Source: an uncultured Gammaproteobacteria bacterium (GTDB taxonomy: Bacteria; Patescibacteriota; Patescibacteriia; UBA9934). Taken from it: a stretch of 64,000 nucleotides of DNA. The translations under genes and the position numbers were made by a program. The notes below the pieces were generated by a model. It made no database searches, was not told the DNA's origin, and saw nothing but the letters and a program-made list of their open reading frames with translations. The stretch covers positions 515,053-579,052 of the forward strand of contig CAYVLY010000001.1 of assembly GCA_964452565.1 (NCBI GenBank), written 5' to 3'. Shown piece by piece: positions 1 through 64,000 of this stretch (position 1 is the first letter of the stretch; every line of letters begins with the position of its first letter).

Positions 1-51
1 AAAAAGGAAGAAAAACCTAAAAAAGAAGTTGTTGGAAAAACAGAGGAGGAG

Positions 52-1704
52 ATGACTCCAGCAGAAAAACTCCAGCGCAAGATGGCAAAGATTGAGGTTG
101 GATCAAAGGAGAAAGAAGCCGAGACTATTGCAAAGGCTCATAATATTCCGTACATCAACCTTGTTGGCTTTGCCATCAGTCCGGATGCGCTTCGCCTGAT
201 CCCAGAGGATAAAGCCAAAGAAATCAAAACACTTGCATTTCTTTACACTGGCCCTGAGCTACGGATTGCAAGTACAGATCCAACCAACGAGGATATCAAG
301 CAACTTGCATTTGGACTTGGTGAACGTTTGAAGACTCGCGCGATTCTATACAAAATCACAGACGATTCCTTTAATCATGCTGTGGAGCTGTACCGAACGC
401 TTCCAAAGATCCGCAAAATAGTTAAAGGAGTTCAGATTAAAGAAGAAGAGCTTTCCGCTTACCAGGAAAAGATGGAAAGCTTTAAGGATATTGATGCCAT
501 TCTAAAAGAAGCGAGTATCACAGATGTATTGGCGATCGTAGTTGCTGCAGCACTTAAGCTTGGATCATCAGACATTCACATTGAGGCAGAAGAAAAAGAC
601 ATTGCTGTTCGATTGCGTGTTGATGGAATCCTGCAAGATGTTGCAAAGATTGATGTAAAACAATGGAAAAAAATCATCAACCGAATTAAGTTGATAGCGG
701 GCTTAAAGCTCAACATTACAGACAAGCCACAAGATGGCCGATTCACAATCTATCAAAAAGACAAAAAGATCGATGTTCGTACCTCTACCCTTCCGACCGC
801 ATGGGGCGAGTCAGTTGTAATGCGTATCTTAAATCCAGACTCGATTCAGTTAGAGTTTGAGCAACTTGGATTCCGCAAAGCAGCGTTTGAGCGCCTAGCT
901 CGCGAGATCGAGAAGCCACATGGAATGGTGATCACTACTGGACCAACTGGATCTGGTAAGACTACAACTCTGTATGCTGTTTTGAAAAGGCTCAATAAGC
1001 CGGGCGTAAAGATCATCACACTTGAAGATCCTGTTGAGTACAAGCTGGAAGGCATCAACCAAAGTCAGATTGATCATTCAAAAGAGTACACATTTGCAAA
1101 AGGACTACGTTCGATTCTTCGACAAGACCCAGACATCGTACTTGTTGGTGAGATCCGTGACCTTGAAACTGCAGAGACTGCGATTCAGGCATCACTCACT
1201 GGTCACTTACTACTCTCTACGATCCATACCAATGACGCTGCAGGTGCTATCCCGCGATTCACTGCAATGGGCGTTAAGCCATTCTTATTGGCACCTTCTT
1301 TGAACGCAATCATGGGTCAACGACTTGTACGACGAGTGTGTGAAAGCTGCAAACAAGATGATACTATCGAGCCTGATGTTCTTACAAAGGTCAAGGAAAT
1401 GCTTGATGCAATTCCTGAAAACTCTGGAGAGCCAAAGCCTGATACTTCAGCTATGAAGTTTTACAAAGGTGCAGGATGTGATAGGTGTAACAAGACAGGG
1501 TACAAAGGACGCGTTGGAATTTATGAGATCCTAATCAAAGACGATGCTGTTGAAAAATTCATTCTAGAGGGCGATGTTTCTGAATACAAGATGCGAGAGG
1601 TTGCAACAGCTCAAGGGATGATCAACATGGCACAGGATGGACTCTTAAAGGCACTTGAAGGACAGACCTCTATCGAAGAAATTCGAAGAGTGACTGGATT
1701 CTAA
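52..1704 (+). CDS. pilB: Type IV pilus / type II secretion assembly ATPase (PilB/GspE family)
   Basis: 550-aa ORF with Walker A GPTGSGKTTT and a GspE-type C-terminal Cys tetrad (CESC...CDRC). The reading frame is open to position 1, so the gene may be 5'-partial. Confidence 0.85.
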   Translation: MTPAEKLQRKMAKIEVGSKEKEAETIAKAHNIPYINLVGFAISPDALRLIPEDKAKEIKTLAFLYTGPELRIASTDPTNEDIKQLAFGLGERLKTRAILYKITDDSFNHAVELYRTLPKIRKIVKGVQIKEEELSAYQEKMESFKDIDAILKEASITDVLAIVVAAALKLGSSDIHIEAEEKDIAVRLRVDGILQDVAKIDVKQWKKIINRIKLIAGLKLNITDKPQDGRFTIYQKDKKIDVRTSTLPTAWGESVVMRILNPDSIQLEFEQLGFRKAAFERLAREIEKPHGMVITTGPTGSGKTTTLYAVLKRLNKPGVKIITLEDPVEYKLEGINQSQIDHSKEYTFAKGLRSILRQDPDIVLVGEIRDLETAETAIQASLTGHLLLSTIHTNDAAGAIPRFTAMGVKPFLLAPSLNAIMGQRLVRRVCESCKQDDTIEPDVLTKVKEMLDAIPENSGEPKPDTSAMKFYKGAGCDRCNKTGYKGRVGIYEILIKDDAVEKFILEGDVSEYKMREVATAQGMINMAQDGLLKALEGQTSIEEIRRVTGF

Positions 1705-1767
1705 CAGAACATAGACCACAGATATAGGCCTGGCGATGCCAGGCCTTTTGAAATCTCGGGCCTGTCA

Positions 1768-1976
1768 CGAGCACGTTCAGGTTCATCCTCGGGCAGGAGA
1801 ACGGAATAGCATTTTGATGTCCAATTTCTCTATAGATACAAATTGGATCTCCAAAATACCCGTTAGTATGTACCGAGGTATACCTGGACGAGCGCAGTAT
1901 GGGCCAGGCAGTTTCTTTTCTCCATTTCTTTGCTGCTTCAAAGAAATGGGTCCAGGGGCTTGGGGCAGGATACCCC
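1768..1976. repeat. Dispersed non-coding repeat, copy A (about 209 bp, about 85% identical to 6635-6843)
   Basis: Alignable by eye to 6635-6843. Contains the hairpin CCATTTCTTTG-ctgctt-CAAAGAAATGG. The small minus-strand ORFs in the two copies are in different frames, so the repeat is non-coding. It is followed by a sigma70-like promoter and a GC-rich island. Confidence 0.7.
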
Positions 1977-2112
1977 GAATAAAACCGCTATTTTTGGCTA
2001 TTTTTCTTACTGCTTGACTTGACAAAGAGCATTTTCTATGCTAGTGTTAGCTGTCCTTTTGCGAACTAAGTCGCGATTTCGGACGGCTGATGCTGACGCT
2101 GGAGAAGCTGAA

Positions 2113-2388
2113 ATGAACCCCACCCCACCCCTAGAGGAGATCGCGGACATGTCCACGGCTACCCCTGATACGAGGAAGTGGGTGATGCTCATCTTCACCT
2201 TCTTCATCGCTGCCATCGCTGGCGTGGTCGGCGGAGCCCTGCTGGTCTGCCTGTTCTGCCTGATGATCAGCGGAAATGTGGACCCCCAGAACACCGCTCA
2301 CACCGACTCCATCTGGACCGGTGCCATCGTATTCGGAATCATGGGTCTGTGGATCCGCGCCGATCTCTTGATGAATCGTGGCCGTTGA
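2113..2388 (+). CDS. GC-rich small membrane protein (hypothetical)
   Basis: ORF 2038-2388 in the track; the likely start is ATG 2113, after the RBS GGAGAA. It has a hydrophobic core (LIFTFFIAAIAGVVGGALLVCLFCL). GC content is much higher than in flanking genes. Confidence 0.4.
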   Translation: MNPTPPLEEIADMSTATPDTRKWVMLIFTFFIAAIAGVVGGALLVCLFCLMISGNVDPQNTAHTDSIWTGAIVFGIMGLWIRADLLMNRGR

Positions 2389-2772
2389 TCAAAAGCCACA
2401 GCATCAAACAACCTTTCGTCTGCCGGTCCCTGACCGGCGGCCATCAATGATCACAACAAGCTTGTGCTCATCGATGACCCCAACCCCCTGGAGCGCTCAA
2501 TGAAAACCCTAAAGAGAGTCGTCTTCTTCCCGGCTGAACTCATCATAGGAGTGTACGTGGCATTCGCGCTCGCGTTCATTCTCCGCAACATGTTCCCGAA
2601 CTTCTTCGGGTGCATGCACAGCGGCGGATCAACCAGCCGTGGTCATCCGCGCCCGTGGTAGTGCGACGCACCTCCCTTCTCCCTCGCGGGGATATCTCAT
2701 CCCCGCGCCCGTCAATATTCATAACTCAGTTGTGACTATCGATGGGCAAACATCTTTCACAGGAGAAATACG

Positions 2773-3159
2773 ATGATCGCTCAACTCGGACAGCTTCTCG
2801 GCTCAGTCCCTGAAGTCCTCATGCAGGGCTTCGCGTGGGTCTTCAGCCTCTGGATGGGATGGGCGATCTGGACCGTGCTCATGTGCGCACCGATCTACTT
2901 GTTGGCCCTTGGGGTCAGCTTGTTCGGCATCAAGAGCAAGTTCATGAGCAAGATCGTCACCACAACGGTCAAGATCAATGCACTTGCAGCCTCGGCCCCA
3001 GTCTCCCTCCCCATCCTCGCCCTCTACCACGGCACCCGTCTGCTGTTCAGCGTGAACTCTGGCAACCAACGCCAGGGGAATCGCAACCAGCGTCGCGGCC
3101 GCCAGCCGCAGCAACGCTATAGCCTGGTCAACATCGACCTCAGGCGAAGGCGGCGGTAG
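2773..3159 (+). CDS. GC-rich membrane protein with Arg/Gln-rich tail (hypothetical)
   Basis: 128-aa ORF after the RBS AGGAGA. Two hydrophobic segments. The antisense ORFs overlapping it are judged spurious. Confidence 0.45.
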   Translation: MIAQLGQLLGSVPEVLMQGFAWVFSLWMGWAIWTVLMCAPIYLLALGVSLFGIKSKFMSKIVTTTVKINALAASAPVSLPILALYHGTRLLFSVNSGNQRQGNRNQRRGRQPQQRYSLVNIDLRRRRR

Positions 3160-3276
3160 CGCTCTTTCACCCTTCTTCCCTGCGATCCACAAGGCTCGCA
3201 GGTCCGCCAAAGTTTAGTACTTGATACTAGCCTTTGGCGGGCAAAACACTAACGGCCATTGGCCAAAGGAGACGCA

Positions 3277-3537
3277 ATGTACAACAGCCTGATCAGAAAC
3301 ATCGAAGAATCGGCAAACAAGTGCGTCGATTTCATCGAGCAGCACATCCTGGCGACCTTCCTGGCCGTCGCCTTCACCTGCGGCTTCATCACACCCCTTG
3401 CCCAGCAGGGCAGCATCACCGAAGCCCTGATCTACGGCTTCGCAACTACGATCGCCCTGCCGATCGCGATGGTGCCGGTCCTGGTGTGGTGCTCGTACAC
3501 CTGGAACGAAAAGCTGGACGGGCCTCGGCCCAACTAG
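3277..3537 (+). CDS. Small membrane protein, leader-associated family member A
   Basis: Inner ATG of ORF 3259-3537. It is preceded by a CCGCCAAAG...CTTTGGCGG hairpin leader like those before the next two genes. Confidence 0.4.
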   Translation: MYNSLIRNIEESANKCVDFIEQHILATFLAVAFTCGFITPLAQQGSITEALIYGFATTIALPIAMVPVLVWCSYTWNEKLDGPRPN

Positions 3538-3618
3538 CAAATCTGCTCCTTCTCACGCCTGGCGCTCGGCCGGGCGTCCGCCAAAGTTTAGCACTCGATG
3601 CTGGCCTTTGGTGGACTT
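3538..3618 (+). repeat. Conserved leader repeat with hairpin (copy 2 of 3)
   Basis: Nearly identical to 3981-4060, with a partial copy at 3207-3262. The stem is CCGCCAAAG / CTTTGGTGG around an approximately 19-nt loop, directly upstream of a paralogous gene. Confidence 0.6.
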
Positions 3619-3641
3619 CAACCTTTTCCCTGGAGAGATCC

Positions 3642-3968
3642 ATGTCCAGCAAGCCCGATCACATCGTAAGCGCAATCCTCCTGATCATCGGCGCAACTAT
3701 CTACACCACAACGCTGTCAACGGCATATGTCGTGCTCATGACCTGGTATATCACGATCACGCCCCTCTTCGTCTTCGCAGCCGGCCTGTTCATGGGCTGC
3801 GTGATCCTGATCATGGCCATCAAAGACCAAGGCAACCTGAGATTCGCGATGGCTCTGCTTACAGCCCTGGGTGTGGCGTTCAACTTTCCGATGACCCTTG
3901 TAGCTCTCGGAACCCAGTTCGGAGAGGACGTGGTCCTCGCTTGTCTGGGGGCTGGCGGTCTGCTGTGA
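3642..3968 (+). CDS. Small membrane protein, paralog B
   Basis: 108 aa. It shares TLSTA..., ALGTQFGEDVVL motifs with 4094-4453. Multi-TM. Confidence 0.45.
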   Translation: MSSKPDHIVSAILLIIGATIYTTTLSTAYVVLMTWYITITPLFVFAAGLFMGCVILIMAIKDQGNLRFAMALLTALGVAFNFPMTLVALGTQFGEDVVLACLGAGGLL

Positions 3969-3980
3969 CCGCTGTGCCGA

Positions 3981-4060
3981 TCCACCTCCTTCTCACGCCT
4001 GGCATTCGGCCGGGCGTCCGCCAAAGTTTAGAACTTGATTCTGGCCTTTGGTGGACGTGA
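3981..4060 (+). repeat. Conserved leader repeat with hairpin (copy 3 of 3)
   Basis: Same sequence family as 3538-3618. Confidence 0.6.
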
Positions 4061-4093
4061 GACAACAATGTGGCCAGAAAGGCCTGAAAGGAC

Positions 4094-4453
4094 ATGCCAA
4101 TGTCCAAAAAATCCCTCTTCCGTCTTCTGGTCTGCGTTCCCTGCCTTATCACAGGCGCAGCGCTGTACGTAGGAACACTTTCCACAGGGGCAATCATGCT
4201 GATGGCCTGCTATGGAGCAGCAATGCCGCTCATCGCCTTTGTGGCAGCACTGCTCGTGGGAACCGTGCTCATCCTCTACGCGCTCCATGACCAGCACGAG
4301 CAGGACATCAAGAAGGTCTTCCTGGTACTGAGCCTGGTGGGAATCGCTCTGATCCTCCCGGTCACACCACTCGCTTTCTATACCCAGATCGGTGAGGACA
4401 CGATCCTCGAACTCTACAAGACCCTGCACTTCAGCTGGCCGCGTGGAGACTGA
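4094..4453 (+). CDS. Small membrane protein, paralog C
   Basis: 119 aa, paralogous to 3642-3968 (GTLSTG..., AFYTQIGEDTIL). It is followed by a hairpin plus T-run terminator at about 4535-4568. Confidence 0.45.
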   Translation: MPMSKKSLFRLLVCVPCLITGAALYVGTLSTGAIMLMACYGAAMPLIAFVAALLVGTVLILYALHDQHEQDIKKVFLVLSLVGIALILPVTPLAFYTQIGEDTILELYKTLHFSWPRGD

Positions 4454-4660
4454 CCTGGAACCCACACTCTACTCGCCCCAACTGGGGCACATCCAGTGCA
4501 CATGATTCAATCATGTTCAATGGATATCAAAACAACCCCAATCTCTCAGGGGGTTGTTTTGTTTTACAGCCGGCCGATAATTACATTATACCGGCTGGGA
4601 TCCCTCGGCATCCGCCTCGGGATGGACATGAGGGAGTAGGTTGTTTTGTTTTAAACTCTT

Positions 4661-4990
4661 TTATTTCTTTTCCAAAATAGCGTAGATCACTGCATTTTGT
4701 TGACCACCACGTGAGGCAACTTTGGAATACTTCACCAAAGGGTGTCTTTGAACAAATGGTTCCGCTGCTCGTAATAAAGCTCCGGTTCCATGTCCACAAA
4801 TAATCCTAACCAACTCTTCTCCTGCCATAAACGCCCGGTCTAACTCAAGATCAATCTCACGCTCAGCATCATGAACATCCATCCCATGCAAATCAACCTC
4901 TGGAATATCTTGCCGCATCTCCGCTATCGAGACCAGCGTTTCGTAATAGGATTCCCGGCCACGCCCAGCCCTTGTATCACGTCTGTTCAT
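4661..4990 (-). CDS. Smr domain protein
   Basis: 109 aa with an Smr-like core (DLHGM...ICGHGTG). Confidence 0.6.
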   Translation of the reverse strand: MNRRDTRAGRGRESYYETLVSIAEMRQDIPEVDLHGMDVHDAEREIDLELDRAFMAGEELVRIICGHGTGALLRAAEPFVQRHPLVKYSKVASRGGQQNAVIYAILEKK

Positions 4991-5412
4991 AATTTCTTAA
5001 TATCAATTTTTCGAGTTTCTGCATCAACATGATCAATCTTAACCACATGAGTTGGTTCGAATGGCGATCTTTCAAAAACATCTGGCCACTCAACACAGAT
5101 CACGGTCTTATCATTCACATAATCCTCAAGTTCTAAAGCTCCCAGCTCTGACGCATCCTTAAATCGATACAAATCAAGGTGTGCGATCTTTTCTACATGA
5201 TCTCCCTGTACTGGATATTCATTCATAATCGTAAAAGTCGGACTTTTGACCCGTGCATTTGACCCAAGTGCCTCTACCATTCCACGTACAAACACAGTCT
5301 TCCCTGCCCCCAAATCTCCAACTATCTCAATAAACTCTCCACCTTGAAGATTTCTCGCAAACTCTGCTGCGATTTCTTTTGTTTGTAATTCTGATGTTGA
5401 TGTGTAGTTCAT
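4987..5412 (-). CDS. tsaE: tRNA threonylcarbamoyladenosine biosynthesis ATPase TsaE (YjeE)
   Basis: 141 aa with P-loop GDLGAGKT. It sits adjacent to tsaD. Confidence 0.8.
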   Translation of the reverse strand: MNYTSTSELQTKEIAAEFARNLQGGEFIEIVGDLGAGKTVFVRGMVEALGSNARVKSPTFTIMNEYPVQGDHVEKIAHLDLYRFKDASELGALELEDYVNDKTVICVEWPDVFERSPFEPTHVVKIDHVDAETRKIDIKKL

Positions 5413-5497
5413 AAATACAGTAGACAGTATACAGTAGACGGTGTGCAGTTCGAGATCCTGAACTGCCTACCGCATTCTGCCTACCGTATACTATTTT

Positions 5498-6565
5498 CTA
5501 AACAATATCCATATTCGAATCCGCGGCTAAGTCCTCAGGTTCGATATAGTTCTTCTCATCCTGAGCGCGGAAGTATCCTGCCGCAGCGATCATTGCTGCA
5601 TTATCAACTGAATAACTAAATGGTGGAACAAAAACTCGTGTAGCTCGACGTTCACCCTCTTTCTGTATCCTCTTTCGAAGCTCAATATTTGCAGCAACTC
5701 CACCGGCCAAGATAAACGACTTTGGTTTGTACTCCTCAATCGCTCGCATGGACTTCTGAGTTAATACATCTACGACCGCCTCCTGGAATGATGCTGCAAT
5801 ATTTCGTCGAAACACCTCATCTTCGATCTTATCCTCATGCTTTCGAAGCGTGTAAAGCACTGAGGTCTTTAATCCTGAAAAACTAAAATCAAAATTATCT
5901 TGATCAACTAGTCCACGTGGGAAATCAAACATATCTGTTTCACCTCCTACAGCAAGACGTGCAATATGTGGTCCGCCCGGATACGGCAACCCCAACATCT
6001 TTGCAACCTTATCAAAAGCTTCACCTGCAGCATCATCCATTGTCTCACCAATACGCTCAAACTCTCCATGACCTTTCATTAAAACCAATTCCGAGTGACC
6101 ACCTGAAACAATTAAACTAAGCGCGGGAAACTTAGGAACCGGTTGCGGCAAGAACGGAAGCAATCGCTTCGCGCGCGGCAACCAACTTGCATAAATGTGA
6201 CCCTCAAGATGACAGATTGGCACAAGAGGCACCCCCCAACTCCAAGCCAAGGTCTTTGCAACCTCAACTCCGATGCGTAGTGCTGGTGCTAAACCAGGCC
6301 CAGATGTGACAGCAATCGCATCGATCCCCTTTCCATCAAAAGGAATCTCACGCTCCAACATCGGGAAAATAGCAGCCAGATGTTCACGCGCTGCCACCTC
6401 GGGTACCACTCCTCCATATTGCTGATGAGTTTGGATCTGCGATAGTACTGTAGAGTTTTCAACCCTAAGCTGACTGCCTCTGCCCCTCACAAGCGCCAGA
6501 GCGGTCTCATCACAACTTGATTCAATTCCAAGAATTCTCATATGTCTGCAGAATACAGTAGGCAA
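5498..6565 (-). CDS. tsaD: tRNA N6-adenosine threonylcarbamoyltransferase TsaD (Kae1/YgjD)
   Basis: Canonical N-terminus MRILGIESSCDETALAL. The likely true start is the complement of 6539-6541. Confidence 0.9.
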   Translation of the reverse strand: MPTVFCRHMRILGIESSCDETALALVRGRGSQLRVENSTVLSQIQTHQQYGGVVPEVAAREHLAAIFPMLEREIPFDGKGIDAIAVTSGPGLAPALRIGVEVAKTLAWSWGVPLVPICHLEGHIYASWLPRAKRLLPFLPQPVPKFPALSLIVSGGHSELVLMKGHGEFERIGETMDDAAGEAFDKVAKMLGLPYPGGPHIARLAVGGETDMFDFPRGLVDQDNFDFSFSGLKTSVLYTLRKHEDKIEDEVFRRNIAASFQEAVVDVLTQKSMRAIEEYKPKSFILAGGVAANIELRKRIQKEGERRATRVFVPPFSYSVDNAAMIAAAGYFRAQDEKNYIEPEDLAADSNMDIV

Positions 6566-6634
6566 TGGTCATTGGCAACATTCTCAAACACACCGAGGTC
6601 CCCAGCCAATCTTCTTCACCTCTAAGCCACACTG

Positions 6635-6843
6635 CGAGCACGTCCAGGTCTATCCTCGGGCAGGAAGACGGAATAGCATTTTGATGTCCAATTTCTCCTT
6701 AGATATAAATTGGATCTCCAAAATGCCCGTCTGTATGCCTGAGGTATACCTGGACAGCGCAGCACTGTGGCTAGCAGTTTCTTTTCCCCATTTCTTTGCT
6801 GCTTCAAAGAAATGGGGCCAGGGGTTGGGGGCAGGATGCCCCC
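6635..6843. repeat. Dispersed non-coding repeat, copy B
   Basis: Second copy of the repeat at 1768-1976, again immediately upstream of a promoter and a GC-rich island. Confidence 0.7.
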
Positions 6844-6855
6844 ACTACTAAGTTA

Positions 6856-6884
6856 TTGACATTTCTACAATAATTCGCTATTGT
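6856..6884 (+). promoter_or_regulatory. Sigma70-like promoter (TTGACA-17-TATTGT)
   Basis: Exact TTGACA, a 17-bp spacer, then TATTGT. Located upstream of GC-rich ORF 6955-8208. Confidence 0.45.
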
Positions 6885-6954
6885 ACCGCCTTCTTGTGTT
6901 GGCGATTGTGTCGACCGATTGAAGATCAAACACTGCAACCAAAGGTAAATCGCA

Positions 6955-8208
6955 GTGAACGAAATGCCCCTTTCCCCCACCACCCTAGCCATCATGGCCA
7001 TGGCTCAGAACCCCGACCTGGCGGTCCTCAGGCTCATCATCCACAGCACCGGCGACTGCCTGCATGTGGACATGCCCGACTTCGGCATCAACAACTGCAC
7101 CGCCATCCCCGACGGAAGCCCCACTAGCTACCGCTGTCAGCTCTGCTGGGACATCAGGACGGGACACCTCGGTACCGACCTGACGGCCGGCACCTACCAG
7201 GTGTCCATGGGCGAGATGAACGGAGTGCAGCTGACCGACGTCGATTTCCGTGACGAACGCGAGCCCCTGGACGACGACGAGCTGACTGCGATCCGCAGCG
7301 CCTTCGCCAAGGCCTTCGGCCCGGTCCGCCGCGAGCTCGTGGAGCAGCTCGGGCTGTGGAACGCGACCCTCGAGGAGCACACGCCCCGCCACCTATGTGA
7401 GCCCATGATGCGCTACCTCGAGTTGCGCATCCAGACCAGCGGCGACAACGTGAGCCACCTGGTCCGCGAGCTCAAGGATGGCACCCTCTGGACCATCGTC
7501 GGCCTCTCCAGCGAGAAGGGCGAACACTGCAAGAGCCAGGCACGACTCCGCGGGAGCGACGAACAGCCCCATCTGCTGGACATTCTCAGGGACCCGAGCT
7601 TGCTCTTCCGCGAGCTCGACCGCTCCATGAGCGACAGATCGCGCCACACCTGGGACATCCCGCGAATCGACTTCGAGTCGCGGATACCAGGCTTCGGTGA
7701 CCTGCTCGAGCGCAACTGCATGCCGCAAATCTTCGAATTCAGCGGCACCTTCGGCAGCGCCTTCGCGAACGCCATGGCCGAGGTCTACCAGCAGTGGGTG
7801 AACCAGCAGATGCCAGGCATGCTGGCCGAGATGCTCCGCGACCGCCGCGAGCAGATCCAGACGGCCGAAAGTGATCTCAAGGCCCACATGACCCCGCCCG
7901 CGCCGGAGCCCGAGGTGGAGGAGCCCGAGATCCAGCCCCCGACCGACGGGCCGCCGTATGACTGCACCGAGCCGCCCGAGAACGACCCCGAGCCCCTGGA
8001 CCCCAGCTTCGACGAGTCGAGCGGCCACAATCCCGAGGACGAAGAGCAGATCGAGCCGCCCACCCCCGTGTCCGAGGATGAACTGCCGGAGGAGCCGGTC
8101 GTGGAGCCCGAGCCCGAGGAGCCGGTAGCCGAGCCGCCCGTGCCCGCCAATGACGAGGCGGACGCCGAGGAGCCCGAGCCCGAGATGGAGGAAGAAGAGG
8201 AGGAGTAG
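6955..8208 (+). CDS. GC-rich hypothetical protein with a long acidic Pro/Glu-rich C-terminal tail
   Basis: 417-aa ORF; the start is GTG 6955 or ATG 6964. The C-terminal 100 aa or so are PEPE/EEEE low complexity. A hairpin terminator follows at about 8250-8313. Confidence 0.4.
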   Translation: MNEMPLSPTTLAIMAMAQNPDLAVLRLIIHSTGDCLHVDMPDFGINNCTAIPDGSPTSYRCQLCWDIRTGHLGTDLTAGTYQVSMGEMNGVQLTDVDFRDEREPLDDDELTAIRSAFAKAFGPVRRELVEQLGLWNATLEEHTPRHLCEPMMRYLELRIQTSGDNVSHLVRELKDGTLWTIVGLSSEKGEHCKSQARLRGSDEQPHLLDILRDPSLLFRELDRSMSDRSRHTWDIPRIDFESRIPGFGDLLERNCMPQIFEFSGTFGSAFANAMAEVYQQWVNQQMPGMLAEMLRDRREQIQTAESDLKAHMTPPAPEPEVEEPEIQPPTDGPPYDCTEPPENDPEPLDPSFDESSGHNPEDEEQIEPPTPVSEDELPEEPVVEPEPEEPVAEPPVPANDEADAEEPEPEMEEEEEE

Positions 8209-8490
8209 CCCTGCAGGGCTGCACCAACCCGCCCAGCTGAGCTGGGCACGTCAGACTGCCGGTGACAGCGACCCACGCCTAGTGCGTGTGCGTCCGCTGT
8301 CACCGGTGTTTTGCATTCTGAAAAAGTGATAAGAGGATGAAAAGGTTATAAAAGTGATGAAAAGTCTATCTTTTCAATAATCACCTTTAATCACTTCTTC
8401 AACCTCTATCATTTTCCAACTAGACAAAACCCAAAAAAAATGGTGAATTATGGGTAGTTACAGAACGTCCCTTTCCACCATGAGGAAACC

Positions 8491-9507
8491 ATGAACTCGA
8501 TCCATGATGCCTTTACTCCCTTGCACAATCCCGATGCGACCCGCGGGCACATCTTTCTCACCGAGGGTAGACCAATATTCCCGGCCACTATCGATCCTCC
8601 AGTGTTCCCATACTGGAGAGGTGTCAAAGACGGTATCTTCGGCCAAGGCACCCGAGCAAAACAATTCAGTGGTGTGATCATCTTCTCCCTTGAGAAATGG
8701 GAAAAGAAGAGCAGCGCTACTGGATTTGAGGTCGAATGTCACTGGCGCCGCCAGGTCTATCCTCGTGATACTGAGATCCTTTACGCACTTGAAACGGACA
8801 CCTTGGACGGCACGATCTGGGAGCAGCTCAAGCGCGCCATTGGCATGCTTAAAAGAGTTCCCCTGGTTCGAGGCTGCGCGATCGTGATCAAGTTCGGTCA
8901 CCGCGGCGACGAACACCCACCCATTATCGAAATCGTGCCTGACTTCCTGTTTGGCTACGATGTAGTCCAGGAAGAAGTAGTCCAGCAGATCCGCAGACAC
9001 CGTGCTCACGAGGCAAAACTCGGGATCCAACTCTGGAGGGGCGTCCAATCCTTATGGGGAGGCGTTGGGCCAGTATGTCCCGCACCTATCACGCAGCTGC
9101 CTGACCTTTGGGAAGACAGTGACGACATCAGGATTGTCAGCGACAGGCTCGAACTCGTGATGGGCCAATTCCTGCGTCGACTCGAGACCCGTAAGAAGAT
9201 AATCGAACTCATGGCAAAAGCACACATCAAGCCCGCACCTGGAGACAGGCACACGGTCGTTGTACTGGGCGACGATGCTGAGCTGAGAATTACCAGGAGG
9301 ATCATACAGCGAGCAGGTGGGGTCACACGACTTGATCCTGAAGCACAGGACGATCCTCTGCCCATTGAGCCGGATAGTGATCGATTCAAGTTCAGGCCTA
9401 CCAGCGGCACTCCAGAGCTACGCCCCCAAAGGAGGCCGCAGATCGGAAGACGTTTAATCCCCTGGGCGCCGCCACCTCCCAGCATAGAGATCGAAGACGA
9501 CGAGTGA
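8491..9507 (+). CDS. GC-rich hypothetical protein
   Basis: 338-aa ORF after the RBS GAGGAAACC. No recognisable motifs. Confidence 0.45.
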   Translation: MNSIHDAFTPLHNPDATRGHIFLTEGRPIFPATIDPPVFPYWRGVKDGIFGQGTRAKQFSGVIIFSLEKWEKKSSATGFEVECHWRRQVYPRDTEILYALETDTLDGTIWEQLKRAIGMLKRVPLVRGCAIVIKFGHRGDEHPPIIEIVPDFLFGYDVVQEEVVQQIRRHRAHEAKLGIQLWRGVQSLWGGVGPVCPAPITQLPDLWEDSDDIRIVSDRLELVMGQFLRRLETRKKIIELMAKAHIKPAPGDRHTVVVLGDDAELRITRRIIQRAGGVTRLDPEAQDDPLPIEPDSDRFKFRPTSGTPELRPQRRPQIGRRLIPWAPPPPSIEIEDDE

Positions 9508-9619
9508 TACCCTCGAGTGCCGCTTGTCCCTACCGCCCCCACCTTCTTGGTGCGGGGTGGTTCTGCTTTTATTGACAAAAACACTTTTTTCACGTATTCT
9601 TCTCTCGCAAACCATAGAA

Positions 9620-9694
9620 GGCCCCATCGTCTAGTGGTTAGGACATCAGGTTTTCATCCTGGAAACGGGGGTTCGATTCCCCCTGGGGTCACCA
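9620..9694 (+). tRNA. tRNA-Glu (anticodon TTC)
   Basis: Cloverleaf: acceptor GGCCCCA/TGGGGTC, anticodon loop TTTTCAT, T-loop TTCGATT, encoded CCA. The 3' end forms attL of the integrated element. Confidence 0.85.
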
Positions 9695-11201
9695 AAGAGG
9701 ACTCATCCATGTGATGTGTCTTTTTTGTTTGTAAGATTGGCGACAAAGCAGGTGTTTCAAATCCTGAATAGGTGTACACGGGTTTTTCTGGGAAAATCAA
9801 ACTCTGCAACTGCTGTTTTTGCGTGAAGTCGGCGTCAACCCATGTCTTTGGGAGTGTTCCAACGAATCCAAAAACGTAATCAACCGCCTCGTCGATATTG
9901 AATGTTTCCAGCCGCACTTTTGCGAGCTTGGTGTGCTGGTCTGCAATGCGATCTTTTACCTCGGCAAACTCCTCCTTGAAATCATCATCCTCGATCAGTT
10001 CTTTTTTCTTCATTCCAATGAGTGCTTTCTTTTCTTCCTCTATACGATCGAGCTCAACGGTCAGACGTTTACGTTCCTGATTGATTGTTTCGTACTGGTC
10101 GTCCCATACGTCCAAAATAACAGCCTTGAACGCCTTGAGAAACTTTTGTTTGGGAGTGATTTGTTCAAGGTAGTTGAAAAACTCTTGCTCGAGAGTATCT
10201 TTTGGAATTGATTTTACTTTTGTTGGGCACTCTTTGAAGTAACAGCGGTAGTACGGATACTTGTCGCCAGACTTGTTCGTTGAGAACGAAGCGGTCATTG
10301 GACGACCACAAAATCCACAAATCACTTGATGGCGCAGCGGAAACGCATCGTTGCCACGCTTTTTGGCGATCGCATCCTCCTTGCTTGAACCTCTGAGAAG
10401 CGTTTGACACATATTGAATGTTTCCATGCTGACAAGCGGTTCATGCAGTCCTTTGTACTCTTTCCCCTTTGAAACCATGCGCCCTGTGTAAAATACGTTT
10501 CTAACGATCTTTGAAATAAGTTGCGGGGAAATCTTGTTTCCTTGCTCAGTACGCAATCCACGATCATTGACGGCAACTCGCACCTCCTCCAGCGTGTAGA
10601 TGCCTTTTGCAAACTCACCAAAGATCCAGCCCATATGCTCGGCTTTTTCACTGTCAGCTGTGACGATCTTTTCTCCTGCCTTGGTTTTGATGTTTCTGTA
10701 ACCGATGGGAGCTTTCCATTGCCAATATCCTTTTTCGAGTTTAGTCAGCATGCAATCACGGGTGCGCTCTCCACGAATCTGGTTATCAAATTGAGCATTG
10801 GCCGCCATTACGTTACCGATGAACTGACCCGCTGGCGTTTCATCAATGGCTTCTGTTACCGATATGAGCCTGATATTGAGTTTGCTCAGGAGTACCAAGA
10901 TCGTACTATAATCGTTCACGTTTCGTGTCAGACGGTCGACTTTGTAGACAATAATGAAGTCGATGGTTTTGTAGTTCTTCTTGCAGTATTCAAGCATAGC
11001 TTGAAGTCCATCTCGATTTGCCGTCTTAGCCGATACGCCATCATCATGAAACACCTTATCGACGTTACCTTGGATTTCTTTCGCCTTCCTGTGGCACGCA
11101 TTATCCTGCTGCTCCAAGCTGATACCCAAAGCAGCCTGTTCCTCTGTCGAAACACGGTAATAGATGAGGCCATTGAGTTGTAGATCTTGAGTTTCGTTCA
11201 T
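9654..11201 (-). CDS. Large serine recombinase (copy 1; C-terminus altered by integration)
   Basis: 515 aa. It has an N-terminal resolvase-type catalytic domain (YYRVSTEEQ), a recombinase domain and a Cys zinc ribbon (CGFCGRPM...YYRCYFKECP). Its 3' end crosses the att core (LVT) and terminates inside the tRNA sequence. Confidence 0.8.
   Translation of the reverse strand: MNETQDLQLNGLIYYRVSTEEQAALGISLEQQDNACHRKAKEIQGNVDKVFHDDGVSAKTANRDGLQAMLEYCKKNYKTIDFIIVYKVDRLTRNVNDYSTILVLLSKLNIRLISVTEAIDETPAGQFIGNVMAANAQFDNQIRGERTRDCMLTKLEKGYWQWKAPIGYRNIKTKAGEKIVTADSEKAEHMGWIFGEFAKGIYTLEEVRVAVNDRGLRTEQGNKISPQLISKIVRNVFYTGRMVSKGKEYKGLHEPLVSMETFNMCQTLLRGSSKEDAIAKKRGNDAFPLRHQVICGFCGRPMTASFSTNKSGDKYPYYRCYFKECPTKVKSIPKDTLEQEFFNYLEQITPKQKFLKAFKAVILDVWDDQYETINQERKRLTVELDRIEEEKKALIGMKKKELIEDDDFKEEFAEVKDRIADQHTKLAKVRLETFNIDEAVDYVFGFVGTLPKTWVDADFTQKQQLQSLIFPEKPVYTYSGFETPALSPILQTKKTHHMDESSLVTPGGIEPPFPG
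9687..9696 (+). other. att core copy 1 (attL: tRNA-Glu 3' end / element left end)
   Basis: GGTCACCAAA. The left flank is tRNA and the right flank is the element. Confidence 0.7.
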
Positions 11202-11515
11202 ATACCAAAAGGAGTGACTCTCCGTTTGAGCTCAACCACCAAACGATGGAAGAAACGGCAGTCACCCCTTTTCATATCACAACGATTGCATTGTGTTGTG
11301 TACGCTTGGAACGTTGAGCTCATACGCATTATGTCATGTTTACAGTTGATTTTCAACGGGTGTTTTTACTCCCATTCGTTCTTTTTTCCATTTCTCAAAG
11401 GCGAGGTTTGCAAATTGATATTGAGCATCTCGAAGCTGACGAATCTCATCATCGCTCATACCTTTTGCGTCTTCGCCAAGCAAACGCTTGTACTTCGAGA
11501 GCGCAATCATAAATC

Positions 11516-12682
11516 TTACGCATCATTTCCTGATGCGACCTTACGTAGCATTGCTTGTAGCTCATCCTCGCTGATGTTGTATCGCACCTCCCCAGACCCC
11601 CTCTGTACAGCCTCAATCTCACGCATCAACTCGATCTGTCGACTTTCGTCGATATGCCCGTAGCCGTAGGAGCCGAATGTAGTTGCTACATTTTCGTGAC
11701 CAAGGTTCTGGCTTATGGCTTTTTTCTGCTCCTCGGTCAGCGGCTTTTTCATGAACTCCTTGACCAAAAGATGACGCAAGGAGTGAGGATGGTAGTACGG
11801 CTCACCTGCTGCCTTGAAGCGTTTTTCAAAAATCTTTCGAGCAGGGCTTGCGCTCGACCAGTAGACAGGCTCAACTTCCCCCGTGCTGTAATAACTGATG
11901 TTTTCTTTTCCGTTTTCCACCTTGGTGGCAGGAAACAATGGGTCATTCTCCTTGAATCCACGTTCATCTTTGAGATATTCAAACCATGACAAGAAGTATG
12001 TTTGTGCTTCTTTGTATTCAAGTGGGAATAAAGCCGTTGCAATCCGCTTTGAGAACTTGGTTTTGACACCAAGGTTTGGGTCTTGGTCAACCACCATGTC
12101 AACGGGGTCAAACGAGCCCAGAGGCAAGCTCACGATTGCTGAAATGCGTGCCCCTGTCAGCAGGGTAAAGCTCAAGAGAGCCTTGTCACGCATGTCGATT
12201 TCGTTTTTTGGTTCAATCGCTTCAATGACCTTTTTTACCTGTTCCATTGTGGGAATCTTGCGTCGTTTGCTTTGAAGCGCTTGACGAGACTCCTTTTTGC
12301 CAAGTGATAAGTACCCAATATCTGTTTCTTGGATGGCCTGCCGATACCCCTCCTGCCTTGAGAGCCAGTCGAAGAAACCACGTAACTTGCGTAGAGTGTG
12401 GTACTGGTAGCTGATACTTACATTTCCACCTCGCTTGCTTTGGCGAGTGGCGAGCCACGTCTTGAACTCAACAGCACGTTTCTTGTTGAACAGATGAAAA
12501 TCCGCTTCATCCGTAAAGTCCTGCCATTGTAGAATGGCTCCTTCATACGTCGTGATGGAGCTCTGCGAAAAGCCCTTGGACTGCTTGAGGTAGTCGAAAT
12601 ACTTTCGCTTCATCAGCTCGTTTTCATAACGCACTTCTTCCTTCGTTTTTGTGGGTTTTGTGTTGTTTGTAGATTGGGACAT
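11516..12682 (-). CDS. Tyrosine recombinase/integrase family protein (copy 1)
   Basis: 388 aa with phage-integrase-like motifs (TGARISA, HPHSLRHLL, LGHENVATTFGSYGY). Confidence 0.7.
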   Translation of the reverse strand: MSQSTNNTKPTKTKEEVRYENELMKRKYFDYLKQSKGFSQSSITTYEGAILQWQDFTDEADFHLFNKKRAVEFKTWLATRQSKRGGNVSISYQYHTLRKLRGFFDWLSRQEGYRQAIQETDIGYLSLGKKESRQALQSKRRKIPTMEQVKKVIEAIEPKNEIDMRDKALLSFTLLTGARISAIVSLPLGSFDPVDMVVDQDPNLGVKTKFSKRIATALFPLEYKEAQTYFLSWFEYLKDERGFKENDPLFPATKVENGKENISYYSTGEVEPVYWSSASPARKIFEKRFKAAGEPYYHPHSLRHLLVKEFMKKPLTEEQKKAISQNLGHENVATTFGSYGYGHIDESRQIELMREIEAVQRGSGEVRYNISEDELQAMLRKVASGNDA

Positions 12683-12687
12683 ATAGC

Positions 12688-13164
12688 TTATGTGTGAGAG
12701 AATCCGTTAGTCCTTTCGGGAGAGGTTTTGAGTAGGCGAGATATTTTGCTGCCGCACGCCTCACACAGACCCGTTCTGCGATACTGTTCGAGGTTGTTTT
12801 TCCCTATCCGCTTGCCCGTTTTTTCTATTCGTTCGGTACCTTCTTTTGGCCTGACACCTTGGCCGCAGGAAAAGCAGAGGAGTTCATCTGGCTTGAGCTT
12901 CTGCTTCCTGTCGTTTCGTCGAGCTTTGAGAAAGTCGTAAAGCACCTGTCCATCAAAGAGCAGAGGCTTCTTGTTGGACATCATGGGTGCAAGCCCTTGC
13001 TTCATCCATCGCTGTACAGTTTTTCGACCAATACCCAACTCGGCGACAATCTCATTGATGTCGTAGCTATGGCGTTTTTTGATCTTGTTGAGCTGGTACC
13101 GCTTCATGACTTTGAAAGTTCTGGAGAGGCTTTCCCATCTCCGTACCTTTATGCAGCCGTTCAA
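12688..13164 (-). CDS. HTH plus zinc-ribbon DNA-binding protein (copy 1)
   Basis: 158 aa with an HTH (INEIVAELGIGRKTVQRWMKQGL) and a CxxC...CxxC motif (CFSCGQG...CEACGSK). Confidence 0.5.
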   Translation of the reverse strand: MNGCIKVRRWESLSRTFKVMKRYQLNKIKKRHSYDINEIVAELGIGRKTVQRWMKQGLAPMMSNKKPLLFDGQVLYDFLKARRNDRKQKLKPDELLCFSCGQGVRPKEGTERIEKTGKRIGKNNLEQYRRTGLCEACGSKISRLLKTSPERTNGFSHT

Positions 13165-13264
13165 GTGGAGTCGCTGTCAAATCTTTGGGGGTGTGAACAA
13201 AACAAACAAAAAATCCCCATGTTTTACGGGGTTTTTGTGTTTGGGTTATCGACGCTTTACCTTT

Positions 13265-13296
13265 GTTCAAGTATCGACTTGAACGACCACTTGAAC
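13265..13296. promoter_or_regulatory. Operator-like palindrome GTTCAAGT-n4-ACTTGAAC plus a third half-site (copy 1)
   Basis: Perfect 8-bp inverted repeat with an additional ACTTGAAC 4 bp downstream. It lies in the 140-bp gap upstream of the HTH/integrase operon. Confidence 0.4.
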
Positions 13297-13303
13297 GAGT
13301 GTT

Positions 13304-14278
13304 CTATGTACAGCAATCGAGACGGGGGTTGAGTCGATAGCGACTACGACCCTTCTTATCAAAAACCGTCTTTGTGCCGTACTCCAATGCTACGTCGTTT
13401 ATCTGTTTTTTGTATGTTGAAATCGTGCGCTTGTTACCGCTTGCAAACTTATCTGCCAAAACACTCAACTCGACCGATGGGTCATCCTTGGTTCGTGCGT
13501 TGAAAAGATACTCAATCATGTAAACGGTCGGCTGATACAGCGATAGTCTCCCTGCAAAGCGTCCTCGCCCAACCTGCTTGAATAGCAGTTCTTTGTCCTT
13601 TCTCGCCAGAACGATGTCTTTGTCCAGCACAATGGAATCTTCGCCATCAATGGCGTAATCCTGCTGGAAATATGTTGCCTCTGCGACAGCATCAATCTCT
13701 ATACCATTTTCATCAATGTCTGCGATAAGTTCCAGTACGGGAACGGCATGGATATGAAGCGAAGCTGCCTTGTTGTTTGGATCGGCAAGAAATAGCAGGG
13801 TTGGACTACTGCGTGCGATGATGCTTGCCAGATATTCTTCACGCAAGTCATTGAGGTTGGCCACAAAAAAGATGGCTCGTGCGGCACCTGTTATTTCCAT
13901 GGCACCCACATTCCAAAACAAACCACTTTGCTTGAGGTGCGCCTCGGTGAGCTCAACGCCCTCTGCGTCAAGAAACAAGGCAAGAAACCGCCGAACATTC
14001 AAACTGTATGCGTGGCGATCTTCTGGCTTGAGGTACTGTCGATCCGTATCTTTCGAGCAGGCTACAAACAGGCGTTCCTCATCTTGTTGTACTGGAAGCA
14101 GGTGCCCGTCATAGCACGACGTGCATAAAGCCTCACTCCTTCGTGCGGTAGTTTGAATCAAGCCGAGTTTGGTCAAAAACTCCGTCACCTCATTTCCAAC
14201 AAGCTCAACCAATACAGAGCGATCCACTTGTGTGCTGGCACCGAAAAGCTGTAGCCCCTGTCGTAGATCGTTTCTCAT
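13304..14278 (-). CDS. Hypothetical protein, element cargo (324 aa, copy 1)
   Basis: Its start overlaps the stop of the upstream 389-aa gene by 4 bp (ATGA). No recognisable motif. Confidence 0.55.
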   Translation of the reverse strand: MRNDLRQGLQLFGASTQVDRSVLVELVGNEVTEFLTKLGLIQTTARRSEALCTSCYDGHLLPVQQDEERLFVACSKDTDRQYLKPEDRHAYSLNVRRFLALFLDAEGVELTEAHLKQSGLFWNVGAMEITGAARAIFFVANLNDLREEYLASIIARSSPTLLFLADPNNKAASLHIHAVPVLELIADIDENGIEIDAVAEATYFQQDYAIDGEDSIVLDKDIVLARKDKELLFKQVGRGRFAGRLSLYQPTVYMIEYLFNARTKDDPSVELSVLADKFASGNKRTISTYKKQINDVALEYGTKTVFDKKGRSRYRLNPRLDCCT

Positions 14279-15444
14279 ACCTCATTCACGGTATCAATAC
14301 CCCACTTGATGAGGAGCTTCCGCACCAACATGTCTTGCTCTCGGCTTTTGAGATTATGCCCTTTGCCATGCGTTACATCGAAGGTCACAGGGCGCCTTTT
14401 TCCGTTGATTTTGAAAACGACTTTGATTTTGGCTTGAAGAATATCAAAGAAATCAAAGTTGATATTGCGATACTGGAGCATTTCTTTCATGCTTTCAACG
14501 CCACCTTTTGCATCTGATCCAATGGTCAAGTACACCTTGCTCCCATTCGGACGAAATCGCAGGCTCATTGCCTTGAGTTGAACTGATTCGACGTTTTCTT
14601 CCTCCGCTATGGTCAGCGGATCAGGGTCGAGTGATTTGAGTACGTCGAGCCTATATGAGCTTGTTTTACAGTCTTCATAACGCAGACTCCACACATCTTC
14701 AATAACGGCACGTTGCAACCCCTCAACCTTTGTTTGTCCGCCCTTGACTTTCACTTCGAGTTTATTTCCGTTCAGCCAGTATTGAATATACGCTCGTAGA
14801 ATAGGACGTCTTGGCGTATCAGGTTTGAGCTTATCATCTGTCTCAAACTTCAAGTCGTTTACAAAGCGGTCTTCTACATAGGCGACCATGCACAAGCGGT
14901 CAGGTTTTTCGATGAGCTTGATTTTGCACCGTGTCTTTCGTCGACCAAATGTGAACATGTTCTGAATAGACTGTTCAAGTGTCGTGACGCCGTTGGTCAA
15001 AGTCGCCACTTCAACATCTGGGATGACAACACTTTTCCAGCTGCAAATGTTATCGAGCGCATGTTCGTCAACCGAAGTATGGAAAATGTCCTCGTGATTG
15101 ATAAAGAACCACAAGGCTCGGGAGTGATGATTGGGGAGTTCGTCGTACACCTTCCAGTCCACGGACTTTTGCAAGCGTTCTGCGGTTTTTTGTAGATACG
15201 CTACGGAAGCCCAGCCAGACATGTCGCTGATGTCATTGAGTGCCGTGAGAACCTCACCATGCTTTTGCTCATCCTGCGTATCGACTACCACCAAAAATCG
15301 GTCAGCACGAGCTTCATCTTCTTCATCGTCGTGTATAATAAAATCCAACTCCAACTTTTTGGCGAACTCACCAAGGAGTGCGGGGTCAAACTTCATCAAT
15401 AACGATGATGGATCAAAACTTCCTGTACCAGCCATATGTTGCAA
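14275..15444 (-). CDS. Hypothetical protein, element cargo (389 aa, copy 1)
   Basis: First gene of the minus-strand cargo operon. No recognisable motif. Confidence 0.55.
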   Translation of the reverse strand: MQHMAGTGSFDPSSLLMKFDPALLGEFAKKLELDFIIHDDEEDEARADRFLVVVDTQDEQKHGEVLTALNDISDMSGWASVAYLQKTAERLQKSVDWKVYDELPNHHSRALWFFINHEDIFHTSVDEHALDNICSWKSVVIPDVEVATLTNGVTTLEQSIQNMFTFGRRKTRCKIKLIEKPDRLCMVAYVEDRFVNDLKFETDDKLKPDTPRRPILRAYIQYWLNGNKLEVKVKGGQTKVEGLQRAVIEDVWSLRYEDCKTSSYRLDVLKSLDPDPLTIAEEENVESVQLKAMSLRFRPNGSKVYLTIGSDAKGGVESMKEMLQYRNINFDFFDILQAKIKVVFKINGKRRPVTFDVTHGKGHNLKSREQDMLVRKLLIKWGIDTVNEV

Positions 15445-15475
15445 AGATTTGTCAACTTATGGTAACTTACCAAAT

Positions 15476-15676
15476 ATGCAAGATCGGTCAACTCCACGAG
15501 AGACAAAAAAGCTCCCAGAGTTGTTGACTCTCAAAGAGGCGGCTGATTTGTTGCATTGTCACCCGAATACGTTGCGTAACTGGGACAACAAGGGCATCCT
15601 TGTTGCCGTGCGTCTGGGGTCACTGGGTGATCGCAGGTACAAAAAGCAAGACATATTGAAACTGATGGAGAAATAA
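15476..15676 (+). CDS. Xis/AlpA-like HTH DNA-binding protein (putative excisionase/regulator, copy 1)
   Basis: 66 aa (MQDRSTPRETKKLPELLTLKEAADLLHCHPNTLRNWDNKGIL...) with a MerR/excisionase-type HTH. Only the C-terminal part of track ORF 15131-15676 is counted, because the rest overlaps the 389-aa gene on the opposite strand. Confidence 0.6.
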   Translation: MQDRSTPRETKKLPELLTLKEAADLLHCHPNTLRNWDNKGILVAVRLGSLGDRRYKKQDILKLMEK

Positions 15677-15686
15677 AAGATGAGGT

Positions 15687-16460
15687 ATGCAGGTCGAACA
15701 AAGTAAGAATCTTGATCAGCAATTTTGTGAACATGGAAACTTCCTATTTTCATGTCCAGAATGTAAAGAAAGAGGTAGGGATATAATTTTGAGAATAGCT
15801 GACAGGAGATCGGTGCCTGATACTGAACAGGTTGAAAAAGTCAGGAATCACATTGAGAAGGTGGTACTGGGCGCTCTTTCAATGTTTGTTTCAAGGTTCG
15901 AGACTTATTGCAGAAAAGGAAACGAACTCGAGATTGTCATAGTTGATGCGACCGATCAAGATTTTGGTTCTGGAGAAGTGAAAGGTACTACTATTGACAT
16001 CCCGTTGTTAGAAGAGGAAAGGATGAGCTTCATTTTGCAAAGAATGGTTGAGAAATCTGATGACATTACGAAAAAACAACTCGAAAACATTGGTATTGCT
16101 ATCACTTGTTCGACGATATTACACGAAGCAATACATAGTTTTTTGGAGTCAAAGCCACACTCGAGTCTTCATGAAAAGATAGAAGCAATGAGTAGTATTC
16201 CTGATCCAGAAGGGATATTTTCCACACTATGCGATGAAGCCATTGCATATTCCATGCAATCCATTTTTTCAGAAACTATAGAGCCCTTTGGAAATACTGC
16301 TCCAAGAGTTGACCAAGATAAGGAAGCTAGTCTGGTCGCTGTAAGAAAAAAACTAGGTATGGCCATCGAAAAAGATATGCGAAAGGTGTTATATGGAAGG
16401 CTGGACACAGAATCATTCTTTGATATTCTTATACAAAAAGCAAAAACACTAACTCAATAA
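15687..16460 (+). CDS. HExxH-motif protein (putative metallopeptidase, ImmA/IrrE-like?) (copy 1)
   Basis: 257 aa with an N-terminal CxxC...CPEC and an internal ILHEAIH (HExxH). Family assignment is uncertain. Confidence 0.4.
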   Translation: MQVEQSKNLDQQFCEHGNFLFSCPECKERGRDIILRIADRRSVPDTEQVEKVRNHIEKVVLGALSMFVSRFETYCRKGNELEIVIVDATDQDFGSGEVKGTTIDIPLLEEERMSFILQRMVEKSDDITKKQLENIGIAITCSTILHEAIHSFLESKPHSSLHEKIEAMSSIPDPEGIFSTLCDEAIAYSMQSIFSETIEPFGNTAPRVDQDKEASLVAVRKKLGMAIEKDMRKVLYGRLDTESFFDILIQKAKTLTQ

Positions 16461-16471
16461 CAACAATATCT

Positions 16472-16960
16472 ATGTCAGAGACACGACGTGGACAAGAGCA
16501 TTCCCCCGATTCAGCAAACGAAATAGTCGAATTGCAACGAGAACAGATGAAACAAAACTTTGATGAAATTGCAGTAAAAGCCTTGTTCCAGTTGAGGAGA
16601 AGTTTGTTAGGGAAAGATTATCGAAACTTGCCCAATTTGAGAGCGCTTCCTGAACCGTTTGAACCAAACGCAGATATATCACATGATACACTCATGAAAA
16701 TATCATCTGATTTTATTACAGAAATGAGGTTGCAAATATCAGCTATCATTGCGGAGGCAACGAGAAGATTATCTTTGTATGATCAAAAGAAACAAGAGTA
16801 TCCAATTGATGCAAACATGGCACTTGAGGAGGTCTTGATTGAAAAAGCTTTTGATTTCTTGCGAGACCAAAAAAGAATAATCAGCAACAACCGCGGTACA
16901 CTTGGTGGATGGATGAAGACAATAGTAGAAAGAGAGAAAAATATAGTTGAGCATGACTAG
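16472..16960 (+). CDS. Hypothetical protein (162 aa, copy 1)
   Basis: ORF at the right end of the element. No motifs. Confidence 0.45.
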   Translation: MSETRRGQEHSPDSANEIVELQREQMKQNFDEIAVKALFQLRRSLLGKDYRNLPNLRALPEPFEPNADISHDTLMKISSDFITEMRLQISAIIAEATRRLSLYDQKKQEYPIDANMALEEVLIEKAFDFLRDQKRIISNNRGTLGGWMKTIVEREKNIVEHD

Positions 16961-18579
16961 TCGAGAGAAAAGGGTTGCATTTTTTGAGATCCAAAAATAT
17001 GCGGCAATGTCTCCGACCATTGCTTGATTTGCTGGATCAGGGTGTTCCAATGCTCAATACAGTAGGTCACCAAAGAGGACTCATCCATGTGATGTGTCTT
17101 TTTTGTTTGTAAGATTGGCGACAAAGCAGGTGTTTCAAATCCTGAATAGGTGTACACGGGTTTTTCTGGGAAAATCAAACTCTGCAACTGCTGTTTTTGC
17201 GTGAAGTCGGCGTCAACCCATGTCTTTGGGAGTGTTCCAACGAATCCAAAAACGTAATCAACCGCCTCGTCGATATTGAATGTTTCCAGCCGCACTTTTG
17301 CGAGCTTGGTGTGCTGGTCTGCAATGCGATCTTTTACCTCGGCAAACTCCTCCTTGAAATCATCATCCTCGATCAGTTCTTTTTTCTTCATTCCAATGAG
17401 TGCTTTCTTTTCTTCCTCTATACGATCGAGCTCAACGGTCAGACGTTTACGTTCCTGATTGATTGTTTCGTACTGGTCGTCCCATACGTCCAAAATAACA
17501 GCCTTGAACGCCTTGAGAAACTTTTGTTTGGGAGTGATTTGTTCAAGGTAGTTGAAAAACTCTTGCTCGAGAGTATCTTTTGGAATTGATTTTACTTTTG
17601 TTGGGCACTCTTTGAAGTAACAGCGGTAGTACGGATACTTGTCGCCAGACTTGTTCGTTGAGAACGAAGCGGTCATTGGACGACCACAAAATCCACAAAT
17701 CACTTGATGGCGCAGCGGAAACGCATCGTTGCCACGCTTTTTGGCGATCGCATCCTCCTTGCTTGAACCTCTGAGAAGCGTTTGACACATATTGAATGTT
17801 TCCATGCTGACAAGCGGTTCATGCAGTCCTTTGTACTCTTTCCCCTTTGAAACCATGCGCCCTGTGTAAAATACGTTTCTAACGATCTTTGAAATAAGTT
17901 GCGGGGAAATCTTGTTTCCTTGCTCAGTACGCAATCCACGATCATTGACGGCAACTCGCACCTCCTCCAGCGTGTAGATGCCTTTTGCAAACTCACCAAA
18001 GATCCAGCCCATATGCTCGGCTTTTTCACTGTCAGCTGTGACGATCTTTTCTCCTGCCTTGGTTTTGATGTTTCTGTAACCGATGGGAGCTTTCCATTGC
18101 CAATATCCTTTTTCGAGTTTAGTCAGCATGCAATCACGGGTGCGCTCTCCACGAATCTGGTTATCAAATTGAGCATTGGCCGCCATTACGTTACCGATGA
18201 ACTGACCCGCTGGCGTTTCATCAATGGCTTCTGTTACCGATATGAGCCTGATATTGAGTTTGCTCAGGAGTACCAAGATCGTACTATAATCGTTCACGTT
18301 TCGTGTCAGACGGTCGACTTTGTAGACAATAATGAAGTCGATGGTTTTGTAGTTCTTCTTGCAGTATTCAAGCATAGCTTGAAGTCCATCTCGATTTGCC
18401 GTCTTAGCCGATACGCCATCATCATGAAACACCTTATCGACGTTACCTTGGATTTCTTTCGCCTTCCTGTGGCACGCATTATCCTGCTGCTCCAAGCTGA
18501 TACCCAAAGCAGCCTGTTCCTCTGTCGAAACACGGTAATAGATGAGGCCATTGAGTTGTAGATCTTGAGTTTCGTTCAT
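16957..18579 (-). CDS. Large serine recombinase (copy 2; full-length attP-type form, 540 aa)
   Basis: Identical to copy 1 down to the att core. It then continues 37 codons into the right end of the preceding element copy (…LVTYCIEHWNTLIQQIKQWSETLPHIFGSQKMQPFSLD). Confidence 0.8.
   Translation of the reverse strand: MNETQDLQLNGLIYYRVSTEEQAALGISLEQQDNACHRKAKEIQGNVDKVFHDDGVSAKTANRDGLQAMLEYCKKNYKTIDFIIVYKVDRLTRNVNDYSTILVLLSKLNIRLISVTEAIDETPAGQFIGNVMAANAQFDNQIRGERTRDCMLTKLEKGYWQWKAPIGYRNIKTKAGEKIVTADSEKAEHMGWIFGEFAKGIYTLEEVRVAVNDRGLRTEQGNKISPQLISKIVRNVFYTGRMVSKGKEYKGLHEPLVSMETFNMCQTLLRGSSKEDAIAKKRGNDAFPLRHQVICGFCGRPMTASFSTNKSGDKYPYYRCYFKECPTKVKSIPKDTLEQEFFNYLEQITPKQKFLKAFKAVILDVWDDQYETINQERKRLTVELDRIEEEKKALIGMKKKELIEDDDFKEEFAEVKDRIADQHTKLAKVRLETFNIDEAVDYVFGFVGTLPKTWVDADFTQKQQLQSLIFPEKPVYTYSGFETPALSPILQTKKTHHMDESSLVTYCIEHWNTLIQQIKQWSETLPHIFGSQKMQPFSLD
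17065..17074 (+). other. att core copy 2 (element-element junction, attP-like)
   Basis: GGTCACCAAA flanked by the element right end (CAATACAGTAGG) and the element left end (GAGGACTCATCC). Confidence 0.7.
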
Positions 18580-18893
18580 ATACCAAAAGGAGTGACTCTC
18601 CGTTTGAGCTCAACCACCAAACGATGGAAGAAACGGCAGTCACCCCTTTTCATATCACAACGATTGCATTGTGTTGTGTACGCTTGGAACGTTGAGCTCA
18701 TACGCATTATGTCATGTTTACAGTTGATTTTCAACGGGTGTTTTTACTCCCATTCGTTCTTTTTTCCATTTCTCAAAGGCGAGGTTTGCAAATTGATATT
18801 GAGCATCTCGAAGCTGACGAATCTCATCATCGCTCATACCTTTTGCGTCTTCGCCAAGCAAACGCTTGTACTTCGAGAGCGCAATCATAAATC

Positions 18894-20060
18894 TTACGCA
18901 TCATTTCCTGATGCGACCTTACGTAGCATTGCTTGTAGCTCATCCTCGCTGATGTTGTATCGCACCTCCCCAGACCCCCTCTGTACAGCCTCAATCTCAC
19001 GCATCAACTCGATCTGTCGACTTTCGTCGATATGCCCGTAGCCGTAGGAGCCGAATGTAGTTGCTACATTTTCGTGACCAAGGTTCTGGCTTATGGCTTT
19101 TTTCTGCTCCTCGGTCAGCGGCTTTTTCATGAACTCCTTGACCAAAAGATGACGCAAGGAGTGAGGATGGTAGTACGGCTCACCTGCTGCCTTGAAGCGT
19201 TTTTCAAAAATCTTTCGAGCAGGGCTTGCGCTCGACCAGTAGACAGGCTCAACTTCCCCCGTGCTGTAATAACTGATGTTTTCTTTTCCGTTTTCCACCT
19301 TGGTGGCAGGAAACAATGGGTCATTCTCCTTGAATCCACGTTCATCTTTGAGATATTCAAACCATGACAAGAAGTATGTTTGTGCTTCTTTGTATTCAAG
19401 TGGGAATAAAGCCGTTGCAATCCGCTTTGAGAACTTGGTTTTGACACCAAGGTTTGGGTCTTGGTCAACCACCATGTCAACGGGGTCAAACGAGCCCAGA
19501 GGCAAGCTCACGATTGCTGAAATGCGTGCCCCTGTCAGCAGGGTAAAGCTCAAGAGAGCCTTGTCACGCATGTCGATTTCGTTTTTTGGTTCAATCGCTT
19601 CAATGACCTTTTTTACCTGTTCCATTGTGGGAATCTTGCGTCGTTTGCTTTGAAGCGCTTGACGAGACTCCTTTTTGCCAAGTGATAAGTACCCAATATC
19701 TGTTTCTTGGATGGCCTGCCGATACCCCTCCTGCCTTGAGAGCCAGTCGAAGAAACCACGTAACTTGCGTAGAGTGTGGTACTGGTAGCTGATACTTACA
19801 TTTCCACCTCGCTTGCTTTGGCGAGTGGCGAGCCACGTCTTGAACTCAACAGCACGTTTCTTGTTGAACAGATGAAAATCCGCTTCATCCGTAAAGTCCT
19901 GCCATTGTAGAATGGCTCCTTCATACGTCGTGATGGAGCTCTGCGAAAAGCCCTTGGACTGCTTGAGGTAGTCGAAATACTTTCGCTTCATCAGCTCGTT
20001 TTCATAACGCACTTCTTCCTTCGTTTTTGTGGGTTTTGTGTTGTTTGTAGATTGGGACAT
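18894..20060 (-). CDS. Tyrosine recombinase/integrase family protein (copy 2)
   Basis: Identical duplicate of 11516-12682. Confidence 0.7.
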   Translation of the reverse strand: MSQSTNNTKPTKTKEEVRYENELMKRKYFDYLKQSKGFSQSSITTYEGAILQWQDFTDEADFHLFNKKRAVEFKTWLATRQSKRGGNVSISYQYHTLRKLRGFFDWLSRQEGYRQAIQETDIGYLSLGKKESRQALQSKRRKIPTMEQVKKVIEAIEPKNEIDMRDKALLSFTLLTGARISAIVSLPLGSFDPVDMVVDQDPNLGVKTKFSKRIATALFPLEYKEAQTYFLSWFEYLKDERGFKENDPLFPATKVENGKENISYYSTGEVEPVYWSSASPARKIFEKRFKAAGEPYYHPHSLRHLLVKEFMKKPLTEEQKKAISQNLGHENVATTFGSYGYGHIDESRQIELMREIEAVQRGSGEVRYNISEDELQAMLRKVASGNDA

Positions 20061-20065
20061 ATAGC

Positions 20066-20542
20066 TTATGTGTGAGAGAATCCGTTAGTCCTTTCGGGAG
20101 AGGTTTTGAGTAGGCGAGATATTTTGCTGCCGCACGCCTCACACAGACCCGTTCTGCGATACTGTTCGAGGTTGTTTTTCCCTATCCGCTTGCCCGTTTT
20201 TTCTATTCGTTCGGTACCTTCTTTTGGCCTGACACCTTGGCCGCAGGAAAAGCAGAGGAGTTCATCTGGCTTGAGCTTCTGCTTCCTGTCGTTTCGTCGA
20301 GCTTTGAGAAAGTCGTAAAGCACCTGTCCATCAAAGAGCAGAGGCTTCTTGTTGGACATCATGGGTGCAAGCCCTTGCTTCATCCATCGCTGTACAGTTT
20401 TTCGACCAATACCCAACTCGGCGACAATCTCATTGATGTCGTAGCTATGGCGTTTTTTGATCTTGTTGAGCTGGTACCGCTTCATGACTTTGAAAGTTCT
20501 GGAGAGGCTTTCCCATCTCCGTACCTTTATGCAGCCGTTCAA
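20066..20542 (-). CDS. HTH plus zinc-ribbon DNA-binding protein (copy 2)
   Basis: Identical duplicate of 12688-13164. Confidence 0.5.
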   Translation of the reverse strand: MNGCIKVRRWESLSRTFKVMKRYQLNKIKKRHSYDINEIVAELGIGRKTVQRWMKQGLAPMMSNKKPLLFDGQVLYDFLKARRNDRKQKLKPDELLCFSCGQGVRPKEGTERIEKTGKRIGKNNLEQYRRTGLCEACGSKISRLLKTSPERTNGFSHT

Positions 20543-20681
20543 GTGGAGTCGCTGTCAAATCTTTGGGGGTGTGAACAAAACAAACAAAAAATCCCCATGT
20601 TTTACGGGGTTTTTGTGTTTGGGTTATCGACGCTTTACCTTTGTTCAAGTATCGACTTGAACGACCACTTGAACGAGTGTT

Positions 20682-21656
20682 CTATGTACAGCAATCGAGA
20701 CGGGGGTTGAGTCGATAGCGACTACGACCCTTCTTATCAAAAACCGTCTTTGTGCCGTACTCCAATGCTACGTCGTTTATCTGTTTTTTGTATGTTGAAA
20801 TCGTGCGCTTGTTACCGCTTGCAAACTTATCTGCCAAAACACTCAACTCGACCGATGGGTCATCCTTGGTTCGTGCGTTGAAAAGATACTCAATCATGTA
20901 AACGGTCGGCTGATACAGCGATAGTCTCCCTGCAAAGCGTCCTCGCCCAACCTGCTTGAATAGCAGTTCTTTGTCCTTTCTCGCCAGAACGATGTCTTTG
21001 TCCAGCACAATGGAATCTTCGCCATCAATGGCGTAATCCTGCTGGAAATATGTTGCCTCTGCGACAGCATCAATCTCTATACCATTTTCATCAATGTCTG
21101 CGATAAGTTCCAGTACGGGAACGGCATGGATATGAAGCGAAGCTGCCTTGTTGTTTGGATCGGCAAGAAATAGCAGGGTTGGACTACTGCGTGCGATGAT
21201 GCTTGCCAGATATTCTTCACGCAAGTCATTGAGGTTGGCCACAAAAAAGATGGCTCGTGCGGCACCTGTTATTTCCATGGCACCCACATTCCAAAACAAA
21301 CCACTTTGCTTGAGGTGCGCCTCGGTGAGCTCAACGCCCTCTGCGTCAAGAAACAAGGCAAGAAACCGCCGAACATTCAAACTGTATGCGTGGCGATCTT
21401 CTGGCTTGAGGTACTGTCGATCCGTATCTTTCGAGCAGGCTACAAACAGGCGTTCCTCATCTTGTTGTACTGGAAGCAGGTGCCCGTCATAGCACGACGT
21501 GCATAAAGCCTCACTCCTTCGTGCGGTAGTTTGAATCAAGCCGAGTTTGGTCAAAAACTCCGTCACCTCATTTCCAACAAGCTCAACCAATACAGAGCGA
21601 TCCACTTGTGTGCTGGCACCGAAAAGCTGTAGCCCCTGTCGTAGATCGTTTCTCAT
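20682..21656 (-). CDS. Hypothetical cargo protein (324 aa, copy 2)
   Basis: Identical duplicate of 13304-14278. Confidence 0.55.
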   Translation of the reverse strand: MRNDLRQGLQLFGASTQVDRSVLVELVGNEVTEFLTKLGLIQTTARRSEALCTSCYDGHLLPVQQDEERLFVACSKDTDRQYLKPEDRHAYSLNVRRFLALFLDAEGVELTEAHLKQSGLFWNVGAMEITGAARAIFFVANLNDLREEYLASIIARSSPTLLFLADPNNKAASLHIHAVPVLELIADIDENGIEIDAVAEATYFQQDYAIDGEDSIVLDKDIVLARKDKELLFKQVGRGRFAGRLSLYQPTVYMIEYLFNARTKDDPSVELSVLADKFASGNKRTISTYKKQINDVALEYGTKTVFDKKGRSRYRLNPRLDCCT

Positions 21657-22822
21657 ACCTCATTCACGGTATCAATACCCCACTTGATGAGGAGCTTCCG
21701 CACCAACATGTCTTGCTCTCGGCTTTTGAGATTATGCCCTTTGCCATGCGTTACATCGAAGGTCACAGGGCGCCTTTTTCCGTTGATTTTGAAAACGACT
21801 TTGATTTTGGCTTGAAGAATATCAAAGAAATCAAAGTTGATATTGCGATACTGGAGCATTTCTTTCATGCTTTCAACGCCACCTTTTGCATCTGATCCAA
21901 TGGTCAAGTACACCTTGCTCCCATTCGGACGAAATCGCAGGCTCATTGCCTTGAGTTGAACTGATTCGACGTTTTCTTCCTCCGCTATGGTCAGCGGATC
22001 AGGGTCGAGTGATTTGAGTACGTCGAGCCTATATGAGCTTGTTTTACAGTCTTCATAACGCAGACTCCACACATCTTCAATAACGGCACGTTGCAACCCC
22101 TCAACCTTTGTTTGTCCGCCCTTGACTTTCACTTCGAGTTTATTTCCGTTCAGCCAGTATTGAATATACGCTCGTAGAATAGGACGTCTTGGCGTATCAG
22201 GTTTGAGCTTATCATCTGTCTCAAACTTCAAGTCGTTTACAAAGCGGTCTTCTACATAGGCGACCATGCACAAGCGGTCAGGTTTTTCGATGAGCTTGAT
22301 TTTGCACCGTGTCTTTCGTCGACCAAATGTGAACATGTTCTGAATAGACTGTTCAAGTGTCGTGACGCCGTTGGTCAAAGTCGCCACTTCAACATCTGGG
22401 ATGACAACACTTTTCCAGCTGCAAATGTTATCGAGCGCATGTTCGTCAACCGAAGTATGGAAAATGTCCTCGTGATTGATAAAGAACCACAAGGCTCGGG
22501 AGTGATGATTGGGGAGTTCGTCGTACACCTTCCAGTCCACGGACTTTTGCAAGCGTTCTGCGGTTTTTTGTAGATACGCTACGGAAGCCCAGCCAGACAT
22601 GTCGCTGATGTCATTGAGTGCCGTGAGAACCTCACCATGCTTTTGCTCATCCTGCGTATCGACTACCACCAAAAATCGGTCAGCACGAGCTTCATCTTCT
22701 TCATCGTCGTGTATAATAAAATCCAACTCCAACTTTTTGGCGAACTCACCAAGGAGTGCGGGGTCAAACTTCATCAATAACGATGATGGATCAAAACTTC
22801 CTGTACCAGCCATATGTTGCAA
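21653..22822 (-). CDS. Hypothetical cargo protein (389 aa, copy 2)
   Basis: Identical duplicate of 14275-15444. Confidence 0.55.
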   Translation of the reverse strand: MQHMAGTGSFDPSSLLMKFDPALLGEFAKKLELDFIIHDDEEDEARADRFLVVVDTQDEQKHGEVLTALNDISDMSGWASVAYLQKTAERLQKSVDWKVYDELPNHHSRALWFFINHEDIFHTSVDEHALDNICSWKSVVIPDVEVATLTNGVTTLEQSIQNMFTFGRRKTRCKIKLIEKPDRLCMVAYVEDRFVNDLKFETDDKLKPDTPRRPILRAYIQYWLNGNKLEVKVKGGQTKVEGLQRAVIEDVWSLRYEDCKTSSYRLDVLKSLDPDPLTIAEEENVESVQLKAMSLRFRPNGSKVYLTIGSDAKGGVESMKEMLQYRNINFDFFDILQAKIKVVFKINGKRRPVTFDVTHGKGHNLKSREQDMLVRKLLIKWGIDTVNEV

Positions 22823-22853
22823 AGATTTGTCAACTTATGGTAACTTACCAAAT

Positions 22854-23054
22854 ATGCAAGATCGGTCAACTCCACGAGAGACAAAAAAGCTCCCAGAGTT
22901 GTTGACTCTCAAAGAGGCGGCTGATTTGTTGCATTGTCACCCGAATACGTTGCGTAACTGGGACAACAAGGGCATCCTTGTTGCCGTGCGTCTGGGGTCA
23001 CTGGGTGATCGCAGGTACAAAAAGCAAGACATATTGAAACTGATGGAGAAATAA
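22854..23054 (+). CDS. Xis/AlpA-like HTH protein (copy 2)
   Basis: Identical duplicate of 15476-15676. Confidence 0.6.
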   Translation: MQDRSTPRETKKLPELLTLKEAADLLHCHPNTLRNWDNKGILVAVRLGSLGDRRYKKQDILKLMEK

Positions 23055-23064
23055 AAGATGAGGT

Positions 23065-23838
23065 ATGCAGGTCGAACAAAGTAAGAATCTTGATCAGCAA
23101 TTTTGTGAACATGGAAACTTCCTATTTTCATGTCCAGAATGTAAAGAAAGAGGTAGGGATATAATTTTGAGAATAGCTGACAGGAGATCGGTGCCTGATA
23201 CTGAACAGGTTGAAAAAGTCAGGAATCACATTGAGAAGGTGGTACTGGGCGCTCTTTCAATGTTTGTTTCAAGGTTCGAGACTTATTGCAGAAAAGGAAA
23301 CGAACTCGAGATTGTCATAGTTGATGCGACCGATCAAGATTTTGGTTCTGGAGAAGTGAAAGGTACTACTATTGACATCCCGTTGTTAGAAGAGGAAAGG
23401 ATGAGCTTCATTTTGCAAAGAATGGTTGAGAAATCTGATGACATTACGAAAAAACAACTCGAAAACATTGGTATTGCTATCACTTGTTCGACGATATTAC
23501 ACGAAGCAATACATAGTTTTTTGGAGTCAAAGCCACACTCGAGTCTTCATGAAAAGATAGAAGCAATGAGTAGTATTCCTGATCCAGAAGGGATATTTTC
23601 CACACTATGCGATGAAGCCATTGCATATTCCATGCAATCCATTTTTTCAGAAACTATAGAGCCCTTTGGAAATACTGCTCCAAGAGTTGACCAAGATAAG
23701 GAAGCTAGTCTGGTCGCTGTAAGAAAAAAACTAGGTATGGCCATCGAAAAAGATATGCGAAAGGTGTTATATGGAAGGCTGGACACAGAATCATTCTTTG
23801 ATATTCTTATACAAAAAGCAAAAACACTAACTCAATAA
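23065..23838 (+). CDS. HExxH-motif protein (copy 2)
   Basis: Identical duplicate of 15687-16460. Confidence 0.4.
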   Translation: MQVEQSKNLDQQFCEHGNFLFSCPECKERGRDIILRIADRRSVPDTEQVEKVRNHIEKVVLGALSMFVSRFETYCRKGNELEIVIVDATDQDFGSGEVKGTTIDIPLLEEERMSFILQRMVEKSDDITKKQLENIGIAITCSTILHEAIHSFLESKPHSSLHEKIEAMSSIPDPEGIFSTLCDEAIAYSMQSIFSETIEPFGNTAPRVDQDKEASLVAVRKKLGMAIEKDMRKVLYGRLDTESFFDILIQKAKTLTQ

Positions 23839-23849
23839 CAACAATATCT

Positions 23850-24338
23850 ATGTCAGAGACACGACGTGGACAAGAGCATTCCCCCGATTCAGCAAACGAA
23901 ATAGTCGAATTGCAACGAGAACAGATGAAACAAAACTTTGATGAAATTGCAGTAAAAGCCTTGTTCCAGTTGAGGAGAAGTTTGTTAGGGAAAGATTATC
24001 GAAACTTGCCCAATTTGAGAGCGCTTCCTGAACCGTTTGAACCAAACGCAGATATATCACATGATACACTCATGAAAATATCATCTGATTTTATTACAGA
24101 AATGAGGTTGCAAATATCAGCTATCATTGCGGAGGCAACGAGAAGATTATCTTTGTATGATCAAAAGAAACAAGAGTATCCAATTGATGCAAACATGGCA
24201 CTTGAGGAGGTCTTGATTGAAAAAGCTTTTGATTTCTTGCGAGACCAAAAAAGAATAATCAGCAACAACCGCGGTACACTTGGTGGATGGATGAAGACAA
24301 TAGTAGAAAGAGAGAAAAATATAGTTGAGCATGACTAG
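23850..24338 (+). CDS. Hypothetical protein (162 aa, copy 2)
   Basis: Identical duplicate of 16472-16960. Confidence 0.45.
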   Translation: MSETRRGQEHSPDSANEIVELQREQMKQNFDEIAVKALFQLRRSLLGKDYRNLPNLRALPEPFEPNADISHDTLMKISSDFITEMRLQISAIIAEATRRLSLYDQKKQEYPIDANMALEEVLIEKAFDFLRDQKRIISNNRGTLGGWMKTIVEREKNIVEHD

Positions 24339-24443
24339 TCGAGAGAAAAGGGTTGCATTTTTTGAGATCCAAAAATATGCGGCAATGTCTCCGACCATTG
24401 CTTGATTTGCTGGATCAGGGTGTTCCAATGCTCAATACAGTAG

Positions 24444-24453
24444 GTCACCAAAA
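24444..24453 (+). other. att core copy 3 (attR: element right end / chromosome)
   Basis: GGTCACCAAA followed by the chromosomal hairpin AGAACACGC-tccc-GCGTGTTCTTTT. Confidence 0.7.
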
Positions 24454-24482
24454 GAACACGCTCCCGCGTGTTCTTTTGATTT
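24454..24482 (+). terminator. Displaced tRNA-Glu terminator hairpin
   Basis: AGAACACGC-tccc-GCGTGTTCT followed by TTTTGATTTTG, immediately after the attR core. Confidence 0.5.
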
Positions 24483-24496
24483 TGCTCTTCATTAAA

Positions 24497-25126
24497 CTAC
24501 TTCTCCTGATTCTGCAACCACTTCACACCAAGATACACAAACGGCGTATCGATCGCGGCAAACGCAATCTTGAAAAGATAATATGGAACAGCAAGTGTAA
24601 TAATAAATCCAAACGTGAACTTATCTGATATCCCGTAGAATGCTATTGTCATAAATAAAAGCGTATCGATCGCTTGCGAAACAAAAGTTGAAAGATTGTT
24701 TCTAAGCCAGAGCATCTTGCCTTTTGTCTTCTTTTTCCAAAACTCAAACGCCCACACATCATGCAACTGTGCCACGGCAAAAGCGATAATGCTGGCAATA
24801 ATCATTCGCAGTGAAGTCCCAAAAATCGTGACATAAGCATCATTAAACTCATAGCGCTCATGCGGGCCAAGAACTACAAATAATGCGGTATAGGCAAAAG
24901 TGATGATTAGTGCGACAAGTCCAATGATTACAAATTGCCGTGCGACTTTTTTTCCAAATACATCTGCAACAATATCTGTGATCAAAAATGTGAGCGGAAC
25001 CATGAATATCCCTACAGATACCGAAACACCAAGTAGAGTTGTGATTTTCCCTCCTAAAAGATTCATGCCGATCAATAATCCAATAAATACCCCTAATAAT
25101 AACTTTAACTTAAAATCTTGTTTCAT
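24497..25126 (-). CDS. YhhQ/DUF165-like membrane protein (putative queuosine-precursor transporter)
   Basis: 209-aa multi-TM protein. The resemblance to the YhhQ family is from memory, not from a search. Confidence 0.5.
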   Translation of the reverse strand: MKQDFKLKLLLGVFIGLLIGMNLLGGKITTLLGVSVSVGIFMVPLTFLITDIVADVFGKKVARQFVIIGLVALIITFAYTALFVVLGPHERYEFNDAYVTIFGTSLRMIIASIIAFAVAQLHDVWAFEFWKKKTKGKMLWLRNNLSTFVSQAIDTLLFMTIAFYGISDKFTFGFIITLAVPYYLFKIAFAAIDTPFVYLGVKWLQNQEK

Positions 25127-25285
25127 ATGTTTTGATTACTTATTAGAGCAACCTATAAAGGTTAGCAGAAAAACGATTTCTAGCATAACACCCGTTAAAA
25201 TCCACTATGTTATAATTAATCCAGAAGAAAGAGCGGAGGGTTCTTTCACCAACAATCAACCATCACCTACGTCTGGAGGTTTGAT

Positions 25286-25802
25286 CTTGTCAAAGGGTAA
25301 GAAGAAACCCAAACCAGCCAATACCTCAGGCTATCGACTAACCGACCACCACATCCAGGCTCGGGTGAGGGGGGGACAACGTAGTGGTAATATAGTACGA
25401 CTTCCGGGACGTTATCACAGTGCCTACCACACACTGTTCGATGTCCTGAATGTAGATGAAGCTCAGGAGTTCATCGACTGGCTTGCAGGTCTCGATTCTA
25501 TACCCACCAAGGCCGAGGTTGCGAATATGCGGGTCGACATCATGCACGGCCGCCTTCGCGCCGTACCAAAACAGCTTGATCTCGATGAAAACGGCAATAT
25601 CCCTGACGTCCTTCCCAGCAACATACGATCTGCCTGGGGAATACTCTTTGCCGGACTCACCGCAGGTGAAGCAAAAGAGCTCCTCGAAGTAATCGTGGTT
25701 CCGGGAAAAAGATGGGGTCAAGCCAGCTTCATCCGCGCCAGACGTGGTGTCCGAGCATCCAGCCATAGGACTACTGCAGGACTGGCCAAAGTATTCGCTT
25801 AG
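25286..25802 (+). CDS. GC-rich hypothetical protein (TTG start after GGAGG)
   Basis: Only the GC-rich 3' part of track ORF 24900-25802 is counted; the 5' part is antisense to the yhhQ-like gene. A terminator identical to the one after 26477 follows. Confidence 0.35.
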
Positions 25803-25818
25803 CTGACCACCCACTCTC

Positions 25819-25858
25819 CGCGCCCGCGGCCTCTCCAGGCTCGCGGGCATCGTGTTTT
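25819..25858 (+). terminator. GC hairpin terminator (GCCCGCGG...CGCGGGC plus T-run), copy 1 of 2
   Basis: The same roughly 30-nt sequence recurs at 26489-26530. Confidence 0.5.
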
Positions 25859-25991
25859 AAAAATCTTAGTCGTATTGATATAAAAAACACAGTTTCATTA
25901 AGTCCACGATCGTGGACTTAATGAAACCATTTGCCACCAAAACGCCTGGCCCTTTGATGAACTCAAATTGGCTTAAACCTAGTACAAGGGG

Positions 25992-26020
25992 TTGACAAAG
26001 GGGCTTTTCTGTGGTAGTTT
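25992..26020 (+). promoter_or_regulatory. Sigma70-like promoter (TTGACA-17-TAGTTT)
   Basis: Upstream of 26061-26477. A GGAGAG RBS follows. Confidence 0.35.
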
Positions 26021-26060
26021 TATTCTCTTCTTCGCCAACCCGACTCCCAAGGAGAGACCA

Positions 26061-26477
26061 ATGAAGAAGAAGTTGGAAAGAGTCGCGATCGCGCTGTTCG
26101 TACTACTCGTGCTCGGCGCCATCGGCCTGAGGGTGTCCTGGGGCCTCAACCCCAAGGCCAAGGCCCTGCGAGCTGAGTTCGGTGCGCCCCTCAAGGACTT
26201 CGAGGGCGGGTGCACCCAGGCCTATCTCGCCGACCGGGAGAGCCTGTACGCTCTCAGCTCAGGCGATAAGTACACAGAGCCGGAAGGCCCGGACGGCGAC
26301 CAGATCATGCTCCAGGCCGTGGCCAAGCGCAACGACATACGCGCCCAGTACGACCTCAACCTCGCCCAGGCCGCATTCTACAGCATCATCTGGGCCACGC
26401 ACAGCACCTGGCTCTGCAACATCGACAGCGGCACAACCGTCACCACCATGTTCGGCAAGCCGCCGGAACAGCAGTAG
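26061..26477 (+). CDS. GC-rich secreted/membrane-anchored hypothetical protein
   Basis: Inner ATG of ORF 25992-26477. It has an N-terminal hydrophobic signal (VAIALFVLLVLGAIG). Confidence 0.45.
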   Translation: MKKKLERVAIALFVLLVLGAIGLRVSWGLNPKAKALRAEFGAPLKDFEGGCTQAYLADRESLYALSSGDKYTEPEGPDGDQIMLQAVAKRNDIRAQYDLNLAQAAFYSIIWATHSTWLCNIDSGTTVTTMFGKPPEQQ

Positions 26478-26488
26478 CGTTCATCCCC

Positions 26489-26530
26489 CTCCGCGCCCGC
26501 GGCCTCTCCAGGCTCGCGGGCGAAGTGCTT
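26489..26530 (+). terminator. GC hairpin terminator, copy 2 of 2
   Basis: Same sequence as 25819-25858. Confidence 0.5.
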
Positions 26531-26551
26531 TCTGAGATATAATCAAAACAT

Positions 26552-26956
26552 ATGAAAGAAGTTTTGATTTTCTTTTTTATCTACGGACTGTTTGGCTGGA
26601 TCTTAGATACTAGCTATCGATCAATTCAAGCCAAGCGATTCAACCAAGGTAGCTTTTTAAACCTTCCCTTTTGCACAAGCTACGGGCTTGGTGGGTTGTT
26701 TTTGATCACGATTAGTGATTGGATAACTGAATTCGATCTCATTACACAGTTCGTTATTCTTGCGATCAGCCTGGCAGCACTCGAGTATGCGCTAGGATTC
26801 ATCTCGCATCTCACTTGGAAGAAGCGCTATTGGGATTATCGAAAAGCAAAATTCAACATCAAGGGCTACACAGACCTAGAGCATGCGATCTATTGGGGAC
26901 TCCTCGGTCTATTTTTTATACACATACTACATCCGTGGGTCTCATCATTTTTCTAA
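26552..26956 (+). CDS. Small multi-TM membrane protein (hypothetical)
   Basis: 134 aa, AT-rich native composition, hydrophobic. Confidence 0.5.
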   Translation: MKEVLIFFFIYGLFGWILDTSYRSIQAKRFNQGSFLNLPFCTSYGLGGLFLITISDWITEFDLITQFVILAISLAALEYALGFISHLTWKKRYWDYRKAKFNIKGYTDLEHAIYWGLLGLFFIHILHPWVSSFF

Positions 26957-27065
26957 AAGCATCACGCCCGGACGAAGAACTCGTCCGAGCGTACGTTGTA
27001 TCAGTGACCTGCGATTCCGCCCACACTGCGGTTGGGCGTTCTCCAGCGAAGTCCCATGACTCCTC

Positions 27066-27899
27066 CTAAAGGAACGGGTGGATGATTGGAAGCGGACGCT
27101 CCCGACATAATTGATACATTCTATCTTTGCGCTCTGCCGGTGTTTCAGATTGCAGTAGGATCGATTCCAGCCGAACTTGCTCCAGGACGCGTCCTTCCAA
27201 GGCGTAAGCTGCTACCTGGCGTATTGCCGCCATGCGAAGACCATCTGTGAACTTGATTTCCCTAAACTGACGAAGGTGTGCCTCAATCTGCCTGATGAGA
27301 AGATGGTGCTGAGCTTGAGACTCTTCGACCCGCTGCTGGAAATCAACTGGTTGCTCGAGCTCTGCTTCTACTTCTGACCAGAGTGTCACTTTCCAACCTT
27401 CAGGCAGATCAGCCTCTTCGCACATACATTGGCAATAGTAGGTGAGTTCTGCCTGATCAACAGTCCAGCCCCAAGTACGGCGAGGTTCTAAATCGGGGAG
27501 GAAAATCTCAACCGACACCTCAGCCCCCACTCTCTGAAGGGCGTCCGATAACTCTTGAGCGCGACGAACTACTTTCCGATCCCGAAAGAAGTAGGTCTTC
27601 TTCAAATCCGGAATCAACTCTTCGCGACCCGTGTAAGTCCCAAGGCATGAAAATCCGATGAATTGAATCTTCTGCCCCTCCATGAGATCAAGCACCTGAA
27701 CAGGATCTACGATATTCATCGGATCGTGCTGTTCAAAGTGCTGAACAACCTGAAAGTACTTGATAGCATCGGGCAACGCCTTACGCCACGCAGATCGAAA
27801 TGCCTTTGCTGGTGTTTGAACAGTGCCATCCTGCAAAATTCGAGCCATACCCCACCTCCTGAATGCGTGGGGTTCTAGAATTAGAACCGCACACACCAA
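27066..27899 (-). CDS. Hypothetical protein (277 aa), paralog of 27914-28783
   Basis: It shares an N-terminal pattern with its neighbour (FIGFSCLGTYTGREEL versus FLTFTCSTINAEKMF), and the sizes are similar. GC is intermediate. Confidence 0.4.
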   Translation of the reverse strand: MVCAVLILEPHAFRRWGMARILQDGTVQTPAKAFRSAWRKALPDAIKYFQVVQHFEQHDPMNIVDPVQVLDLMEGQKIQFIGFSCLGTYTGREELIPDLKKTYFFRDRKVVRRAQELSDALQRVGAEVSVEIFLPDLEPRRTWGWTVDQAELTYYCQCMCEEADLPEGWKVTLWSEVEAELEQPVDFQQRVEESQAQHHLLIRQIEAHLRQFREIKFTDGLRMAAIRQVAAYALEGRVLEQVRLESILLQSETPAERKDRMYQLCRERPLPIIHPFL

Positions 27900-27913
27900 A
27901 AGGCGAACAATTA

Positions 27914-28783
27914 CTACTGATACCCTTCATTATCCACGCCACAAAAATATAAAACTGGAAAGTCCTCAGAATAACGCTCTTGAACTAGAGGTTGATACAT
28001 AGATGTTCGCAAATCGCTCGGCTTCTCGTTTTGTATCAACAAAGCGTTTGGCATAAACATGTAGATCCACAATGCCTGTACAGCATATTCGGAAAACTTA
28101 CGTCTGATCCAATCTTGTAACACCGCATCCTTTGGTCGCTTCAAGCCATCAAAGTACTTACCTGATGTAAACTGAGTTTTTAATTGCCGCAGCTCCCAAT
28201 CAAGATCTGATTTTCTAGTGTAATCTTGAATCTCGTCGAGAACCTCCTCATATTCAGATTCAAAACTCCTATTTTGCGTGCGCTCTATTTCCTTTTCAAA
28301 CTCATACCAACTTACAACCTCACAAACGCATTGAATATCACGCTTTTCGATCCATATCTCTAAAAACTTTCTATACAAATCCCAACGGTTCTGAAACTTT
28401 TTCCAAAGCATTTCCTTTTGTAGCTTCAAATCAGAAAATTGTCTTGTATATATGTAATATGGATCAGTATTTCCGATTAGAATGCGTAGCTTCGTCTTTG
28501 GATATACTTTTCCGATCTCCTGCATAATTGTGGCCACGCGATCGATATCATTCTCTAGATTATTCCCTTTTGGATCTAATGCAACATATTCCCAAGGAGC
28601 TTTACTAAACATCTTTTCTGCATTGATAGTCGAACAAGTGAAAGTGAGAAAGACCAGTTCATCACCTCTCTCAACAATTGATGCAATACGCTTACGCGAA
28701 AACTCATAGGATTCATTTTGAGATCCCTTTACATCGTACTTACAAATAATATTCATGATTCGATCCGTTGCGTTATCGCCCAT
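27914..28783 (-). CDS. Hypothetical protein (289 aa)
   Basis: ORF with native AT-rich composition. It is the first gene of a two-gene minus-strand unit. Confidence 0.45.
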   Translation of the reverse strand: MGDNATDRIMNIICKYDVKGSQNESYEFSRKRIASIVERGDELVFLTFTCSTINAEKMFSKAPWEYVALDPKGNNLENDIDRVATIMQEIGKVYPKTKLRILIGNTDPYYIYTRQFSDLKLQKEMLWKKFQNRWDLYRKFLEIWIEKRDIQCVCEVVSWYEFEKEIERTQNRSFESEYEEVLDEIQDYTRKSDLDWELRQLKTQFTSGKYFDGLKRPKDAVLQDWIRRKFSEYAVQALWIYMFMPNALLIQNEKPSDLRTSMYQPLVQERYSEDFPVLYFCGVDNEGYQ

Positions 28784-28846
28784 ATTTTATAGACTTAAGA
28801 CCCCTCTCTTCCGAGAAGGGGTCTGTTTGCTATTTTAAATCAAATA

Positions 28847-29161
28847 TCAAGCAGGACTCTTCTCAGAAGATGAATCTGCATGATGATGCACTCGGTCCAA
28901 AATTGTTTTGTATCCACTCATACCTTTATTTAGCCATTTTGCAATGCGAGCCACAGTTGTCGAACTCATTCCAGTTGTCTCTTGAACATCAACGTAGGAA
29001 GATCCTTGATGCAACATGCTTGCTGCTTTAAGTCTATTTGCGAACTCGATAATTTCTTGGTCGGTCAAAAGATCTCGAAAGAAATTTTGAGCTTCTTCAA
29101 CGTTTTGAAGCTGTAATATAGCCTCAAACAACTCTTTTGACTCTTTTGTTTTCCAATCCAT
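28847..29161 (-). CDS. TrpR-like YerC/YecD family protein
   Basis: 104 aa with LLTDQEIIEFANRLKAASML..., typical of the YerC family. Confidence 0.6.
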   Translation of the reverse strand: MDWKTKESKELFEAILQLQNVEEAQNFFRDLLTDQEIIEFANRLKAASMLHQGSSYVDVQETTGMSSTTVARIAKWLNKGMSGYKTILDRVHHHADSSSEKSPA

Positions 29162-29257
29162 AACAATACTATACTAACACAATACTTTAGTCAAGTAAAG
29201 TGCCTCAGAAGCAAGAAACCCCGTCACACGGACGGGGTTAGGAGAATGTTGAGCAAA

Positions 29258-29701
29258 CTAGGCGGGTCGCGCCATTGGCAAGCGGATCACATCTACACCA
29301 TTTCGAATGGCTTTAGAAAACGCATCCTCGTCGGTCACAAGCGTGAACCCTAGCGTTCCGGCAATCTCGACATGCAGCTCACACGTCCCGCTACCGATCA
29401 GGACACCTGGAGTATGAATACCCCACCTATGTGCCAGTTTGATCATCAGGCTGAAGTCCTTGCCCAGAGCAGGGTCAGGACAAGCAACAATGAGATCAAA
29501 GGGTTCGCCTGCATCGCGTGCCTCCATCAGCATGTAGAGTGCGTTCATTGACGAGCGCGCAGTTTCACGCCTCTGCCACACTCTATCACTCTCCATCTCA
29601 CCTGGGCGGCACGTCAATCCCCTCCAGGAATGCTGCGCCTTCCATAAGCCAATGAAGAGCACTTTGAGCGTTGTGTTGATCGGGCGACTGGGTTTTTGCA
29701 T
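29258..29701 (-). CDS. Hypothetical protein (147 aa)
   Basis: ORF with intermediate GC. No motif recognised. Confidence 0.35.
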   Translation of the reverse strand: MQKPSRPINTTLKVLFIGLWKAQHSWRGLTCRPGEMESDRVWQRRETARSSMNALYMLMEARDAGEPFDLIVACPDPALGKDFSLMIKLAHRWGIHTPGVLIGSGTCELHVEIAGTLGFTLVTDEDAFSKAIRNGVDVIRLPMARPA

Positions 29702-29884
29702 CTATCACCTCTTTTAATCTAGATTTTTGAAAATGTCATCCTGAACGCAGTGAAGGATCTGTTAAATAGATTCTTCGCTACGCTCAGAATGACAAGCTCG
29801 CCGGCAACCCCCTCCGGACTTCGCTCCTGTCGGAGCTTCGACCGGCAGGCTATCTCCCCCTTCGGAAGGGGGAGGACTGAACTG

Positions 29885-30643
29885 TCAATCCAAGTGCCGC
29901 CACAAATGATCAAAGATCATTTTTTGTGTTTGTGCGATTGATGTGTCGTCAATAATAACTCCGAATAGCCTTTGTTTTTCATCAGCCGACACATACGCAG
30001 TCTTATCACCATAGATAAAGATATATGTTGGGGCGCTCTGCTTTTGCGTAAGCCACTTGCGCTCATCCAAACCAATAGTCTTACCTCCCTCCCCTAAGGC
30101 AATTGCTCGTACATTGATCTTGCGCTGCTTTCGCGTAGCATTGTAACGGGGCCAGGCCTGTGCGATAAGATCACGGATTCCAGAACTTGAATACACTCTG
30201 TAGATTTTTGTTTTTGTTCGCTCAGTTGTACAAAGAACGTCTTGCAGAATCTGCTTAACCCCACGCGGCCCCTCATAATATCGAACTGTTGGACGATATG
30301 ACATGGATCCAAAGATGTTTTGGAGCTCAGGGATCACACGCTCAATCCGCTCGCGAGCCTCACTTAGAGCAAGCTCTTTTCGAGAGGCTAATCGACGCAA
30401 TTGCTGTGGATCCTCGGCTGTAAAGTATCGATGCGACTGAGCGTCGACAAAACTTACCAGCTCTAGATCTATTAGCCTACGAAGTGTGTCATGTACAGTC
30501 GAGCGGCTAATCTTTGAAACCTCTGCCACTTGTCTAAGTGGCGCACTGCCAAGCTTAGCAAGGACAAGGTACACATCAAGATCCTTTTGTGAAAGCCCAA
30601 TTAGAGCTAACTCTGCATTTGTAATAATAGCTTTGTTCTTCAT
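29885..30643 (-). CDS. TrmB-family transcriptional regulator
   Basis: N-terminal HTH (LGLSQKDLDVYLVLAKLGSAPLRQVAEVSKISRSTVHDTLRRL). Confidence 0.6.
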   Translation of the reverse strand: MKNKAIITNAELALIGLSQKDLDVYLVLAKLGSAPLRQVAEVSKISRSTVHDTLRRLIDLELVSFVDAQSHRYFTAEDPQQLRRLASRKELALSEARERIERVIPELQNIFGSMSYRPTVRYYEGPRGVKQILQDVLCTTERTKTKIYRVYSSSGIRDLIAQAWPRYNATRKQRKINVRAIALGEGGKTIGLDERKWLTQKQSAPTYIFIYGDKTAYVSADEKQRLFGVIIDDTSIAQTQKMIFDHLWRHLD

Positions 30644-30733
30644 ATGTTAATCGGCAATGTTGTGAATAGCTTATTCATTGTACCAAAAACAGCCGTTATT
30701 ACTACGGCTGTTTTGTCCGGACTTGTCCGACAA

Positions 30734-31786
30734 TTATTTTGCTGAGCCTAGGATTCCATTCCGATAAAGCTCGATCACCACCATTACCGAAGCCAAAATG
30801 GTGGGTCCAATAATGAATCCAATCGGTCCCAACCACTGCAGCCCTCCAAGAATCGAGATCAAGATTAGTAATTGATTCATCCGAGTCTTTGCTCCAACAA
30901 TAAATGGTGAGATGAGATTATCAACCGTGCTCACTGCCACAACTGACCAGATCAACAGTCCAAGTGCTGCCCATGGCTGACCAACAATTAATAAATAGAT
31001 AATTGCTGGGACTAGAATAACAGCTGTTCCAACCATTGGGACCTGAGAAGCAATAACCACAAGCGACCCCCAAAGTATCGCACCTGGTACTCCAAAGATT
31101 GTCATCCCGATCGTAGCCAGCGTTGCCTGCACTACCGCAACAACTAATGCCCCAAAGACCACAGATCGAACTGTGTTTGAAATTCGTGCAACAATCTTTG
31201 CGTCCAAACTGTCCTTAAACGGACTTATATCAAGTGCCAACTTATAGATCTCTTCCCTATCATGCAAGAAATAGAAAAGCGCAATGAAAAAGATGAACGT
31301 ATTGATAATCAGCTTTGCTGTACTTGATAGAACTGCGCCAACATTCTCAGCTGCCCAGTTTGCAGCAGACTTTCCAAGCTCCACAAAATCAATTGATTGA
31401 ATCTCCTCTTGAATCGGCACAGGAAGAACCTGGAAAATCGCATCTGTTGACTGTTGCAATCCTTCCATCCACCCGTCATCTGCAATCGAAACCTCTACAA
31501 TCTCTGACGCCTGCTGAACCATCAATACTGAAATGCCAAATAAAGGCCCCACAACAATGACAAGCACGCCAAGTAGCATGATAAGTGCTGAGAGCTTTTT
31601 ACTACGAACCAACCTGCGTAACCGCGCTTCGATCGGCCCAAGAATAATCGCAAACACACCGGCGGTAACAAGCACCAACGCAAATGGTGCAATAACCTGC
31701 CAATAGAGATATAGGACGATCACACTCGCGACGATAAAAAACCATCGAATTTGTGATGCTGTAGGTTTTACTTTGGCCATATGCAT
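30734..31786 (-). CDS. AI-2E family transporter (PerM/UPF0118-like permease)
   Basis: 350-aa polytopic membrane protein with the AI-2E-like hydrophobic pattern. Confidence 0.65.
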   Translation of the reverse strand: MHMAKVKPTASQIRWFFIVASVIVLYLYWQVIAPFALVLVTAGVFAIILGPIEARLRRLVRSKKLSALIMLLGVLVIVVGPLFGISVLMVQQASEIVEVSIADDGWMEGLQQSTDAIFQVLPVPIQEEIQSIDFVELGKSAANWAAENVGAVLSSTAKLIINTFIFFIALFYFLHDREEIYKLALDISPFKDSLDAKIVARISNTVRSVVFGALVVAVVQATLATIGMTIFGVPGAILWGSLVVIASQVPMVGTAVILVPAIIYLLIVGQPWAALGLLIWSVVAVSTVDNLISPFIVGAKTRMNQLLILISILGGLQWLGPIGFIIGPTILASVMVVIELYRNGILGSAK

Positions 31787-31910
31787 TGATTATAGCGCAG
31801 AAAGCAGCATGCCGGCCATAGCTACGTAGTAGCGACGGCTGGAACGCAGAACACAGAACCCGGGATAACTTAACTGGGTTCTGAAGTCTGGCGTCTGGGT
31901 TCTGCCGCTC

Positions 31911-31939
31911 TTGACATTTCGCCAACATCTGCGTATTCT
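31911..31939 (+). promoter_or_regulatory. Sigma70-like promoter (TTGACA-17-TATTCT) inside the TIR element
   Basis: Exact -35 and 17-bp spacing. Confidence 0.4.
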
Positions 31940-32021
31940 TTCAGTGTGGAGCCACTCCACACCCTCCCCCTCGATTTCTTCGAGGGATCCCCACCCTCAA
32001 CTCCATCCCCTGGAGGTTCAC

Positions 32022-32417
32022 ATGAGTCCCGCTGATACTTGCCCCACCACCATGCTTGAAGCCGCTCTTGTGAGCTTCATCATGTGCTTTGTCACACGAC
32101 CCCACTGCGTTCGTCTCGACGTCATAGAATGTGATGGCAACAACCTCCTGGTAGATCTGGTAGTTCATCCAGAGGATGTGGGTCGCGTGAAGGGTCGAGG
32201 GCAAGACCGCCTGAGGCTGATCCACAAGATAGCTGGCGAAATCGCTAAACGTCACAGGATGCGCCTGCGCAGCATAGAGATCATCGACGATGATATTGGG
32301 CCTGAACCCGAGGTGTGCTACGCGCAAATCACGCCGACCGTGGCCCAGGAAACGCCCCTGCCCCAAAAACGCGGGCGCGTGCGCCTCGTGCGCCCCGAGC
32401 AACCCGAGGCCGCCTGA
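32022..32417 (+). CDS. GC-rich KH-domain (KhpA-like) RNA-binding protein, second KH paralog
   Basis: 131 aa after the RBS GGAGG. The KH_4-like core is LVDLVVHPEDVGRVKGRGQDRLRLIHKIAGEI (GxxG); compare the native KH gene at 47633-47995. The overlapping minus-strand ORF is judged spurious. Confidence 0.5.
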   Translation: MSPADTCPTTMLEAALVSFIMCFVTRPHCVRLDVIECDGNNLLVDLVVHPEDVGRVKGRGQDRLRLIHKIAGEIAKRHRMRLRSIEIIDDDIGPEPEVCYAQITPTVAQETPLPQKRGRVRLVRPEQPEAA

Positions 32418-32560
32418 CACAACCCATGCTTCAACCCTCGCCCTGCCGGCACTCCGGTGGGGCTTCGTGCATCTTACAGAACACAGACTACAGAACTCAG
32501 TCGAGCCTTTTCCTGCGTTCTGCTTTCTGCGTTCTGCTTTCTGCGCTATAATAAACCCAT

Positions 32561-33253
32561 ATGGAGGCACTTTCTTACTATGCAGTGATGTCACTTATCT
32601 TGGCACTCACCTGGATACTTATTTTTGTTACCAAGGAGAAACTTAGAACAGAGATGCTTTTGATCAGCATCTTCTCAATCTTCTTGCTGCCAATCTGGAT
32701 TGCAACCCAGGCAGTCGGCCAAGGAGCAGTGCAAGAGCTCTTCTCGTCACTCTCTTTCCTTGACTTAATCTTCCTGTTCTCAGTATCTGGAATAGCAGCA
32801 ACAATTTTCCATGTCTTTTTTGGAAAGCACTACGAAAACATGCCAAAGCCAAAGCGCAAAAAAGACCGTGACATAATTGCGCATATTTGGATCTTGGCAA
32901 TCTTCTTTGGACTGCTCCTATTTGTTTGGACAACTATACTACTTGCAGTTGTCTTCGGGCTCTCAACTCCAGTGGCCCTACTGATCGCCGCGATCATACT
33001 CACTGTTTATATTACAAGTCACAGACATGATCTACTAGGAGACGCTATTTGGAGTGCAATCTTTACAGCATTTATCGTATTTGTCGCATCAACTCTTGGA
33101 TCAGCATTCACTCAAACGACTCCGGCAATTCCCTTTATTCAAACAGGTGAGCTGATTCAAGGAGTTTCTGTTGATCTTATTTATTGGGCATTGGCACTTG
33201 GACTTGTACTTGGTCCGCTTTATGAATTTATCCGACGAAAGTTGTTAAAGTAA
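32561..33253 (+). CDS. Polytopic membrane protein (hypothetical)
   Basis: 230 aa with about 6 hydrophobic segments. Confidence 0.45.
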   Translation: MEALSYYAVMSLILALTWILIFVTKEKLRTEMLLISIFSIFLLPIWIATQAVGQGAVQELFSSLSFLDLIFLFSVSGIAATIFHVFFGKHYENMPKPKRKKDRDIIAHIWILAIFFGLLLFVWTTILLAVVFGLSTPVALLIAAIILTVYITSHRHDLLGDAIWSAIFTAFIVFVASTLGSAFTQTTPAIPFIQTGELIQGVSVDLIYWALALGLVLGPLYEFIRRKLLK

Positions 33254-33254
33254 T

Positions 33255-33614
33255 ATGGAAGACCAGCTCTGGGAATCACAAGAGGGCCAGCTTGCAGTTG
33301 ACGTTATTGAAACGCCAACAGAGATTATAATTCGCTCAGCTATTGCAGGAGTAAAACCAGAGGACATCGATATACACGTTACAAACGATCTGGTGACCAT
33401 CAGAGGTGAACGAGAACGACGCACTGAACGGCACGATGCAACAACGCACTTTGAGGAATGCTTTTGGGGAAGTTTTTCTCGATCAATTGTACTTCCAGCA
33501 CATGTTCGACCAAATGAAGCAAACGCTCAAATGAAAAATGGGGTGCTTACATTGACCATTCCAAAAGCGCATGGTGAAATGCACGTACCAATCCGGGAGG
33601 ATCTATCCGATTGA
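33255..33614 (+). CDS. Hsp20/alpha-crystallin family small heat-shock protein
   Basis: 119 aa with the typical ACD pattern (LAVDVIETPTEIIIRSAIAGVKPEDIDIHV...GVLTLTIPK). Confidence 0.8.
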   Translation: MEDQLWESQEGQLAVDVIETPTEIIIRSAIAGVKPEDIDIHVTNDLVTIRGERERRTERHDATTHFEECFWGSFSRSIVLPAHVRPNEANAQMKNGVLTLTIPKAHGEMHVPIREDLSD

Positions 33615-33624
33615 AAAAACTTTT

Positions 33625-35589
33625 ATGGCCAACTTCATACAATCGGGCATACAAAGTGTCCGTAATTACAAAAAACCGATCTTAATAACGACCGGTGTTG
33701 TTTTATTTATAGCCATTGTGATCACTGGAAGTTCGTTTGCTTATGCCAAAGCTTATGAGGGTAGAATCCTACCAAATGTATTTATAGGAGTCGTTGATGT
33801 TGGAGAACTTACTCAAGCTGATGCAACTGAAGTACTTCAACAGCATATTGATGACATGCTCAATCAAGGAGTTGACGTTAAGGTAAATGGAAGTAATGGG
33901 CACCTCGATCTAAGATCCTTGATTATCGAAGAGCCGGATCTTGCGCATGATGTTATTTATTACAACACCGCTGATGCTATCGAATCTGCAATGACAGTAG
34001 GTAGAACAGAATCGTTCTGGTCTGACTTCATAGCGCCTGTTAGATTGCTTTTTGGTCCTGAGACATTATTACAGCAAGTGGTAGTCGATGAGGATGACAT
34101 TCGCGAACAACTTCAAGAACAATTTGGTGAACTTGAGGAAGGATCAAAGCCAGCAGATTATGCCATTGATCTTAACGATGAAGATGTGCCTGTACGATTC
34201 TTGCCAGGTCAAGATGGTATTGAAATAGATTATGATGCTGCAGTAGCTGATCTTTGGGACGATGCGAATGACCTTGACCTTAGTACACTTGAAATTGATC
34301 TACGTGATATTACATACGAGATGACCGCAGAAGATGCGCTTTCGATTTCTGACGAAGTAGTCGCTGCTGTAGAAGCTACCCCCTATTACCTCACCTACAC
34401 ATCTGAAACTCTGCGTGAGTACTGGTGGACAATTGATGACGACGATGTTTCCGATTGGATCGAACCGGCTTATTCCGAGGAAGATGGCGTTGTTCTCACC
34501 TTTGCAGGAGATTCGTATGAGGAATTTGTTGAAGCCGTCGCAAATGATGTGAATATTGATCCAGTTAATGCGCGTTTTGTGATGGAGAATGGATTAGTTA
34601 CTGAGTTTGCGGGAAGCCAAGATGGAATCGAATTTGACTCAGAGACTACAATGCAGGAGCTTCTCGAATCATTAGGCGACGAGGATATTATTATTAATAT
34701 CACTGTTGCTAGCACGCCACCAGAGGTATCAACAAATGATGTAAATGACTTTGGAATCTCTGAAGTAATTGGAGTTGGAACGTCCGACTTTTCTGGCTCA
34801 CCATCAAATCGTATTTCAAATATTCAACATGGAGCTTCAAAACTCAACGGACTCTTAATTGCGCCTGGTGAAACAGTATCTCTCATAGAACAACTCGGAC
34901 CGTTTACAGTTGCTGACGGATACTTGGCCGAGCTTGTGATAAAAGGCGATGAGATCATACCAGAAGTTGGTGGTGGGCTTTGCCAGATTGGAACAACAAC
35001 ATTCCGTGCTGTGATGAACGCCGGACTTGAGGTTACAGAGCGTAGCAATCATTCTCTTGTTGTCTCATACTATAACGATCCTTCAAATGGAAATCCTGGA
35101 ACAGACGCAACCATCTATGATCCGTACCCAGATTTCAAATTCACCAACGATTATGAAAACTACATTCTCCTACAAACCGAGGTTGATGTTGCTAACCGCG
35201 ATGTAATCTTTACCTTCTGGGGAACAAATGATGGACGTGACGGATATTACTCAGCCCCGGTCATTCTCTCATGGACTGGATACGGAGAAACTCAATATAC
35301 TGAAACTCTTGACCTTGAACCTGGTGTCGAATCGTGCCAATCTCCACACCCAGGAGCCACAGCACAGTTCACATACTATGTTGATTATGCAGATCGAACA
35401 CAGTTTAGCGAAACCTACACCTCAGTTTACCGATCCCTGCCAATGATCTGCCTGGTCGGAGTCGAGGAGCTCACTCCAGAGTGTGAAGAGGGTGAGGAAT
35501 GTGAATCCTCAGACGAATCAGATGAATCCAGCATAGAAGATGAAGATACCGAATCTGAACTAGAGGAGGAAGCCTCTGGGGAAGAATAA
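33625..35589 (+). CDS. VanW-domain protein (N-terminal TM anchor, acidic C-terminal tail)
   Basis: VanW-like motif GGGLCQIGTTTFRAVMNAGL. The likely start is ATG 33625, after the hsp20 stop. Confidence 0.6.
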   Translation: MANFIQSGIQSVRNYKKPILITTGVVLFIAIVITGSSFAYAKAYEGRILPNVFIGVVDVGELTQADATEVLQQHIDDMLNQGVDVKVNGSNGHLDLRSLIIEEPDLAHDVIYYNTADAIESAMTVGRTESFWSDFIAPVRLLFGPETLLQQVVVDEDDIREQLQEQFGELEEGSKPADYAIDLNDEDVPVRFLPGQDGIEIDYDAAVADLWDDANDLDLSTLEIDLRDITYEMTAEDALSISDEVVAAVEATPYYLTYTSETLREYWWTIDDDDVSDWIEPAYSEEDGVVLTFAGDSYEEFVEAVANDVNIDPVNARFVMENGLVTEFAGSQDGIEFDSETTMQELLESLGDEDIIINITVASTPPEVSTNDVNDFGISEVIGVGTSDFSGSPSNRISNIQHGASKLNGLLIAPGETVSLIEQLGPFTVADGYLAELVIKGDEIIPEVGGGLCQIGTTTFRAVMNAGLEVTERSNHSLVVSYYNDPSNGNPGTDATIYDPYPDFKFTNDYENYILLQTEVDVANRDVIFTFWGTNDGRDGYYSAPVILSWTGYGETQYTETLDLEPGVESCQSPHPGATAQFTYYVDYADRTQFSETYTSVYRSLPMICLVGVEELTPECEEGEECESSDESDESSIEDEDTESELEEEASGEE

Positions 35590-35646
35590 TTATGATAAAG
35601 AAAGATTGATTTGCTATAATGGAATCAATCTTTTTTATTTTATTCT

Positions 35647-36666
35647 ATGGCTTACTTGATCACTTTTGTACTACTCTGCTTCTCAGCACTCTTTTCCGGG
35701 CTAACACTTGGACTCATGGGGCTTGATGCCCACGAATTAAAGCGCAAGGTAGACCTAAAAGATAAATACGCAAAGAAGATCTATCCAATCCGCAAGCGTG
35801 GGAATCTACTTCTAACAACACTGCTTTTGGGAAACGTTGCAGTAAATGCAGCACTGGCGATCTTTCTAGGATCAATTGCTGCAGGATTTGTTGCTGGAAT
35901 CATATCAACAGCACTGATCTTTGTATTTGGAGAGATTGTTCCGCAGGCTGTTATCTCTCGCTACGCCATGGCATTTGGCGCAAAGACCGCATGGATCGTT
36001 CGTATACTTATTATCATCCTTCTGCCGCTTACCTACCCAATCGCATGGATCCTAGATAAAGCTTTGGGTGATGAAATGCCAAGTATTTACTCGCGTGGCG
36101 AGCTTCTAAAAGTTATCGAAGAACATGGTAGCTCAACACAAAGCGATCTAGATACTGATGAAGAACGCATCACGCGTGGTGCTCTTACATTCTCAGATAA
36201 AACCGCAGCAGATGTTATGACACCTAACACAGTAGCTAAAATACTTGATACAAAAACAAAACTAACACTACCCCTTATCAAGAAGCTCAGGGACTCGGGC
36301 TTCTCACGATTTCCTGTATATCACAAAAAGCAGGATAACATTGTTGGAATCCTGTATCTACATGACCTTGTTGGTATAGACATAAAGGGTAAGTTAGTAG
36401 AAAGGTTCATGCAAAAACCAATAATAGAGGTTTTAACCAATACCCCGCTTGATGATGTCTTGAATACCTTCATTAAGAAACACAGACACTTATTTATTGT
36501 CAGAGATGAGTTTGGAGGCTTTGAAGGTGTTATATCCGTAGAGGACATCCTGGAGGAAATAATTGGAACAGAAATCATCGATGAGTTTGATAAGGTTGCA
36601 GACCTACGAGCAAAGGCAAGAAAAAAAGCTTCTAATAAGAAATCAACAAAACGCAAGAAGAAATGA
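35647..36666 (+). CDS. CNNM/CorC-family transporter (DUF21 TM domain plus CBS pair)
   Basis: N-terminal DUF21-like TM region and C-terminal CBS-like segments. It has a basic tail. Confidence 0.7.
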   Translation: MAYLITFVLLCFSALFSGLTLGLMGLDAHELKRKVDLKDKYAKKIYPIRKRGNLLLTTLLLGNVAVNAALAIFLGSIAAGFVAGIISTALIFVFGEIVPQAVISRYAMAFGAKTAWIVRILIIILLPLTYPIAWILDKALGDEMPSIYSRGELLKVIEEHGSSTQSDLDTDEERITRGALTFSDKTAADVMTPNTVAKILDTKTKLTLPLIKKLRDSGFSRFPVYHKKQDNIVGILYLHDLVGIDIKGKLVERFMQKPIIEVLTNTPLDDVLNTFIKKHRHLFIVRDEFGGFEGVISVEDILEEIIGTEIIDEFDKVADLRAKARKKASNKKSTKRKKK

Positions 36667-37013
36667 CGGTCGCGAATAGCCATATTCCACAATCCGTCAT
36701 CCCGAGCGACCGAGCGTTTATGCGACCTGCCTGCCGGCAGGCAGGGGAGCCGAGGGATACCAAAAGCACTCCAAATGGGGTGCTTTTAAAAAACAAAAAC
36801 CCCCTTTAAGCTGCAGCCAAGAAGATATATATCCTGTATGGGATCAGCCGGAGCCAAAGTCATACAGGTCATATACCCCCATGCTTGTCGTGGCTGCAGG
36901 TCAAAAGGGGTGTCACCATGACGAAGTATAATAACACGCATTTCTCCCCATGTCAACCCTTTCGCCCACCTGTAAAAAGTACCTGAAAATAGCCCAAAAA
37001 TTGGCTAAGGCCC

Positions 37014-37042
37014 TTGACTAAAGGGCTTTTCAATGATATATT
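37014..37042 (+). promoter_or_regulatory. Sigma70-like promoter (TTGACT-17-TATATT)
   Basis: It shares TTGAC(A/T)AAAGGGCTTTTC with the promoter at 25992. Confidence 0.4.
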
Positions 37043-37080
37043 TCTAGGCCCCTTCAACCCCCAACCCGCACGGAGTTCCC

Positions 37081-37791
37081 ATGCGACATTTAATCTTTCT
37101 TCTAGCTCTCACCACTGCTCCCGCGCTCGCCGCCGACCCCACCTGCCCGGATGGACAGAGGGTCACGACCTTCATGGAGCTGAACCGATACGAGGACATC
37201 CACAGCACCCCTTCCCACTGGAGCGTGACCATCCGCTACGGCAACATGCGCTCCGGCTCCGGAATGCCAGAGTGGGAGCTCGATGCCATCCGTCAGAGCC
37301 TCGGACTGCACAACATCAGCGATCTGATCGGCGTGCCCTTCTGCATGGAAGGCTACGCCTGGAAGCTGGCCCTCAACGAGAAGGCAGTGGAGTCCCTGGC
37401 CGAGCAGAGCGGTACTTCCTACATGACGCCCACCAGCGACAAGTTCCTCGACATGATCACCGACGGCCTGGTCAGCGGCCAGCGGGTCGAGCTCCGGGAA
37501 ATCACCGAGATCGACCAGCTCAACCTCGCTGCCCAACTCTTCACCGGCGGCTTCGCCCAGCGCTACCTGCGCCCTGAGGTCTTCGAACGCCTCAAGGAGC
37601 AGGTCAAGACCAAGAGCGCGGGTCGTCTGACGGTCCAGAAGGCCAGCCGCGAGGAATTCGCGTTCACCAGCTCCTGCCTGTGCGGGACCGCGTACCTCAA
37701 GCTCGTCAACATCTCCACCAGAGAGACCCACCAGCTCTTCTCCATCAGCGAGCTGCTGTCGATCGTCTCGCTGGACCCCGGCCGCAAGTAG
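37081..37791 (+). CDS. GC-rich secreted hypothetical protein (signal peptide LALTTAPALAADP)
   Basis: 236 aa after the RBS ACGGAG. GC-hairpin terminators follow at 37812-37895. Confidence 0.45.
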   Translation: MRHLIFLLALTTAPALAADPTCPDGQRVTTFMELNRYEDIHSTPSHWSVTIRYGNMRSGSGMPEWELDAIRQSLGLHNISDLIGVPFCMEGYAWKLALNEKAVESLAEQSGTSYMTPTSDKFLDMITDGLVSGQRVELREITEIDQLNLAAQLFTGGFAQRYLRPEVFERLKEQVKTKSAGRLTVQKASREEFAFTSSCLCGTAYLKLVNISTRETHQLFSISELLSIVSLDPGRK

Positions 37792-37896
37792 CCGGCGCTC
37801 ACCCTCACCCCCACCCCCGAAGGCCCCTACGGTCTCGCGGTCGTGGGGGTTCTTCTTTTCTGAATAACAAAACAGCCCCGAAGGGCTGCTTTTCTC

Positions 37897-38508
37897 TTAT
37901 TTGATTATCTTATCAACCAATCCGTACGCAAGAGATTCCTTTGCTGTTAGGAACTTATCGCGTTCAGTATCATCTGCAACCTTCTTTAATGGCTGGCCGG
38001 CATGCTTTGAAATGATCTTATTGAGAGAATCCTTTACAGCCAGAATGCGCTCAGCGTGAATCTTGATATCTGTTGCCTGCCCTTGGACCCCACCAAGCAC
38101 CTGGTGAATCATAACTTCTGAGTTTGGAAGAACAAATCGCTTACCCTTCTCTCCTGCAGTTAATAGCACCGCTCCCATTGATGCCGCCATTCCAACACAG
38201 ATGGTTGAAACACTTGGCTTGATGTATTGCATGGTGTCATAGATCGCCAACCCGGCAGTAACTGATCCACCCGGAGAATTAATGTATAGCTTGATATCCC
38301 GCTCCTGATCCTGGCTTTCCAAAAATAGCAACTGAGCAATCACAGCATTTGCTACTGTGTCATCAATAGCACTTCCAAGAAAGATGATGCGATCTTTCAG
38401 AAGTCTTGAGTAAATATCATATGCCCGCTCACCATGATGTGTTTTCTCAACAACGGTTGGAATCAACACCTGCGAACGAATCTCTGGAGTAATGTTTTCT
38501 TTATTCAT
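37897..38508 (-). CDS. clpP: ATP-dependent Clp protease proteolytic subunit
   Basis: ClpP motifs ([19 protein letters not shown], active-site region [11 protein letters not shown]). The track ORF extends to a TTG at 38544, but ATG at the complement of 38506-38508 is the likely start. Confidence 0.9.
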
Positions 38509-38515
38509 ATATTTG

Positions 38516-38544
38516 ATTATATCAGGGTGATCAGAGGTGATCAA
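38516..38544 (-). promoter_or_regulatory. clpP promoter (TTGATC-17-TATAAT) overlapped by an 8-bp direct repeat
   Basis: On the minus strand the sequence reads TTGATCACCTCTGATCACCCTGATATAAT. The plus-strand repeat is GGTGATCA at 38526-38533 and 38536-38543. Confidence 0.45.
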
Positions 38545-38582
38545 AGGTTGTTAGAAGTAATTATCACCTTTTCCACCTTTTA

Positions 38583-39566
38583 TTACTTCTTATCACTTTT
38601 TCCCATCACGAACCACTGCCCGTCTTTTTCTTCCAGTCGGGCGTCTGCAATCTGAAACCCAGCTGCGCGTATGTGCCCGCCGCCGCCATACTTCCCTGCC
38701 AACTCTGCAACATTTACAGTATGTGACCGAAGACTTCCCTTCACAGATCCATCATCGCGTTCGTAATAAACAAGCGCAGTGTCCGCCCCATCAACCATCG
38801 CATTCAAAAAGTTGATCAACCCCTGAAGATCCTCAGCTTCGGCACCCAAATCTTTCATATCCTTTAGCGTGATCGCTGTTGCGATCGCATCAAACTCATC
38901 ATTGTGATGCAGACGCTCAAACGCAAGCCCCCAAAGTTTCAAAGCTGGAACTGACTTGTTCATCATAGTTTCACGTACAATCTCTTGAAGTCGTGCACCG
39001 TATCGAGAAAGCTCATGCGCCGCATCCAAACATGCAGCATCTGTGTTTGTTGTAGAAAATATATTTGTATCTGTACAAATCCCCGTGAGAATACACTGTG
39101 CGGCAGCTTTACTCATTGGATAGTTCATTGCCTTTACAAATCGCCATACAACACCAGAGGCAGATGCAGAGTGATCTTCGACCAGATTGATTGTTCCATA
39201 TCTAGGATTGGTGACATGATGATCAACAACGATCAATGGTGAACGCTTTGGCAGTTTTGGAAGCAGGTCTTTAATATACTCACCATCAGCGCAATCAAAA
39301 ATCATCACCAAGTCAATCGAATCATCCTCAAAAACTTCATCGCTATATTGAATCTGCCCAATGCCTGGCATAAAAGAAAACGTTGCTGGAATCTCGCGTG
39401 GAGAATACACAACAACGTCCTTATTCATTGCTTTTAAAATATGATACATCCCAAGAGTCGCGCCAACAGTATCACCGTCAATCCGCTCATCTGTAAGTAG
39501 CAAAATACGACCCGCCCGCTGTACCTCCGCATCAATCCTCTTGTACGTCATCTGGATCATAAGCAC
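38583..39566 (-). CDS. nrnA: DHH/DHHA1 phosphoesterase (NrnA-like nanoRNase/pAp phosphatase)
   Basis: DHH motif (IVVDHHV) and DHHA1 motif (GGGHIRAAG). Confidence 0.7.
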   Translation of the reverse strand: MLMIQMTYKRIDAEVQRAGRILLLTDERIDGDTVGATLGMYHILKAMNKDVVVYSPREIPATFSFMPGIGQIQYSDEVFEDDSIDLVMIFDCADGEYIKDLLPKLPKRSPLIVVDHHVTNPRYGTINLVEDHSASASGVVWRFVKAMNYPMSKAAAQCILTGICTDTNIFSTTNTDAACLDAAHELSRYGARLQEIVRETMMNKSVPALKLWGLAFERLHHNDEFDAIATAITLKDMKDLGAEAEDLQGLINFLNAMVDGADTALVYYERDDGSVKGSLRSHTVNVAELAGKYGGGGHIRAAGFQIADARLEEKDGQWFVMGKSDKK

Positions 39567-39601
39567 AGCAGCTTAACTCTTAGTATGGTTTACGTCAAGT
39601 A

Positions 39602-40042
39602 TTACAGCAAAATCGACAGAAGAACGGTGATAGACATCAAAACGGTTGTGATAGCAGAGGCAACACACCAGGGGCACCATTTCTTCAATATAAACGCCAT
39701 AATGTACACAAAACGGGTCGACATGATTAGAGCTACTATTAGCCCAATTAAAAAAATCAGATGCAACAATTCAAGTGGCTCATCTGATGCGATTGAAGGC
39801 CCGCCAACTAGCACCCCTAATAATGTAATGCTATGAACACCAAACGTAAAACCATAAAACGCCAACCCAAGCACATCATTATGGACCCCAAATGTCTTAT
39901 TATACTTGCTCTCTAGTACTCCATTGCATTTACCTGGACCAGTGCAGACTGGCTTTTGATTCTTACGACGCCTTGCGATCAAATACGTTGTTTCCCCGAT
40001 CCCTGCAAGGGCCAAGAGAATCATAATAATAAAGTATGTCAT
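39602..40042 (-). CDS. VKOR-family (vitamin K epoxide reductase-like) membrane thiol oxidoreductase
   Basis: 146 aa, 4 TM, a loop Cys pair (CTGPGKC) and a CPWC active-site motif. Confidence 0.5.
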   Translation of the reverse strand: MTYFIIMILLALAGIGETTYLIARRRKNQKPVCTGPGKCNGVLESKYNKTFGVHNDVLGLAFYGFTFGVHSITLLGVLVGGPSIASDEPLELLHLIFLIGLIVALIMSTRFVYIMAFILKKWCPWCVASAITTVLMSITVLLSILL

Positions 40043-40105
40043 ATAGATTTATTATACACGCTTTCTCTTTGATCCGCCTGTCCTGTTTGATACAATAGAG
40101 CCGTT

Positions 40106-42442
40106 ATGCACCTACAACGATTAGAACTTCAAGGCTTTAAGACATTTGCTAAAAAGACAACGCTGGACTTCTCTGCGCCAAAGAAAAACAAACACGCACT
40201 TACTGTGATTGTTGGACCAAATGGATCGGGAAAATCCAACATAGCTGATGCAATACGATGGTGCCTAGGAGAGCAATCAATGAAAATGCTTCGCGGAAAA
40301 AAAAGTGAAGACATTATTTTTTCTGGTTCAAAAGGCAAATCGCGTTCTGGAATGGCTGAGGTCACGATGACAATTAACAACTCAGACAAAGCAATGCCAG
40401 TTGATTATGAAGAGGTTGTAATTACCCGCCGGCTATATCGCGATGGACAGTCAGATTATCTACTTAACGGAAAACCAGTTCGACTTGCTGATATTCAACT
40501 ACTTCTAGCGCAGGCAGGCATTGGTCAACGGACCTACTCAGTTGTTGGACAAGGGATGATTGATCATGTGCTCACCGCCTCACCTGAAGAGCGAAAAGTG
40601 TTTTTTGATGATGCAACTGGTGTTCGCGGACTTCAGATCAAGCGACATCAAGCCATGCTTAAGCTACAAAAAGCTAGTGACAACTTATCGGAGGTTGAAA
40701 TGCTTTTGGCTGAAATCTCTCCTAGACTTCGATCATTGAAACGCCAGGTAAAGCGACTTGAGAAACGCGAGGTCGTTGAAGTAGAGCTTTGCGAGGTTCA
40801 AAACACTTACTTTGGAGGTCTTTGGTCGCAACTACAAGGTGAGCTTAATGGTGTAAGTAAAAAACTAGATGGTGTTGAGGATCAGATCAAACATAAACAA
40901 AAAGAACTAGATAATGGTGACAAGCAGCTCCTTGAACTTGAAAAGCAGTCATCAAAGGAAGACAAATCAGAACTCCGCGCCAAAGCACATGAAGCATACA
41001 AAAAAGCTCAGGTTGAGCTGAACAAGGCACGCCAAGAACAGTTTGATGCTGAACGAACACTTGAGCTCGCCAAGGTCAAAGCGCAATCAACCTGGTCTCC
41101 CCTGCCACTCTCCAATATCCTTAACGAGCTTGAGTCTATAACTAGCGATCAAGAGCAGGCGCTGAAAGACCTTAAAGGTGTGGAGAATATAGACGCACTC
41201 ACAAAGATAACTGATGCAATCGAGGGTATCTTTACGCGTGCAAAACAACTTCGGAAACGCCTAACAAAGCCAAATCCTGACGACTTTAAGCCAGACAAGG
41301 CAACGCTAAGATCAATCGATGACGCAAAGAATAAGATCAAAGCAGCTGAGAAAAAACTCAAAGATGCTGAGCAAGAGATGGATCAGGCCAACAAAAAGGA
41401 TGGGACTGATAAGACTGAAATCTTTACATTCCAACGAAAGTTAAGGGGGATTCAATCAGAGCTTCATACGATCGAAACTCAATCAAATCAACTTAACATC
41501 GATCGAGTACGGATCGAAACCCGAGTCGAGGGACTTGAACGCGAGATGCGTGAAGAAATCCCAGGGCGAATCGAGGAAATCAAGAACGCTCCCCTTTCAT
41601 CCATCCCGAGCGAGCGGAGCAAGTCGAGGGATCTCTCGAAGCTTGAAAGTCTTCGGTCCAGAATGCTCAGTCTCAAGCATAAGCTCGAACTAATTGGAGG
41701 AATCGATGAAGAGACTGTTACTGAGTTTGAAGAAACAAAAGAACGTCACGACTTTCTTGATGGTCAAGTCCAAGACATCCGCGAGGCAATACGTAAATCT
41801 GAAAAGGTTATTGATGAGCTCGACACAAACATCCGCACACAATCTGAAAAGGTCTTCAAGGAAATCAACAAGGAATTTCAAAAGTACTTTAAGATTCTCT
41901 TCGGTGGTGGAAGTTGCGGACTAATCAAGATGAAGCAGGAAGATGTAAAGAAAGAAACCAAGGTGAGTTTAGATCGTGCCATGGAAGCACTTGCACAAGA
42001 ACAGATCGAAGAAGAGGAGGAGGATGAAAACTCAGTGAGTGCAATCATGAAGCGTGTTAAAAAACGCAGAGATCATGTTGCCGGTATCGAAATCCAAGCA
42101 ACACCTCCAGGCAAACGACTCAAGGCTTTGAATCTTCTTTCTGGTGGTGAGCGTGCACTCACATCAATCGCTTTGCTTTCAGCAATAATGGCTACTAACC
42201 CTTCCCCATTTGTGGTACTTGATGAGGTTGATGCAGCGCTTGATGAGGCAAACACAGTACGATTCGCAAATATTCTTGATGAACTTCAGAAGCTCACTCA
42301 GTTCATTGTAGTGACTCACAACCGCGCTACTATGGAACACGCAGATCTACTGTATGGAGTAAGCATGGGAGACGATGGGGTTTCGAATCTATTATCGGTA
42401 CAACTATCAGATGTGAAAGAAAACGGAACAACACGAAGGTAA
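40106..42442 (+). CDS. smc: SMC-family ATPase, short form (778 aa)
   Basis: N-terminal Walker A (GPNGSGKSNIADAIRWCLGEQS), a long coiled coil, and C-terminal LSGGERALTSIALL plus Walker B VLDEVDAALD. It is about 400 aa shorter than a canonical SMC. Confidence 0.7.
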   Translation: MHLQRLELQGFKTFAKKTTLDFSAPKKNKHALTVIVGPNGSGKSNIADAIRWCLGEQSMKMLRGKKSEDIIFSGSKGKSRSGMAEVTMTINNSDKAMPVDYEEVVITRRLYRDGQSDYLLNGKPVRLADIQLLLAQAGIGQRTYSVVGQGMIDHVLTASPEERKVFFDDATGVRGLQIKRHQAMLKLQKASDNLSEVEMLLAEISPRLRSLKRQVKRLEKREVVEVELCEVQNTYFGGLWSQLQGELNGVSKKLDGVEDQIKHKQKELDNGDKQLLELEKQSSKEDKSELRAKAHEAYKKAQVELNKARQEQFDAERTLELAKVKAQSTWSPLPLSNILNELESITSDQEQALKDLKGVENIDALTKITDAIEGIFTRAKQLRKRLTKPNPDDFKPDKATLRSIDDAKNKIKAAEKKLKDAEQEMDQANKKDGTDKTEIFTFQRKLRGIQSELHTIETQSNQLNIDRVRIETRVEGLEREMREEIPGRIEEIKNAPLSSIPSERSKSRDLSKLESLRSRMLSLKHKLELIGGIDEETVTEFEETKERHDFLDGQVQDIREAIRKSEKVIDELDTNIRTQSEKVFKEINKEFQKYFKILFGGGSCGLIKMKQEDVKKETKVSLDRAMEALAQEQIEEEEEDENSVSAIMKRVKKRRDHVAGIEIQATPPGKRLKALNLLSGGERALTSIALLSAIMATNPSPFVVLDEVDAALDEANTVRFANILDELQKLTQFIVVTHNRATMEHADLLYGVSMGDDGVSNLLSVQLSDVKENGTTRR

Positions 42443-42483
42443 ACAAAAACACCCTTGATAACCTCGTGGGTGTTTTTTAATTT

Positions 42484-43476
42484 CTATTTCTTTTGTGCCT
42501 TTGCCCGAACTATCAGAACTATCGCACTTACTAAGACTATTAATGCCAAGAGCGATAACCAAATGCTATCAAGTACGATGAATAAGCTGATCATGATAAC
42601 CCACACAAGTGCAGCCACAACTCCGACAGCAAGATAGACTATTCCTTGCAGTCCTCGATTTAGCCCGCCTCCAAAGAATGGAATAGCTCTGAGCACTCCA
42701 GCGATTGGAGCAGCAAATTGAGAAGCTGCAATGACAAATCCTAGAACCATGAATATCAAAGAGCCAAACCTGAGACCCCACTTCGCTGCGCTATCTTGCT
42801 CTCCAAGCAATCGCTCAGTCTCATCATAACCATGAGGTGAAACTATGAAGTAACGATCACCACCCGACTTAACAACTCCGTCGTGAGCCAACCCAACAAT
42901 CAAAAGCGAATCCGAAATCTGTGCAAAGCTATATTCATATCGAATATCACCAACTGCGTCGGGATACTCCTTACTAAGATCTGACAAATCCATCGGATCT
43001 TCATAATAACGTATTGTTGCTGATTGCTCATCAACAAAAAGTGTGTCCTCGGATAGTTTAATTGTATACGCTCCGACAGTTACATCTGCAGCGCTAACTT
43101 GCTCAGACTGCTTTTCCCAAGATGTTCTTGCAACTTGATAACACGGCTCGCATCCATGTTCATCGCACTGATCATCGATCTGCTCAAGAACCCTCATGTT
43201 CTCATCGTATTGATTTAGATCCCCGCAAACAACTTCCTGAGCTTCAACAAACTCATACACTTCTTCCTGAACATAGATACATTGCACTTCACTATCTGGA
43301 CAATCAACAAGACCCCCATACTCAACCGAGCCATAAAAAGAAACATAACCATCTTGCTCTATGGTGGCATCAACTTCTTCTGCAGCACGGAAATCCTCAA
43401 CCCTATGCTGTAATTGCGAAAACCACGCAGTCATTACAGACAGAAAAATGATGAAGCAGCCAAGTAATATACGCAT
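42484..43476 (-). CDS. Hypothetical membrane protein (N-terminal signal/TM, C-terminal TM bundle)
   Basis: 330-aa ORF with hydrophobic termini. Confidence 0.4.
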   Translation of the reverse strand: MRILLGCFIIFLSVMTAWFSQLQHRVEDFRAAEEVDATIEQDGYVSFYGSVEYGGLVDCPDSEVQCIYVQEEVYEFVEAQEVVCGDLNQYDENMRVLEQIDDQCDEHGCEPCYQVARTSWEKQSEQVSAADVTVGAYTIKLSEDTLFVDEQSATIRYYEDPMDLSDLSKEYPDAVGDIRYEYSFAQISDSLLIVGLAHDGVVKSGGDRYFIVSPHGYDETERLLGEQDSAAKWGLRFGSLIFMVLGFVIAASQFAAPIAGVLRAIPFFGGGLNRGLQGIVYLAVGVVAALVWVIMISLFIVLDSIWLSLLALIVLVSAIVLIVRAKAQKK

Positions 43477-43497
43477 ACTAATCTAGAAAAATATAAA

Positions 43498-44154
43498 TTA
43501 AAACGTAAATGTAGAAACAATGTCAGTAGAGGTTTGATACGAAGGATCAAAGGTGATGCGACATGTATGAATATCGTCGCTTACATAATAAGTTCCAGAA
43601 TGAAACGATACTGCTTCTGATCCATTTAGGGAGAAATATTCACCATCCAGACCTTCATAATCAATATAATGTCTGACCTCTCCGTGCTCGCTCAATGGAG
43701 CCTGCGTACCGCAGTAAATTCCCACTGACTCAACTCCTGGATCCAATTGGTGTGGTGTGAAGTCAAAAAATACGTCAGACAAATTATTTATAACAACATA
43801 CGCTGGTGGTGGCGGACAGCATGCATCAGGTGGCATGAACCAGGATGCGGGATATGCAACAGTGTATCCATAAGTTGGATTTACATATGAGGTCCACAAG
43901 CCTGACCCATCAGCCTCTGAGACTTCTGGTTCAGAATCTACAGGCTCTTCATCCATGGTCTCGGCATCGTCAACTTCATCGTCCAATACCGAGGGATCGG
44001 ATTCTTCGTCTTGCTCTGCTTCTTGCAATACCAACACATCCTCTTCTTGGACGTCATCAGATAGCACAACCCTATAAGTAACATACGATGCAACTCCTGC
44101 TGCCAATACAGCAGCAGCTAACACTGGAATCAATAATTTTATAGGCATAAGCAT
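43498..44154 (-). CDS. Hypothetical membrane-anchored protein with an acidic linker
   Basis: 218 aa. It has an N-terminal TM followed by a D/E-rich stretch. Confidence 0.4.
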   Translation of the reverse strand: MLMPIKLLIPVLAAAVLAAGVASYVTYRVVLSDDVQEEDVLVLQEAEQDEESDPSVLDDEVDDAETMDEEPVDSEPEVSEADGSGLWTSYVNPTYGYTVAYPASWFMPPDACCPPPPAYVVINNLSDVFFDFTPHQLDPGVESVGIYCGTQAPLSEHGEVRHYIDYEGLDGEYFSLNGSEAVSFHSGTYYVSDDIHTCRITFDPSYQTSTDIVSTFTF

Positions 44155-44340
44155 GGATTTATTGGATTAAGTATATCATGCAAAAAGCTATTTGCCACCA
44201 CAGGGCTTGACCCGCCTTCGCTAAGCTACGGCGGGCAGGCAAACTGCCAGATGCCGGGACAGGGGTTGACAAACATTAATCAAAAAGCTAACATATGCGC
44301 GTAATAAACATTTTCAACAACTTAAACATCTTAAACAACT

Positions 44341-44886
44341 ATGTTAACTATTCGTCTTTCACGAACTGGAAAGAAGAAACAACCACAATATCGTATTGTT
44401 CTTCAAGAAAGTCACCGCGATCCATGGTCTCCTGCAAAAGAAATCTTAGGTCGCTACAACCCACGCGCAGAAAAAGATAACATCATCCTTGATGAAGAGC
44501 GGATTAAGCACTGGCTATCAGTTGGAGCAAAGCCATCTGCAACCGTGCATAACATACTTGTAAATGCTGGGATTATTAAGGCAGATAAACAAGGTGTTGT
44601 GACTATCAGCAAGAAGCGTACTGCTAAGATGGAGGGTAAGAAAGCAGAAAAAGCTGAAAAAGAAATAGAGGCTAAAGAAGCTGCAAAGGCAGCAAAGGAG
44701 GCCGAGAAAGCAAAGGCCACTGAAGAGAAGGAGGAAAAAGAAACTCCTGAAAAGAAGAAAGAAGGGGAGGCTCCCGCTGAAAATCCTGAGCCTGTCGAAG
44801 GGCAAGAAGAATCAAAAGAAGAAGTACAAGCCGAAGCTGAAGAAAAGCCAGCTGAAGAGGACAAGAAAGAAGAAGCTGCAGAGTAA
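44341..44886 (+). CDS. rpsP: 30S ribosomal protein S16 with a Lys/Glu-rich C-terminal extension
   Basis: MLTIRLSRTGKKKQPQYRIV... It is preceded by TTGACA-17-TAACAT and followed by a hairpin terminator at 44900-44925. Confidence 0.85.
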   Translation: MLTIRLSRTGKKKQPQYRIVLQESHRDPWSPAKEILGRYNPRAEKDNIILDEERIKHWLSVGAKPSATVHNILVNAGIIKADKQGVVTISKKRTAKMEGKKAEKAEKEIEAKEAAKAAKEAEKAKATEEKEEKETPEKKKEGEAPAENPEPVEGQEESKEEVQAEAEEKPAEEDKKEEAAE

Positions 44887-44926
44887 TCATCTTATCAATA
44901 AAACCGCCGCAAAGGCGGCTTTATGG

Positions 44927-45018
44927 TTGACAAAAACCAAAATCAGGAGTATATTCCATAGTTGCCGGATCGGGGACTCGCCCCTTTCTAGCGCCTTCAC
45001 CTTACGAAAGTAGGTGAT
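44927..45018 (+). repeat. Duplicated promoter/leader (copy 1; TTGACAAAAACCAAAATCAGGAGTATATT ... AGGTGA-ATG)
   Basis: About 90% identical to 45872-45962. It includes a TTGACA-17-TATATT promoter. Confidence 0.6.
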
Positions 45019-45807
45019 ATGTCGCCCCGAAATACTGTCAAAATCCCCTTGAGCTGGCTAGTTGCTGCCATCCTTGTGGTCATCGTAGCCCTGGTAACTC
45101 CTACTGCATCCCTGACCCTCTCCGACCTGGTAGAGGACCTTCAATCAATGCAGCAAGGCACCACTGCACATGAACTCGCTCAGCGAGACGCTCGGTTGAT
45201 TGAATGGGAGAAGCAAAAGCAAGAACGACAAAAAGCGTTTCAGCAACTTCGTAAGGAGCAGGATGCAGCATACCGAAAGATGCGTGCAGACCCCTATCAC
45301 GCCGCAGTGCCTGTTGCTCTGCTGAAAGAGCCCGAGGACCTGATTGGCTCAATGACCCCATGGTTAAATGAGCCGTGTGCACACGAATCCAACTGTGTTG
45401 AAATGCGATTTCACGAGAAACTCCGCATCCACAATCGTGAGGCATACTTCGGAGCGATCCACTTGGAGAAAACCAATCCTGTGGATGGAGCTACCAGCCT
45501 CGACAAGGGCGAGACGCTCACAGTCTATGCCTGCGGAATCGAAATTCCGCTCTATGACACAGTGGCTGAAAAGGCCATCGAGGCTCAAACCAACCACGCG
45601 CGAATGGAGCTCGTACGAAGCCAGCTGGACAAAACCTGGTACGTCGTGAAGGTCGAGGCATACAACGGGAGTATGTGGGGCACCACCCATACATACGACT
45701 GCAACGATACAACCTATGTGTGCTCATACACTTTGGACACTTGGCCTGGGCGCTATTCGCCCCCGGCCACCGAAAACCTGGCAGGACTCATTCTCCGTGG
45801 AGGATAG
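45019..45807 (+). CDS. GC-rich secreted hypothetical protein
   Basis: 262 aa with an N-terminal TM/signal. It is followed by the palindromic terminator ACCGGACC-cacgt-GGTCCGGT plus T-run. Confidence 0.45.
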   Translation: MSPRNTVKIPLSWLVAAILVVIVALVTPTASLTLSDLVEDLQSMQQGTTAHELAQRDARLIEWEKQKQERQKAFQQLRKEQDAAYRKMRADPYHAAVPVALLKEPEDLIGSMTPWLNEPCAHESNCVEMRFHEKLRIHNREAYFGAIHLEKTNPVDGATSLDKGETLTVYACGIEIPLYDTVAEKAIEAQTNHARMELVRSQLDKTWYVVKVEAYNGSMWGTTHTYDCNDTTYVCSYTLDTWPGRYSPPATENLAGLILRGG

Positions 45808-45871
45808 TCAGACGGAAGCCAGGACGCGCGACCGGACCCACGTGGTCCGGTTCTTCTTTTTGGGTAATTCA

Positions 45872-45962
45872 TTGACAAAAACCAAAATCAGGAGTATATT
45901 CCATAGTTGCCGGATTGGGGATCAGCCCTCTCTAGCACCTTCACCTTACGAAAGTAGGTGAG
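45872..45962 (+). repeat. Duplicated promoter/leader (copy 2)
   Basis: Same as 44927-45018. Confidence 0.6.
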
Positions 45963-46724
45963 ATGCCGCTCTTCAAACAGGCTCTTGATCTAATTCATTC
46001 CGCATACTGGTGGGCCAGATTCAGCTATTGGATCTTGTTGGTTCCCGCCGCAATATTCGTAGGCGCAATCGTGCTGGCGCCAGTACTTGGAGCCTTATGT
46101 GCCCACTGGAACTGCCACGACTACACCCCCCTCTCAATGCTCGACTCAATGCTCGACAGCGCCAAGACGCCCAAGTCAACACGGCAGCTGAACAATGGGC
46201 AGACTGTCACGCAATGTCAACGCAACTTCGACGGAACCATTGGGGTCGCAGACATACCCCCCGACTTGGAGGCCAAGATCAAGGAAGTCCAAAATCGCCT
46301 GTTTGATCAAGCAGGCGTCAGGGCAGATGTCTTTCTCCACAACGGCATGGAGGCATTCTACACTGAAGCATTCAATCGCATCGAGATGGAAGACGCGCCT
46401 CCGTATACATGCTACAACGTCCAGCTGCTGGTCATGCGCGACAACATCAACCTCCCTGTGTTCGACGAGCAAAGCTGCGACAAGTGCCTGACGCTTGACA
46501 ACGTCTCCCTGACGGTGATCTTGGTACAAGAAACCGGGGGTGGAAACTGGCAAATCGTCTATGCGCATGCAATCGACAACCAAGACAGAATGTTGGTGTT
46601 TGAGTGGGATATGGAAACATCAACGTACATCTTCGACAACCCCTACGATGACGGCCATTTCGACGATGCCCTCTTGGACATCCCTGTCATCAACCTGGCA
46701 AATGCCGCCCTGTGGGGCAGCTAG
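45963..46724 (+). CDS. GC-rich membrane-anchored hypothetical protein
   Basis: 253 aa with an N-terminal TM. It is followed by a GGACCGGGCCCATGTGGTCCGG terminator, a variant of the one after 45807. Confidence 0.45.
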   Translation: MPLFKQALDLIHSAYWWARFSYWILLVPAAIFVGAIVLAPVLGALCAHWNCHDYTPLSMLDSMLDSAKTPKSTRQLNNGQTVTQCQRNFDGTIGVADIPPDLEAKIKEVQNRLFDQAGVRADVFLHNGMEAFYTEAFNRIEMEDAPPYTCYNVQLLVMRDNINLPVFDEQSCDKCLTLDNVSLTVILVQETGGGNWQIVYAHAIDNQDRMLVFEWDMETSTYIFDNPYDDGHFDDALLDIPVINLANAALWGS

Positions 46725-46875
46725 ACGGACGCCAGGACCTTCGACCGGGCCCATGTGGTCCGGTTCCTTTGTTCTTAAAAACCGCCCCAACCCCTTCTCC
46801 TTCCTGAACGAAGTGAGGGATCTTCTTGAGAAGACCTCTCGCTACGCTCGAGGTGGTGCTGAGTGTAGACGGTTT

Positions 46876-47631
46876 TTATTTATTCTTTTCCGATCGCTTC
46901 TTGGATTGCTCCTCGCGCCACTTGGCGATCTTTGCATGGTCACCTGAAAGCAATATCTTTGGGACTTTCAACTCTTTTGATCCAAGTCCTTCTTTAAACT
47001 TATAGATCTCTGGCTTTGTATACTGCGGATACTCAAGGACTCCAGTTTGATTATAAGATTCCGATTCCAACGAAGACTCTTCCCCAAGCACACCTGGCAC
47101 ATTCCGAGCAATCGCATCAGTCATAATCAAAGCCGGCAATTCACCACCAGTTAAAACATACTCTCCAACAGAGAATACTTCATCAGCAATAGCTTCTTCG
47201 ACTCTGTGATCGATGCCTTCGTAACGCCCACAAATAAAAATCAGTTGATCGAACTTGGCCAAACGCTTTGCGTCACTCTGTGTAAACATCTTCCCATTTG
47301 CCGCAGTGAGAATCACGCGCGTCTTCTTCTTTCCGATCTTATTTCGAACCTTGCGCACTGCAGAATCAATCGGTTGCACAGTCATAAGCATTCCTGGTCC
47401 CCCACCGTATGGCGTATCATCAACCTTCTTGTGCTTATCTTTTGAGAACTTCCGCAGATCGTGTGCTTTGATCTTTATCAACTTCTTCTTTTGCGCACGC
47501 CCCAAGATCGACGCCTTTACATACGGCTGGATTACATCTGGAAAGAGAGTAAGGATATCGAATTTCATAATATCCTCATTGTAGCATGTCGGGAAAACAA
47601 AAACAGACCCGCGGGTCTGTTTTTGATTCAC
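46876..47631 (-). CDS. trmD: tRNA (guanine37-N1)-methyltransferase
   Basis: MKFDILTLFPDV..., a TrmD-like fold. The likely true start is near the complement of 47565. It abuts the KH gene. Confidence 0.85.
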   Translation of the reverse strand: MNQKQTRGSVFVFPTCYNEDIMKFDILTLFPDVIQPYVKASILGRAQKKKLIKIKAHDLRKFSKDKHKKVDDTPYGGGPGMLMTVQPIDSAVRKVRNKIGKKKTRVILTAANGKMFTQSDAKRLAKFDQLIFICGRYEGIDHRVEEAIADEVFSVGEYVLTGGELPALIMTDAIARNVPGVLGEESSLESESYNQTGVLEYPQYTKPEIYKFKEGLGSKELKVPKILLSGDHAKIAKWREEQSKKRSEKNK

Positions 47632-47632
47632 T

Positions 47633-47995
47633 TTACAGTGAGAGGTTATCTACAACTGAAGTATCTGTATCCTCTTCCTCAGATGCCGCTGGTGTCTCAG
47701 CCTCTGCAGCTGCTGCCTTTTGCTCAAGGTGCTGCTGTCGTGAACCTTCTGGTTCGTAGATCTTTAGGTTAACTCGTGCATTCTCACGTGCTCCAATCTT
47801 TTTGAGCAATGTGCGGATTGCACGCGCTGTCTGACCTTGTCGGCCAACCACATACCCCATATCCTCTGGGTTTATGTGAAGTGTGATAAGCACTCCTCGC
47901 TCATCAACAGTGCGCTCTGTTCGAACGTCATCTGGATTGTTAACGATCGCCTTCACAATGAATTCTGTAAATTCCTGATCAAACTCCTTAGCCAT
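47633..47995 (-). CDS. KH-domain RNA-binding protein (KhpA-like), native copy
   Basis: KH_4 motif (LITLHINPEDMGYVVGRQGQTARAIRTLL). The track ORF is extended at its N-terminus; the likely start is MAKEF. Confidence 0.7.
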   Translation of the reverse strand: MAKEFDQEFTEFIVKAIVNNPDDVRTERTVDERGVLITLHINPEDMGYVVGRQGQTARAIRTLLKKIGARENARVNLKIYEPEGSRQQHLEQKAAAAEAETPAASEEEDTDTSVVDNLSL

Positions 47996-48363
47996 ATTAG
48001 CTTTTCGGTCAATTATTAATCGTGCGATAGATAAACTATTGCCTAAAAATAATAGCAAATAACAAGCTCCTGAGTCAATCTTATAGTCACAATCCGGTGT
48101 AGAAATCAAAGGCTTGAATATCGCCTCAAACCTGCCAAGATCGGCCACTTTTTGTCCACTTTCTGTCCTCACAAAAATCCTTGACACATTTTAGGAGGTT
48201 TAGTACAATGCCCGCGCTACCTGAGAGTAGCAAAGAACCTTCACAATTGTGCGATTACAACGTCTTCGAAGCTCTTAGTAGTTTCGAATTCTAGATTTCT
48301 TCGGAAATCTAAATATTCCAAATAAATTCAAATCAGCAGAGATCTTGTCAAATCAAGAAACTT

Positions 48364-49856
<1,493 letters not shown>

Positions 49857-50011
49857 AGGGATAGAAAGAGTCGATTGTTGTGCGTCTTAGACAAACAACA
49901 AGCTTACATAGTAAGCAAAACCTTGGAATGACGTTGTAATCGCACAGATGTGAAGACAACAATAAAAACACCCTCACACCTACAATAGGTGTGAGGGTGT
50001 TTTGTTTTATG

Positions 50012-50494
50012 CTATTCTGATAAATCTGATGCAGCTTCTGCTCGAACTGCATCCATTGTTTCCGGCGTGACCCAAGTCGATACTTCAAGTGCATTGCACG
50101 CCATCTGCGCATACATTGCCTCTTCTGCCGTATATGACACTCCGCCATAACCATATATCCATGCAACGCTCTCGCTCACAGTGTTTGGTGTGGCCATGCA
50201 TCCACCATACTCAGAGTATGGGCATGTAAGGTTTGAAAACTCATAGCCTGGAGCCGAGCAGCTCAGTTCCATCTGCTCCTGCGTCCAAAAAGAACCAACG
50301 AAATCAACACAGTTGCTACCGATCGAAATCATATTGCAACTTCCTTTGATCAGATTGTCACCATTGATCTCTTCGATGAGCTCATAAACATCTTCCTCAT
50401 AATCTACATCTTCGACTTCCCCATCAGGCCCTTGGCAGGCGCCGCCAAACAATACAAGTGTTGGGATCAAAAACAAAAGCGATAAATATTTCAT
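50012..50494 (-). CDS. Cys-rich lipoprotein (hypothetical)
   Basis: Signal peptide with a lipobox-like LFGGAC and multiple Cys residues. Confidence 0.45.
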   Translation of the reverse strand: MKYLSLLFLIPTLVLFGGACQGPDGEVEDVDYEEDVYELIEEINGDNLIKGSCNMISIGSNCVDFVGSFWTQEQMELSCSAPGYEFSNLTCPYSEYGGCMATPNTVSESVAWIYGYGGVSYTAEEAMYAQMACNALEVSTWVTPETMDAVRAEAASDLSE

Positions 50495-50561
50495 ATAACT
50501 CTATGATAACAAAAAACCGCCGGTCTGTGACTGGTGGCTTTTTGGTAGAAGCAAGATAACC

Positions 50562-50825
50562 CTATTCGATTGAAATTACCTGGAGCCCCTTTTCCTCAAT
50601 ATCCTCTTTTGGCCAAAAAAGGTCGTTGATATCGAACTTGCCGACATATGTCACTTTCTTTGAGCAGCTCCTACCTGTATATTCTTTCGTTGTAGGATCC
50701 CACTCTTCAAGGATCAAAACATCACCCTCGTTTACATCAAAATCATTAAGCCGCAATTCATATTTTTTCTTTCCAGAGATAATGGCCTCAAAGTATTCTG
50801 GCCAGATTTTTTTCTTTATTTCCAT
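50562..50825 (-). CDS. ASCH/DUF3850-like small protein
   Basis: The pattern WPEYFEAIISGKKKYELRLNDFDVNEGDVLIL recalls PUA-like ASCH/DUF3850. The track ORF is extended to 50846. Confidence 0.4.
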   Translation of the reverse strand: MEIKKKIWPEYFEAIISGKKKYELRLNDFDVNEGDVLILEEWDPTTKEYTGRSCSKKVTYVGKFDINDLFWPKEDIEEKGLQVISIE

Positions 50826-50863
50826 ATATACTTTATTAAACACCATCTAACAGAAAACTCATG

Positions 50864-52975
50864 TTAGCTTATATCAAGGTACTCAAGAACAGACATCTTA
50901 TACTTAGCCTTGAATGCTTTATCCATCTTTTCTACAGGATCTGCACCCAGGAAAGAGATGAGATCAAGCAATGCCTTTTTGCGGTCGCTTAGATCTGCAA
51001 TGTCTCTCAGGCCTTCAATCTCAGTCTCAATCTCAAAGTACTTCATTTTATCGTCAAGTGGCAACTGCCAAAACAAGAGAAAACCTCTTTCCGGAAAATC
51101 GACATCAATTATGTTAAAACAATGCAACATTACAGCCTTTTCCAAGTCCATCATCATCTGATCGATCTCTGATCTCACATTAACTAATTCATCAGGGTCC
51201 ATGGGGCCGGTACCGATCTCAAAGTACATCTTTATCTTTGGCTCTGTGCCAGATGGCCTAATAGTCACCCTCAAACTCATAGCCAAACCTTTGGGTTTGA
51301 GATGAAAAATTAGCATGTCTTTTGATCGCCTATCAGTCTCAGAAACAATCGGCTTTCTCAGCTGACAATCCTCAAGCTCATCAATCTCGAACTCACCAAA
51401 ACTATTTGGATGATCGCTGCGCAGCGCTGCCTGAATCTTATGTATCTTCTCATGACCCATGGCACCAAGCATGCGAACCTCAGTCAAGTAATTCTTAAAG
51501 TAACCATACTTAACATAGATATCATCAAGATAATCTATTAAACCTTTTCCCTCCTTTTTCTGCTCAGCAAGCAACTCTGAAAGCCAAATCGCTGGCGTAA
51601 CAGCATCTTTATCACGTGAATAATCCCCCGCTAAATAGCCATTACTCTCCTCGCAACTAAACAAAACTCCACCTATCTTCCCTTCTCTCTCCAGTTTATT
51701 CATCTCGTCGGCGATGTACTTATAGCCAACCAACAAATCGCCAATTATCCCAATGTTATTTTGCTCACAAATCTCTTTAACTAATCCTGTTGTGACTGAA
51801 GTTTTTATTATTACTTCATTTCCTTTGAATTCATGCTTACGCTTTTGTACAACATACTCAGATAAGATAGTTGCTATTTGATGACCATCCAAAAAAATCC
51901 AATCATCATTCTGTTTCACCATGGCGCCAAACCTATCAGCATCTGGATCACTATTCAAAATTATGTCAGCGTCTTCTTCTTTTGCGAATTTTAGTGTGGT
52001 ATTAAAAGACTCAATTACCTCAGGATTTGGAATGTTAAATGTAATGTTTTCAAATGCCCCACTTGGATTACTGGTTTTCGGATCCTCTCTTATATCAAAA
52101 CCCTCCTGCTTCATTACCCTATAAACCGATGTTACTCCACAGCCATGGAGAGGTGTATATACGATATTGACGTCCCTTTCATCAGACAATGAAACGCTCG
52201 CTGCGGCATTAATATATGCATCATCAATATCCTTACCAAGGATCGAAATTAACCCTTGTGCCAATGCATCATTGTATGGCATCTCAAGAATTTCTCTTAC
52301 ATTGTCTGTAACCTCGTTAACCAATTCCTCATCATCCGGTGGAATCAATTGGCCACCAAATTCATCATAGATCTTTTTACCGTTGTGATCTGGTGGATTG
52401 TGTGATGCTGAAATATTAGCGCCAGCAACAGCCCCCAACTGCCTAATCGCAAATGACATCTCTGGGGTTGTTCTAATATCTTCATAAGTATAAACCTTGA
52501 TCCCATTGGCTGCGTAAACTTTAGCTGCAGCCATAGCAAGGCCCTTACTTGAAAGGTCATTCACTGGACTGGTAATATCGTCACTCAAGTACTTACTGCC
52601 CGGAAACTGCCTAACGTCAAACACCAAAACAATGCCCCTTTCCTTGGCTTGGTCGCCATACTTTTTTAATAAATACTGAGAATGACCTTGAGCTGATGCT
52701 TTGACGCTCCATTTATTGATTCTATTTGGGCCAATACCTACTTCTCCACGCCTTCCACCTGTTCCAAATGGCATAACTTGATAAAAAGAATCCAATATAT
52801 AATTCCAACTTTTGTTAGAAACTAGATGTTTGATCTGTGGAAGATAGTCCTTATATTCATCATTAGTCACCCAATCTTCCAAAAAAACCAAAGCGCTTTC
52901 TTTGTATTTCTCACCAACTTTTAGATCAGAAAAGCCTTCTCTTACTTCATTAATCAATGATTGCATAATTGTCAT
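50864..52975 (-). CDS. pgm: Alpha-D-phosphohexomutase family enzyme (phosphoglucomutase/phosphomannomutase) with a C-terminal extension
   Basis: Active-site signature SASHNPPDHNG and a GTGGRRG loop. 703 aa. Confidence 0.8.
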   Translation of the reverse strand: MTIMQSLINEVREGFSDLKVGEKYKESALVFLEDWVTNDEYKDYLPQIKHLVSNKSWNYILDSFYQVMPFGTGGRRGEVGIGPNRINKWSVKASAQGHSQYLLKKYGDQAKERGIVLVFDVRQFPGSKYLSDDITSPVNDLSSKGLAMAAAKVYAANGIKVYTYEDIRTTPEMSFAIRQLGAVAGANISASHNPPDHNGKKIYDEFGGQLIPPDDEELVNEVTDNVREILEMPYNDALAQGLISILGKDIDDAYINAAASVSLSDERDVNIVYTPLHGCGVTSVYRVMKQEGFDIREDPKTSNPSGAFENITFNIPNPEVIESFNTTLKFAKEEDADIILNSDPDADRFGAMVKQNDDWIFLDGHQIATILSEYVVQKRKHEFKGNEVIIKTSVTTGLVKEICEQNNIGIIGDLLVGYKYIADEMNKLEREGKIGGVLFSCEESNGYLAGDYSRDKDAVTPAIWLSELLAEQKKEGKGLIDYLDDIYVKYGYFKNYLTEVRMLGAMGHEKIHKIQAALRSDHPNSFGEFEIDELEDCQLRKPIVSETDRRSKDMLIFHLKPKGLAMSLRVTIRPSGTEPKIKMYFEIGTGPMDPDELVNVRSEIDQMMMDLEKAVMLHCFNIIDVDFPERGFLLFWQLPLDDKMKYFEIETEIEGLRDIADLSDRKKALLDLISFLGADPVEKMDKAFKAKYKMSVLEYLDIS

Positions 52976-53131
52976 TTAGATAATCAAAACCGGGCGTTGC
53001 TATAGAATTTTACCAAATTAACAAGGAACAACCAAGGTAGCCTGTACCAAGATGAACTCAACAAAAAACCGCCAAGCTGAGCTTGATGGCTTTTCGTAGT
53101 CCGCCATAGCTCCGTTAGGAGCGACGGTGGA

Positions 53132-53208
53132 TGGTGGGTGTGGGAGGACTCGAACCTCCGACCTCAGTCTTATCAGGACTGCGCTCTAACCACCTGAGCT
53201 ACACACCC
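53132..53208 (-). tRNA. tRNA-Ile (anticodon GAT)
   Basis: The reverse complement folds as GGGTGTG-TA-GCTCAGGTGGTTAGAGC...CTGATAA...GGTTCGAGTCC...CACACCC-A-CCA. Confidence 0.8.
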
Positions 53209-53317
53209 GCATTAATTATCAAAAGCGCGATAATCATACGTAAATTTTGCTGTTTAGTCAAGGGGAATAAAGCCCTTGCCAGATGGGTATTTTTCTGGTA
53301 TATTTCTGACGCAGAAT

Positions 53318-53394
53318 CGGGGATTAGCTCAGTAGGCTAGAGCGCTTGGTTTGGGACCAAGAGGTCGTGAGTTCGAGTCTCGCATCCCCGACCA
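53318..53394 (+). tRNA. tRNA-Pro (anticodon TGG)
   Basis: Acceptor CGGGGAT/ATCCCCG, anticodon loop TTTGGGA, CCA end. Confidence 0.75.
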
Positions 53395-53421
53395 GCAAAA
53401 AATAATATAGAATAAAGATGA

Positions 53422-53496
53422 CGCCGGAGTAGCTCAGTGGTAGAGCGAGGGCCTGAAGAGCCCTGCGTCGGGGGTTCAATTCCCTCCTCCGGCACC
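53422..53496 (+). tRNA. tRNA-Phe (anticodon GAA)
   Basis: GCCGGAGTAGCTCAGTGGTAGAGC...CTGAAGA...GGTTCAATTCC...CTCCGGCACCA. Confidence 0.85.
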
Positions 53497-53610
53497 AGAA
53501 GAATACGATTTAGTTGAATCGTGTTTTTCTTTTTGCCTTAGCGAATTATCTGAGCCAGATTTTACCTTATTCTAATGTCAGAAATGCCTTCTTATTTTGA
53601 ACCTGGGACC

Positions 53611-53639
53611 TTGACATGGACCAATTTTTTTGATACATT
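53611..53639 (+). promoter_or_regulatory. Sigma70-like promoter (TTGACA-17-TACATT)
   Basis: Upstream of GC-rich ORF 53691-54410. The RBS is GGAGGA. Confidence 0.4.
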
Positions 53640-53690
53640 CTTGCGTTGCGCAGCAATACGCTGTGGTAAACGATCCACCCTGGAGGACTC

Positions 53691-54410
53691 ATGTACCGAA
53701 ACGAAGCGGGCACCCTGCCCTTCCTGACAACGCACCTGGGGAATATCGCGCGGAGCCGTGAACTCGGCTTGCGCTTCCTGACCGCAGGTGACCAGCAGCA
53801 GCACGGCATGAACGGTGTGAGCCAGATCAGCATGCTTGTCGATCGCCTGCGCATCGCCCGCTGGATGATCCTGATCTTCCTCTTCGAGGAGGCACAGCAC
53901 ACGGGACACGAACAGGAGGCGACGGAGCACCCGTGGACGACGATCGGGCCGCTCAATCCGTCAGCCATGCCCATGGCAGAGCTGGCGACCCTGTTCGAGG
54001 GGTCCGATCTCGCCGGGGTGCTGTCGCAGATCTCGGACGACCTGAAGGACGTGACCTGGGACCAAGGCAACGAAGACAGTCGGAGCCTCCTGATCATGCT
54101 CAGCATCCAGCTCCGCCAGTGCGCCGACCACCTCGCGCGCATCGTGCACTTGTGCAACGTCAGCTACGGGATCCCCGCCGACCATTCCGCCATGTTCGAG
54201 TGCATCGACCGTATCGCGCCTAAGGACATGACGGCGCTCATGAGCGGCATGGGAGGCATGATGGGACCCGGCGCGTTCAACATGTCGTGGAAGGACGCCA
54301 GAACGCATGTTCGCACCTTCGCCGAGCGACTGCTCGATATCGCTATCGAGATCATCGCCCCCGAGGCGATCAACCGAGGCTACGAGCAGAGCAACGCCGC
54401 AGCGTCCTAA
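53691..54410 (+). CDS. GC-rich hypothetical protein (239 aa)
   Basis: Followed by the terminator CGCCCACCG...CGGTGGGCGGTTTCG. The antisense ORFs overlapping it are judged spurious. Confidence 0.45.
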   Translation: MYRNEAGTLPFLTTHLGNIARSRELGLRFLTAGDQQQHGMNGVSQISMLVDRLRIARWMILIFLFEEAQHTGHEQEATEHPWTTIGPLNPSAMPMAELATLFEGSDLAGVLSQISDDLKDVTWDQGNEDSRSLLIMLSIQLRQCADHLARIVHLCNVSYGIPADHSAMFECIDRIAPKDMTALMSGMGGMMGPGAFNMSWKDARTHVRTFAERLLDIAIEIIAPEAINRGYEQSNAAAS

Positions 54411-54646
54411 GCTAGAAGCCTGAACAACCTCGCCGCCCACCGCGAGCCGCCCCTGCGGTCTCACCTCGGTGGGCGGTTTCGTATTTAATAAGCAAAATAC
54501 ATTCTCACCTGCTCCATTAGACCCGGCCAAAAAAACCCCACCATCTCCTCAGAACTTACTGCCCACGAAATGACAAAAGGTGCTTTCTTTACCCCACTCT
54601 TTACAAAACACCTAATATTTGTTACTATTTTTTCGCAATCAAAGGC

Positions 54647-54721
54647 CGCGGGTATTGTATAACGGCTATTACGTCAGCCTTCCAAGCTGAATATGCGGGT
54701 TCGATTCCCGCTACCCGCTCC
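54647..54721 (+). tRNA. tRNA-Gly (anticodon TCC)
   Basis: Acceptor GCGGGTA/TACCCGC, anticodon loop CTTCCAA, T-arm GCGGGTTCGATTCCCGC, CCA end. Followed by hairpin terminator 54722-54755. Confidence 0.75.
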
Positions 54722-54851
54722 AGAAAGACCTCGACCTTCATGGTCGGGGTTTTTCTGCTGTGTGTGGGATGAGAACCCGCAGTGGGGTTCGATAACACGA
54801 CGAGGCGAGCGAAGCAGAAATGCTAGCATTTCTATTTCCGAGCCGAGGAGT

Positions 54852-54889
54852 AGGTATATAGCGCAGCCATATCCCCGCTACCCGCTCCA
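54852..54889 (+). pseudogene. Degenerate tRNA-Gly fragment (D-arm-like plus identical 3' 17 nt TCCCGCTACCCGCTCCA)
   Basis: 17/17 identity to the tRNA-Gly 3' end. Followed by its own hairpin terminator at 54893-54925. Confidence 0.45.
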
Positions 54890-54960
54890 TGAAAAAGGGT
54901 CACCGAAAGGTGGCTTTTTTCATGGACTGCAGAATATCGAACCCGCAGTAAGGGTTCGAT

Positions 54961-55015
54961 AATTCCCGCCTGCCCTGCAGTGAACCAAAGGTTCTACTGT
55001 CAGGGCCACCCGCTC
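54961..55015 (+). pseudogene. Second degenerate tRNA-Gly-like 3' fragment (T-arm-like GGTTCGATAATTCCCGCC ... CACCCGCTCCA)
   Basis: Partial similarity to the tRNA-Gly T-arm and acceptor 3' strand. Followed by hairpin ACACCTC-gaaa-GAGGTGT plus T-run at 55023-55047. Confidence 0.35.
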
Positions 55016-55085
55016 CAAGAATACACCTCGAAAGAGGTGTGTTTTTGTTATTGCCTAAAACGAAAATCCGATCTACACTTAAACC

Positions 55086-56081
55086 ATGAAAACGCTCGTC
55101 AAATACTGCAATCGATATCTACCGCTTTATGCAATACAGTATTGGTACAGGGGTGGAACTTTTGAAACTAGGAAACTTCTTGGAGTGCCGTTCACTCCAC
55201 TTTTTCATTATCAAAGTGGAAAGGCGGTAACGGTCTATTTTGAAAAAGAAGAGATGAAAACAGCTGAAGAGGGGTTTATAAAATATTATCTACAAAACCC
55301 AAAACAATTTGAAAAGGACATTAAAGAATATCGAACGCTTTATGAGGAGGCGATGATTGCTGCGGACAAAAAAGATATTGCTACACTTTTCGGAAACGTG
55401 GTAAAAATGTGGCCAACGCTCAATGCCATAATGTCCTTAGGTGAAATGAAAGCTGCTGATCGTCTTGCTAAAAACCTAAAGGATGTAGCTATCCAGGCAC
55501 GTAACGAGACAGACCAGTTCATGTACAATATTGGCAATAAAATTTGGGATTCGATTGGCTCATTCGCCGATGATGATGCAAAAAGCATGCTTACTATAGA
55601 GGAGATAATAGACGAAAAGTGCCCATCACCAGAAGATATTTATAAACGAAAACAAGAATTCATTTATACAAACGATGGATTAATTACAGGTATCAGCTTT
55701 GCTGATTTTCTCAAGGAAAGTGATTTCACATTGGAAGGAGAACAAACAGCTGATGATATCAGCGAGTTTTCTGGTGATGTTGCTTATGCTGGTAAGGCAA
55801 CCGAAAGAGTTCGCTTGGTTTTGGAATATAAAGACATGTATGAATTCGAGGAGGGCGAGGTACTTGTAAGCTCAATGACAGTACCTGATTTTCTTCCAGT
55901 TATGAAAAAAGCCTCAGCCTTTATAACTGACGAGGGTGGGGTCACATGTCACGCAGCAGTTATCGCACGCGAGATGAAAAAACCATGCATCATCGGAACC
56001 AAAGTCGCAACACAAATTCTAAAAAATGGAGACGAGGTCGAAGTAGATGCAAACAGTGGAATTATAAAAATCATCAATTAA
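55086..56081 (+). CDS. Protein with a C-terminal PEP-utilising-enzyme mobile (phosphohistidine) domain
   Basis: The C-terminus (VLVSSMTVPDFLPVMKKASAFITDEGGVTCHAAVIAREMKKPCIIGT) matches the PpsA/PPDK/rifampin-phosphotransferase mobile-domain pattern. The N-terminal 230 aa are unassigned. Confidence 0.5.
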   Translation: MKTLVKYCNRYLPLYAIQYWYRGGTFETRKLLGVPFTPLFHYQSGKAVTVYFEKEEMKTAEEGFIKYYLQNPKQFEKDIKEYRTLYEEAMIAADKKDIATLFGNVVKMWPTLNAIMSLGEMKAADRLAKNLKDVAIQARNETDQFMYNIGNKIWDSIGSFADDDAKSMLTIEEIIDEKCPSPEDIYKRKQEFIYTNDGLITGISFADFLKESDFTLEGEQTADDISEFSGDVAYAGKATERVRLVLEYKDMYEFEEGEVLVSSMTVPDFLPVMKKASAFITDEGGVTCHAAVIAREMKKPCIIGTKVATQILKNGDEVEVDANSGIIKIIN

Positions 56082-56182
56082 AATAGAACGATACTAATTC
56101 AGAACACACCCCACGAGGGTGTTTTTGTCTCCCAAAAGCAAAAGCACCCTACCGGAGTAGGGCGCGCGGGTGTGTTTGGATG

Positions 56183-56704
56183 TTAGGCCGCGAAGATACC
56201 AGCGACCCATCCGCCAAGAATGAGGAATCTGAGTTTCTGTCCTTGGTATTCGACGATGTGCTCAATTCTTTCAGCCTGAGCGATTGACGAATGCATCATC
56301 TGCTCAACGATCTGCATGAAAGATGATGGCTTGTCGCGAACCATAACATAGCATTCTGCATCGGGATCATCCTCATCTTCACAGAGAAGAGCTTGAGGCT
56401 TCCACTCCCTATCATACTGATAGCGATCAATGCATAGTCCATACATCAAACGCCGCTCCAGTGCATCTGACAGACGATTGAAGGCTGTCACAGGATCCAA
56501 GACGCTGCCGGAAGTATTACGGTCCATAACCCACCGAGCCACTGCCGTCACCACCTCGTCGTCATCACAAGCATCAAGCAGGAATCCGTGATCTACTTGC
56601 ACCCAAACATCCGCCTTTTGCTTGGGCCGTGATGGAATATGCGTTACTCGCGGATCTTCCATGCTTTGCCCTGCATTGAATAACGCACTCATTATTTCAA
56701 ACAT
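56183..56704 (-). CDS. Hypothetical protein (173 aa, C-terminal hydrophobic segment)
   Basis: Track ORF 56183-56845. The likely start is MFEIM after the RBS GGAGGG. Confidence 0.4.
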   Translation of the reverse strand: MFEIMSALFNAGQSMEDPRVTHIPSRPKQKADVWVQVDHGFLLDACDDDEVVTAVARWVMDRNTSGSVLDPVTAFNRLSDALERRLMYGLCIDRYQYDREWKPQALLCEDEDDPDAECYVMVRDKPSSFMQIVEQMMHSSIAQAERIEHIVEYQGQKLRFLILGGWVAGIFAA

Positions 56705-56875
56705 ACTCCCTCCTCTCAAAAGTACATGCCGAAATCCATTTTCGACCAACGTAAGGTAGCAAGAAAAAGCCTCTATGTCAATGAAACAAACCCTAAAAAC
56801 ACGCATCCTTAATAAAAACAAATCTTTCCCCAACCTCAGCCACACATGCCCCCTTCCCTGCTATAATAAATTTGT

Positions 56876-59800
56876 ATGAGAACCAAAGGCAACGAAATCA
56901 ATTTCCCAAAAATAATTGAGCACGTATCTGATGCAGTTTTTGTAAAAGATAGATCTCGGAAGTACATCTTTGTTAATACTGCCGCAGCAAAGATGATCGG
57001 GAAGCCAAAATCAAAAATTATAGGCAAAACCGCTGAGCAAGTTTTTAGTAAGGCTGATGCAGAGAAAATTCGTAAAGTTGACAATGCAAACTTTCAAGGG
57101 AAAAAAGTTGACGTAGTGGAACAGCTTACTAAGAATGGCATCGAGCACTATTTGCACACAGTACAAAACCCGATAAAGGATCGAAATGGAAACATTGTTG
57201 GGATCTCGGGGACTGTGCGTGATGTCACAGAGGAAAGCAAGCAGAAAGAAGAACTGATGGAGGTTAAGGAAAATCTAAGTACCATTACCGATAATCTAAA
57301 AGATGCTATTTTTGCAAAGGATGCTAATCGTAAATACACCTTTGTCAATCCTGCAGCAGCAAAGATGATGGGACTGTCTGTAAGTAAAATTATTGGAAAA
57401 ACTCCTGAACAGATATTCTCAAAAAAAAATGCTCAAAAAATCCGTAAAGTTGATAATAAAAACTTTAGAGGTAAAAAGGTCGATCAAGTTGAAAATCTGA
57501 CAATTAATGGCAGGATCTTTTATCTCCACACTGTTCAAATTCCTATCAAAGGAAAAAATGGAAAAGTAATTGGAATTTCTGGAGTTGTTCGCGATGTAAC
57601 TGATAGCCATGAGAGGCAAAAGCAACTTGAGGATGCAAAAAAAACAGCAGAACGCCTCCTAGATATTGCGGGTGTTATGATCATTGCCCTTGACCCACAA
57701 GGAAAGGTGTCAATGATAAATGAGAGGGGCTGCGAGATTCTAGGCTACAAGCGTGATGAAATTATTGGCAAAGACTGGTTTTATCACTTTTTGCCAAAAG
57801 GGCACATCAAGGAGGTAAAGGGTGTATTTAATAAAATCATCGAGGGTGACCTGAAGCTAACTAAATTCTACGAGAATCCTATTCTACGCAAAGATGGCTC
57901 TCAGAGAATGATCGCTTGGCATAACTCATATGTTGAAGATGAAGATGGAAATATTACAGGTATTTTAAGTTCTGGTGAAGATATTACCGAACGCAAAAAA
58001 GGCGAAGAGGAGTTGAAAGAGAGTGAGCATTTATTAAGTCGGGCGCAGGAGATCACTCATTTGGGTCACTGGAGGCTTGATGCAAAAACCTTAAAGGTAA
58101 CTGGTTCTGATGAACTTTTTAAAATTTTTGGATTTCCTCGTGATCGATCAACGCTGGATGACTTTGCAAAAGTCGTTCACCCAGATGATCGCGAATATGA
58201 CCTTGGAATGATACAGAGGGGTTTAAAAGAGGGAAAACCATGGGACATAGAGCACAGACTGCTGCTAAAAAATGGGACCATAAAACATGTTCATGCTATT
58301 GGTGAGGTAGTTAAAGACAAAAAAGGGAAAGTTGACTATCTCATAGGTACTGTTCAAGATATTACAGAGAAGAAACAAGCCGAACAAACACTTAAAAAAA
58401 GCAAGGAGATCATCGATGTTACAAATCACAGCGTTATTACAACAGACCTCAAAGGAATAATAACTTCCGCAAACAATGGCGCATGTAAGATTTTTGGATA
58501 TTCACCTGATGAACTTATTGGACACCCTGTTTCGCGAATATATCCAGAATCAAGCATAAAAGAACTCAAACATACAATTGGAACACTTAAACAAGGAAAA
58601 TCAATTCTAAACATAAAAGGCCGTGCACAGAGGAAAAACAAAGAAACTATAACAATGCTTGCTTCATTTCACCCTCTAAAAGATGAGCGAGGCAATGTCA
58701 CCGAGCTACTTGGTATATCGCGTGACATATCAAAAGAGGAGGAAGTACAAATGGAGATAAAAAATTTGCAAGAGTATCTGGACCTCCAGGTACAACGCAT
58801 GCCGCTTGGCCTAATTGTGTGGGATGCTGACTTTAAGGTTAAATCTTGGAACCCAATGGCAGAAAAGATCTTTGGGTTCAAAGAGAAAGAAGCGCTCGGA
58901 AAGCACCCCTACGATCTAATAGTCCCAAAAAGCGCACAGAAACATGTTGACAAAATCTGGGGCAGATTATTGGAAGGTGATAAAACAGCTCATAGTGAAA
59001 ATTCAAACTTCACTAAGAATGGAAAGAATATCTTCTGTGCCTGGTCTAATACACCATTAAAGGATGGTAAAAAGGTTGTTGGCGTTCTCTCAATGGTTCA
59101 GGACATTACAGCCAGGAAGCAGGCCCAAGAAGAACTCGTCACCAACGAAGAACGTTATCGAACAGTATTCGAATCTGTAAAAGACATGATAATTGTGGAA
59201 GATGCAAAAACCGGTGAAATTATTGATGTTAATAAAGCTACTGTAGATCAAACCGGATACTCAAAAGAAGAGTTAATGAAAATGGGTGTTGCTGGATTCT
59301 CACCAAAAGGACCAAAGTTCTCACAAAAGAAAATAATAGAAAAGATAAAAAAAGCAGCACAAGGAAAACCACAAACATTTGAATGGGGGTTTGTTCACAA
59401 AAATGGCAAATTGCATCACACAATAGTACACCTTAGCCGCACACAATTCGGAGGCGACTATAGACTTGTTGCTGTGGCAAGTGATGTCACCAAACAAAGA
59501 AAGTTTGAAGAGCAGCTCAGGAGCAATGAAGAGCAATTCAGAACAATCTTTAACTTCTCACCGGCATCTACCGTTCTCTGGGATCTAAGCGGAAAGATTA
59601 TTAGATGTAATGAGATGTTTGTTAGGTTACATAAAGCCAAAGGAGGAAAGGACGCCCAGGTTGGTAGGAACATTGCTGAGTTTGTTTCAAAAGATCAGCA
59701 TAAGTTCTTGGCAGATAGAATTGGTCAAGTTATAAAGACTGGTAAAAACTCTGGAATAATAAACTTCACCATGATGCGTGATGATGGATCGACTTTTAAG

Positions 59801-61888
59801 GCAGAGGCAGAAGCAGCTCCAATAAAAAATGACGCTGGCGAACTAATGGCGATTGTTGGGCGGGCAAAAGACGTAACTAAGGAGCTTGAAGCAAAACAAT
59901 TGCTTGAGGATACTAAAGAACGGTTCGAGGATATTGCTAATAGCTCTGGTGACTGGATTTGGGAAGTTAATGCGCAAGGTCAATACACCTATGCATCTGG
60001 AAAGGTAAAGCAAATCCTTGGCTACTCACCGAAAGAACTTCTAGGAAAGACCCCATTCGATTATATGCCAGAAGAAGAGGCTGCCAAGATCGGTAAGGCA
60101 TTTGGGGTAATAGCTAAAGGCAAAAAACCTATTATTGATTTGGAAAACTGGAATGTAACAAAATCAGGAAAACGTGTATGTCTACTAACAAATGGGGTGC
60201 CGCTATTAGAGGATGGAAAATTAATTGGATATCGTGGAGTTGATAAAGACATCACCCAAAGCAAGGTTGCAGAGCAAAAAGCTGAGGATGAAGTCAAAAA
60301 CTATGAGCTGCTCTCAAAAATAGGCATCGCACTTAATGCATCTGAATCATTTGAAGAAACCATAAGCGGCATCCTAGAACAACTTAGTGAATCATTTATG
60401 TTGGATGGAATTATCGGCTTCACGCTGGACGATAAGACTGATATAGCACGAGCTTCATTCTCCTGGCAGAGAAAAAAAGATTACTGCCTTAAAGATGGAA
60501 AGATCGACCTAGGCTCGACGCCTTCATTTGTAAAAATGCTCAAGGAAAAGGGTGTGGTTTTGGCAGATGACATCAAAAAACTGCCAAACGATCTTTACAT
60601 ATTCCTAAAGTCGAAAAAAATAAAATCTATTCTATCACTTCCAATTAAACCATTCCGAGCTACCAATGGATTTATATGCTTCCATTCGATTGAAAGAAGC
60701 AGGCACTGGCATCCAGAAGAGGTGCGTGTGCTAAAGATTATCGCTAACATGCTTTCTCAGGCACTTGAGAGACGGATGATTCGTGAAGAGACTGAGGCAG
60801 AGCGAGAAAAGCTACATAAGACACTCTATAACATCGGAGATGCTGTGATTGCCGTTGATAGAGACCTTAAGGTCACTCAATTCAACAAAGTCGCTGCAGA
60901 TATCACTGGTATCAAGCCTGAACAAATCCTCGGAAAACGCTATGACACAAAAATCAGGTTTGTCCATGCAGATAATGACAAAAAGGTGGACCAATTCATT
61001 TTAGATGTATTTGCAACTGGCGAACGGCAGATTATGCATGACAAGACTGTGCTTATCGATGCACAAGGAAAGAAAAAACCAATTGCCGACAGTGCAGCAC
61101 CATTAAAAGACGCACGAGGAAATATTATTGGATGTGTTGTAGTATTCCGTGACATCACACTTGAGCAAGAGATTGATAAAATGAAAACTGAGTTTGTGTC
61201 AGTAGCATCCCATCAGCTCCGCACTCCACTTGGAGGTATAAAATGGTTTACTGAACTGCTACAAAATGAATCGCTGGGCAAGCTTACTACAAAACAAAAA
61301 GATGCAGTTAGCAACATTGCGCTAAGCAATGAGCGCATGATAACCCTTGTCAAAGACCTTTTGAATGTATCACGCATGGAAGAAGGCCAAGAGCTAATCA
61401 TAAAACGCAAGCAAATAAATATCTGTAAAATTATTGAGTCTGTCATTAAAGAAGATTCTATTCTTGCAAAAAGTCGACACGTCACAGTAGAGCCCACTGA
61501 AGAATGTAAGGGTAAAAAACGCATAATACTAAGTGTGGATCCAAAACGTATTGAGCAGGTCATTCATAACATCCTAAATAATGCGATCAAATACTCAAAA
61601 CGTAATGGAAAGGTGACGGTTGGTATAAAACAAACTCCGAAAGAAGCAACATTCATCATCAAGGATTATGGAGTTGGGATTCCAAAACGCCAGCAAGCTA
61701 GAGTGTTTGAGAAATTCTTCCGCGCAGACAATATTCTCACTATGCAGACTGATGGTACTGGCCTTGGGCTTTATATATGTAAAGTGATAATTGAGGCGCA
61801 TGGCGGAAAAATATGGTTTGAATCTGAAGTAGGCAAAGGGACCACAGTGTACTTTACGATTCCAAAGAAGACGCCTCGAAAACAATAA
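56876..61888 (+). CDS. Cytoplasmic multi-PAS/GAF sensor histidine kinase (1670 aa)
   Basis: More than 10 PAS-like repeats. The first two are near-identical (KDRSRKYIFVNTAAAKMIGKPKSKIIGKT... and KDANRKYTFVNPAAAKMMGLSVSKIIGKT...). HisKA H-box SHQLRTPL. HATPase_c motifs (NAIKYS, DYGVGIP, GTGLGLYI). No adjacent response regulator. A TATAAT lies immediately upstream. Confidence 0.8.
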   Translation: MRTKGNEINFPKIIEHVSDAVFVKDRSRKYIFVNTAAAKMIGKPKSKIIGKTAEQVFSKADAEKIRKVDNANFQGKKVDVVEQLTKNGIEHYLHTVQNPIKDRNGNIVGISGTVRDVTEESKQKEELMEVKENLSTITDNLKDAIFAKDANRKYTFVNPAAAKMMGLSVSKIIGKTPEQIFSKKNAQKIRKVDNKNFRGKKVDQVENLTINGRIFYLHTVQIPIKGKNGKVIGISGVVRDVTDSHERQKQLEDAKKTAERLLDIAGVMIIALDPQGKVSMINERGCEILGYKRDEIIGKDWFYHFLPKGHIKEVKGVFNKIIEGDLKLTKFYENPILRKDGSQRMIAWHNSYVEDEDGNITGILSSGEDITERKKGEEELKESEHLLSRAQEITHLGHWRLDAKTLKVTGSDELFKIFGFPRDRSTLDDFAKVVHPDDREYDLGMIQRGLKEGKPWDIEHRLLLKNGTIKHVHAIGEVVKDKKGKVDYLIGTVQDITEKKQAEQTLKKSKEIIDVTNHSVITTDLKGIITSANNGACKIFGYSPDELIGHPVSRIYPESSIKELKHTIGTLKQGKSILNIKGRAQRKNKETITMLASFHPLKDERGNVTELLGISRDISKEEEVQMEIKNLQEYLDLQVQRMPLGLIVWDADFKVKSWNPMAEKIFGFKEKEALGKHPYDLIVPKSAQKHVDKIWGRLLEGDKTAHSENSNFTKNGKNIFCAWSNTPLKDGKKVVGVLSMVQDITARKQAQEELVTNEERYRTVFESVKDMIIVEDAKTGEIIDVNKATVDQTGYSKEELMKMGVAGFSPKGPKFSQKKIIEKIKKAAQGKPQTFEWGFVHKNGKLHHTIVHLSRTQFGGDYRLVAVASDVTKQRKFEEQLRSNEEQFRTIFNFSPASTVLWDLSGKIIRCNEMFVRLHKAKGGKDAQVGRNIAEFVSKDQHKFLADRIGQVIKTGKNSGIINFTMMRDDGSTFKAEAEAAPIKNDAGELMAIVGRAKDVTKELEAKQLLEDTKERFEDIANSSGDWIWEVNAQGQYTYASGKVKQILGYSPKELLGKTPFDYMPEEEAAKIGKAFGVIAKGKKPIIDLENWNVTKSGKRVCLLTNGVPLLEDGKLIGYRGVDKDITQSKVAEQKAEDEVKNYELLSKIGIALNASESFEETISGILEQLSESFMLDGIIGFTLDDKTDIARASFSWQRKKDYCLKDGKIDLGSTPSFVKMLKEKGVVLADDIKKLPNDLYIFLKSKKIKSILSLPIKPFRATNGFICFHSIERSRHWHPEEVRVLKIIANMLSQALERRMIREETEAEREKLHKTLYNIGDAVIAVDRDLKVTQFNKVAADITGIKPEQILGKRYDTKIRFVHADNDKKVDQFILDVFATGERQIMHDKTVLIDAQGKKKPIADSAAPLKDARGNIIGCVVVFRDITLEQEIDKMKTEFVSVASHQLRTPLGGIKWFTELLQNESLGKLTTKQKDAVSNIALSNERMITLVKDLLNVSRMEEGQELIIKRKQINICKIIESVIKEDSILAKSRHVTVEPTEECKGKKRIILSVDPKRIEQVIHNILNNAIKYSKRNGKVTVGIKQTPKEATFIIKDYGVGIPKRQQARVFEKFFRADNILTMQTDGTGLGLYICKVIIEAHGGKIWFESEVGKGTTVYFTIPKKTPRKQ

Positions 61889-61931
61889 TACAAAAACACC
61901 CTCGAGCTCGACTCAAGGGTGTTTTTTATTT

Positions 61932-63758
61932 TTATTGAATAACGCCTCCCCACTCAACCACTGTGAATCCTTCACGGTCAAATGTTTCAATCTTCATGGG
62001 ATTTGATGCAATCGGCTCATTAAGCTCTGTAAAGTCCATTAATATTCTGAATATCGAATCTGGCTCAACCGAGAGCTTCATTGGTGCGATCGCGTCCATA
62101 ACCTGCGTGCCATGGAATCCGATCTTGTAATACGGTGCCTCCTGCATTCGCGGATACCAGAACTCCATAAAGTCAAAGATCTCTTGGTTGTTCAGTCCAT
62201 ACTTTCCAAGTGTCTTTATTAAGAACCGCTCAACTTCAGCCTGCTCTACAACCCAGTAGTACTTTGGCGCAGAGTACACACCTCCGCGACCCTCCCAGAA
62301 CAAGTAAGTATATTCTTTGCCATCTTTGAGGTTTGTAAGCGTTCCGTCAGTCTGTGCAATAACCGACCATCCATCATCATACACTGGCTCAGTGTATGTG
62401 AATCCGCCTTGCGGCTCGATCATCACATCAATCTGCATTTCTTCTTCTGGATATAGATAGATTACTGGCTTTCCACACTCAGCAGCTGGAACAATCTCAT
62501 TATTCTCAAACTCAATCCATCGTCCCAAAGAGTCTTGATAATAAAAGTATGGGTTCATTGCTATAAACTCCTCAAATGACCCTTCGTCATTTCGTAGAAG
62601 CCATTGTGTGTACTCATCCACATAGTACTCCATGGAATATTCAATTGGCTCGTAAATGTCATAAACCACCCCATGTGCTTCGACTGATCCAGTTGCTTCT
62701 AAAGAGCCAATCTCATCTAAATCAGCAATATTGGTTGGTGACATGTAGCCGCACCTATATGACTCGGCTTTAGAGTAAGCATATTCATTTTCTATTCCAT
62801 CATCCCATGCAACTGGAACAACTTGATTATACCCATCCACATTATCCCAAAATGGAACTTTTATATCGTATACAATAACCCTGCTATCCGCGCTGGTATA
62901 GAAGAACAGGTTATCAAACACAGACAACGCCGAATCGCTCGTTTGTTCAATTAGGTTCCCATCGTGGTCTGACAACCGATACAATACTTTGCCATCCAGA
63001 TACCCCTCGATGCTAAATTCTCTGACATCGATCTCATTAGGATAACCTGTATAACTTCCAATTCCGAGCAATACATACTCATTGCCATCCGAATCAACAA
63101 TATCGCCATACTCAAACTCCTCAATAACTGAATCTGTATCAAAATTCATCTCCCGAGCCAGGACCGAAATTACTGACTCCCCTGTATTTGATGAACTTGA
63201 TGAATCGTACCTTTCTAGCACTGAATCAAACTCTGTCTCAGAAGAAAATCCACCCAGAATTGTTAGATACCCATCCAGCAAGACCGATTTCTGTGTCTCA
63301 TTGTCTGGAACTAGGATATAAAAAGTGTCATATGCATAACCCATGCCAGCAATCTTTGCGATCTGCATGGTAAGTTTATATCCTTCATATATTCCGGATT
63401 GGATCTCACCAATCTCATATGCGATAACCTCCTCTACATCATCCTCATCATATGGTTCTCGATCTTCGTCAAGAAATGCCATAGCTAATGCTGAATTTGG
63501 CTCAATCTCAGAGTGTGTTGAAAGCCAAGAAATGTCGAGTATTTCCGAATTCTCAAGCACAGTTGGCTCAACTTCCTCGACCTCCACTTCCTCCTCTTCC
63601 TCGTCAATATCTTCAACATCTTCGACATCATCATCAACAAAAACTACATCACTATCTGATTGATTAGAGAGCCAATAGCCGGCCCCAAAAGCGACAATGG
63701 CTAGTCCAACTGCCGCTGCAATTAGGATCACCCAGATCCCTGTAAAACCTTTTTTCAT
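61932..63758 (-). CDS. Secreted/membrane-anchored hypothetical protein with an acidic N-terminal region (608 aa)
   Basis: N-terminal TM (GIWVILIAAAVGLAIVAFGAGYWL) then a D/E-rich stretch. Confidence 0.45.
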   Translation of the reverse strand: MKKGFTGIWVILIAAAVGLAIVAFGAGYWLSNQSDSDVVFVDDDVEDVEDIDEEEEEVEVEEVEPTVLENSEILDISWLSTHSEIEPNSALAMAFLDEDREPYDEDDVEEVIAYEIGEIQSGIYEGYKLTMQIAKIAGMGYAYDTFYILVPDNETQKSVLLDGYLTILGGFSSETEFDSVLERYDSSSSSNTGESVISVLAREMNFDTDSVIEEFEYGDIVDSDGNEYVLLGIGSYTGYPNEIDVREFSIEGYLDGKVLYRLSDHDGNLIEQTSDSALSVFDNLFFYTSADSRVIVYDIKVPFWDNVDGYNQVVPVAWDDGIENEYAYSKAESYRCGYMSPTNIADLDEIGSLEATGSVEAHGVVYDIYEPIEYSMEYYVDEYTQWLLRNDEGSFEEFIAMNPYFYYQDSLGRWIEFENNEIVPAAECGKPVIYLYPEEEMQIDVMIEPQGGFTYTEPVYDDGWSVIAQTDGTLTNLKDGKEYTYLFWEGRGGVYSAPKYYWVVEQAEVERFLIKTLGKYGLNNQEIFDFMEFWYPRMQEAPYYKIGFHGTQVMDAIAPMKLSVEPDSIFRILMDFTELNEPIASNPMKIETFDREGFTVVEWGGVIQ

Positions 63759-63769
63759 AATTAATCGGG

Positions 63770-63952
63770 TTACTTTATATATGATGTTGTTATAACACCG
63801 TTTTGTATTTGTGTCACGAGCTCTTCTGACGATACTTCTGCAAGATCAGCAAACAGGTCAACGGCCTCAACGTCTGTCATTGGTACTGGCTGGCTTCCCT
63901 GTGTCCAAACTGGCATCAAGTGAATCTCAATCTCGTCAGAATCGATAATCAC
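63770..63952 (-). CDS. Small hypothetical ORF (GTG start)
   Basis: 60-aa ORF upstream of and co-directional with 61932-63758. Weak support. Confidence 0.2.
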   Translation of the reverse strand: MIIDSDEIEIHLMPVWTQGSQPVPMTDVEAVDLFADLAEVSSEELVTQIQNGVITTSYIK

Positions 63953-64000
63953 ACCTGCTGTTAGTGCCGGAAAGGTAACTGGATCAACCTGATCGAATAT

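Follow-up and report, generated by a model that had tools for sequence, protein, structure and literature searches.

A large serine recombinase as the probable tRNA-Glu integrase of a 7.4-kb patescibacterial element that also carries a tyrosine-recombinase module

The integrative element described here, a unit of 7,378 bp from a Patescibacteria-type host, is inserted in the 3′ end of a tRNA-Glu(UUC) gene and present as a head-to-tail dimer in the window, the 64,000-nucleotide stretch of DNA that was analysed. It carries both a large serine recombinase (LSR) and a tyrosine recombinase, and the explanation that best accounts for the whole, at a probability of about 0.6, is that the LSR serves as the integrase and the tyrosine recombinase belongs to a separate module, for which multimer resolution is the likeliest role. 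The first-pass annotation had placed the two recombinases on one 7.4-kb element and left the choice of integrating enzyme open; both genes are intact, the size holds, and the choice is largely settled in favour of the LSR by the geometry of 65 of 80 homologous loci, while dimer resolution by the other enzyme stands as a best guess.

The limits of the element are set by a self-identity block of 7,388 bp (9687-17074 = 17065-24452), in which every part of the first unit is found again at +7,378 and the copies, together spanning 9687-24452, are 100% identical. The 10-bp core GGTCACCAAA bounds the unit at the tRNA-Glu 3′ end and occurs three times (Table 1). The identity common to attL, the junction between the copies and attR amounts to just these 10 bp, which cover the final 8 nt of the tRNA, and the empty attB as reconstructed reads …CCCCCTGG-GGTCACCAAA-AGAACACGC…. 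The hallmarks of a genomic island are present: an intact tRNA gene stands at one end, its 3′ end is repeated directly at the other, and the LSR gene lies at the boundary. No second direct-repeat pair was found in the window, and a dyad scan of attP and attB did not locate the central dinucleotide.

Table 1. Features of the element and its insertion site (positions in the window).
Feature	Position	Strand	Basis
tRNA-Glu(UUC), intact, CCA encoded, integration target	9620..9694	+	ARAGORN; Rfam tRNA 65 bits
LSR, integrated form, 515 aa	9654..11201	-	ORF list; Pfam
attL core GGTCACCAAA, final 8 nt of tRNA + 2	9687..9696	.	left edge of self-identity; sequence
Structured leader RNA motif 5′ of LSR, helices P1, P3, P4	11207..11344	-	CM R1 hit; covariation
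56-aa protein (p56) kept next to LSR genes	11340..11510	-	tblastn
Tyrosine recombinase, 388 aa, simple Xer-like architecture (SAM-like core-binding + catalytic domains)	11516..12682	-	Pfam; NCBIfam; alignment
Degenerate copy of conserved HTH/tyrosine-recombinase junction motif (CTATATGTCCCAAT)	12660..12712	-	motif alignment
HTH_17 + C-terminal CxxC...CxxC protein, obligate upstream partner of tyrosine recombinase	12688..13107	-	Pfam HTH_17; neighbourhood
Terminator-like hairpin + T-run after 324-aa gene	13205..13240	-	sequence read directly
324-aa backbone protein, C-terminal OmpR/PhoB-type winged helix	13304..14278	-	predicted structure
386-aa backbone protein	14275..15435	-	PHROG 37634 (unknown function) 2.6e-9
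66-aa MerR/excisionase-type HTH	15476..15676	+	Pfam HTH_17/MerR on longer ORF
Two genes, 257 aa and 162 aa	15687..16960	+	no family match
LSR, attP form, 540 aa, second copy, ORF crosses attP-like junction	16957..18579	-	ORF list; Pfam
attP-like junction core between copies, 36 codons ahead of 540-aa LSR stop	17065..17074	.	self-identity
Tyrosine recombinase, identical second copy	18894..20060	-	ORF list; self-identity
attR core, then tRNA's own terminator hairpin 24450-24477	24443..24452	.	self-identity

Independent public read sets agree with both states, yielding one contig in which a single integrated copy spans both junctions and, from another sample, a second contig that consists of exactly the unit plus the core and is broken at both core edges. 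The tandem dimer could be an assembler's rendering of one integrated copy plus free circles, with the attP-like junction contributed by excised circles. Breaks at both core edges are where graph branch points would lie, the copies are without a single difference over 7,378 bp, and no further tandem array occurs among 176 related loci, all of which favours such a rendering; the sequence, however, fits a real dimer and an integrated/circle mixture equally, and the odds of the rendering are put at somewhat less than even. The conclusions on the recombinases are unaffected, because the attP junction is present in the reads either way.

Among the remaining genes of the unit no replication gene was recognised. 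The 324-aa protein was assigned from an AF2 model (pLDDT 88.5) with Foldseek TM scores of 0.6-0.7 to the DNA-binding domains of PhoB, ToxR and AdeR, and the hairpin that follows its gene sets it apart from the HTH/tyrosine-recombinase/p56 transcription unit. A structural match was searched for the 386-aa protein and none was found. The 66-aa HTH protein matches TIGR01764 'excise' at 8e-6, and its gene is called in Logan contigs. Neither an HUH Rep (G2P) nor a Zot-type ATPase, the marks of an inovirus-like or rolling-circle element, was found in the window's element. Three findings go beyond the first-pass annotation: the unit is duplicated in tandem, attP lies within the LSR ORF, and the tyrosine-recombinase/LSR pairing is recurrent and no one-off.

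The serine recombinase had been described as a large one, and the domain searches bear this out. It contains Resolvase (PF00239, 4e-32), Recombinase (PF07508, 2.2e-11) and Zn_ribbon_recom (PF13408, 9.7e-9) domains, and its profile matches structures of the A118 and TP901-1 integrases. Across an alignment of 27 family members the catalytic motifs YYRVS18T and VDR90LTR93 are invariant, as are C295, C298 and C325 of the CxxC...C...C zinc site, with C320 nearly so. As had been noted, the ORF overlaps the att core, and it runs on into the tRNA-Glu(UUC) gene, so that the tail of the 515-aa form, PGGIEPPFPG (10 residues), is a translation of the T-arm and acceptor of the tRNA in reverse complement. 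The consensus C-terminus of the family, PRGIEPxLxG, is likewise the translated reverse complement of the T-arm. Recombination of attP with the tRNA 3′ end keeps the tRNA intact and exchanges the last 35 residues of the LSR for the 10-residue tRNA-encoded tail, as the sequence and the comparison with relatives show.

Within a whole comparison of about 170 related loci, 80 genomic loci encode homologous LSRs (28-61% identical). The LSR stop lies within an antisense tRNA gene in 65 of these 80, mostly tRNA-Glu but also Ala, Arg and Lys, and a homologue of the window's tyrosine recombinase is found in only two. Eight other loci have candidate attR repeats (10-20 bp), the counterparts of the 10-bp identity block in the window, and all of these repeats cover tRNA 3′-terminal nucleotides. 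A Pfam scan of 148 ORFs from 34 LSR-only loci returned no Phage_integrase family with at least two members; REP_ORF2-G2P accounts for 18 of these ORFs, and a rolling-circle Rep gene directly adjoins the LSR in about half of the sampled LSR-only loci. Because homologous LSRs show the same geometry, nearly all of them without the tyrosine recombinase, the tRNA insertion is credited to the LSR, which on these comparative grounds is very probably the integrase.

The opposite assignment, with the tyrosine recombinase making the insertion and the serine recombinase acting as an accessory resolvase or invertase, has the literature behind it: a published generalisation restricts the targeting of tRNA genes to tyrosine integrases, with tRNA targeting said to be not known for serine integrases (PMC4383910), and a 6-8 bp overlap region would fit within the 10-bp identity block. 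It is nevertheless highly improbable. The tRNA junction of the 65 loci recurs where the tyrosine recombinase is almost always missing, a change of LSR subfamily brings a change of tRNA species but leaves the tyrosine recombinase conserved, attP has its core within the LSR's own ORF at 1.8 kb from the tyrosine-recombinase gene, and the serine protein, with its recombinase and zinc-ribbon domains, is a complete LSR and no small resolvase.

The LSR gene appears to have its own promoter (TTGAAA 11356-11351 / CATAAT 11333-11328) and a structured, terminator-containing leader RNA, in which P4 and the U-run that follows are terminator-like. The motif is matched by CM R1 at E 0.0016, these hits being the only ones in the window, and has no match in Rfam. 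Segments 11223-11236 and 11313-11326, at first taken for two palindromic operators, are helix P1 of this RNA. An uncatalogued structured RNA may gate integrase expression. The neighbouring p56 gene has tblastn matches beside an LSR gene in 29 loci besides the window's own two contigs and no family match in Pfam and other profile searches; it may encode a directionality factor or regulator of the LSR.

The assignment of the 388-aa ORF to the tyrosine recombinases also stands. It matches Phage_integrase (PF00589, 8.6e-11) and, in its N-terminal SAM-like domain, Phage_int_SAM_1 (PF02899, 2e-5, above cut-off). The first-pass annotation had allowed that the protein might be a remnant lacking catalytic residues, and an alignment of 27 homologues (51-88% identity) finds each of R179, K209/K212, H300, R303, H329 and Y341 invariant or conserved at 90% or more; across more than 1,100 homologues the catalytic residues are conserved. 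Pfam detected no arm-binding domain of the lambda Int type. Against NCBIfam Xer models the protein reaches 33-62 bits, where the cut-offs are 220-371, and assignment as a XerC, XerD or XerA orthologue was rejected at 56-62 bits against equivalog cut-offs of 220-335. No solved relative was found by profile, and the single sequence gives only marginal similarity to XerD. By its residues the enzyme is predicted to be catalytically intact, and the locus comparison indicates that it is not the tRNA integrase.

The HTH protein (139 aa from ATG, or 158 aa from TTG at 13164) has a homologue upstream of the tyrosine recombinase in nearly all loci. The LSR lies directly downstream of the tyrosine recombinase (start <900 bp) in 50 of 64 loci and 3-5 kb away in five more, and these partner LSRs, drawn from widely divergent subfamilies, share 19-95% mutual identity and abut at least seven tRNA species. 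Tyrosine-recombinase identity is correlated with HTH-protein identity (rho 0.66) and only slightly with LSR identity (rho 0.16); in one pair of loci (L105 and L115) the tyrosine recombinases are 81% identical and the LSRs 21%. The order of HTH, tyrosine recombinase, LSR and antisense tRNA is also found in Legionella adelaidensis. Taken together, the comparisons show that the HTH protein and tyrosine recombinase make up a separate, tightly conserved two-gene module that in many elements stands beside whichever LSR is used.

A conserved motif marks the junction of the two genes, and the ATG within its degenerate copy is the start codon of the tyrosine recombinase here. The motif is single-copy per element; a search for extra copies gave 11 matches against 8.6 expected and no second copy. 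Part of its apparent direct repeat is accounted for by AT-rich near-palindromes, a dyad scan of the alignment gave no convincing dyad, and no canonical site, with inverted arms on both sides of a 6-8 bp spacer, was found in the element. Flanking repeats that resemble a stem suggested a structured RNA, for which RNAalifold gave nothing on either strand. The motif could be a regulatory or translational signal instead of a recombination site. A role as flank of an invertible segment or cassette was also discarded: there is no second copy, and the inverted repeats in the element are short and scattered.

Three roles had been proposed for the second enzyme. Inversion is disfavoured by the single-copy junction motif and by the failure to find flanking inverted repeats, a second att specificity survives as a rival, and dimer resolution is the best, if tentative, guess, to which somewhat less than an even chance is given. 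As a multimer resolvase the tyrosine recombinase would recombine conservatively at an element-internal site and convert dimers or tandem copies into monomers, as Cre and Xer do. A serine integrase is unable to resolve tandem copies, because it does not recombine attP with attP. Consistent with resolution are the dimer in the window and the monomer in another sample, the single copy of the junction motif per element, the simple, Xer-like build of the protein, in which no arm-binding domain was detected, and the near mutual exclusion of the module and rolling-circle Rep in the sampled loci (Rep is absent from the 25 families listed for 27 tyrosine-recombinase loci, against 18 ORFs in 34 loci without the tyrosine recombinase). 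Against it count the failure to find a recombination site of canonical layout, the lack of a convincing dyad in the motif, and the failure of family and structure searches to identify a replication gene in the element. A persisting dimer would also be unexpected if a resolvase were active with a site in both copies, unless the enzyme is silent when integrated or the dimer is an assembler's rendering. The upstream HTH_17 gene, finally, resembles that of a classical xis-int pair, and more distant homologues, at 34-40% identity, lie in viral contigs that have no LSR.

The resemblance to a xis-int pair leads to the rival of a second integrase with its own attP and a chromosomal or plasmid target, for which the HTH_17 protein would be the excisionase. 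The excisionase-type gene lies directly upstream in the classical order, the catalytic residues are intact, the 34-40% identical homologues in IMG/VR viral contigs have no adjacent LSR, and neither does one clade among the loci (L086, L092, L094). An unlikely reading all the same, it conflicts with the LSR being the gene at the tRNA boundary in at least 50 of 64 loci, with the HTH and tyrosine-recombinase genes being adjacent and the motif unsplit wherever the examined loci hold both, and with the lack of a detected arm-binding domain and of a second direct-repeat pair in the window. Alternatively, the pair may be a module-exchange or hitchhiking cassette that recombines at the conserved site immediately ahead of its own gene, and either reshuffles backbones and integration modules among elements or moves itself beside LSR genes. 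Two independent mosaic breakpoints fall at the left edge of the junction motif, with identity changing from 95% upstream to 72% downstream (L163 against L166) and from 0% to 94% (L089 against L143). The pair stands upstream or downstream of the p56 gene depending on the element, some loci carry cargo, including restriction-modification genes, between the tyrosine recombinase and LSR, and the two recombinases are phylogenetically uncoupled. Two breakpoints are all that were found, however, and one of the loci, L143, seems to be partly decayed; homologous recombination along a conserved segment would give the same breakpoints, and the motif has neither canonical core-site symmetry nor flanking repeats or second copies. 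The chances of this reading are rated low.

A broader proposal makes the pair a module dedicated to partnering serine-integrase elements, for a step the LSR cannot perform, and the LSR clade a widespread, undescribed tRNA-targeting family under the control of a new leader RNA. It is speculative and rather doubtful as a whole; if true, it would represent a two-recombinase division of labour kept from Patescibacteria to Legionella, with attP-attP multimer resolution or integration-module exchange at a conserved site as candidate steps. A tRNA-targeting LSR runs counter to a rule that island-finding software and reviews work by (PMC4383910). As a large natural set of serine integrases, the family has short att sites at tRNA 3′ ends, which are universally conserved and provide sites in every organism; for genome engineering, this class of enzyme is the preferred tool. 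The architecture of HTH, tyrosine recombinase and LSR is recurrent, and the need for two unrelated recombinases is testable on a 7.4-kb element. The setting is the Candidate Phyla Radiation bacteria, in which mobile elements are barely characterised. The literature searched, which was limited in scope, yielded no account of the module or of LSRs that target tRNA genes, and such absence is not proof.

The window LSR shares its three-domain architecture and catalytic motifs with the integrases of phiC31, Bxb1, TP901-1 and A118 and with CcrAB of SCCmec. As with these phage and ICE serine integrases, the identity between attP and attB is very short, the gene lies at the element boundary, and a small adjacent gene could encode a directionality factor. 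It differs from them in targeting a tRNA 3′ end, which is not known there (PMC4383910), in having the attP core in its own ORF, so that the C-terminus would be altered on integration, and in the conserved structured leader RNA before the gene.

SSV1-type archaeal integrases and IntP of Myxococcus phage Mx8 also have attP within their own gene, and are tyrosine recombinases. In these systems, as here, a tRNA gene is targeted and the coding sequence of the integrase is altered or split on integration; the window enzyme, by contrast, is a serine recombinase that would exchange only a non-conserved C-terminal tail.

The LSR-only relatives with a G2P-type Rep, and sometimes Zot, resemble the inovirus-like and rolling-circle elements of CPR bacteria, with which they have in common tRNA integration by a serine recombinase module (Roux et al. 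2019, PMC6813254). The window element differs from those in having the HTH/tyrosine-recombinase pair and an unrelated backbone in place of Rep and Zot. The tycheposons of Prochlorococcus, as described, each carry a tyrosine or a serine integrase (bioRxiv 10.1101/2020.12.28.424599) and have no conserved pair of both; their host phylum and backbone are also different.

For the tyrosine recombinase, the closest known parallels are Cre/loxP of P1, XerCD/dif-cer and ResD/rfsF, although the window enzyme has an obligate HTH/zinc-ribbon partner and no canonical site was found for it, and it scores far under the NCBIfam Xer cut-offs and has no solved relative by sequence. It shares with them a simple architecture with no arm-binding domain and one conserved candidate site that adjoins the recombinase gene. 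A further likeness is that the gene resides on a small mobile replicon with a second, different enzyme for another DNA rearrangement, as P1 has the serine invertase Cin besides Cre.

The integrative element at tRNA-Glu(UUC) encodes two recombinases of different classes, a combination that the first-pass annotation had proposed and that domain searches and catalytic residues both bear out. In Pfam searches the large serine recombinase (LSR) matches Resolvase, Recombinase and Zn_ribbon_recom and the tyrosine recombinase (TyrR) matches Phage_integrase and a SAM-like core-binding domain, with concordant results from PHROGs and NCBIfam. The closest NCBIfam models are CcrB and XisF for LSR and Xer for TyrR, all with scores far under the cut-offs, and TyrR was on this ground rejected as a Xer orthologue. 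Among 27 aligned LSR family members, little or no variation is seen at YYRVS18T, DR90LTR93 and the zinc cysteines, and the same holds for R179, K209/K212, H300, R303, H329 and Y341 among 27 TyrR members of 51-88% identity. Both enzymes are thus intact and under selection, and a TyrR remnant stripped of the R-K-H-R-H-Y set is ruled out. Its domains and catalytic residues place LSR in the large serine recombinase family, and TyrR belongs to the tyrosine recombinase superfamily.

Features of the recombinase locus, with positions in the window
Feature	Position	Strand	Remark
tRNA-Glu(UUC)	9620-9694		In the window
LSR ORF	9654-11201	minus	Overlaps the tRNA-Glu 3' end
Structured motif, about 130 nt	11207-11344	minus	Directly 5' of the LSR start
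p56 (56-aa ORF)	11340-11510	minus	
TyrR ORF, 388 aa	11516-12682	minus	
Conserved stretch, about 65 nt			Between the HTH stop codon and the TyrR start; …GATTRATAGGTTATTTATYACTACTCGTAAATGTCCCAYTTAA…AAAAGTAAAAATATG
Second copy of the structured motif	18585-18722	minus	

Gene geometry, a tRNA-derived protein tail, the scarcity of TyrR and candidate attR repeats together point to LSR as the tRNA integrase, with a probability of about 0.9. A database search returned 771 LSR relatives, mostly from Patescibacteria and mostly 507-515 aa long at about 92% query coverage, and the family consensus C-terminus, PRGIEPxLxG, is a translated T-arm. The LSR stop codon lies inside an antisense tRNA gene in 65 of the 80 genomic loci fetched, mostly tRNA-Glu and also Ala, Arg and Lys, a geometry that is retained in relatives only about 30% identical, with examples also from Saccharibacteria and from a Bifidobacterium breve MAG. 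Candidate attR repeats in eight loci are 10-20 bp long; each takes in the last nucleotides at the tRNA 3' end, and about 6 nucleotides are common to all. No central dinucleotide could be located in the core by dyad analysis. The first-pass annotation had left open which enzyme inserts at the tRNA, and comparison favors LSR; a TyrR homologue is found in only 2 of the 80 LSR loci, and TyrR as the tRNA integrase is highly improbable.

The relatives that carry LSR without a TyrR homologue belong to the inovirus-like or rolling-circle elements and sit in tRNA-Glu of CPR hosts. In the 10 kb upstream of LSR in 34 such loci, Pfam scanning of 148 ORFs (230-520 aa) found no Phage_integrase family with at least two members; REP_ORF2-G2P was assigned to 18 of the ORFs, Zot and RepSA also occur, and the Rep gene directly adjoins LSR. 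In L036, L042, L046 and L048 (about 8560-9640), REP_ORF2-G2P or Phage_CRI Rep genes stand beside LSR, sometimes with Zot. Locus L046 has two leader-RNA/LSR units (4629-6366 and 9829-11515) about 5.2 kb apart, and close to where the first LSR-sized ORF ends, 13 bp of the tRNA-Arg 3' end are repeated; the layout resembles a stack of two related elements at a single tRNA.

The element is present as a perfect tandem dimer of 7,378-bp unit copies, positions 9687-17074 being identical to 17065-24452, and the 10-bp core GGTCACCAAA is found at three places: as attL in the tRNA 3' end, at the attP-like copy-copy junction, and as attR ahead of the tRNA-Glu's own terminator hairpin. The second-copy LSR ORF crosses the copy-copy junction and reaches 540 aa, which places attP inside the LSR gene; the tRNA-proximal copy has 515 aa and takes its C-terminus, PGGIEPPFPG, from the reverse complement of the T-arm and acceptor. 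By sequence and comparison, insertion at the 3' end of the tRNA is set by an LSR with attP inside its own ORF; it leaves the tRNA intact and changes only the non-conserved tail of LSR. The same sequence is found in two public short-read assemblies: an 8,803-bp contig runs from the tRNA interior to the right-hand chromosome with a single element copy, and a 7,388-bp contig is exactly the unit plus the core, with breaks at both core edges as expected of graph branch points. The two contigs imply that a monomeric insertion exists and that the attP junction, in a dimer or a free circle, is present in at least one further sample; in the window itself, the dimer may be physical or the assembler's rendering of integrated and circular DNA. 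In the integrated state tRNA-Glu is separated from its terminator, now 14.7 kb off at 24450-24477, and read-through from the tRNA would run antisense to the LSR gene, a possible control layer. Just upstream of the tRNA, a 417-aa ORF (6955-8208, plus strand) has a G+C content of 66%, compared with about 45% in its surroundings (composition at 7001-8000), and a long, acidic, proline-rich and repetitive C-terminus (EPEPEE...); G+C across the window varies from 0.38 to 0.66.

The structured motif upstream of LSR follows a promoter (TTGAAA-17-CATAAT) that overlaps the p56 stop codon. Four helices make it up: P1, which is long-range (GAGCTCAAC / GTTGAGCTC); P2, which is variable; P3, a hairpin; and P4, of 15-19 bp, whose trailing U-run stops 6 nt short of the LSR ATG and makes it resemble a terminator. 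As P4 crosses P1 and P2, a pseudoknot or alternative folds are indicated. In the largest subgroup (23 sequences), 99.5% of cells pair, versus 40-58% when the partners are slid, and six pairs carry compensatory changes, while across subgroups helix P1 is replaced wholesale with complementarity kept. A covariance model matches the window only at the two tabulated copies and finds the leader in about 46 of 80 LSR loci, always just upstream of an LSR-sized ORF; Rfam 15 gave no match at E <= 1. We interpret the motif as a leader that controls the integrase by transcription attenuation. The neighboring p56, for which family searches gave no match, is conserved next to LSR in 29 further loci (L003-L066, at about 150-400 bp on its upstream side), lies in some elements upstream of the HTH/TyrR pair rather than between TyrR and LSR, and could serve as a directionality factor or in regulation.

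The TyrR family comprises more than 1,100 proteins, with 120 clusters at >=52% identity, and has hosts among Patescibacteria, Peregrinibacteria and Gracilibacteria. Neighborhoods from three genome contigs, 80 metagenome loci and proteobacterial plasmid records share a recurrent order, in which an HTH_17 protein with a C-terminal zinc ribbon is followed by TyrR, LSR and an antisense tRNA (Glu, Ala, Ser, Gln, Trp, Asn and His among them). Of the 64 loci whose downstream sequence extends for 900 bp or more, 50 have a same-strand LSR start less than 900 bp downstream of TyrR and five more have LSR 3-5 kb downstream; comparable loci have restriction-modification cargo directly downstream of TyrR. 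In Legionella adelaidensis (L168; NZ_LR134433.1, 250814-254005) the same HTH, TyrR, LSR order is found, with the LSR ORF overlapping an antisense tRNA-Asn; this gammaproteobacterial arrangement neighbors AbiE and restriction-modification genes. In one TyrR clade (L086, L087, L092, L094), TyrR is followed by an approximately 130-aa protein and then a XerC-like 301-aa tyrosine recombinase instead of LSR, and the conserved junction motif is also missing. Pairwise identities among 41 complete triplets have medians of 55% for TyrR, 47% for the HTH protein and 27.5% for LSR, and the Spearman rho is 0.66 for TyrR versus the HTH protein and 0.16 for TyrR versus LSR, with one pair of loci at 81% identity in TyrR and 21% in LSR. 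This contrast makes the HTH/TyrR pair one evolutionary unit and LSR another, the two remaining adjacent despite repeated swapping.

The stretch between the HTH and TyrR genes, present in L095-L166, has the core ACTCGTAAATGTCCCA and is single-copy per element, with an exact GGGACATTT match about 40 nt before the aligned TyrR start in 43 of 87 loci searched. The window version (12660-12712, minus strand) is degenerate, CTATATGTCCCAAT, and its ATG is the TyrR start codon. Neither a consensus RNA fold nor a canonical dyad was found in the motif, which may be where TyrR recombines or may act as a signal for regulation or translation. A short upstream ORF of variable length, starting MSH, lies near it.

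TyrR and its HTH partner would act on an element-internal site, and the role that fits best, tentatively and at somewhat less than even odds, is the resolution of multimers. Such a role would suit the simple, Xer-like architecture of TyrR, in which Pfam detected no arm-binding domain, and the dimer in the window itself; LSRs are not known to recombine attP with attP and so could not reduce such a dimer. Pair-bearing elements, with cargo of restriction-modification, reverse transcriptase and copper-resistance genes, also do without the Rep that would otherwise make monomers: Rep does not figure in the 25 Pfam families listed from 27 pair-bearing loci (76 ORFs), versus 18 Rep ORFs in the 34 LSR-only loci. 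Against this, dyad analysis of the junction motif yielded no canonical site for TyrR, no replication gene was found in the element, and the dimer stays unresolved in the assembly. Two mosaic breakpoints between closely related elements (L163/L166 and L089/L143) fall at the left edge of the motif, where HTH/TyrR might act as a module-exchange or hitchhiking cassette; that account is unlikely, and a second att specificity conferred by TyrR is equally doubtful.

The cross-phylum HTH/TyrR/LSR module at tRNA-inserted elements is new to the literature searched, which yielded no prior description of it or of tRNA-targeting serine recombinases. LSR departs from characterized members of its family in its tRNA target, in an attP inside its ORF and in its leader RNA. 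Phage P1 carries Cre and Cin, and in uniting both enzyme classes it resembles the present element, so that their presence together is not unheard of.

Follow-up and report, generated by a model that had tools for sequence, protein, structure and literature searches.

What does a pair of overlapping genes do in a small element that has inserted at a tRNA gene? We asked this for two genes, here called A and B, in a window of 64,000 nucleotides (the whole stretch of DNA that was analysed). A first-pass annotation, made from the letters alone, had taken them for the main cargo of a tRNA-integrating element and for a possible two-component accessory system.

The gene pair and its element

The element had been described as tRNA-integrating, and its core indeed lies inside the 3' end of tRNA-Glu(ttc), which was the only match in an Rfam scan. 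Overlooked in the earlier annotation was a perfect tandem duplication: positions 9687-17074 and 17065-24452 are 100% identical, so that the A/B pair is present twice. The features are as follows.

9620-9694: tRNA-Glu(ttc), whose 3' end contains the element core at 9687-9696
9687-17064: element unit 1, 7,378 bp, with the 10-bp core GGTCACCAAA at 9687-9696
17065-24452: element unit 2, 100% identical to unit 1, with cores at 17065-17074 and 24443-24452
9654-11201, minus strand: large serine recombinase, 515 aa, at the tRNA junction; backbone gene
11516-12682, minus strand: tyrosine recombinase, 388 aa; backbone gene
12688-13107, minus strand: HTH_17 protein with a C-terminal zinc ribbon, 139 aa from ATG (the ORF extends to a TTG at 13164); backbone gene
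13215-13231, minus strand: hairpin resembling a terminator, CCCCGTAAAACATGGGG with a T-run after it, 73 nt past the B stop, from a consensus scan only
13304-14278, minus strand: gene B, copy 1, 324 aa, ATG start, from the ORF list
14275-14278, minus strand: ATGA overlap of the A stop and the B start
14275-15435, minus strand: gene A, copy 1, 386 aa from ATG, from the ORF list and homologue starts
15436-15475: control region of 40 bp from the A start to the start of the MerR-like gene, with motif TAAGTTACCATAAGTT at 15454-15469
15476-15676, plus strand: MerR/HTH_17-type gene, 66 aa, divergent from A-B (the listed 181-aa ORF is over-extended)
15687-16960, plus strand: cargo slot with ORFs of 257 aa and 162 aa, neither with a family match
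20682-21656, minus strand: gene B, copy 2, identical
21653-22813, minus strand: gene A, copy 2, identical
22832-22847: control motif, copy 2
22854-23054, plus strand: MerR/HTH_17-type gene, copy 2

The serine recombinase copy at the junction between the units (16957-18579) has 540 aa and a different C-terminus.

Both long minus-strand ORFs were found at the coordinates given in the first-pass annotation, and together they span 2,141 bp, or 29% of the 7,378-bp unit, close to the 30% estimated before. The longest-ORF rule gives A as 14275-15444 on the minus strand, with a TTG start and 389 aa. As the N-termini of all A homologues read MAGTGSFDP or MATGSFDP, the true start is placed at the ATG at 15435, three codons inside the TTG; the annotated 389 aa therefore holds as the length of the longest ORF, whereas the homologues point to a protein of 386 aa. 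The ATGA overlap reported earlier is exact on the minus strand (...GAG GTA TGA / ATG AGA AAC...), indicating that A and B are translationally coupled, and a 4-nt or 1-nt overlap recurs in relatives (e.g., 8001-9146/9143-10129 in locus L001). The hairpin past B suggests that A-B is its own transcription unit.

The pair is under purifying selection. The dN/dS of A is about 0.05-0.06 against two orthologues, a comparison in which synonymous sites are saturated, and B has a pN of 0.25 against a pS of 0.76. Identity among homologues ranges from 49% to 100% for A and from 50% to 100% for B. Within the same elements, B diverges much faster than A (59% versus 81% identity), as expected of a specificity subunit.

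Conserved neighbourhood of A and B in related elements

Related elements share a fixed gene order, namely MerR-like gene, A, B, HTH_17, tyrosine recombinase, small ORF and large serine recombinase, and this order holds without change at A identities of 86%, 81%, 49% and 29%. No gene accompanies the pair more constantly than the MerR-like gene, and the trio of MerR, A and B is also found in further lineages. Genes that differ between relatives sit on the far side of the MerR-like gene; this variable cargo consists of Type III or Dam/PDDEXK restriction-modification genes and a diversity-generating retroelement. Judged from these gene orders, A and B are not accessory cargo: they are backbone genes in a widespread family of small elements, which use a large serine recombinase along with a tyrosine recombinase and target the 3' ends of tRNA genes. 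Because A and B stay inside an invariant backbone down to 29% A identity, the description of the pair as the main cargo has to be given up. The same applies to the accessory status of the proposed two-component system; a coupled and co-conserved pair whose function cannot be read from sequence is what stands.

That A and B are conserved as a pair, as had been supposed, is borne out by the presence of a B-like gene after A in all 14 sampled lineages, in most of them with a profile E-value of at most 1e-9, and by two A-B fusion proteins of 687 and 698 aa (hhalign probability 76%, E = 2e-5). The B-like genes have the motifs CxxC..H/C..C and WxLG in common. The A-B locus on the Tenderia plasmid has no serine recombinase within 9 kb. 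A PHROG scan of the unannotated backbone neighbours (ORFs of about 455 aa and about 170 aa, the DUF5659-adjacent ORF and a 56-aa ORF) gave no matches, and a literature search for described integrative elements of this type in Candidate Phyla Radiation (CPR) bacteria found nothing relevant. The A/B pair marks the conserved core of a family whose integrative elements are very small and carry restriction-modification systems and diversity-generating retroelements between CPR bacteria and other lineages, in which the biology of mobile elements is almost unknown.

Family and predicted fold of A

Neither A nor B matched Pfam or NCBIfam, and neither matched PADLOC-DB v2 at E <= 1, which agrees with the earlier statement that no motif could be assigned by eye; clear homology to a well-characterised family was sought and none was found. 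Pfam, NCBIfam and PHROG revealed no Rep, primase, helicase, ParA/ParB or Walker signature in either protein, and we found no catalytic, ATPase, membrane or known-defence signature in the pair.

A does match the phrog_37634 HMM of PHROGs v4 (E = 2.6e-9, residues 100-385 aligned to profile positions 94-406 of 416), as do 85 of 94 remote A homologues (best E = 1.1e-46). This family is without name, function or literature, and the match therefore shows only prior presence in phage- or prophage-derived data. The A family comprises 384 clusters at 50% identity and occurs in CPR bacteria, in marine lineages, on a Ralstonia solanacearum megaplasmid and on a Tenderia replicon. As it has no Pfam entry, solved relative or literature, assigning its function would annotate many genes. 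A Pfam scan of 94 A relatives gave no consistent family, no RdgC (PF04381) and no nuclease; a PADLOC scan of 94 family members gave one chance-level match (E = 0.009), and a 94-sequence A profile searched against PDB sequences gave chance-level matches only. No match to P0001, P0044 or P0077 was found by tblastn in 50,697 phage genomes, and among plasmids P0001 and P0044 were without match, P0086 alone matching. A related-locus search with alignment A1 returned one genome locus and no viral contig.

The structural model of A (pLDDT 67.6, built from only 6-7 sequences) is of medium to low confidence and suggests an RdgC/CENP-N/Chl4-like fold. An acidic N-terminal helical domain is followed by a basic remainder, with a pI of 9.1-9.4 for the RdgC-like parts. 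Proteins of the RdgC/CENP-N/RexA fold class are described as dimeric clamps that bind double-stranded DNA non-specifically (PMC11077077; bioRxiv 10.1101/2022.01.06.475204), and the class includes the centromere DNA clamp CENP-LN (bioRxiv 10.1101/2022.01.06.475204). Lambda RexA, which has an RdgC/Iml3/Chl4 fold, is a non-specific DNA binder that biases the genetic switch (PMC11077077).

No sequence relationship was detected between A and RdgC, the recombination- and nucleoid-associated protein of E. coli (PDB 2OWL; hhalign probability 0.1%, no Pfam match). Unlike RdgC, A has 386 aa, an extra acidic N-terminal helical domain and a location on mobile elements, always with its partner B. Identity to CENP-N/Chl4 and CENP-L/Iml3, the eukaryotic inner-kinetochore clamp, is 8-12%, with TM-scores of 0.25-0.43 for a medium-confidence model. 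An hhalign comparison of the A-family profile with lambda RexA gave a probability of 0.7%. The RexA-like proteins of Rex-like actinophage pairs (Sbash gp30/31 and others) have 337-372 aa, close to A.

A PD-(D/E)xK nuclease site (AYPED ... LEVK) was considered for A and rejected: E227 is not conserved (P0017, P0023 and P0024 have N, D or G in its place), and the motif strands lie about 20 residues and one strand apart in the model.

Predicted domains of B

The model of B is of low confidence (pLDDT 54.2, also from only 6-7 sequences). It predicts an N-terminal winged helix, a zinc ribbon and a C-terminal winged helix of OmpR type, so that B may be described as a zinc ribbon combined with an OmpR-type winged helix; the protein also has the WxLG motif, an acidic middle and a basic C-terminal domain. 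The ribbon has the pattern CxxC..H..C (C52, C55, H59 and C74), the WxLG motif is at W122 to G125, and the C-terminus, with a pI of 9.7, ends in YRLNP. B has no transmembrane segment, as its 19-residue Kyte-Doolittle mean peaks at 1.30.

Compared with OmpR/PhoB winged-helix proteins (Pfam Trans_reg_C), B lacks a receiver domain and has no Pfam match: one of 12 family members hit Trans_reg_C at E = 0.023, below the cut-off, and the B of the window had no match. An hhalign comparison of the B profile with PhoB was negative. A 12-sequence B profile searched against PDB sequences gave chance-level matches only, and profile searching added no new members to the B family. An hhalign comparison of A with B was likewise negative; a paralogous partnership such as that of CENP-L is thus unsupported.

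A conserved motif in the divergent control region

In at least 10 lineages, A-B and a 66-aa MerR/HTH_17 gene are transcribed divergently from start codons 40 bp apart. The 16-bp motif TAAGTTACCATAAGTT in this interval consists of TAAnTT repeated at 10-bp spacing (TAAnTT-N4-TAAnTT). It has two matches in the window, one per element copy at the same site, where 0.03 would be expected. Its position is kept in loci L001-4, L008-11 and L016, down to 29% A identity. The motif could alternatively represent promoter elements, or an operator of the MerR-like/HTH_17 protein rather than of B.

A possible role in controlling the state of the element

A and B are most likely a non-enzymatic DNA-binding pair. 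We tentatively propose, as a plausible though far from secure reading, that B targets A to element DNA at the 16-bp control motif and that the pair thereby governs the integrated or excised state. A and B would form a complex with the DNA of the element itself as its target. In this complex B would be the fast-evolving, sequence-specific subunit, with the zinc ribbon and the OmpR-type winged helix, whereas A would be a slowly evolving protein of the RdgC/CENP-N/RexA class that clamps or coats double-stranded DNA of any sequence with its basic domains. One candidate for the place to which B recruits A is the conserved TAAnTT-N4-TAAnTT motif; lying between the A-B operon and the divergent MerR/excisionase-like gene, it would be the switch site. 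There the complex would set the choice between an integrated, quiescent element and excision with expression of the cargo operon, and it may also protect element DNA from RecA-type recombination. The folds are inferred, as are the binding to DNA, the complex of A with B, the operator and the part played in regulation. Several observations speak against the proposal: both structural models are weak, neither protein has a sequence-level link to RdgC, RexA or PhoB, some A-B loci follow restriction genes directly or precede primase genes, and the Tenderia locus has no serine recombinase nearby. The question is open to experiment through homologues carried by the Ralstonia solanacearum megaplasmid, where there is a locus homologous to CP076122 1908016-1910216.

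Alternative functions

An alternative that we consider unlikely is that A-B is a replication-initiation or segregation module of the excised circle. B, in this reading, would recognise an origin or centromere-like site, with A loading as a clamp, and the two would either recruit a host or element primase/helicase or tether the circle so that it is inherited. Two lineages have primase genes after A-B, which fit replication better than control of the element's state: locus L015 has a 1,020-aa DnaG-type primase (Zn_ribbon_DnaG, DNAG_N, Toprim) directly after the pair, and L020 has a Prim-Pol gene. However, the element of the window and most relatives have no primase or helicase at all. Plasmid initiators are typically made of winged-helix domains; both A and B look DNA-binding in the models, and the fold class of A includes CENP-LN. 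Against this, neither protein has a Rep, ParA/Walker or helicase signature, and a search of the 7.4-kb unit revealed neither iterons nor tandem repeats nor an obvious AT-rich origin, but only short two-copy repeats typical of chance. A replicating or concatemeric form could account for the perfect tandem duplication, but in 29 fetched contigs no terminal overlap, and thus no circular form, was found.

It is equally doubtful that A-B is a Rex-like phage-exclusion system or another defence pair, with A as a RexA analogue that senses DNA or complexes and B as a novel partner. The predicted RdgC/RexA-class fold of A is consistent with this, and so, by analogy, is the arrangement: A-B is a two-gene operon in an immunity-like region opposite a small Cro/Xis-like gene, as cI-rexA-rexB lies opposite cro in lambda. 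This likeness is one of arrangement only. A shows no sequence similarity to RexA, and RexB is a small polytopic membrane protein, whereas B has 324 aa and no transmembrane segment. Neighbours of A-B are very often defence genes, including Type III and Type ISP restriction-modification, Dam with PDDEXK, Fic, and a multiubiquitin/JAB/E1 system beside a DUF499 ATPase. Yet it is the true defence cargo that turns over, whereas the synteny with the recombinases persists down to 29% identity. PHROGs lists the A family among phage and prophage proteins, as phrog_37634, but tblastn with three members had no match in the phage genomes, the pair had no PADLOC match and the 94 family members reached only chance level. 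No effector is apparent either, as neither a nuclease nor an NADase nor a pore domain was found.

A bolder reading, which we regard as improbable, is that A and B are a new kind of two-subunit DNA clamp in prokaryotes, belonging to the RdgC/CENP-LN/RexA class and directed to its site by a zinc-ribbon/winged-helix subunit. It would serve either as an ATPase-free 'centromere/immunity hub' of the element, for stable inheritance or state control, or as a new, membrane-independent exclusion system of Rex type. If the fold is true, A would represent a second mobile-element lineage besides RexA with such a clamp, here with a sequence-specific partner, and would help to explain the role of these clamps in genetic switches.

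There is very little chance that A-B serves the adjacent restriction-modification genes as an accessory or control factor, for example by alleviating restriction or by delaying its onset after transfer. In about 9 of 14 lineages, a DNA methyltransferase is found no more than two genes away from MerR-A-B. In three lineages, A-B is co-directional with and just downstream of restriction genes, with no intervening MerR-like gene; loci L012, L018/19 and L020 have the order Mod-Res (or Type ISP), A, B on one strand. However, the element of the window has no methyltransferase or restriction gene, and its A-B pair is nevertheless intact, identical in both copies and under purifying selection. The cargo of L025 is a glycosyltransferase, and the Tenderia and Ralstonia loci have no adjacent methyltransferase. 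Elements free of restriction-modification genes argue against an obligate link.

The toxin/immunity pair suggested in the first-pass annotation is unlikely for two large, apparently DNA-binding proteins with no toxin-like or membrane domain, and a Type II toxin-antitoxin system was rejected on size (386 and 324 aa against about 70-150 aa) and for want of a toxin or antitoxin family match.

The cargo slot of the window element

The pair had also been called the only sizeable content of the element other than recombination genes, which does not hold, as the ORFs of 257 aa and 162 aa fill the cargo slot. The 257-aa ORF is unrelated in sequence to a 257-aa ORF of the related locus L008, their equal length being a coincidence. 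It contains an HEAIH motif and N-terminal Cys pairs.

The gene pair lies in a tandemly duplicated element

The first-pass annotation had placed two overlapping ORFs, here called A (upstream) and B (downstream), on the minus strand, and their positions (13304..14278 and 14275..15444) are exact. The ATGA overlap at 14275-14278 is also real: on the minus strand, GAG GTA TGA overlaps ATG AGA AAC. The proposed length of A needed correction. As all A homologues begin with MAGTGSFDP or MATGSFDP in sequence comparison, the true start is the ATG at 15435, which gives a protein of 386 rather than 389 aa.

13304..14278, minus strand: gene B ORF, copy 1, 324 aa, ATG start
14275..15444, minus strand: gene A ORF, copy 1, as first listed, 389 aa from TTG
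20682..21656, minus strand: gene B, copy 2, element unit 2
21653..22813, minus strand: gene A, copy 2, element unit 2
15476-15676, plus strand: MerR/HTH_17 gene, 66 aa (the listed 181-aa ORF is over-extended)
15687-16960, plus strand: cargo slot with 257-aa and 162-aa ORFs (copy 2, 23065-24338)

The pair is present twice because the element itself is a perfect tandem duplicate: 9687-17074 and 17065-24452 are 100% identical, with a unit of 7,378 bp arranged head-to-tail across 9687-24452. The earlier estimate that the pair makes up about 30% of the element thus holds for each unit (29%), with one copy of A-B per unit. A 10-bp core, GGTCACCAAA, occurs at 9687, 17065 and 24443, the first time inside the 3' end of tRNA-Glu(ttc) (9620-9694); a tRNA was the sole match in an Rfam search. 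The duplicate could be a true tandem integration, or the product of assembling integrated together with circular or concatemeric forms. Each unit encodes a large serine recombinase, a 56-aa ORF, a tyrosine recombinase, an HTH_17/zinc-ribbon protein, B and A on the minus strand, and the 66-aa MerR/HTH_17 protein followed by the 257-aa and 162-aa ORFs on the plus strand. Neither of the latter two ORFs matched Pfam, PHROGs, NCBIfam or PADLOC; the 257-aa ORF contains an HExxH motif (ILHEAIHSF) and N-terminal Cys pairs (CEHGNFLFSCPEC).

The serine recombinase gene reads through the attachment site (9654-11201 versus 16957-18579). At the tRNA junction it stops inside tRNA-Glu and encodes 515 aa ending in ...VTPGGIEPPFPG, and at the attP-like junction between the units it encodes 540 aa with another tail. 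As the gene crosses the attachment site, integration alters the C-terminus of the recombinase. Among fetched contig loci that encode relatives of A (numbered L001 to L029), this gene likewise runs into a tRNA gene, for Glu, Ser or Asn:

L002, 12218-13759: serine recombinase; overlapping tRNA, 13719-13793
L009, 12491-14296: serine recombinase; overlapping tRNA, 14084-14171
L013, 12661-14364: serine recombinase; overlapping tRNA, 14337-14409

This suggests that the tRNA 3' end is targeted by the serine and not the tyrosine recombinase. Two features just upstream of the serine recombinase start may form a control site of this gene: a 14-nt inverted repeat with 93% complementarity and 76 nt between its arms (11223-11236 / 11313-11326), and the strongest sigma-70-like promoter match in the element (11356-11328, minus strand, TTGAAA-17-CATAAT with TG).

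A and B are genuine, coupled and obligately paired

Both proteins are conserved, with 49-100% (A) and 50-100% (B) identity to their homologues. Compared with two orthologues, A has a dN/dS of ~0.05-0.06, its synonymous sites being saturated, and for B, pN was 0.25 and pS 0.76. A search of 1.84 billion representative proteins with a profile of close A homologues recovered 384 clusters at E <= 1e-3, almost all of them 370-420 aa long with full-length matches. All 14 sampled lineages have a gene of 289-350 aa next downstream of A, in most cases with an overlap. Two A-family members are longer (698 and 687 aa) and bear B motifs in their C-terminal halves, and for one of these hhalign against the B profile gives a probability of 76% (E = 2e-5); from their sequences, they are A-B fusions. 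A and B are genuine, coupled and obligately paired genes under purifying selection.

A profile of close B homologues only recovers the downstream genes of L001, L005, L008, L009, L013, L018/19, L025 and L027/28 at E <= 1e-9, and that of L020 at 3e-3. The downstream genes of L015, L017, L021 and L022 agree with these in position and size, and each has a WxLG motif at residue ~125; the CxxC...C zinc-ribbon pattern is present in L015 and L017 and absent from L021 and L022.

The carriers include a CPR bacterium (Candidatus Uhrbacteria, the NCBI name for homologue P0002), marine Tara contigs, a plasmid of Candidatus Tenderia electrophaga and the megaplasmid of Ralstonia solanacearum. Several GenBank records call the Ralstonia A homologue (L022 9055-10284; CP076122.1 1908016-1909245) a 'glycine hydroxymethyltransferase', which looks like a mis-annotation; a 324-aa B-like hypothetical protein follows it with a 4-nt overlap. 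Contig CAZDDW010000009.1 (L016 / L002), which carries a 49%-identical element at tRNA-Glu with the same backbone, bears the title 'uncultured Gammaproteobacteria bacterium', and the closest named relative is Candidatus Uhrbacteria. Either an error in binning or labelling or real spread across phyla could account for this.

A-B belongs to the backbone of the element family

A-B had been described as the main cargo of the element, and comparison with relatives speaks against this. The gene order of divergent MerR-like gene, A, overlapping B, HTH_17, tyrosine recombinase, small ORF and large serine recombinase is unchanged at A identities of 86% (L008), 81% (L005-7), 49% (L001-4) and 29% (L009-11). 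The differences sit beyond the MerR-like gene, on the far side from A, where relatives carry Type III-like Mod/Res genes, or a Dam methylase and a PDDEXK nuclease, with a diversity-generating retroelement (RVT_1 + bAvd). In the window this slot holds the 257-aa and 162-aa ORFs, which are unrelated to anything in the relatives. The neighbours of L005 include the Vut_1 and AI-2E transporter genes that also adjoin the window element; L005 thus represents the same chromosomal site with other cargo. As the order is fixed while the genes beyond the MerR-like gene change, A-B is part of the conserved core of the element family. Of the proposed novel accessory system, the uncharacterised coupled pair stands, and the accessory role gives way to a place in the backbone. 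This makes A-B element housekeeping and more ordinary than first proposed. The module is nonetheless widespread and uncharacterised, the predictions about it can be tested, and its Ralstonia homologues are tractable.

The retroelements (RVT_1 reverse transcriptase and bAvd) lie beside restriction-modification genes in L001 (573-1993), L005 (3679-5108), L008 (1796-3238) and L009 (4156-5446), and a 255-aa ORF in L005 (2345-3112) may be the variable target. Several lineages have an alternative backbone, in which a DUF5659 protein and unannotated proteins of ~455-465 and ~170-190 aa after A-B replace the HTH_17 and tyrosine recombinase genes (L013 10232-12643, L025 9131-9385, L027 3263-5464); neither Pfam nor PHROG gave these proteins a function.

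Predicted folds point to DNA binding

As the first-pass annotation had suspected, neither protein has a recognisable family: A and B had zero matches in Pfam, NCBIfam and PADLOC, and no catalytic, ATPase, membrane or known-defence domain is recognisable in either. An unannotated PHROG, phrog_37634, was matched by 85 of 94 sampled A members (best E 1e-46). The A family has no name in any source looked up, no Pfam entry, no solved relative by sequence and no literature that we found, and B is annotated nowhere. Neither has a transmembrane segment.

The AlphaFold model of A (mean pLDDT 67.6) consists of a high-confidence N-terminal helical domain (residues ~10-130) and two beta/alpha modules of moderate to low confidence. 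Foldseek matched it over most of its length to CENP-N/Chl4 (probability 1.0, E = 3e-4 to 7e-3). RdgC, Iml3/Chl4 (CENP-L/N) and phage lambda RexA are grouped in published work as one fold class of dimeric, non-sequence-specific dsDNA clamps, and RexA also biases the lambda lysis-lysogeny switch (PMC11077077; bioRxiv 10.1101/2022.01.06.475204). In A, the N-terminal domain has an acidic pI of 4.5, against basic values of 9.1-9.4 in the RdgC-like parts. In the B family, C52, C55, H59 and C74 (a zinc-ribbon pattern), W122, G125 and a terminal YRLxNP-like motif are invariant; the middle is acidic (pI 4.1) and the C-terminal region basic (pI 9.7). One distant B member, and only one, came near Pfam Trans_reg_C (E = 0.023, below the cut-off). 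Among known proteins, A is closest to the RdgC/CENP-LN/RexA clamps and B to OmpR-type winged-helix domains. Family membership fails at the sequence level, where no link was found between A and RdgC, A and RexA, B and PhoB, or A and B. With imperfect models, these likenesses are fold-level leads and not family memberships. A clamp-class protein with a zinc-ribbon/winged-helix partner is a combination without earlier description.

Possible roles of the pair

Downstream of B lies a terminator-like hairpin (13231-13215), and A-B therefore probably forms a separate transcription unit. The starts of A and the MerR-like gene are just 40 bp apart (15436-15475), and this stretch includes TAAGTTACCATAAGTT (15454-15469), a TAAnTT repeated with 10-bp spacing. 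This is the sole site of the degenerate pattern in each copy, with 0.03 matches expected by shuffling, and the pattern recurs in the corresponding place in relatives with as little as 29% A identity (L001-4, L008-11 and L016). The motif could serve as an operator or as a core promoter element.

Our tentative reading, somewhat short of probable, is that A-B forms a DNA-binding complex whose target is the element itself. B, which diverges far faster than A in the same elements, would be the fast-evolving, sequence-specific subunit, and would bring A, as a conserved RdgC-class clamp, to a site such as the control-region motif. The complex would tip the element either towards quiescence in the integrated state or towards expression of the MerR/excisionase-like operon, and might in addition hold RecA-type recombination on the element's DNA in check. 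The arrangement of A-B opposite the MerR-like gene is analogous to that of cI-rexA opposite cro in lambda.

Across the lineages, the most constant neighbour of A-B is the divergent MerR/HTH_17 gene (window, L001, L005, L008, L009, L013, L025-29), and most contigs of sufficient length have a large serine recombinase within 10 kb (L002, L004, L006, L009, L013 with two, L018, L022). A primase gene follows A-B in two lineages (DnaG-type in L015, Prim-Pol in L020), as would suit a module for replication or segregation of the excised circle; this is unlikely, however, as the element contains no iterons or other repeat arrays, ATPase domains are absent and most elements have no primase. A Rex-like exclusion or other defence pair, which the predicted fold class of A and the defence-rich neighbourhoods would fit, is similarly doubtful given the deep synteny with recombinases, the missing effector and searches of PADLOC and of phage genomes that gave no match. 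Restriction or methylation genes are often immediate neighbours (Type III Mod/Res in L001, L009, L012, L013 and L020, a Type ISP enzyme in L018/19, Dam-type methylases in L005, L008 and L015), but an accessory factor for restriction-modification is very improbable, being contradicted by elements free of such genes, including that in the window. A-B also occurs without any methylase in L025 (glycosyltransferase cargo), Ralstonia and Tenderia, where a multiubiquitin/JAB/E1 system follows. The suggested toxin/immunity pair is not supported.

Along the window, GC content ranges from 38% to 66%. A 417-aa ORF (6955-8208) in a 66% GC segment has an extremely acidic, repetitive Pro/Glu-rich C-terminus (EEPEPE...). 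Just beyond the element, a 161-aa ORF lies between the two copies of a GC-rich 43-nt direct repeat (25816-25858 and 26489-26531), which share 91% identity at a distance of 673 bp.

Follow-up and report, generated by a model that had tools for sequence, protein, structure and literature searches.

MITEs are less than 1 kb long, carry terminal inverted repeats and encode no transposase. Invertons of the fimS type also have inverted repeats, which surround a promoter-bearing segment and have homogenised arms. A different kind of short motif marks leaderless genes in bacteria, whose signature is a −10 box about 6–10 nt ahead of the start codon (PMC6028130); in the leaderless promoters classed as GeneMarkS-2 'group C' (PMC6028130), a fixed, short distance from the −10 box to the start is combined with the lack of a Shine-Dalgarno (SD) site, and the pattern recurs at the first genes of operons. 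REP/BIME palindromes are short intergenic sequences that are dispersed, often form inverted pairs and are gained or lost between close relatives. KhpA (YlqC, UPF0109; PF13083, NF002761) is a small RNA-binding protein with a single type II KH domain of about 75 residues, and it pairs with KhpB/EloR/Jag.

The locus described here resembles each of these systems in part. It lies in a 64-kb stretch of DNA (64,000 nucleotides, referred to below as the window) and consists of a divergent KhpA-like gene, with its own promoter, in a segment bracketed by a perfect 19-bp inverted repeat. The original prediction took the segment for a non-autonomous TIR element with cargo. Based on comparison with relatives, we consider it probable that the segment is instead a resident single-gene transcription unit between twin outward promoters of leaderless type, the arms of which have been homogenised, and that it is not an insertion.

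Anatomy of the locus

The features of the locus, with two sites elsewhere in the window that are needed for comparison, are as follows.

30734–31786, minus strand: AI-2E family transporter gene (Pfam PF01594, E 1.2e-46).
31780–31778, minus strand: likely AI-2E start codon (ATG), M3 of the longest ORF, 8 nt past the −10 box; the corresponding ATG is the called start of the L004 orthologue.
31789–31807, minus strand: left arm, CTGCTTTCTGCGCTATAAT on the minus strand; −10 box TATAAT at 31794–31789, then 8 nt and the permease ATG.
31842–31861, minus strand: heptad array, CAGAACN on the plus strand, forming an inverted pair with the array at 31874–31904.
31874–31904, plus strand: heptad array (CTGNNNN)x5, directly ahead of the KH-like gene's −35 box; Logan contig L001 ends there.
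31911–31939, plus strand: sigma-70-type promoter of the KH-like gene, TTGACA-17-TATTCT, almost invariant in four relatives.
31944–32021, plus strand: C-rich 5' leader with three hairpins, H1 (31944–31962), H2 (31968–31986) and H3 (32001–32015).
32022–32417, plus strand: divergent KhpA-like type II KH gene, 131 aa, GC3 0.66, with a degenerate GXXG loop (GRVKGRGQD).
32440–32463, plus strand: terminator-type hairpin GCCCUGCCGG/CCGGUGGGGC (−19.6 kcal/mol); its U tract is weak, and it is kept in relatives with covariation.
32470–32500, minus strand: heptad array within the 3' part of the KH transcript, with plus-strand sequence CAGAACA CAGACTA CAGAACT, forming an inverted pair with 32513–32543.
32513–32543, plus strand: heptad array (CTGCGTT CTGCTTT)x2, which precedes the promoter of the membrane gene; 32516 is the first position of Logan contigs L002 and L003.
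32534–32552, plus strand: right arm, CTGCTTTCTGCGCTATAAT; −10 box at 32547–32552, then 8 nt and the ATG at 32561.
32561–33253, plus strand: gene for a 230-aa membrane protein, first of an HSP20-VanW-CNNM run, 84–87% identical in close relatives.
26525–26554, plus strand: third promoter copy, GTGCTTTCTGAGATATAAT-N8-ATG, predicted to drive a CmpB-like membrane gene starting at 26552.
47633–48187, minus strand: canonical KhpA-like gene, the comparison paralogue (PF13083, E 1.1e-20; BLASTP to the 131-aa ORF, 29% over 72 aa).

The repeat is exact: ATTATAGCGCAGAAAGCAG at 31789–31807 on the plus strand has its precise reverse complement at 32534–32552, so that the predicted 19-bp perfect TIR stands except that its right arm had been placed one base off, at 32535–32553. 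Matches to the 19-mer arm with up to 3 mismatches number 3 in the window (the two arms and one promoter copy with 3 mismatches), against 0.02 expected from dinucleotide-preserving shuffles. The repeat extends imperfectly to 36 nt at 86% complementarity (31777–31812 and 32529–32564), and the extension includes CATATGG, that is, the start codons of both flanking genes. The bases next to the left arm are CATTG and those next to the right arm AAACC, and comparison of the two reveals no target-site duplication (TSD) of the kind for which a check had been proposed. The two sides share CATATG at 5 nt from each arm; this sequence is palindromic and contains the flanking start codons. A TA/AT duplication was considered and rejected: it is indistinguishable from the palindromic ATTATA/TATAAT ends, and removal of the segment on this basis leaves about 25 nt between the two starts and no promoters.

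The internal parts of the segment named in the original prediction are present. Sub-terminal TTCTGCG/CGCAGAA repeats are present inside both ends, as arrays with a 7-nt period. The promoter matches the consensus at 10 of 12 positions, a GGAGG ribosome-binding site lies at 32012–32016, and the 131-aa ORF follows. The segment has a GC content of 55–62% compared with 46% for the window, in agreement with the description of a GC-rich gene. It was also correctly placed between ORFs that begin at 31786 (minus strand) and 32561 (plus strand), but the likelier start of the permease is the ATG at 31780. A gene for a TrmB-family regulator adjoins the locus and is conserved in relatives.

Relatives that reach this slot were found on contigs L004 (GCA_900089805.1), L005, L006–L008, L009/L022/L023/L024 (GCA_018673485.1) and L010, and further on L026/L027 (GCA_000994165.1) and L028 (GCA_043817975.1).

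Promoters of the flanking genes

Read outward, each arm has the form CTGCTTTCTGCGC-TATAAT-N8-ATG. Exact TATAAT-N8-ATG occurs five times in the 64-kb window, each time on an ORF start (26552, 31780, 32561, 40042 on the minus strand, and 56876), and near-matches number 27 against 14 expected. Many other AT-rich genes of the window carry TGnTAnAAT at the same distance without a Shine-Dalgarno site. The longer pattern TTCTG-N1-3-TATAAT-N8-ATG is seen again at 26530 and also in both L010 and L022; TTTCTGCTTTATAAT-N8-ATG lies upstream of HSP20 in L010, and TTTCTGATATAAT-N8-ATG lies upstream of the membrane gene in L022. In all five lineages that span both flanking promoters, TATAAT-N8-ATG is present at both flanking genes.

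Because a third copy of the arm precedes the start at 26552, the arm is better described as a promoter type than as the end of an element. Judged from these patterns, the arms most likely serve the two flanking genes as core promoters, representing a promoter type used in this lineage, and the flanking mRNAs would be leaderless. A gap of 8 nt from the −10 box to the ATG is near the upper limit for starts that are strictly leaderless, which counts against this explanation. Compared with GeneMarkS-2 'group C' promoters, those at this locus have predicted start sites, an 8-nt spacing and a complete TATAAT (in relatives frequently accompanied by TGn), and in this clade the region upstream is filled with heptad repeats. 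Two divergent genes with TATAAT-N8-ATG promoters facing outward produce an inverted repeat of necessity.

Leader and terminator of the KH gene

The promoter of the KH-like gene, two of the leader hairpins and the terminator-type hairpin recur in the six relatives that were read, and the promoter is nearly invariant among the close ones. The leader folds with an MFE of −31 kcal/mol (z −3.7), and separate folds of the relatives' leaders give the same hairpins. Seven loci, with 5 distinct stems between them, have a fully paired H2, and at 5 of the 7 pairs of H2 both sides have changed. The 3' arm of H3 covers 4 of the 5 bases of GGAGG at 32012–32016, with CUCCA pairing with UGGAG in the close clade. 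The evidence for the hairpins consists of the independent folds and an explicit count of pairs, the MAFFT/RNAalifold consensus of the leader having misaligned the hairpins. The leader may control translation through an SD-occluding H3. The terminator-type hairpin is likewise kept with covariation in relatives, and the hairpin at 32440–32463 was not called by a strict consensus terminator scan. Rfam gave no credible match to the segment (window at gathering thresholds; 31700–32650 at permissive E-values).

A divergent KhpA-like protein

The KH character of the ORF product, which the original prediction had recognised, is recovered by several methods. NCBIfam NF002761, a 77-residue KhpA-type model, matches residues 11–81 with E 3.6e-5, although at 23.7 bits against a curated cutoff of 106; all five tested members of the family are matched, in each case well short of that cutoff. 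A Pfam search of the window copy gave no match. Among relatives, 4 of 5 touch PF13083, as do L026 and L028, at 19–22 bits compared with a threshold of 32.1. The family profile matches the KhpA structure 7xqc with E 1.8e-6 and aligns in register with L026, and a phmmer search of the whole library returned the KhpA-like proteins P0006–P0008 at 1e-4 to 1e-3. The predicted kinship with the native KH gene also holds: BLASTP aligns the two in register with 29% identity over 72 residues (E 9e-6), and the native gene is longer than the 47633–47995 first assigned to it, spanning 47633–48187 on the minus strand.

An AlphaFold model built from an 8-row alignment has a pLDDT of about 90 over residues 11–90. 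Its elements (H8–21, E31–37, E41–48, H50–57, H59–77 and E81–89) follow the α-β-β-α-α-β order of a type II KH domain. The top Foldseek matches are the KH domains of Era, KhpB/EloR (rmsd 2.5 Å) and S3, with probabilities of 0.99–1.0 and E-values of only about 5e-3 to 1e-2.

The GXXG loop defines nucleic-acid binding in KH domains. No member of the family has a canonical GXXG loop; the window copy has GRVKGRGQD, and relatives have GRVKGRVxxG, GRMRGAKQ or IIGKGRKH at this position, compared with GKRG and GRQG in true KhpA rows. The protein shares with KhpA a single KH domain of about 75 residues, the α-β-β-α-α-β fold and an in-register alignment with the KhpA models and 7xqc, and a canonical KhpA is encoded in the same genome. 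It differs from KhpA in that (i) HMM scores are far below cutoffs, (ii) it has N- and C-terminal extensions, (iii) the loop is GRGQ here, and GRVxNG or GKGR in relatives, in place of GXXG, (iv) its locus lies elsewhere, away from rpsP/rimM, and (v) it evolves about five times faster than its neighbours. We therefore call it KhpA-like in fold and ancestry, and not a KhpA equivalog. We infer that it may bind RNA or pair with KhpA/KhpB despite having no canonical GXXG loop.

Heptad arrays

Arrays of the form (CTGNNNN)n occupy 4 sites in the 64-kb window, 3 of them at the KH locus, against 0.26 expected by chance. In L004 they occupy seven sites in 20 kb. They occur only in the close clade, being absent from L005, L026 and L028, and are almost always intergenic, with inverted pairs at the KH locus. 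In three cases an L004 array begins directly past the stop codon of an unrelated gene. Two heptad arrays contain the ends of short-read contigs from the source samples. The type of heptad does not co-vary with the KH allele, and both types occur in one genome. The arrays are the only part of what had been predicted to be a TIR that behaves like a dispersed repeat, and we know of no description of this family. In their small size, intergenic and dispersed positions, frequent inverted pairs, and gain or loss between close relatives they resemble REP/BIME palindromes; they differ from these in consisting of 7-nt tandem units of two sequence types, and no RAYT-type transposase was seen.

The arrays could serve as a shared operator, in which case those at the three promoters would bind a single factor, either a TrmB-type regulator or the KH-like protein (which would then bind ssDNA or RNA), and the permease, the KH gene and the membrane/HSP20 operon would be co-regulated. 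Selection for equal binding would keep the arms alike, and this explanation is compatible with a resident unit between twin promoters. In the window, L004 and L023, each of the three promoters has arrays ahead of it, three-quarters of the window arrays are at the KH locus, and the conserved TrmB-family gene is next door. However, the same genes and promoters are present in L005, L026 and L028 without arrays, the array types that coexist in one genome do not track the KH allele, and several arrays lie at the 3' ends of unrelated genes. We regard a shared operator as unlikely. In a second possibility, the arrays, with NCAG every 7 nt on one strand, would be a lineage-specific dispersed element recognised by a KH-type protein, with the fast-evolving, recombining KhpA paralogue as their dedicated binder, the whole forming a self-contained module that insulates or tunes neighbouring transcription units and stays GC-rich by frequent gene conversion; we think this quite improbable.

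Evolution of the arms

To compare the arms, the 100 nt upstream of each flanking ATG were compared side to side for each of the five lineages whose contigs cover the promoters of both neighbours. The identity between sides varies greatly. In L026 and L028 it comprises TATAAT and (C/T)ATATG only, and in L023 it remains small, adding TGA. In the window 19 bases match perfectly, and in L004 about 76 do, the arms there being 78 nt long at 94% identity. The L004 arms also differ in sequence from those of the window, with GCAGTAT/GCAGTAG heptads in place of GCAGAAA/GCAGAAC, and both contain a perfect 24-nt palindrome that is absent elsewhere among the loci compared. In L023, one heptad type is found on the left side and the other type on the right.

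The private palindrome of L004 and its arm sequence unlike that of the window point to arm-to-arm conversion. Since the 19/19 identity in the window and the 78-nt arms of L004 exceed what a promoter consensus calls for, some process of recombination or selection acts on the arms, a point that counts against the twin-promoter explanation as it stands. On the evidence of these alignments, the long arms appear to be recent, lineage-specific and homogenised between sides, a case of concerted evolution rather than inherited transposon ends.

Concerted arms that bracket a promoter-bearing segment are also what would be expected of an invertible cassette, in which recombination between the arms would flip the KH gene with its promoter and allow read-through into either flank. 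The 78-nt, 94% identical arms of L004 with their private palindrome, and the breaks of source-sample short-read contigs inside the segment, would fit such a cassette. The breaks, however, fall in heptad arrays and not at arm boundaries, and every recovered locus has the same orientation. No recombinase lies within about 6–10 kb in L004, L023, L026 and L028, and among the window ORFs scanned recombinases are confined to a tRNA-linked integrative element (9.6–12.7 kb, duplicated at 17–20 kb), about 20 kb away. An inversion would moreover leave the flanking promoters unchanged. The locus thus departs from fimS-type invertons in showing one orientation, in lacking an adjacent invertase, and in that inversion would not switch the flanking genes, and we consider an invertible cassette very unlikely.

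Conservation of the locus among relatives

The order AI-2E permease, KH-like gene, 230-aa membrane protein, HSP20 and VanW is found in every recovered Candidatus Uhrbacteria relative that spans the slot, and all recovered contigs that reach the slot have the KH-like gene adjacent to AI-2E or immediately ahead of either the membrane gene or HSP20. The KH-like gene has the same orientation in all recovered loci. Among the recovered relatives spanning the slot, down to 60% flank identity, there are no empty sites, and the occupied slots include lineages whose flanks share only TATAAT and ATG.

Exact look-ups of the 131-aa and 168-aa versions of the ORF returned no record, and a word-indexed search with the single ORF gave no match; relatives emerged from a full HMMER scan and a three-sequence profile. 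The full HMMER scan, over 1.8 billion representatives, yielded one 56%-identical and one 35%-identical protein, and a profile search from the KH family added three relatives. A metagenome scan with the family alignment identified two loci, one of them already known. In the searches run, the KH-like family was recovered only from the Candidatus Uhrbacteria clade. Further relatives came from homologues of the flanking membrane protein, down to 60% identity, which are named Candidatus Uhrbacteria or Patescibacteria by their sources. The TM7-905 probe matches the 16S with one mismatch, which had suggested Saccharibacteria; given the names of these homologues, that assignment is wrong or the probe match is non-diagnostic. 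No relatives of the KH family were found in viral contigs, and PADLOC and PHROGs gave no meaningful match to a known defence system or phage.

These observations bear directly on the original proposal, in which a MITE-like, non-autonomous TIR transposon would have delivered the KH gene, promoter included, to this intergenic position. The perfect 19-bp inverted repeat, the GC-rich, SD-led gene in an AT-richer genome, and the contribution to the arms of heptad arrays that form a dispersed, lineage-specific repeat are all in its favour, and the segment resembles MITEs in its length below 1 kb and in encoding no transposase. Outside this locus, the 19-mer has no paired copies elsewhere in the window or across 596 Gb of genomes, and the 10 single matches in the latter, in unrelated taxa, are at about chance level. 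One of these matches comes from a Patescibacteria MAG and precedes a tRNA by about 70 nt, in the appropriate orientation. The segment differs from MITEs in having no TSD, multiple copies or presence/absence polymorphism. The window ORFs that were scanned yielded no DDE transposase. It occupies the same slot in the same orientation in every recovered relative, including the arm-less L026, L028 and L005, and contains a conserved gene that is under purifying selection. Its ends are probably functional promoters of the neighbours; because the arms hold the flanking −10 boxes and abut the start codons, excision would strip the flanking genes of their promoters. With no second paired copy in the sequence searched, no empty site among the recovered relatives and arms that coincide with flanking core promoters, an element with cargo is barely credible.

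Replacement and composition of the KH gene

Within the conserved slot, the KH gene changes much faster than its surroundings. Among close relatives the KH protein is 47–48% identical, compared with 86–92% for the membrane protein and HSP20, and dN/dS is 0.16–0.39 for the KH gene compared with 0.03–0.06 for the flanks. These ratios indicate a protein that is under purifying selection yet fast-evolving. L004 and L006 have flanks that are 95–98% identical at the amino acid level (dS 0.19) and KH proteins that are only 61% identical, whereas the L006 KH protein is 82% identical to those of L022/L023, with flanks there of only 84%. In a sliding comparison, the exchanged tract of about 450 bp stretches from the leader as far as the ORF end. 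These identities, together with the tract, provide clear evidence that the leader and ORF have been replaced as a cassette by recombination between lineages at a fixed locus whose flanks stay in place.

The composition of the gene is unusual. GC3 is 0.55–0.81 in every lineage compared with 0.26–0.43 in the flanks, and in the window it is 0.66 compared with about 0.4. The KH gene also uses an SD site and its neighbours do not, which together with the high GC3 makes it look foreign and counts against a resident origin. One possibility is that the high GC3 results from GC-biased conversion at a recombination hot spot. Other GC-rich orphan islands are present in the same window. That a GC-rich gene was recently acquired by horizontal transfer and landed between two divergent promoters, as the GC3, the SD-dependent initiation unlike that of its neighbours and the other islands might suggest, is extremely improbable, since the gene, promoter and leader hairpins are present in relatives with flanking proteins only 60–62% identical, so that any acquisition predates the clade, and the later exchange between lineages is replacement at a resident locus.

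Implications

We propose that the segment is a resident transcription unit between twin promoters. The KH unit comprises its own sigma-70 promoter, a C-rich leader of about 80 nt whose last hairpin occludes the SD site, the KH gene and a terminator-type hairpin, and sits between two divergently transcribed genes, each with a leaderless-type promoter (TATAAT, 8 nt, ATG). In this lineage, heptad repeats (TTCTGCN) lie upstream of each −10 box, and local recombination between the sides has probably added 13 further identical bases, giving the perfect 19-mer.

The locus documents a KhpA-like paralogue that has been recovered only from a small Candidatus Uhrbacteria clade, has lost GXXG and is preceded by a covarying, structured leader. 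It also exposes a family of heptad-repeat arrays, with no Rfam match at the locus, that come and go between close relatives. No major question is changed by these findings; they bear on CPR bacteria, in which, to our knowledge, gene regulation is almost unstudied. Their main value is as a correction: divergent genes with leaderless promoters mimic the ends of a transposon, and sites of this kind will be picked up in searches for TIRs.

A further copy of the 19-mer and taxonomic placement

The exact 19-mer that forms the inverted repeat around the KH gene has a single occurrence in a contig of an unrelated Patescibacteria MAG (L014, 7390-7408), where a tRNA gene lies ~70 nt downstream and the 19-mer is oriented such that its TATAAT would serve as promoter. 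In the window 16S rRNA, positions 49249-49270 have one mismatch to the target of probe TM7-905; this match is not diagnostic, because protein homologues point to Candidatus Uhrbacteria.

GC-rich islands and a second inverted repeat

The window, with an overall GC content of 46%, contains islands of up to 72% GC. The ORFs in these islands show GC3 values between 0.86 and 0.89, and SD-type sites were present in those that were checked; seven ORFs were tested against Pfam, with no match.

GC-rich islands in the window
2000-4500
6900-8400
8700-9700
25300-26540
37000-38000
53600-54600

Another GC-rich island, between the Vut_1 transporter gene and the CmpB-like membrane gene, is enclosed by a second inverted repeat of 35 nt (83%; arms 25113-25147 and 26531-26565), whose perfect 17-nt core, AATCAAAACATATGAAA, takes in both start codons. 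A 33-nt GC-rich hairpin sequence, CTCCGCGCCCGCGGCCTCTCCAGGCTCGCGGGC, occurs twice (25816-25858 and 26489-26531); two GC-rich orphan ORFs are each followed by one copy. Because the Vut_1 gene is close to the TrmB-family regulator gene in the relative L023, window ~25127-29200 appears, from this gene order, to be a variable insert.

Tandem and direct repeats

Window 9687-24452 holds a 7,378-bp unit in two tandem copies without any sequence difference; the unit starts within a tRNA gene and encodes two recombinases:
9620-9694, tRNA-Glu, holding the start of the unit
9654-11201, large serine recombinase
11516-12682, tyrosine integrase
The arrangement represents either a tandem array of an integrative element or an artefact of assembly.

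Elsewhere in the window, direct repeats of ~100 and 74 nt (1768-1981 and 6635-6847; 89-91% identical, spaced 4.87 kb), each copy containing the palindrome CCATTTCTTTGCTGCTTCAAAGAAATGG, enclose a stretch with a GC-rich island. Within 44927-46773, a paralogous gene pair lies in tandem (45019-45807 and 45963-46724), and its promoter (TTGACA...TATATT), leader and terminator-like sequences are also duplicated.

Heptad arrays and variation at the KH locus

The (CTGNNNN)n heptad arrays are of two sequence types and occur dispersed through intergenic regions; they are confined to the close clade. In L004, a Candidatus Uhrbacteria contig, stop codons directly precede three arrays, and the array at 20122-20152 seems to be located within the SMC gene.

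Dispersed heptad arrays
Window: 5418-5448
L004: 7628-7658, 11697-11720, 15982-16012, 16770-16807, 20122-20152
L006: 5613-5636, 7877-7914, 9371-9401

In three related contigs, L006, L007 and L008, the region upstream of the KH promoter (L006 1-140 and the starts of the other two) bears no relation to the sequence of the other loci. All three contigs terminate there, and an insertion or rearrangement is possible; the L006 leader has one additional hairpin, CCTTTGGATACCGTTCAAAGG.

Short-read contigs from the source samples (SRR8146440/41) include the flanking genes and break off within two of the heptad arrays at the KH locus: L001 ends at window 31903, and L002 and L003 start at 32516. Together with the lack of any record of the 131-aa ORF for the assemblies of these samples, these ends suggest that the population is heterogeneous in repeat length or allele.
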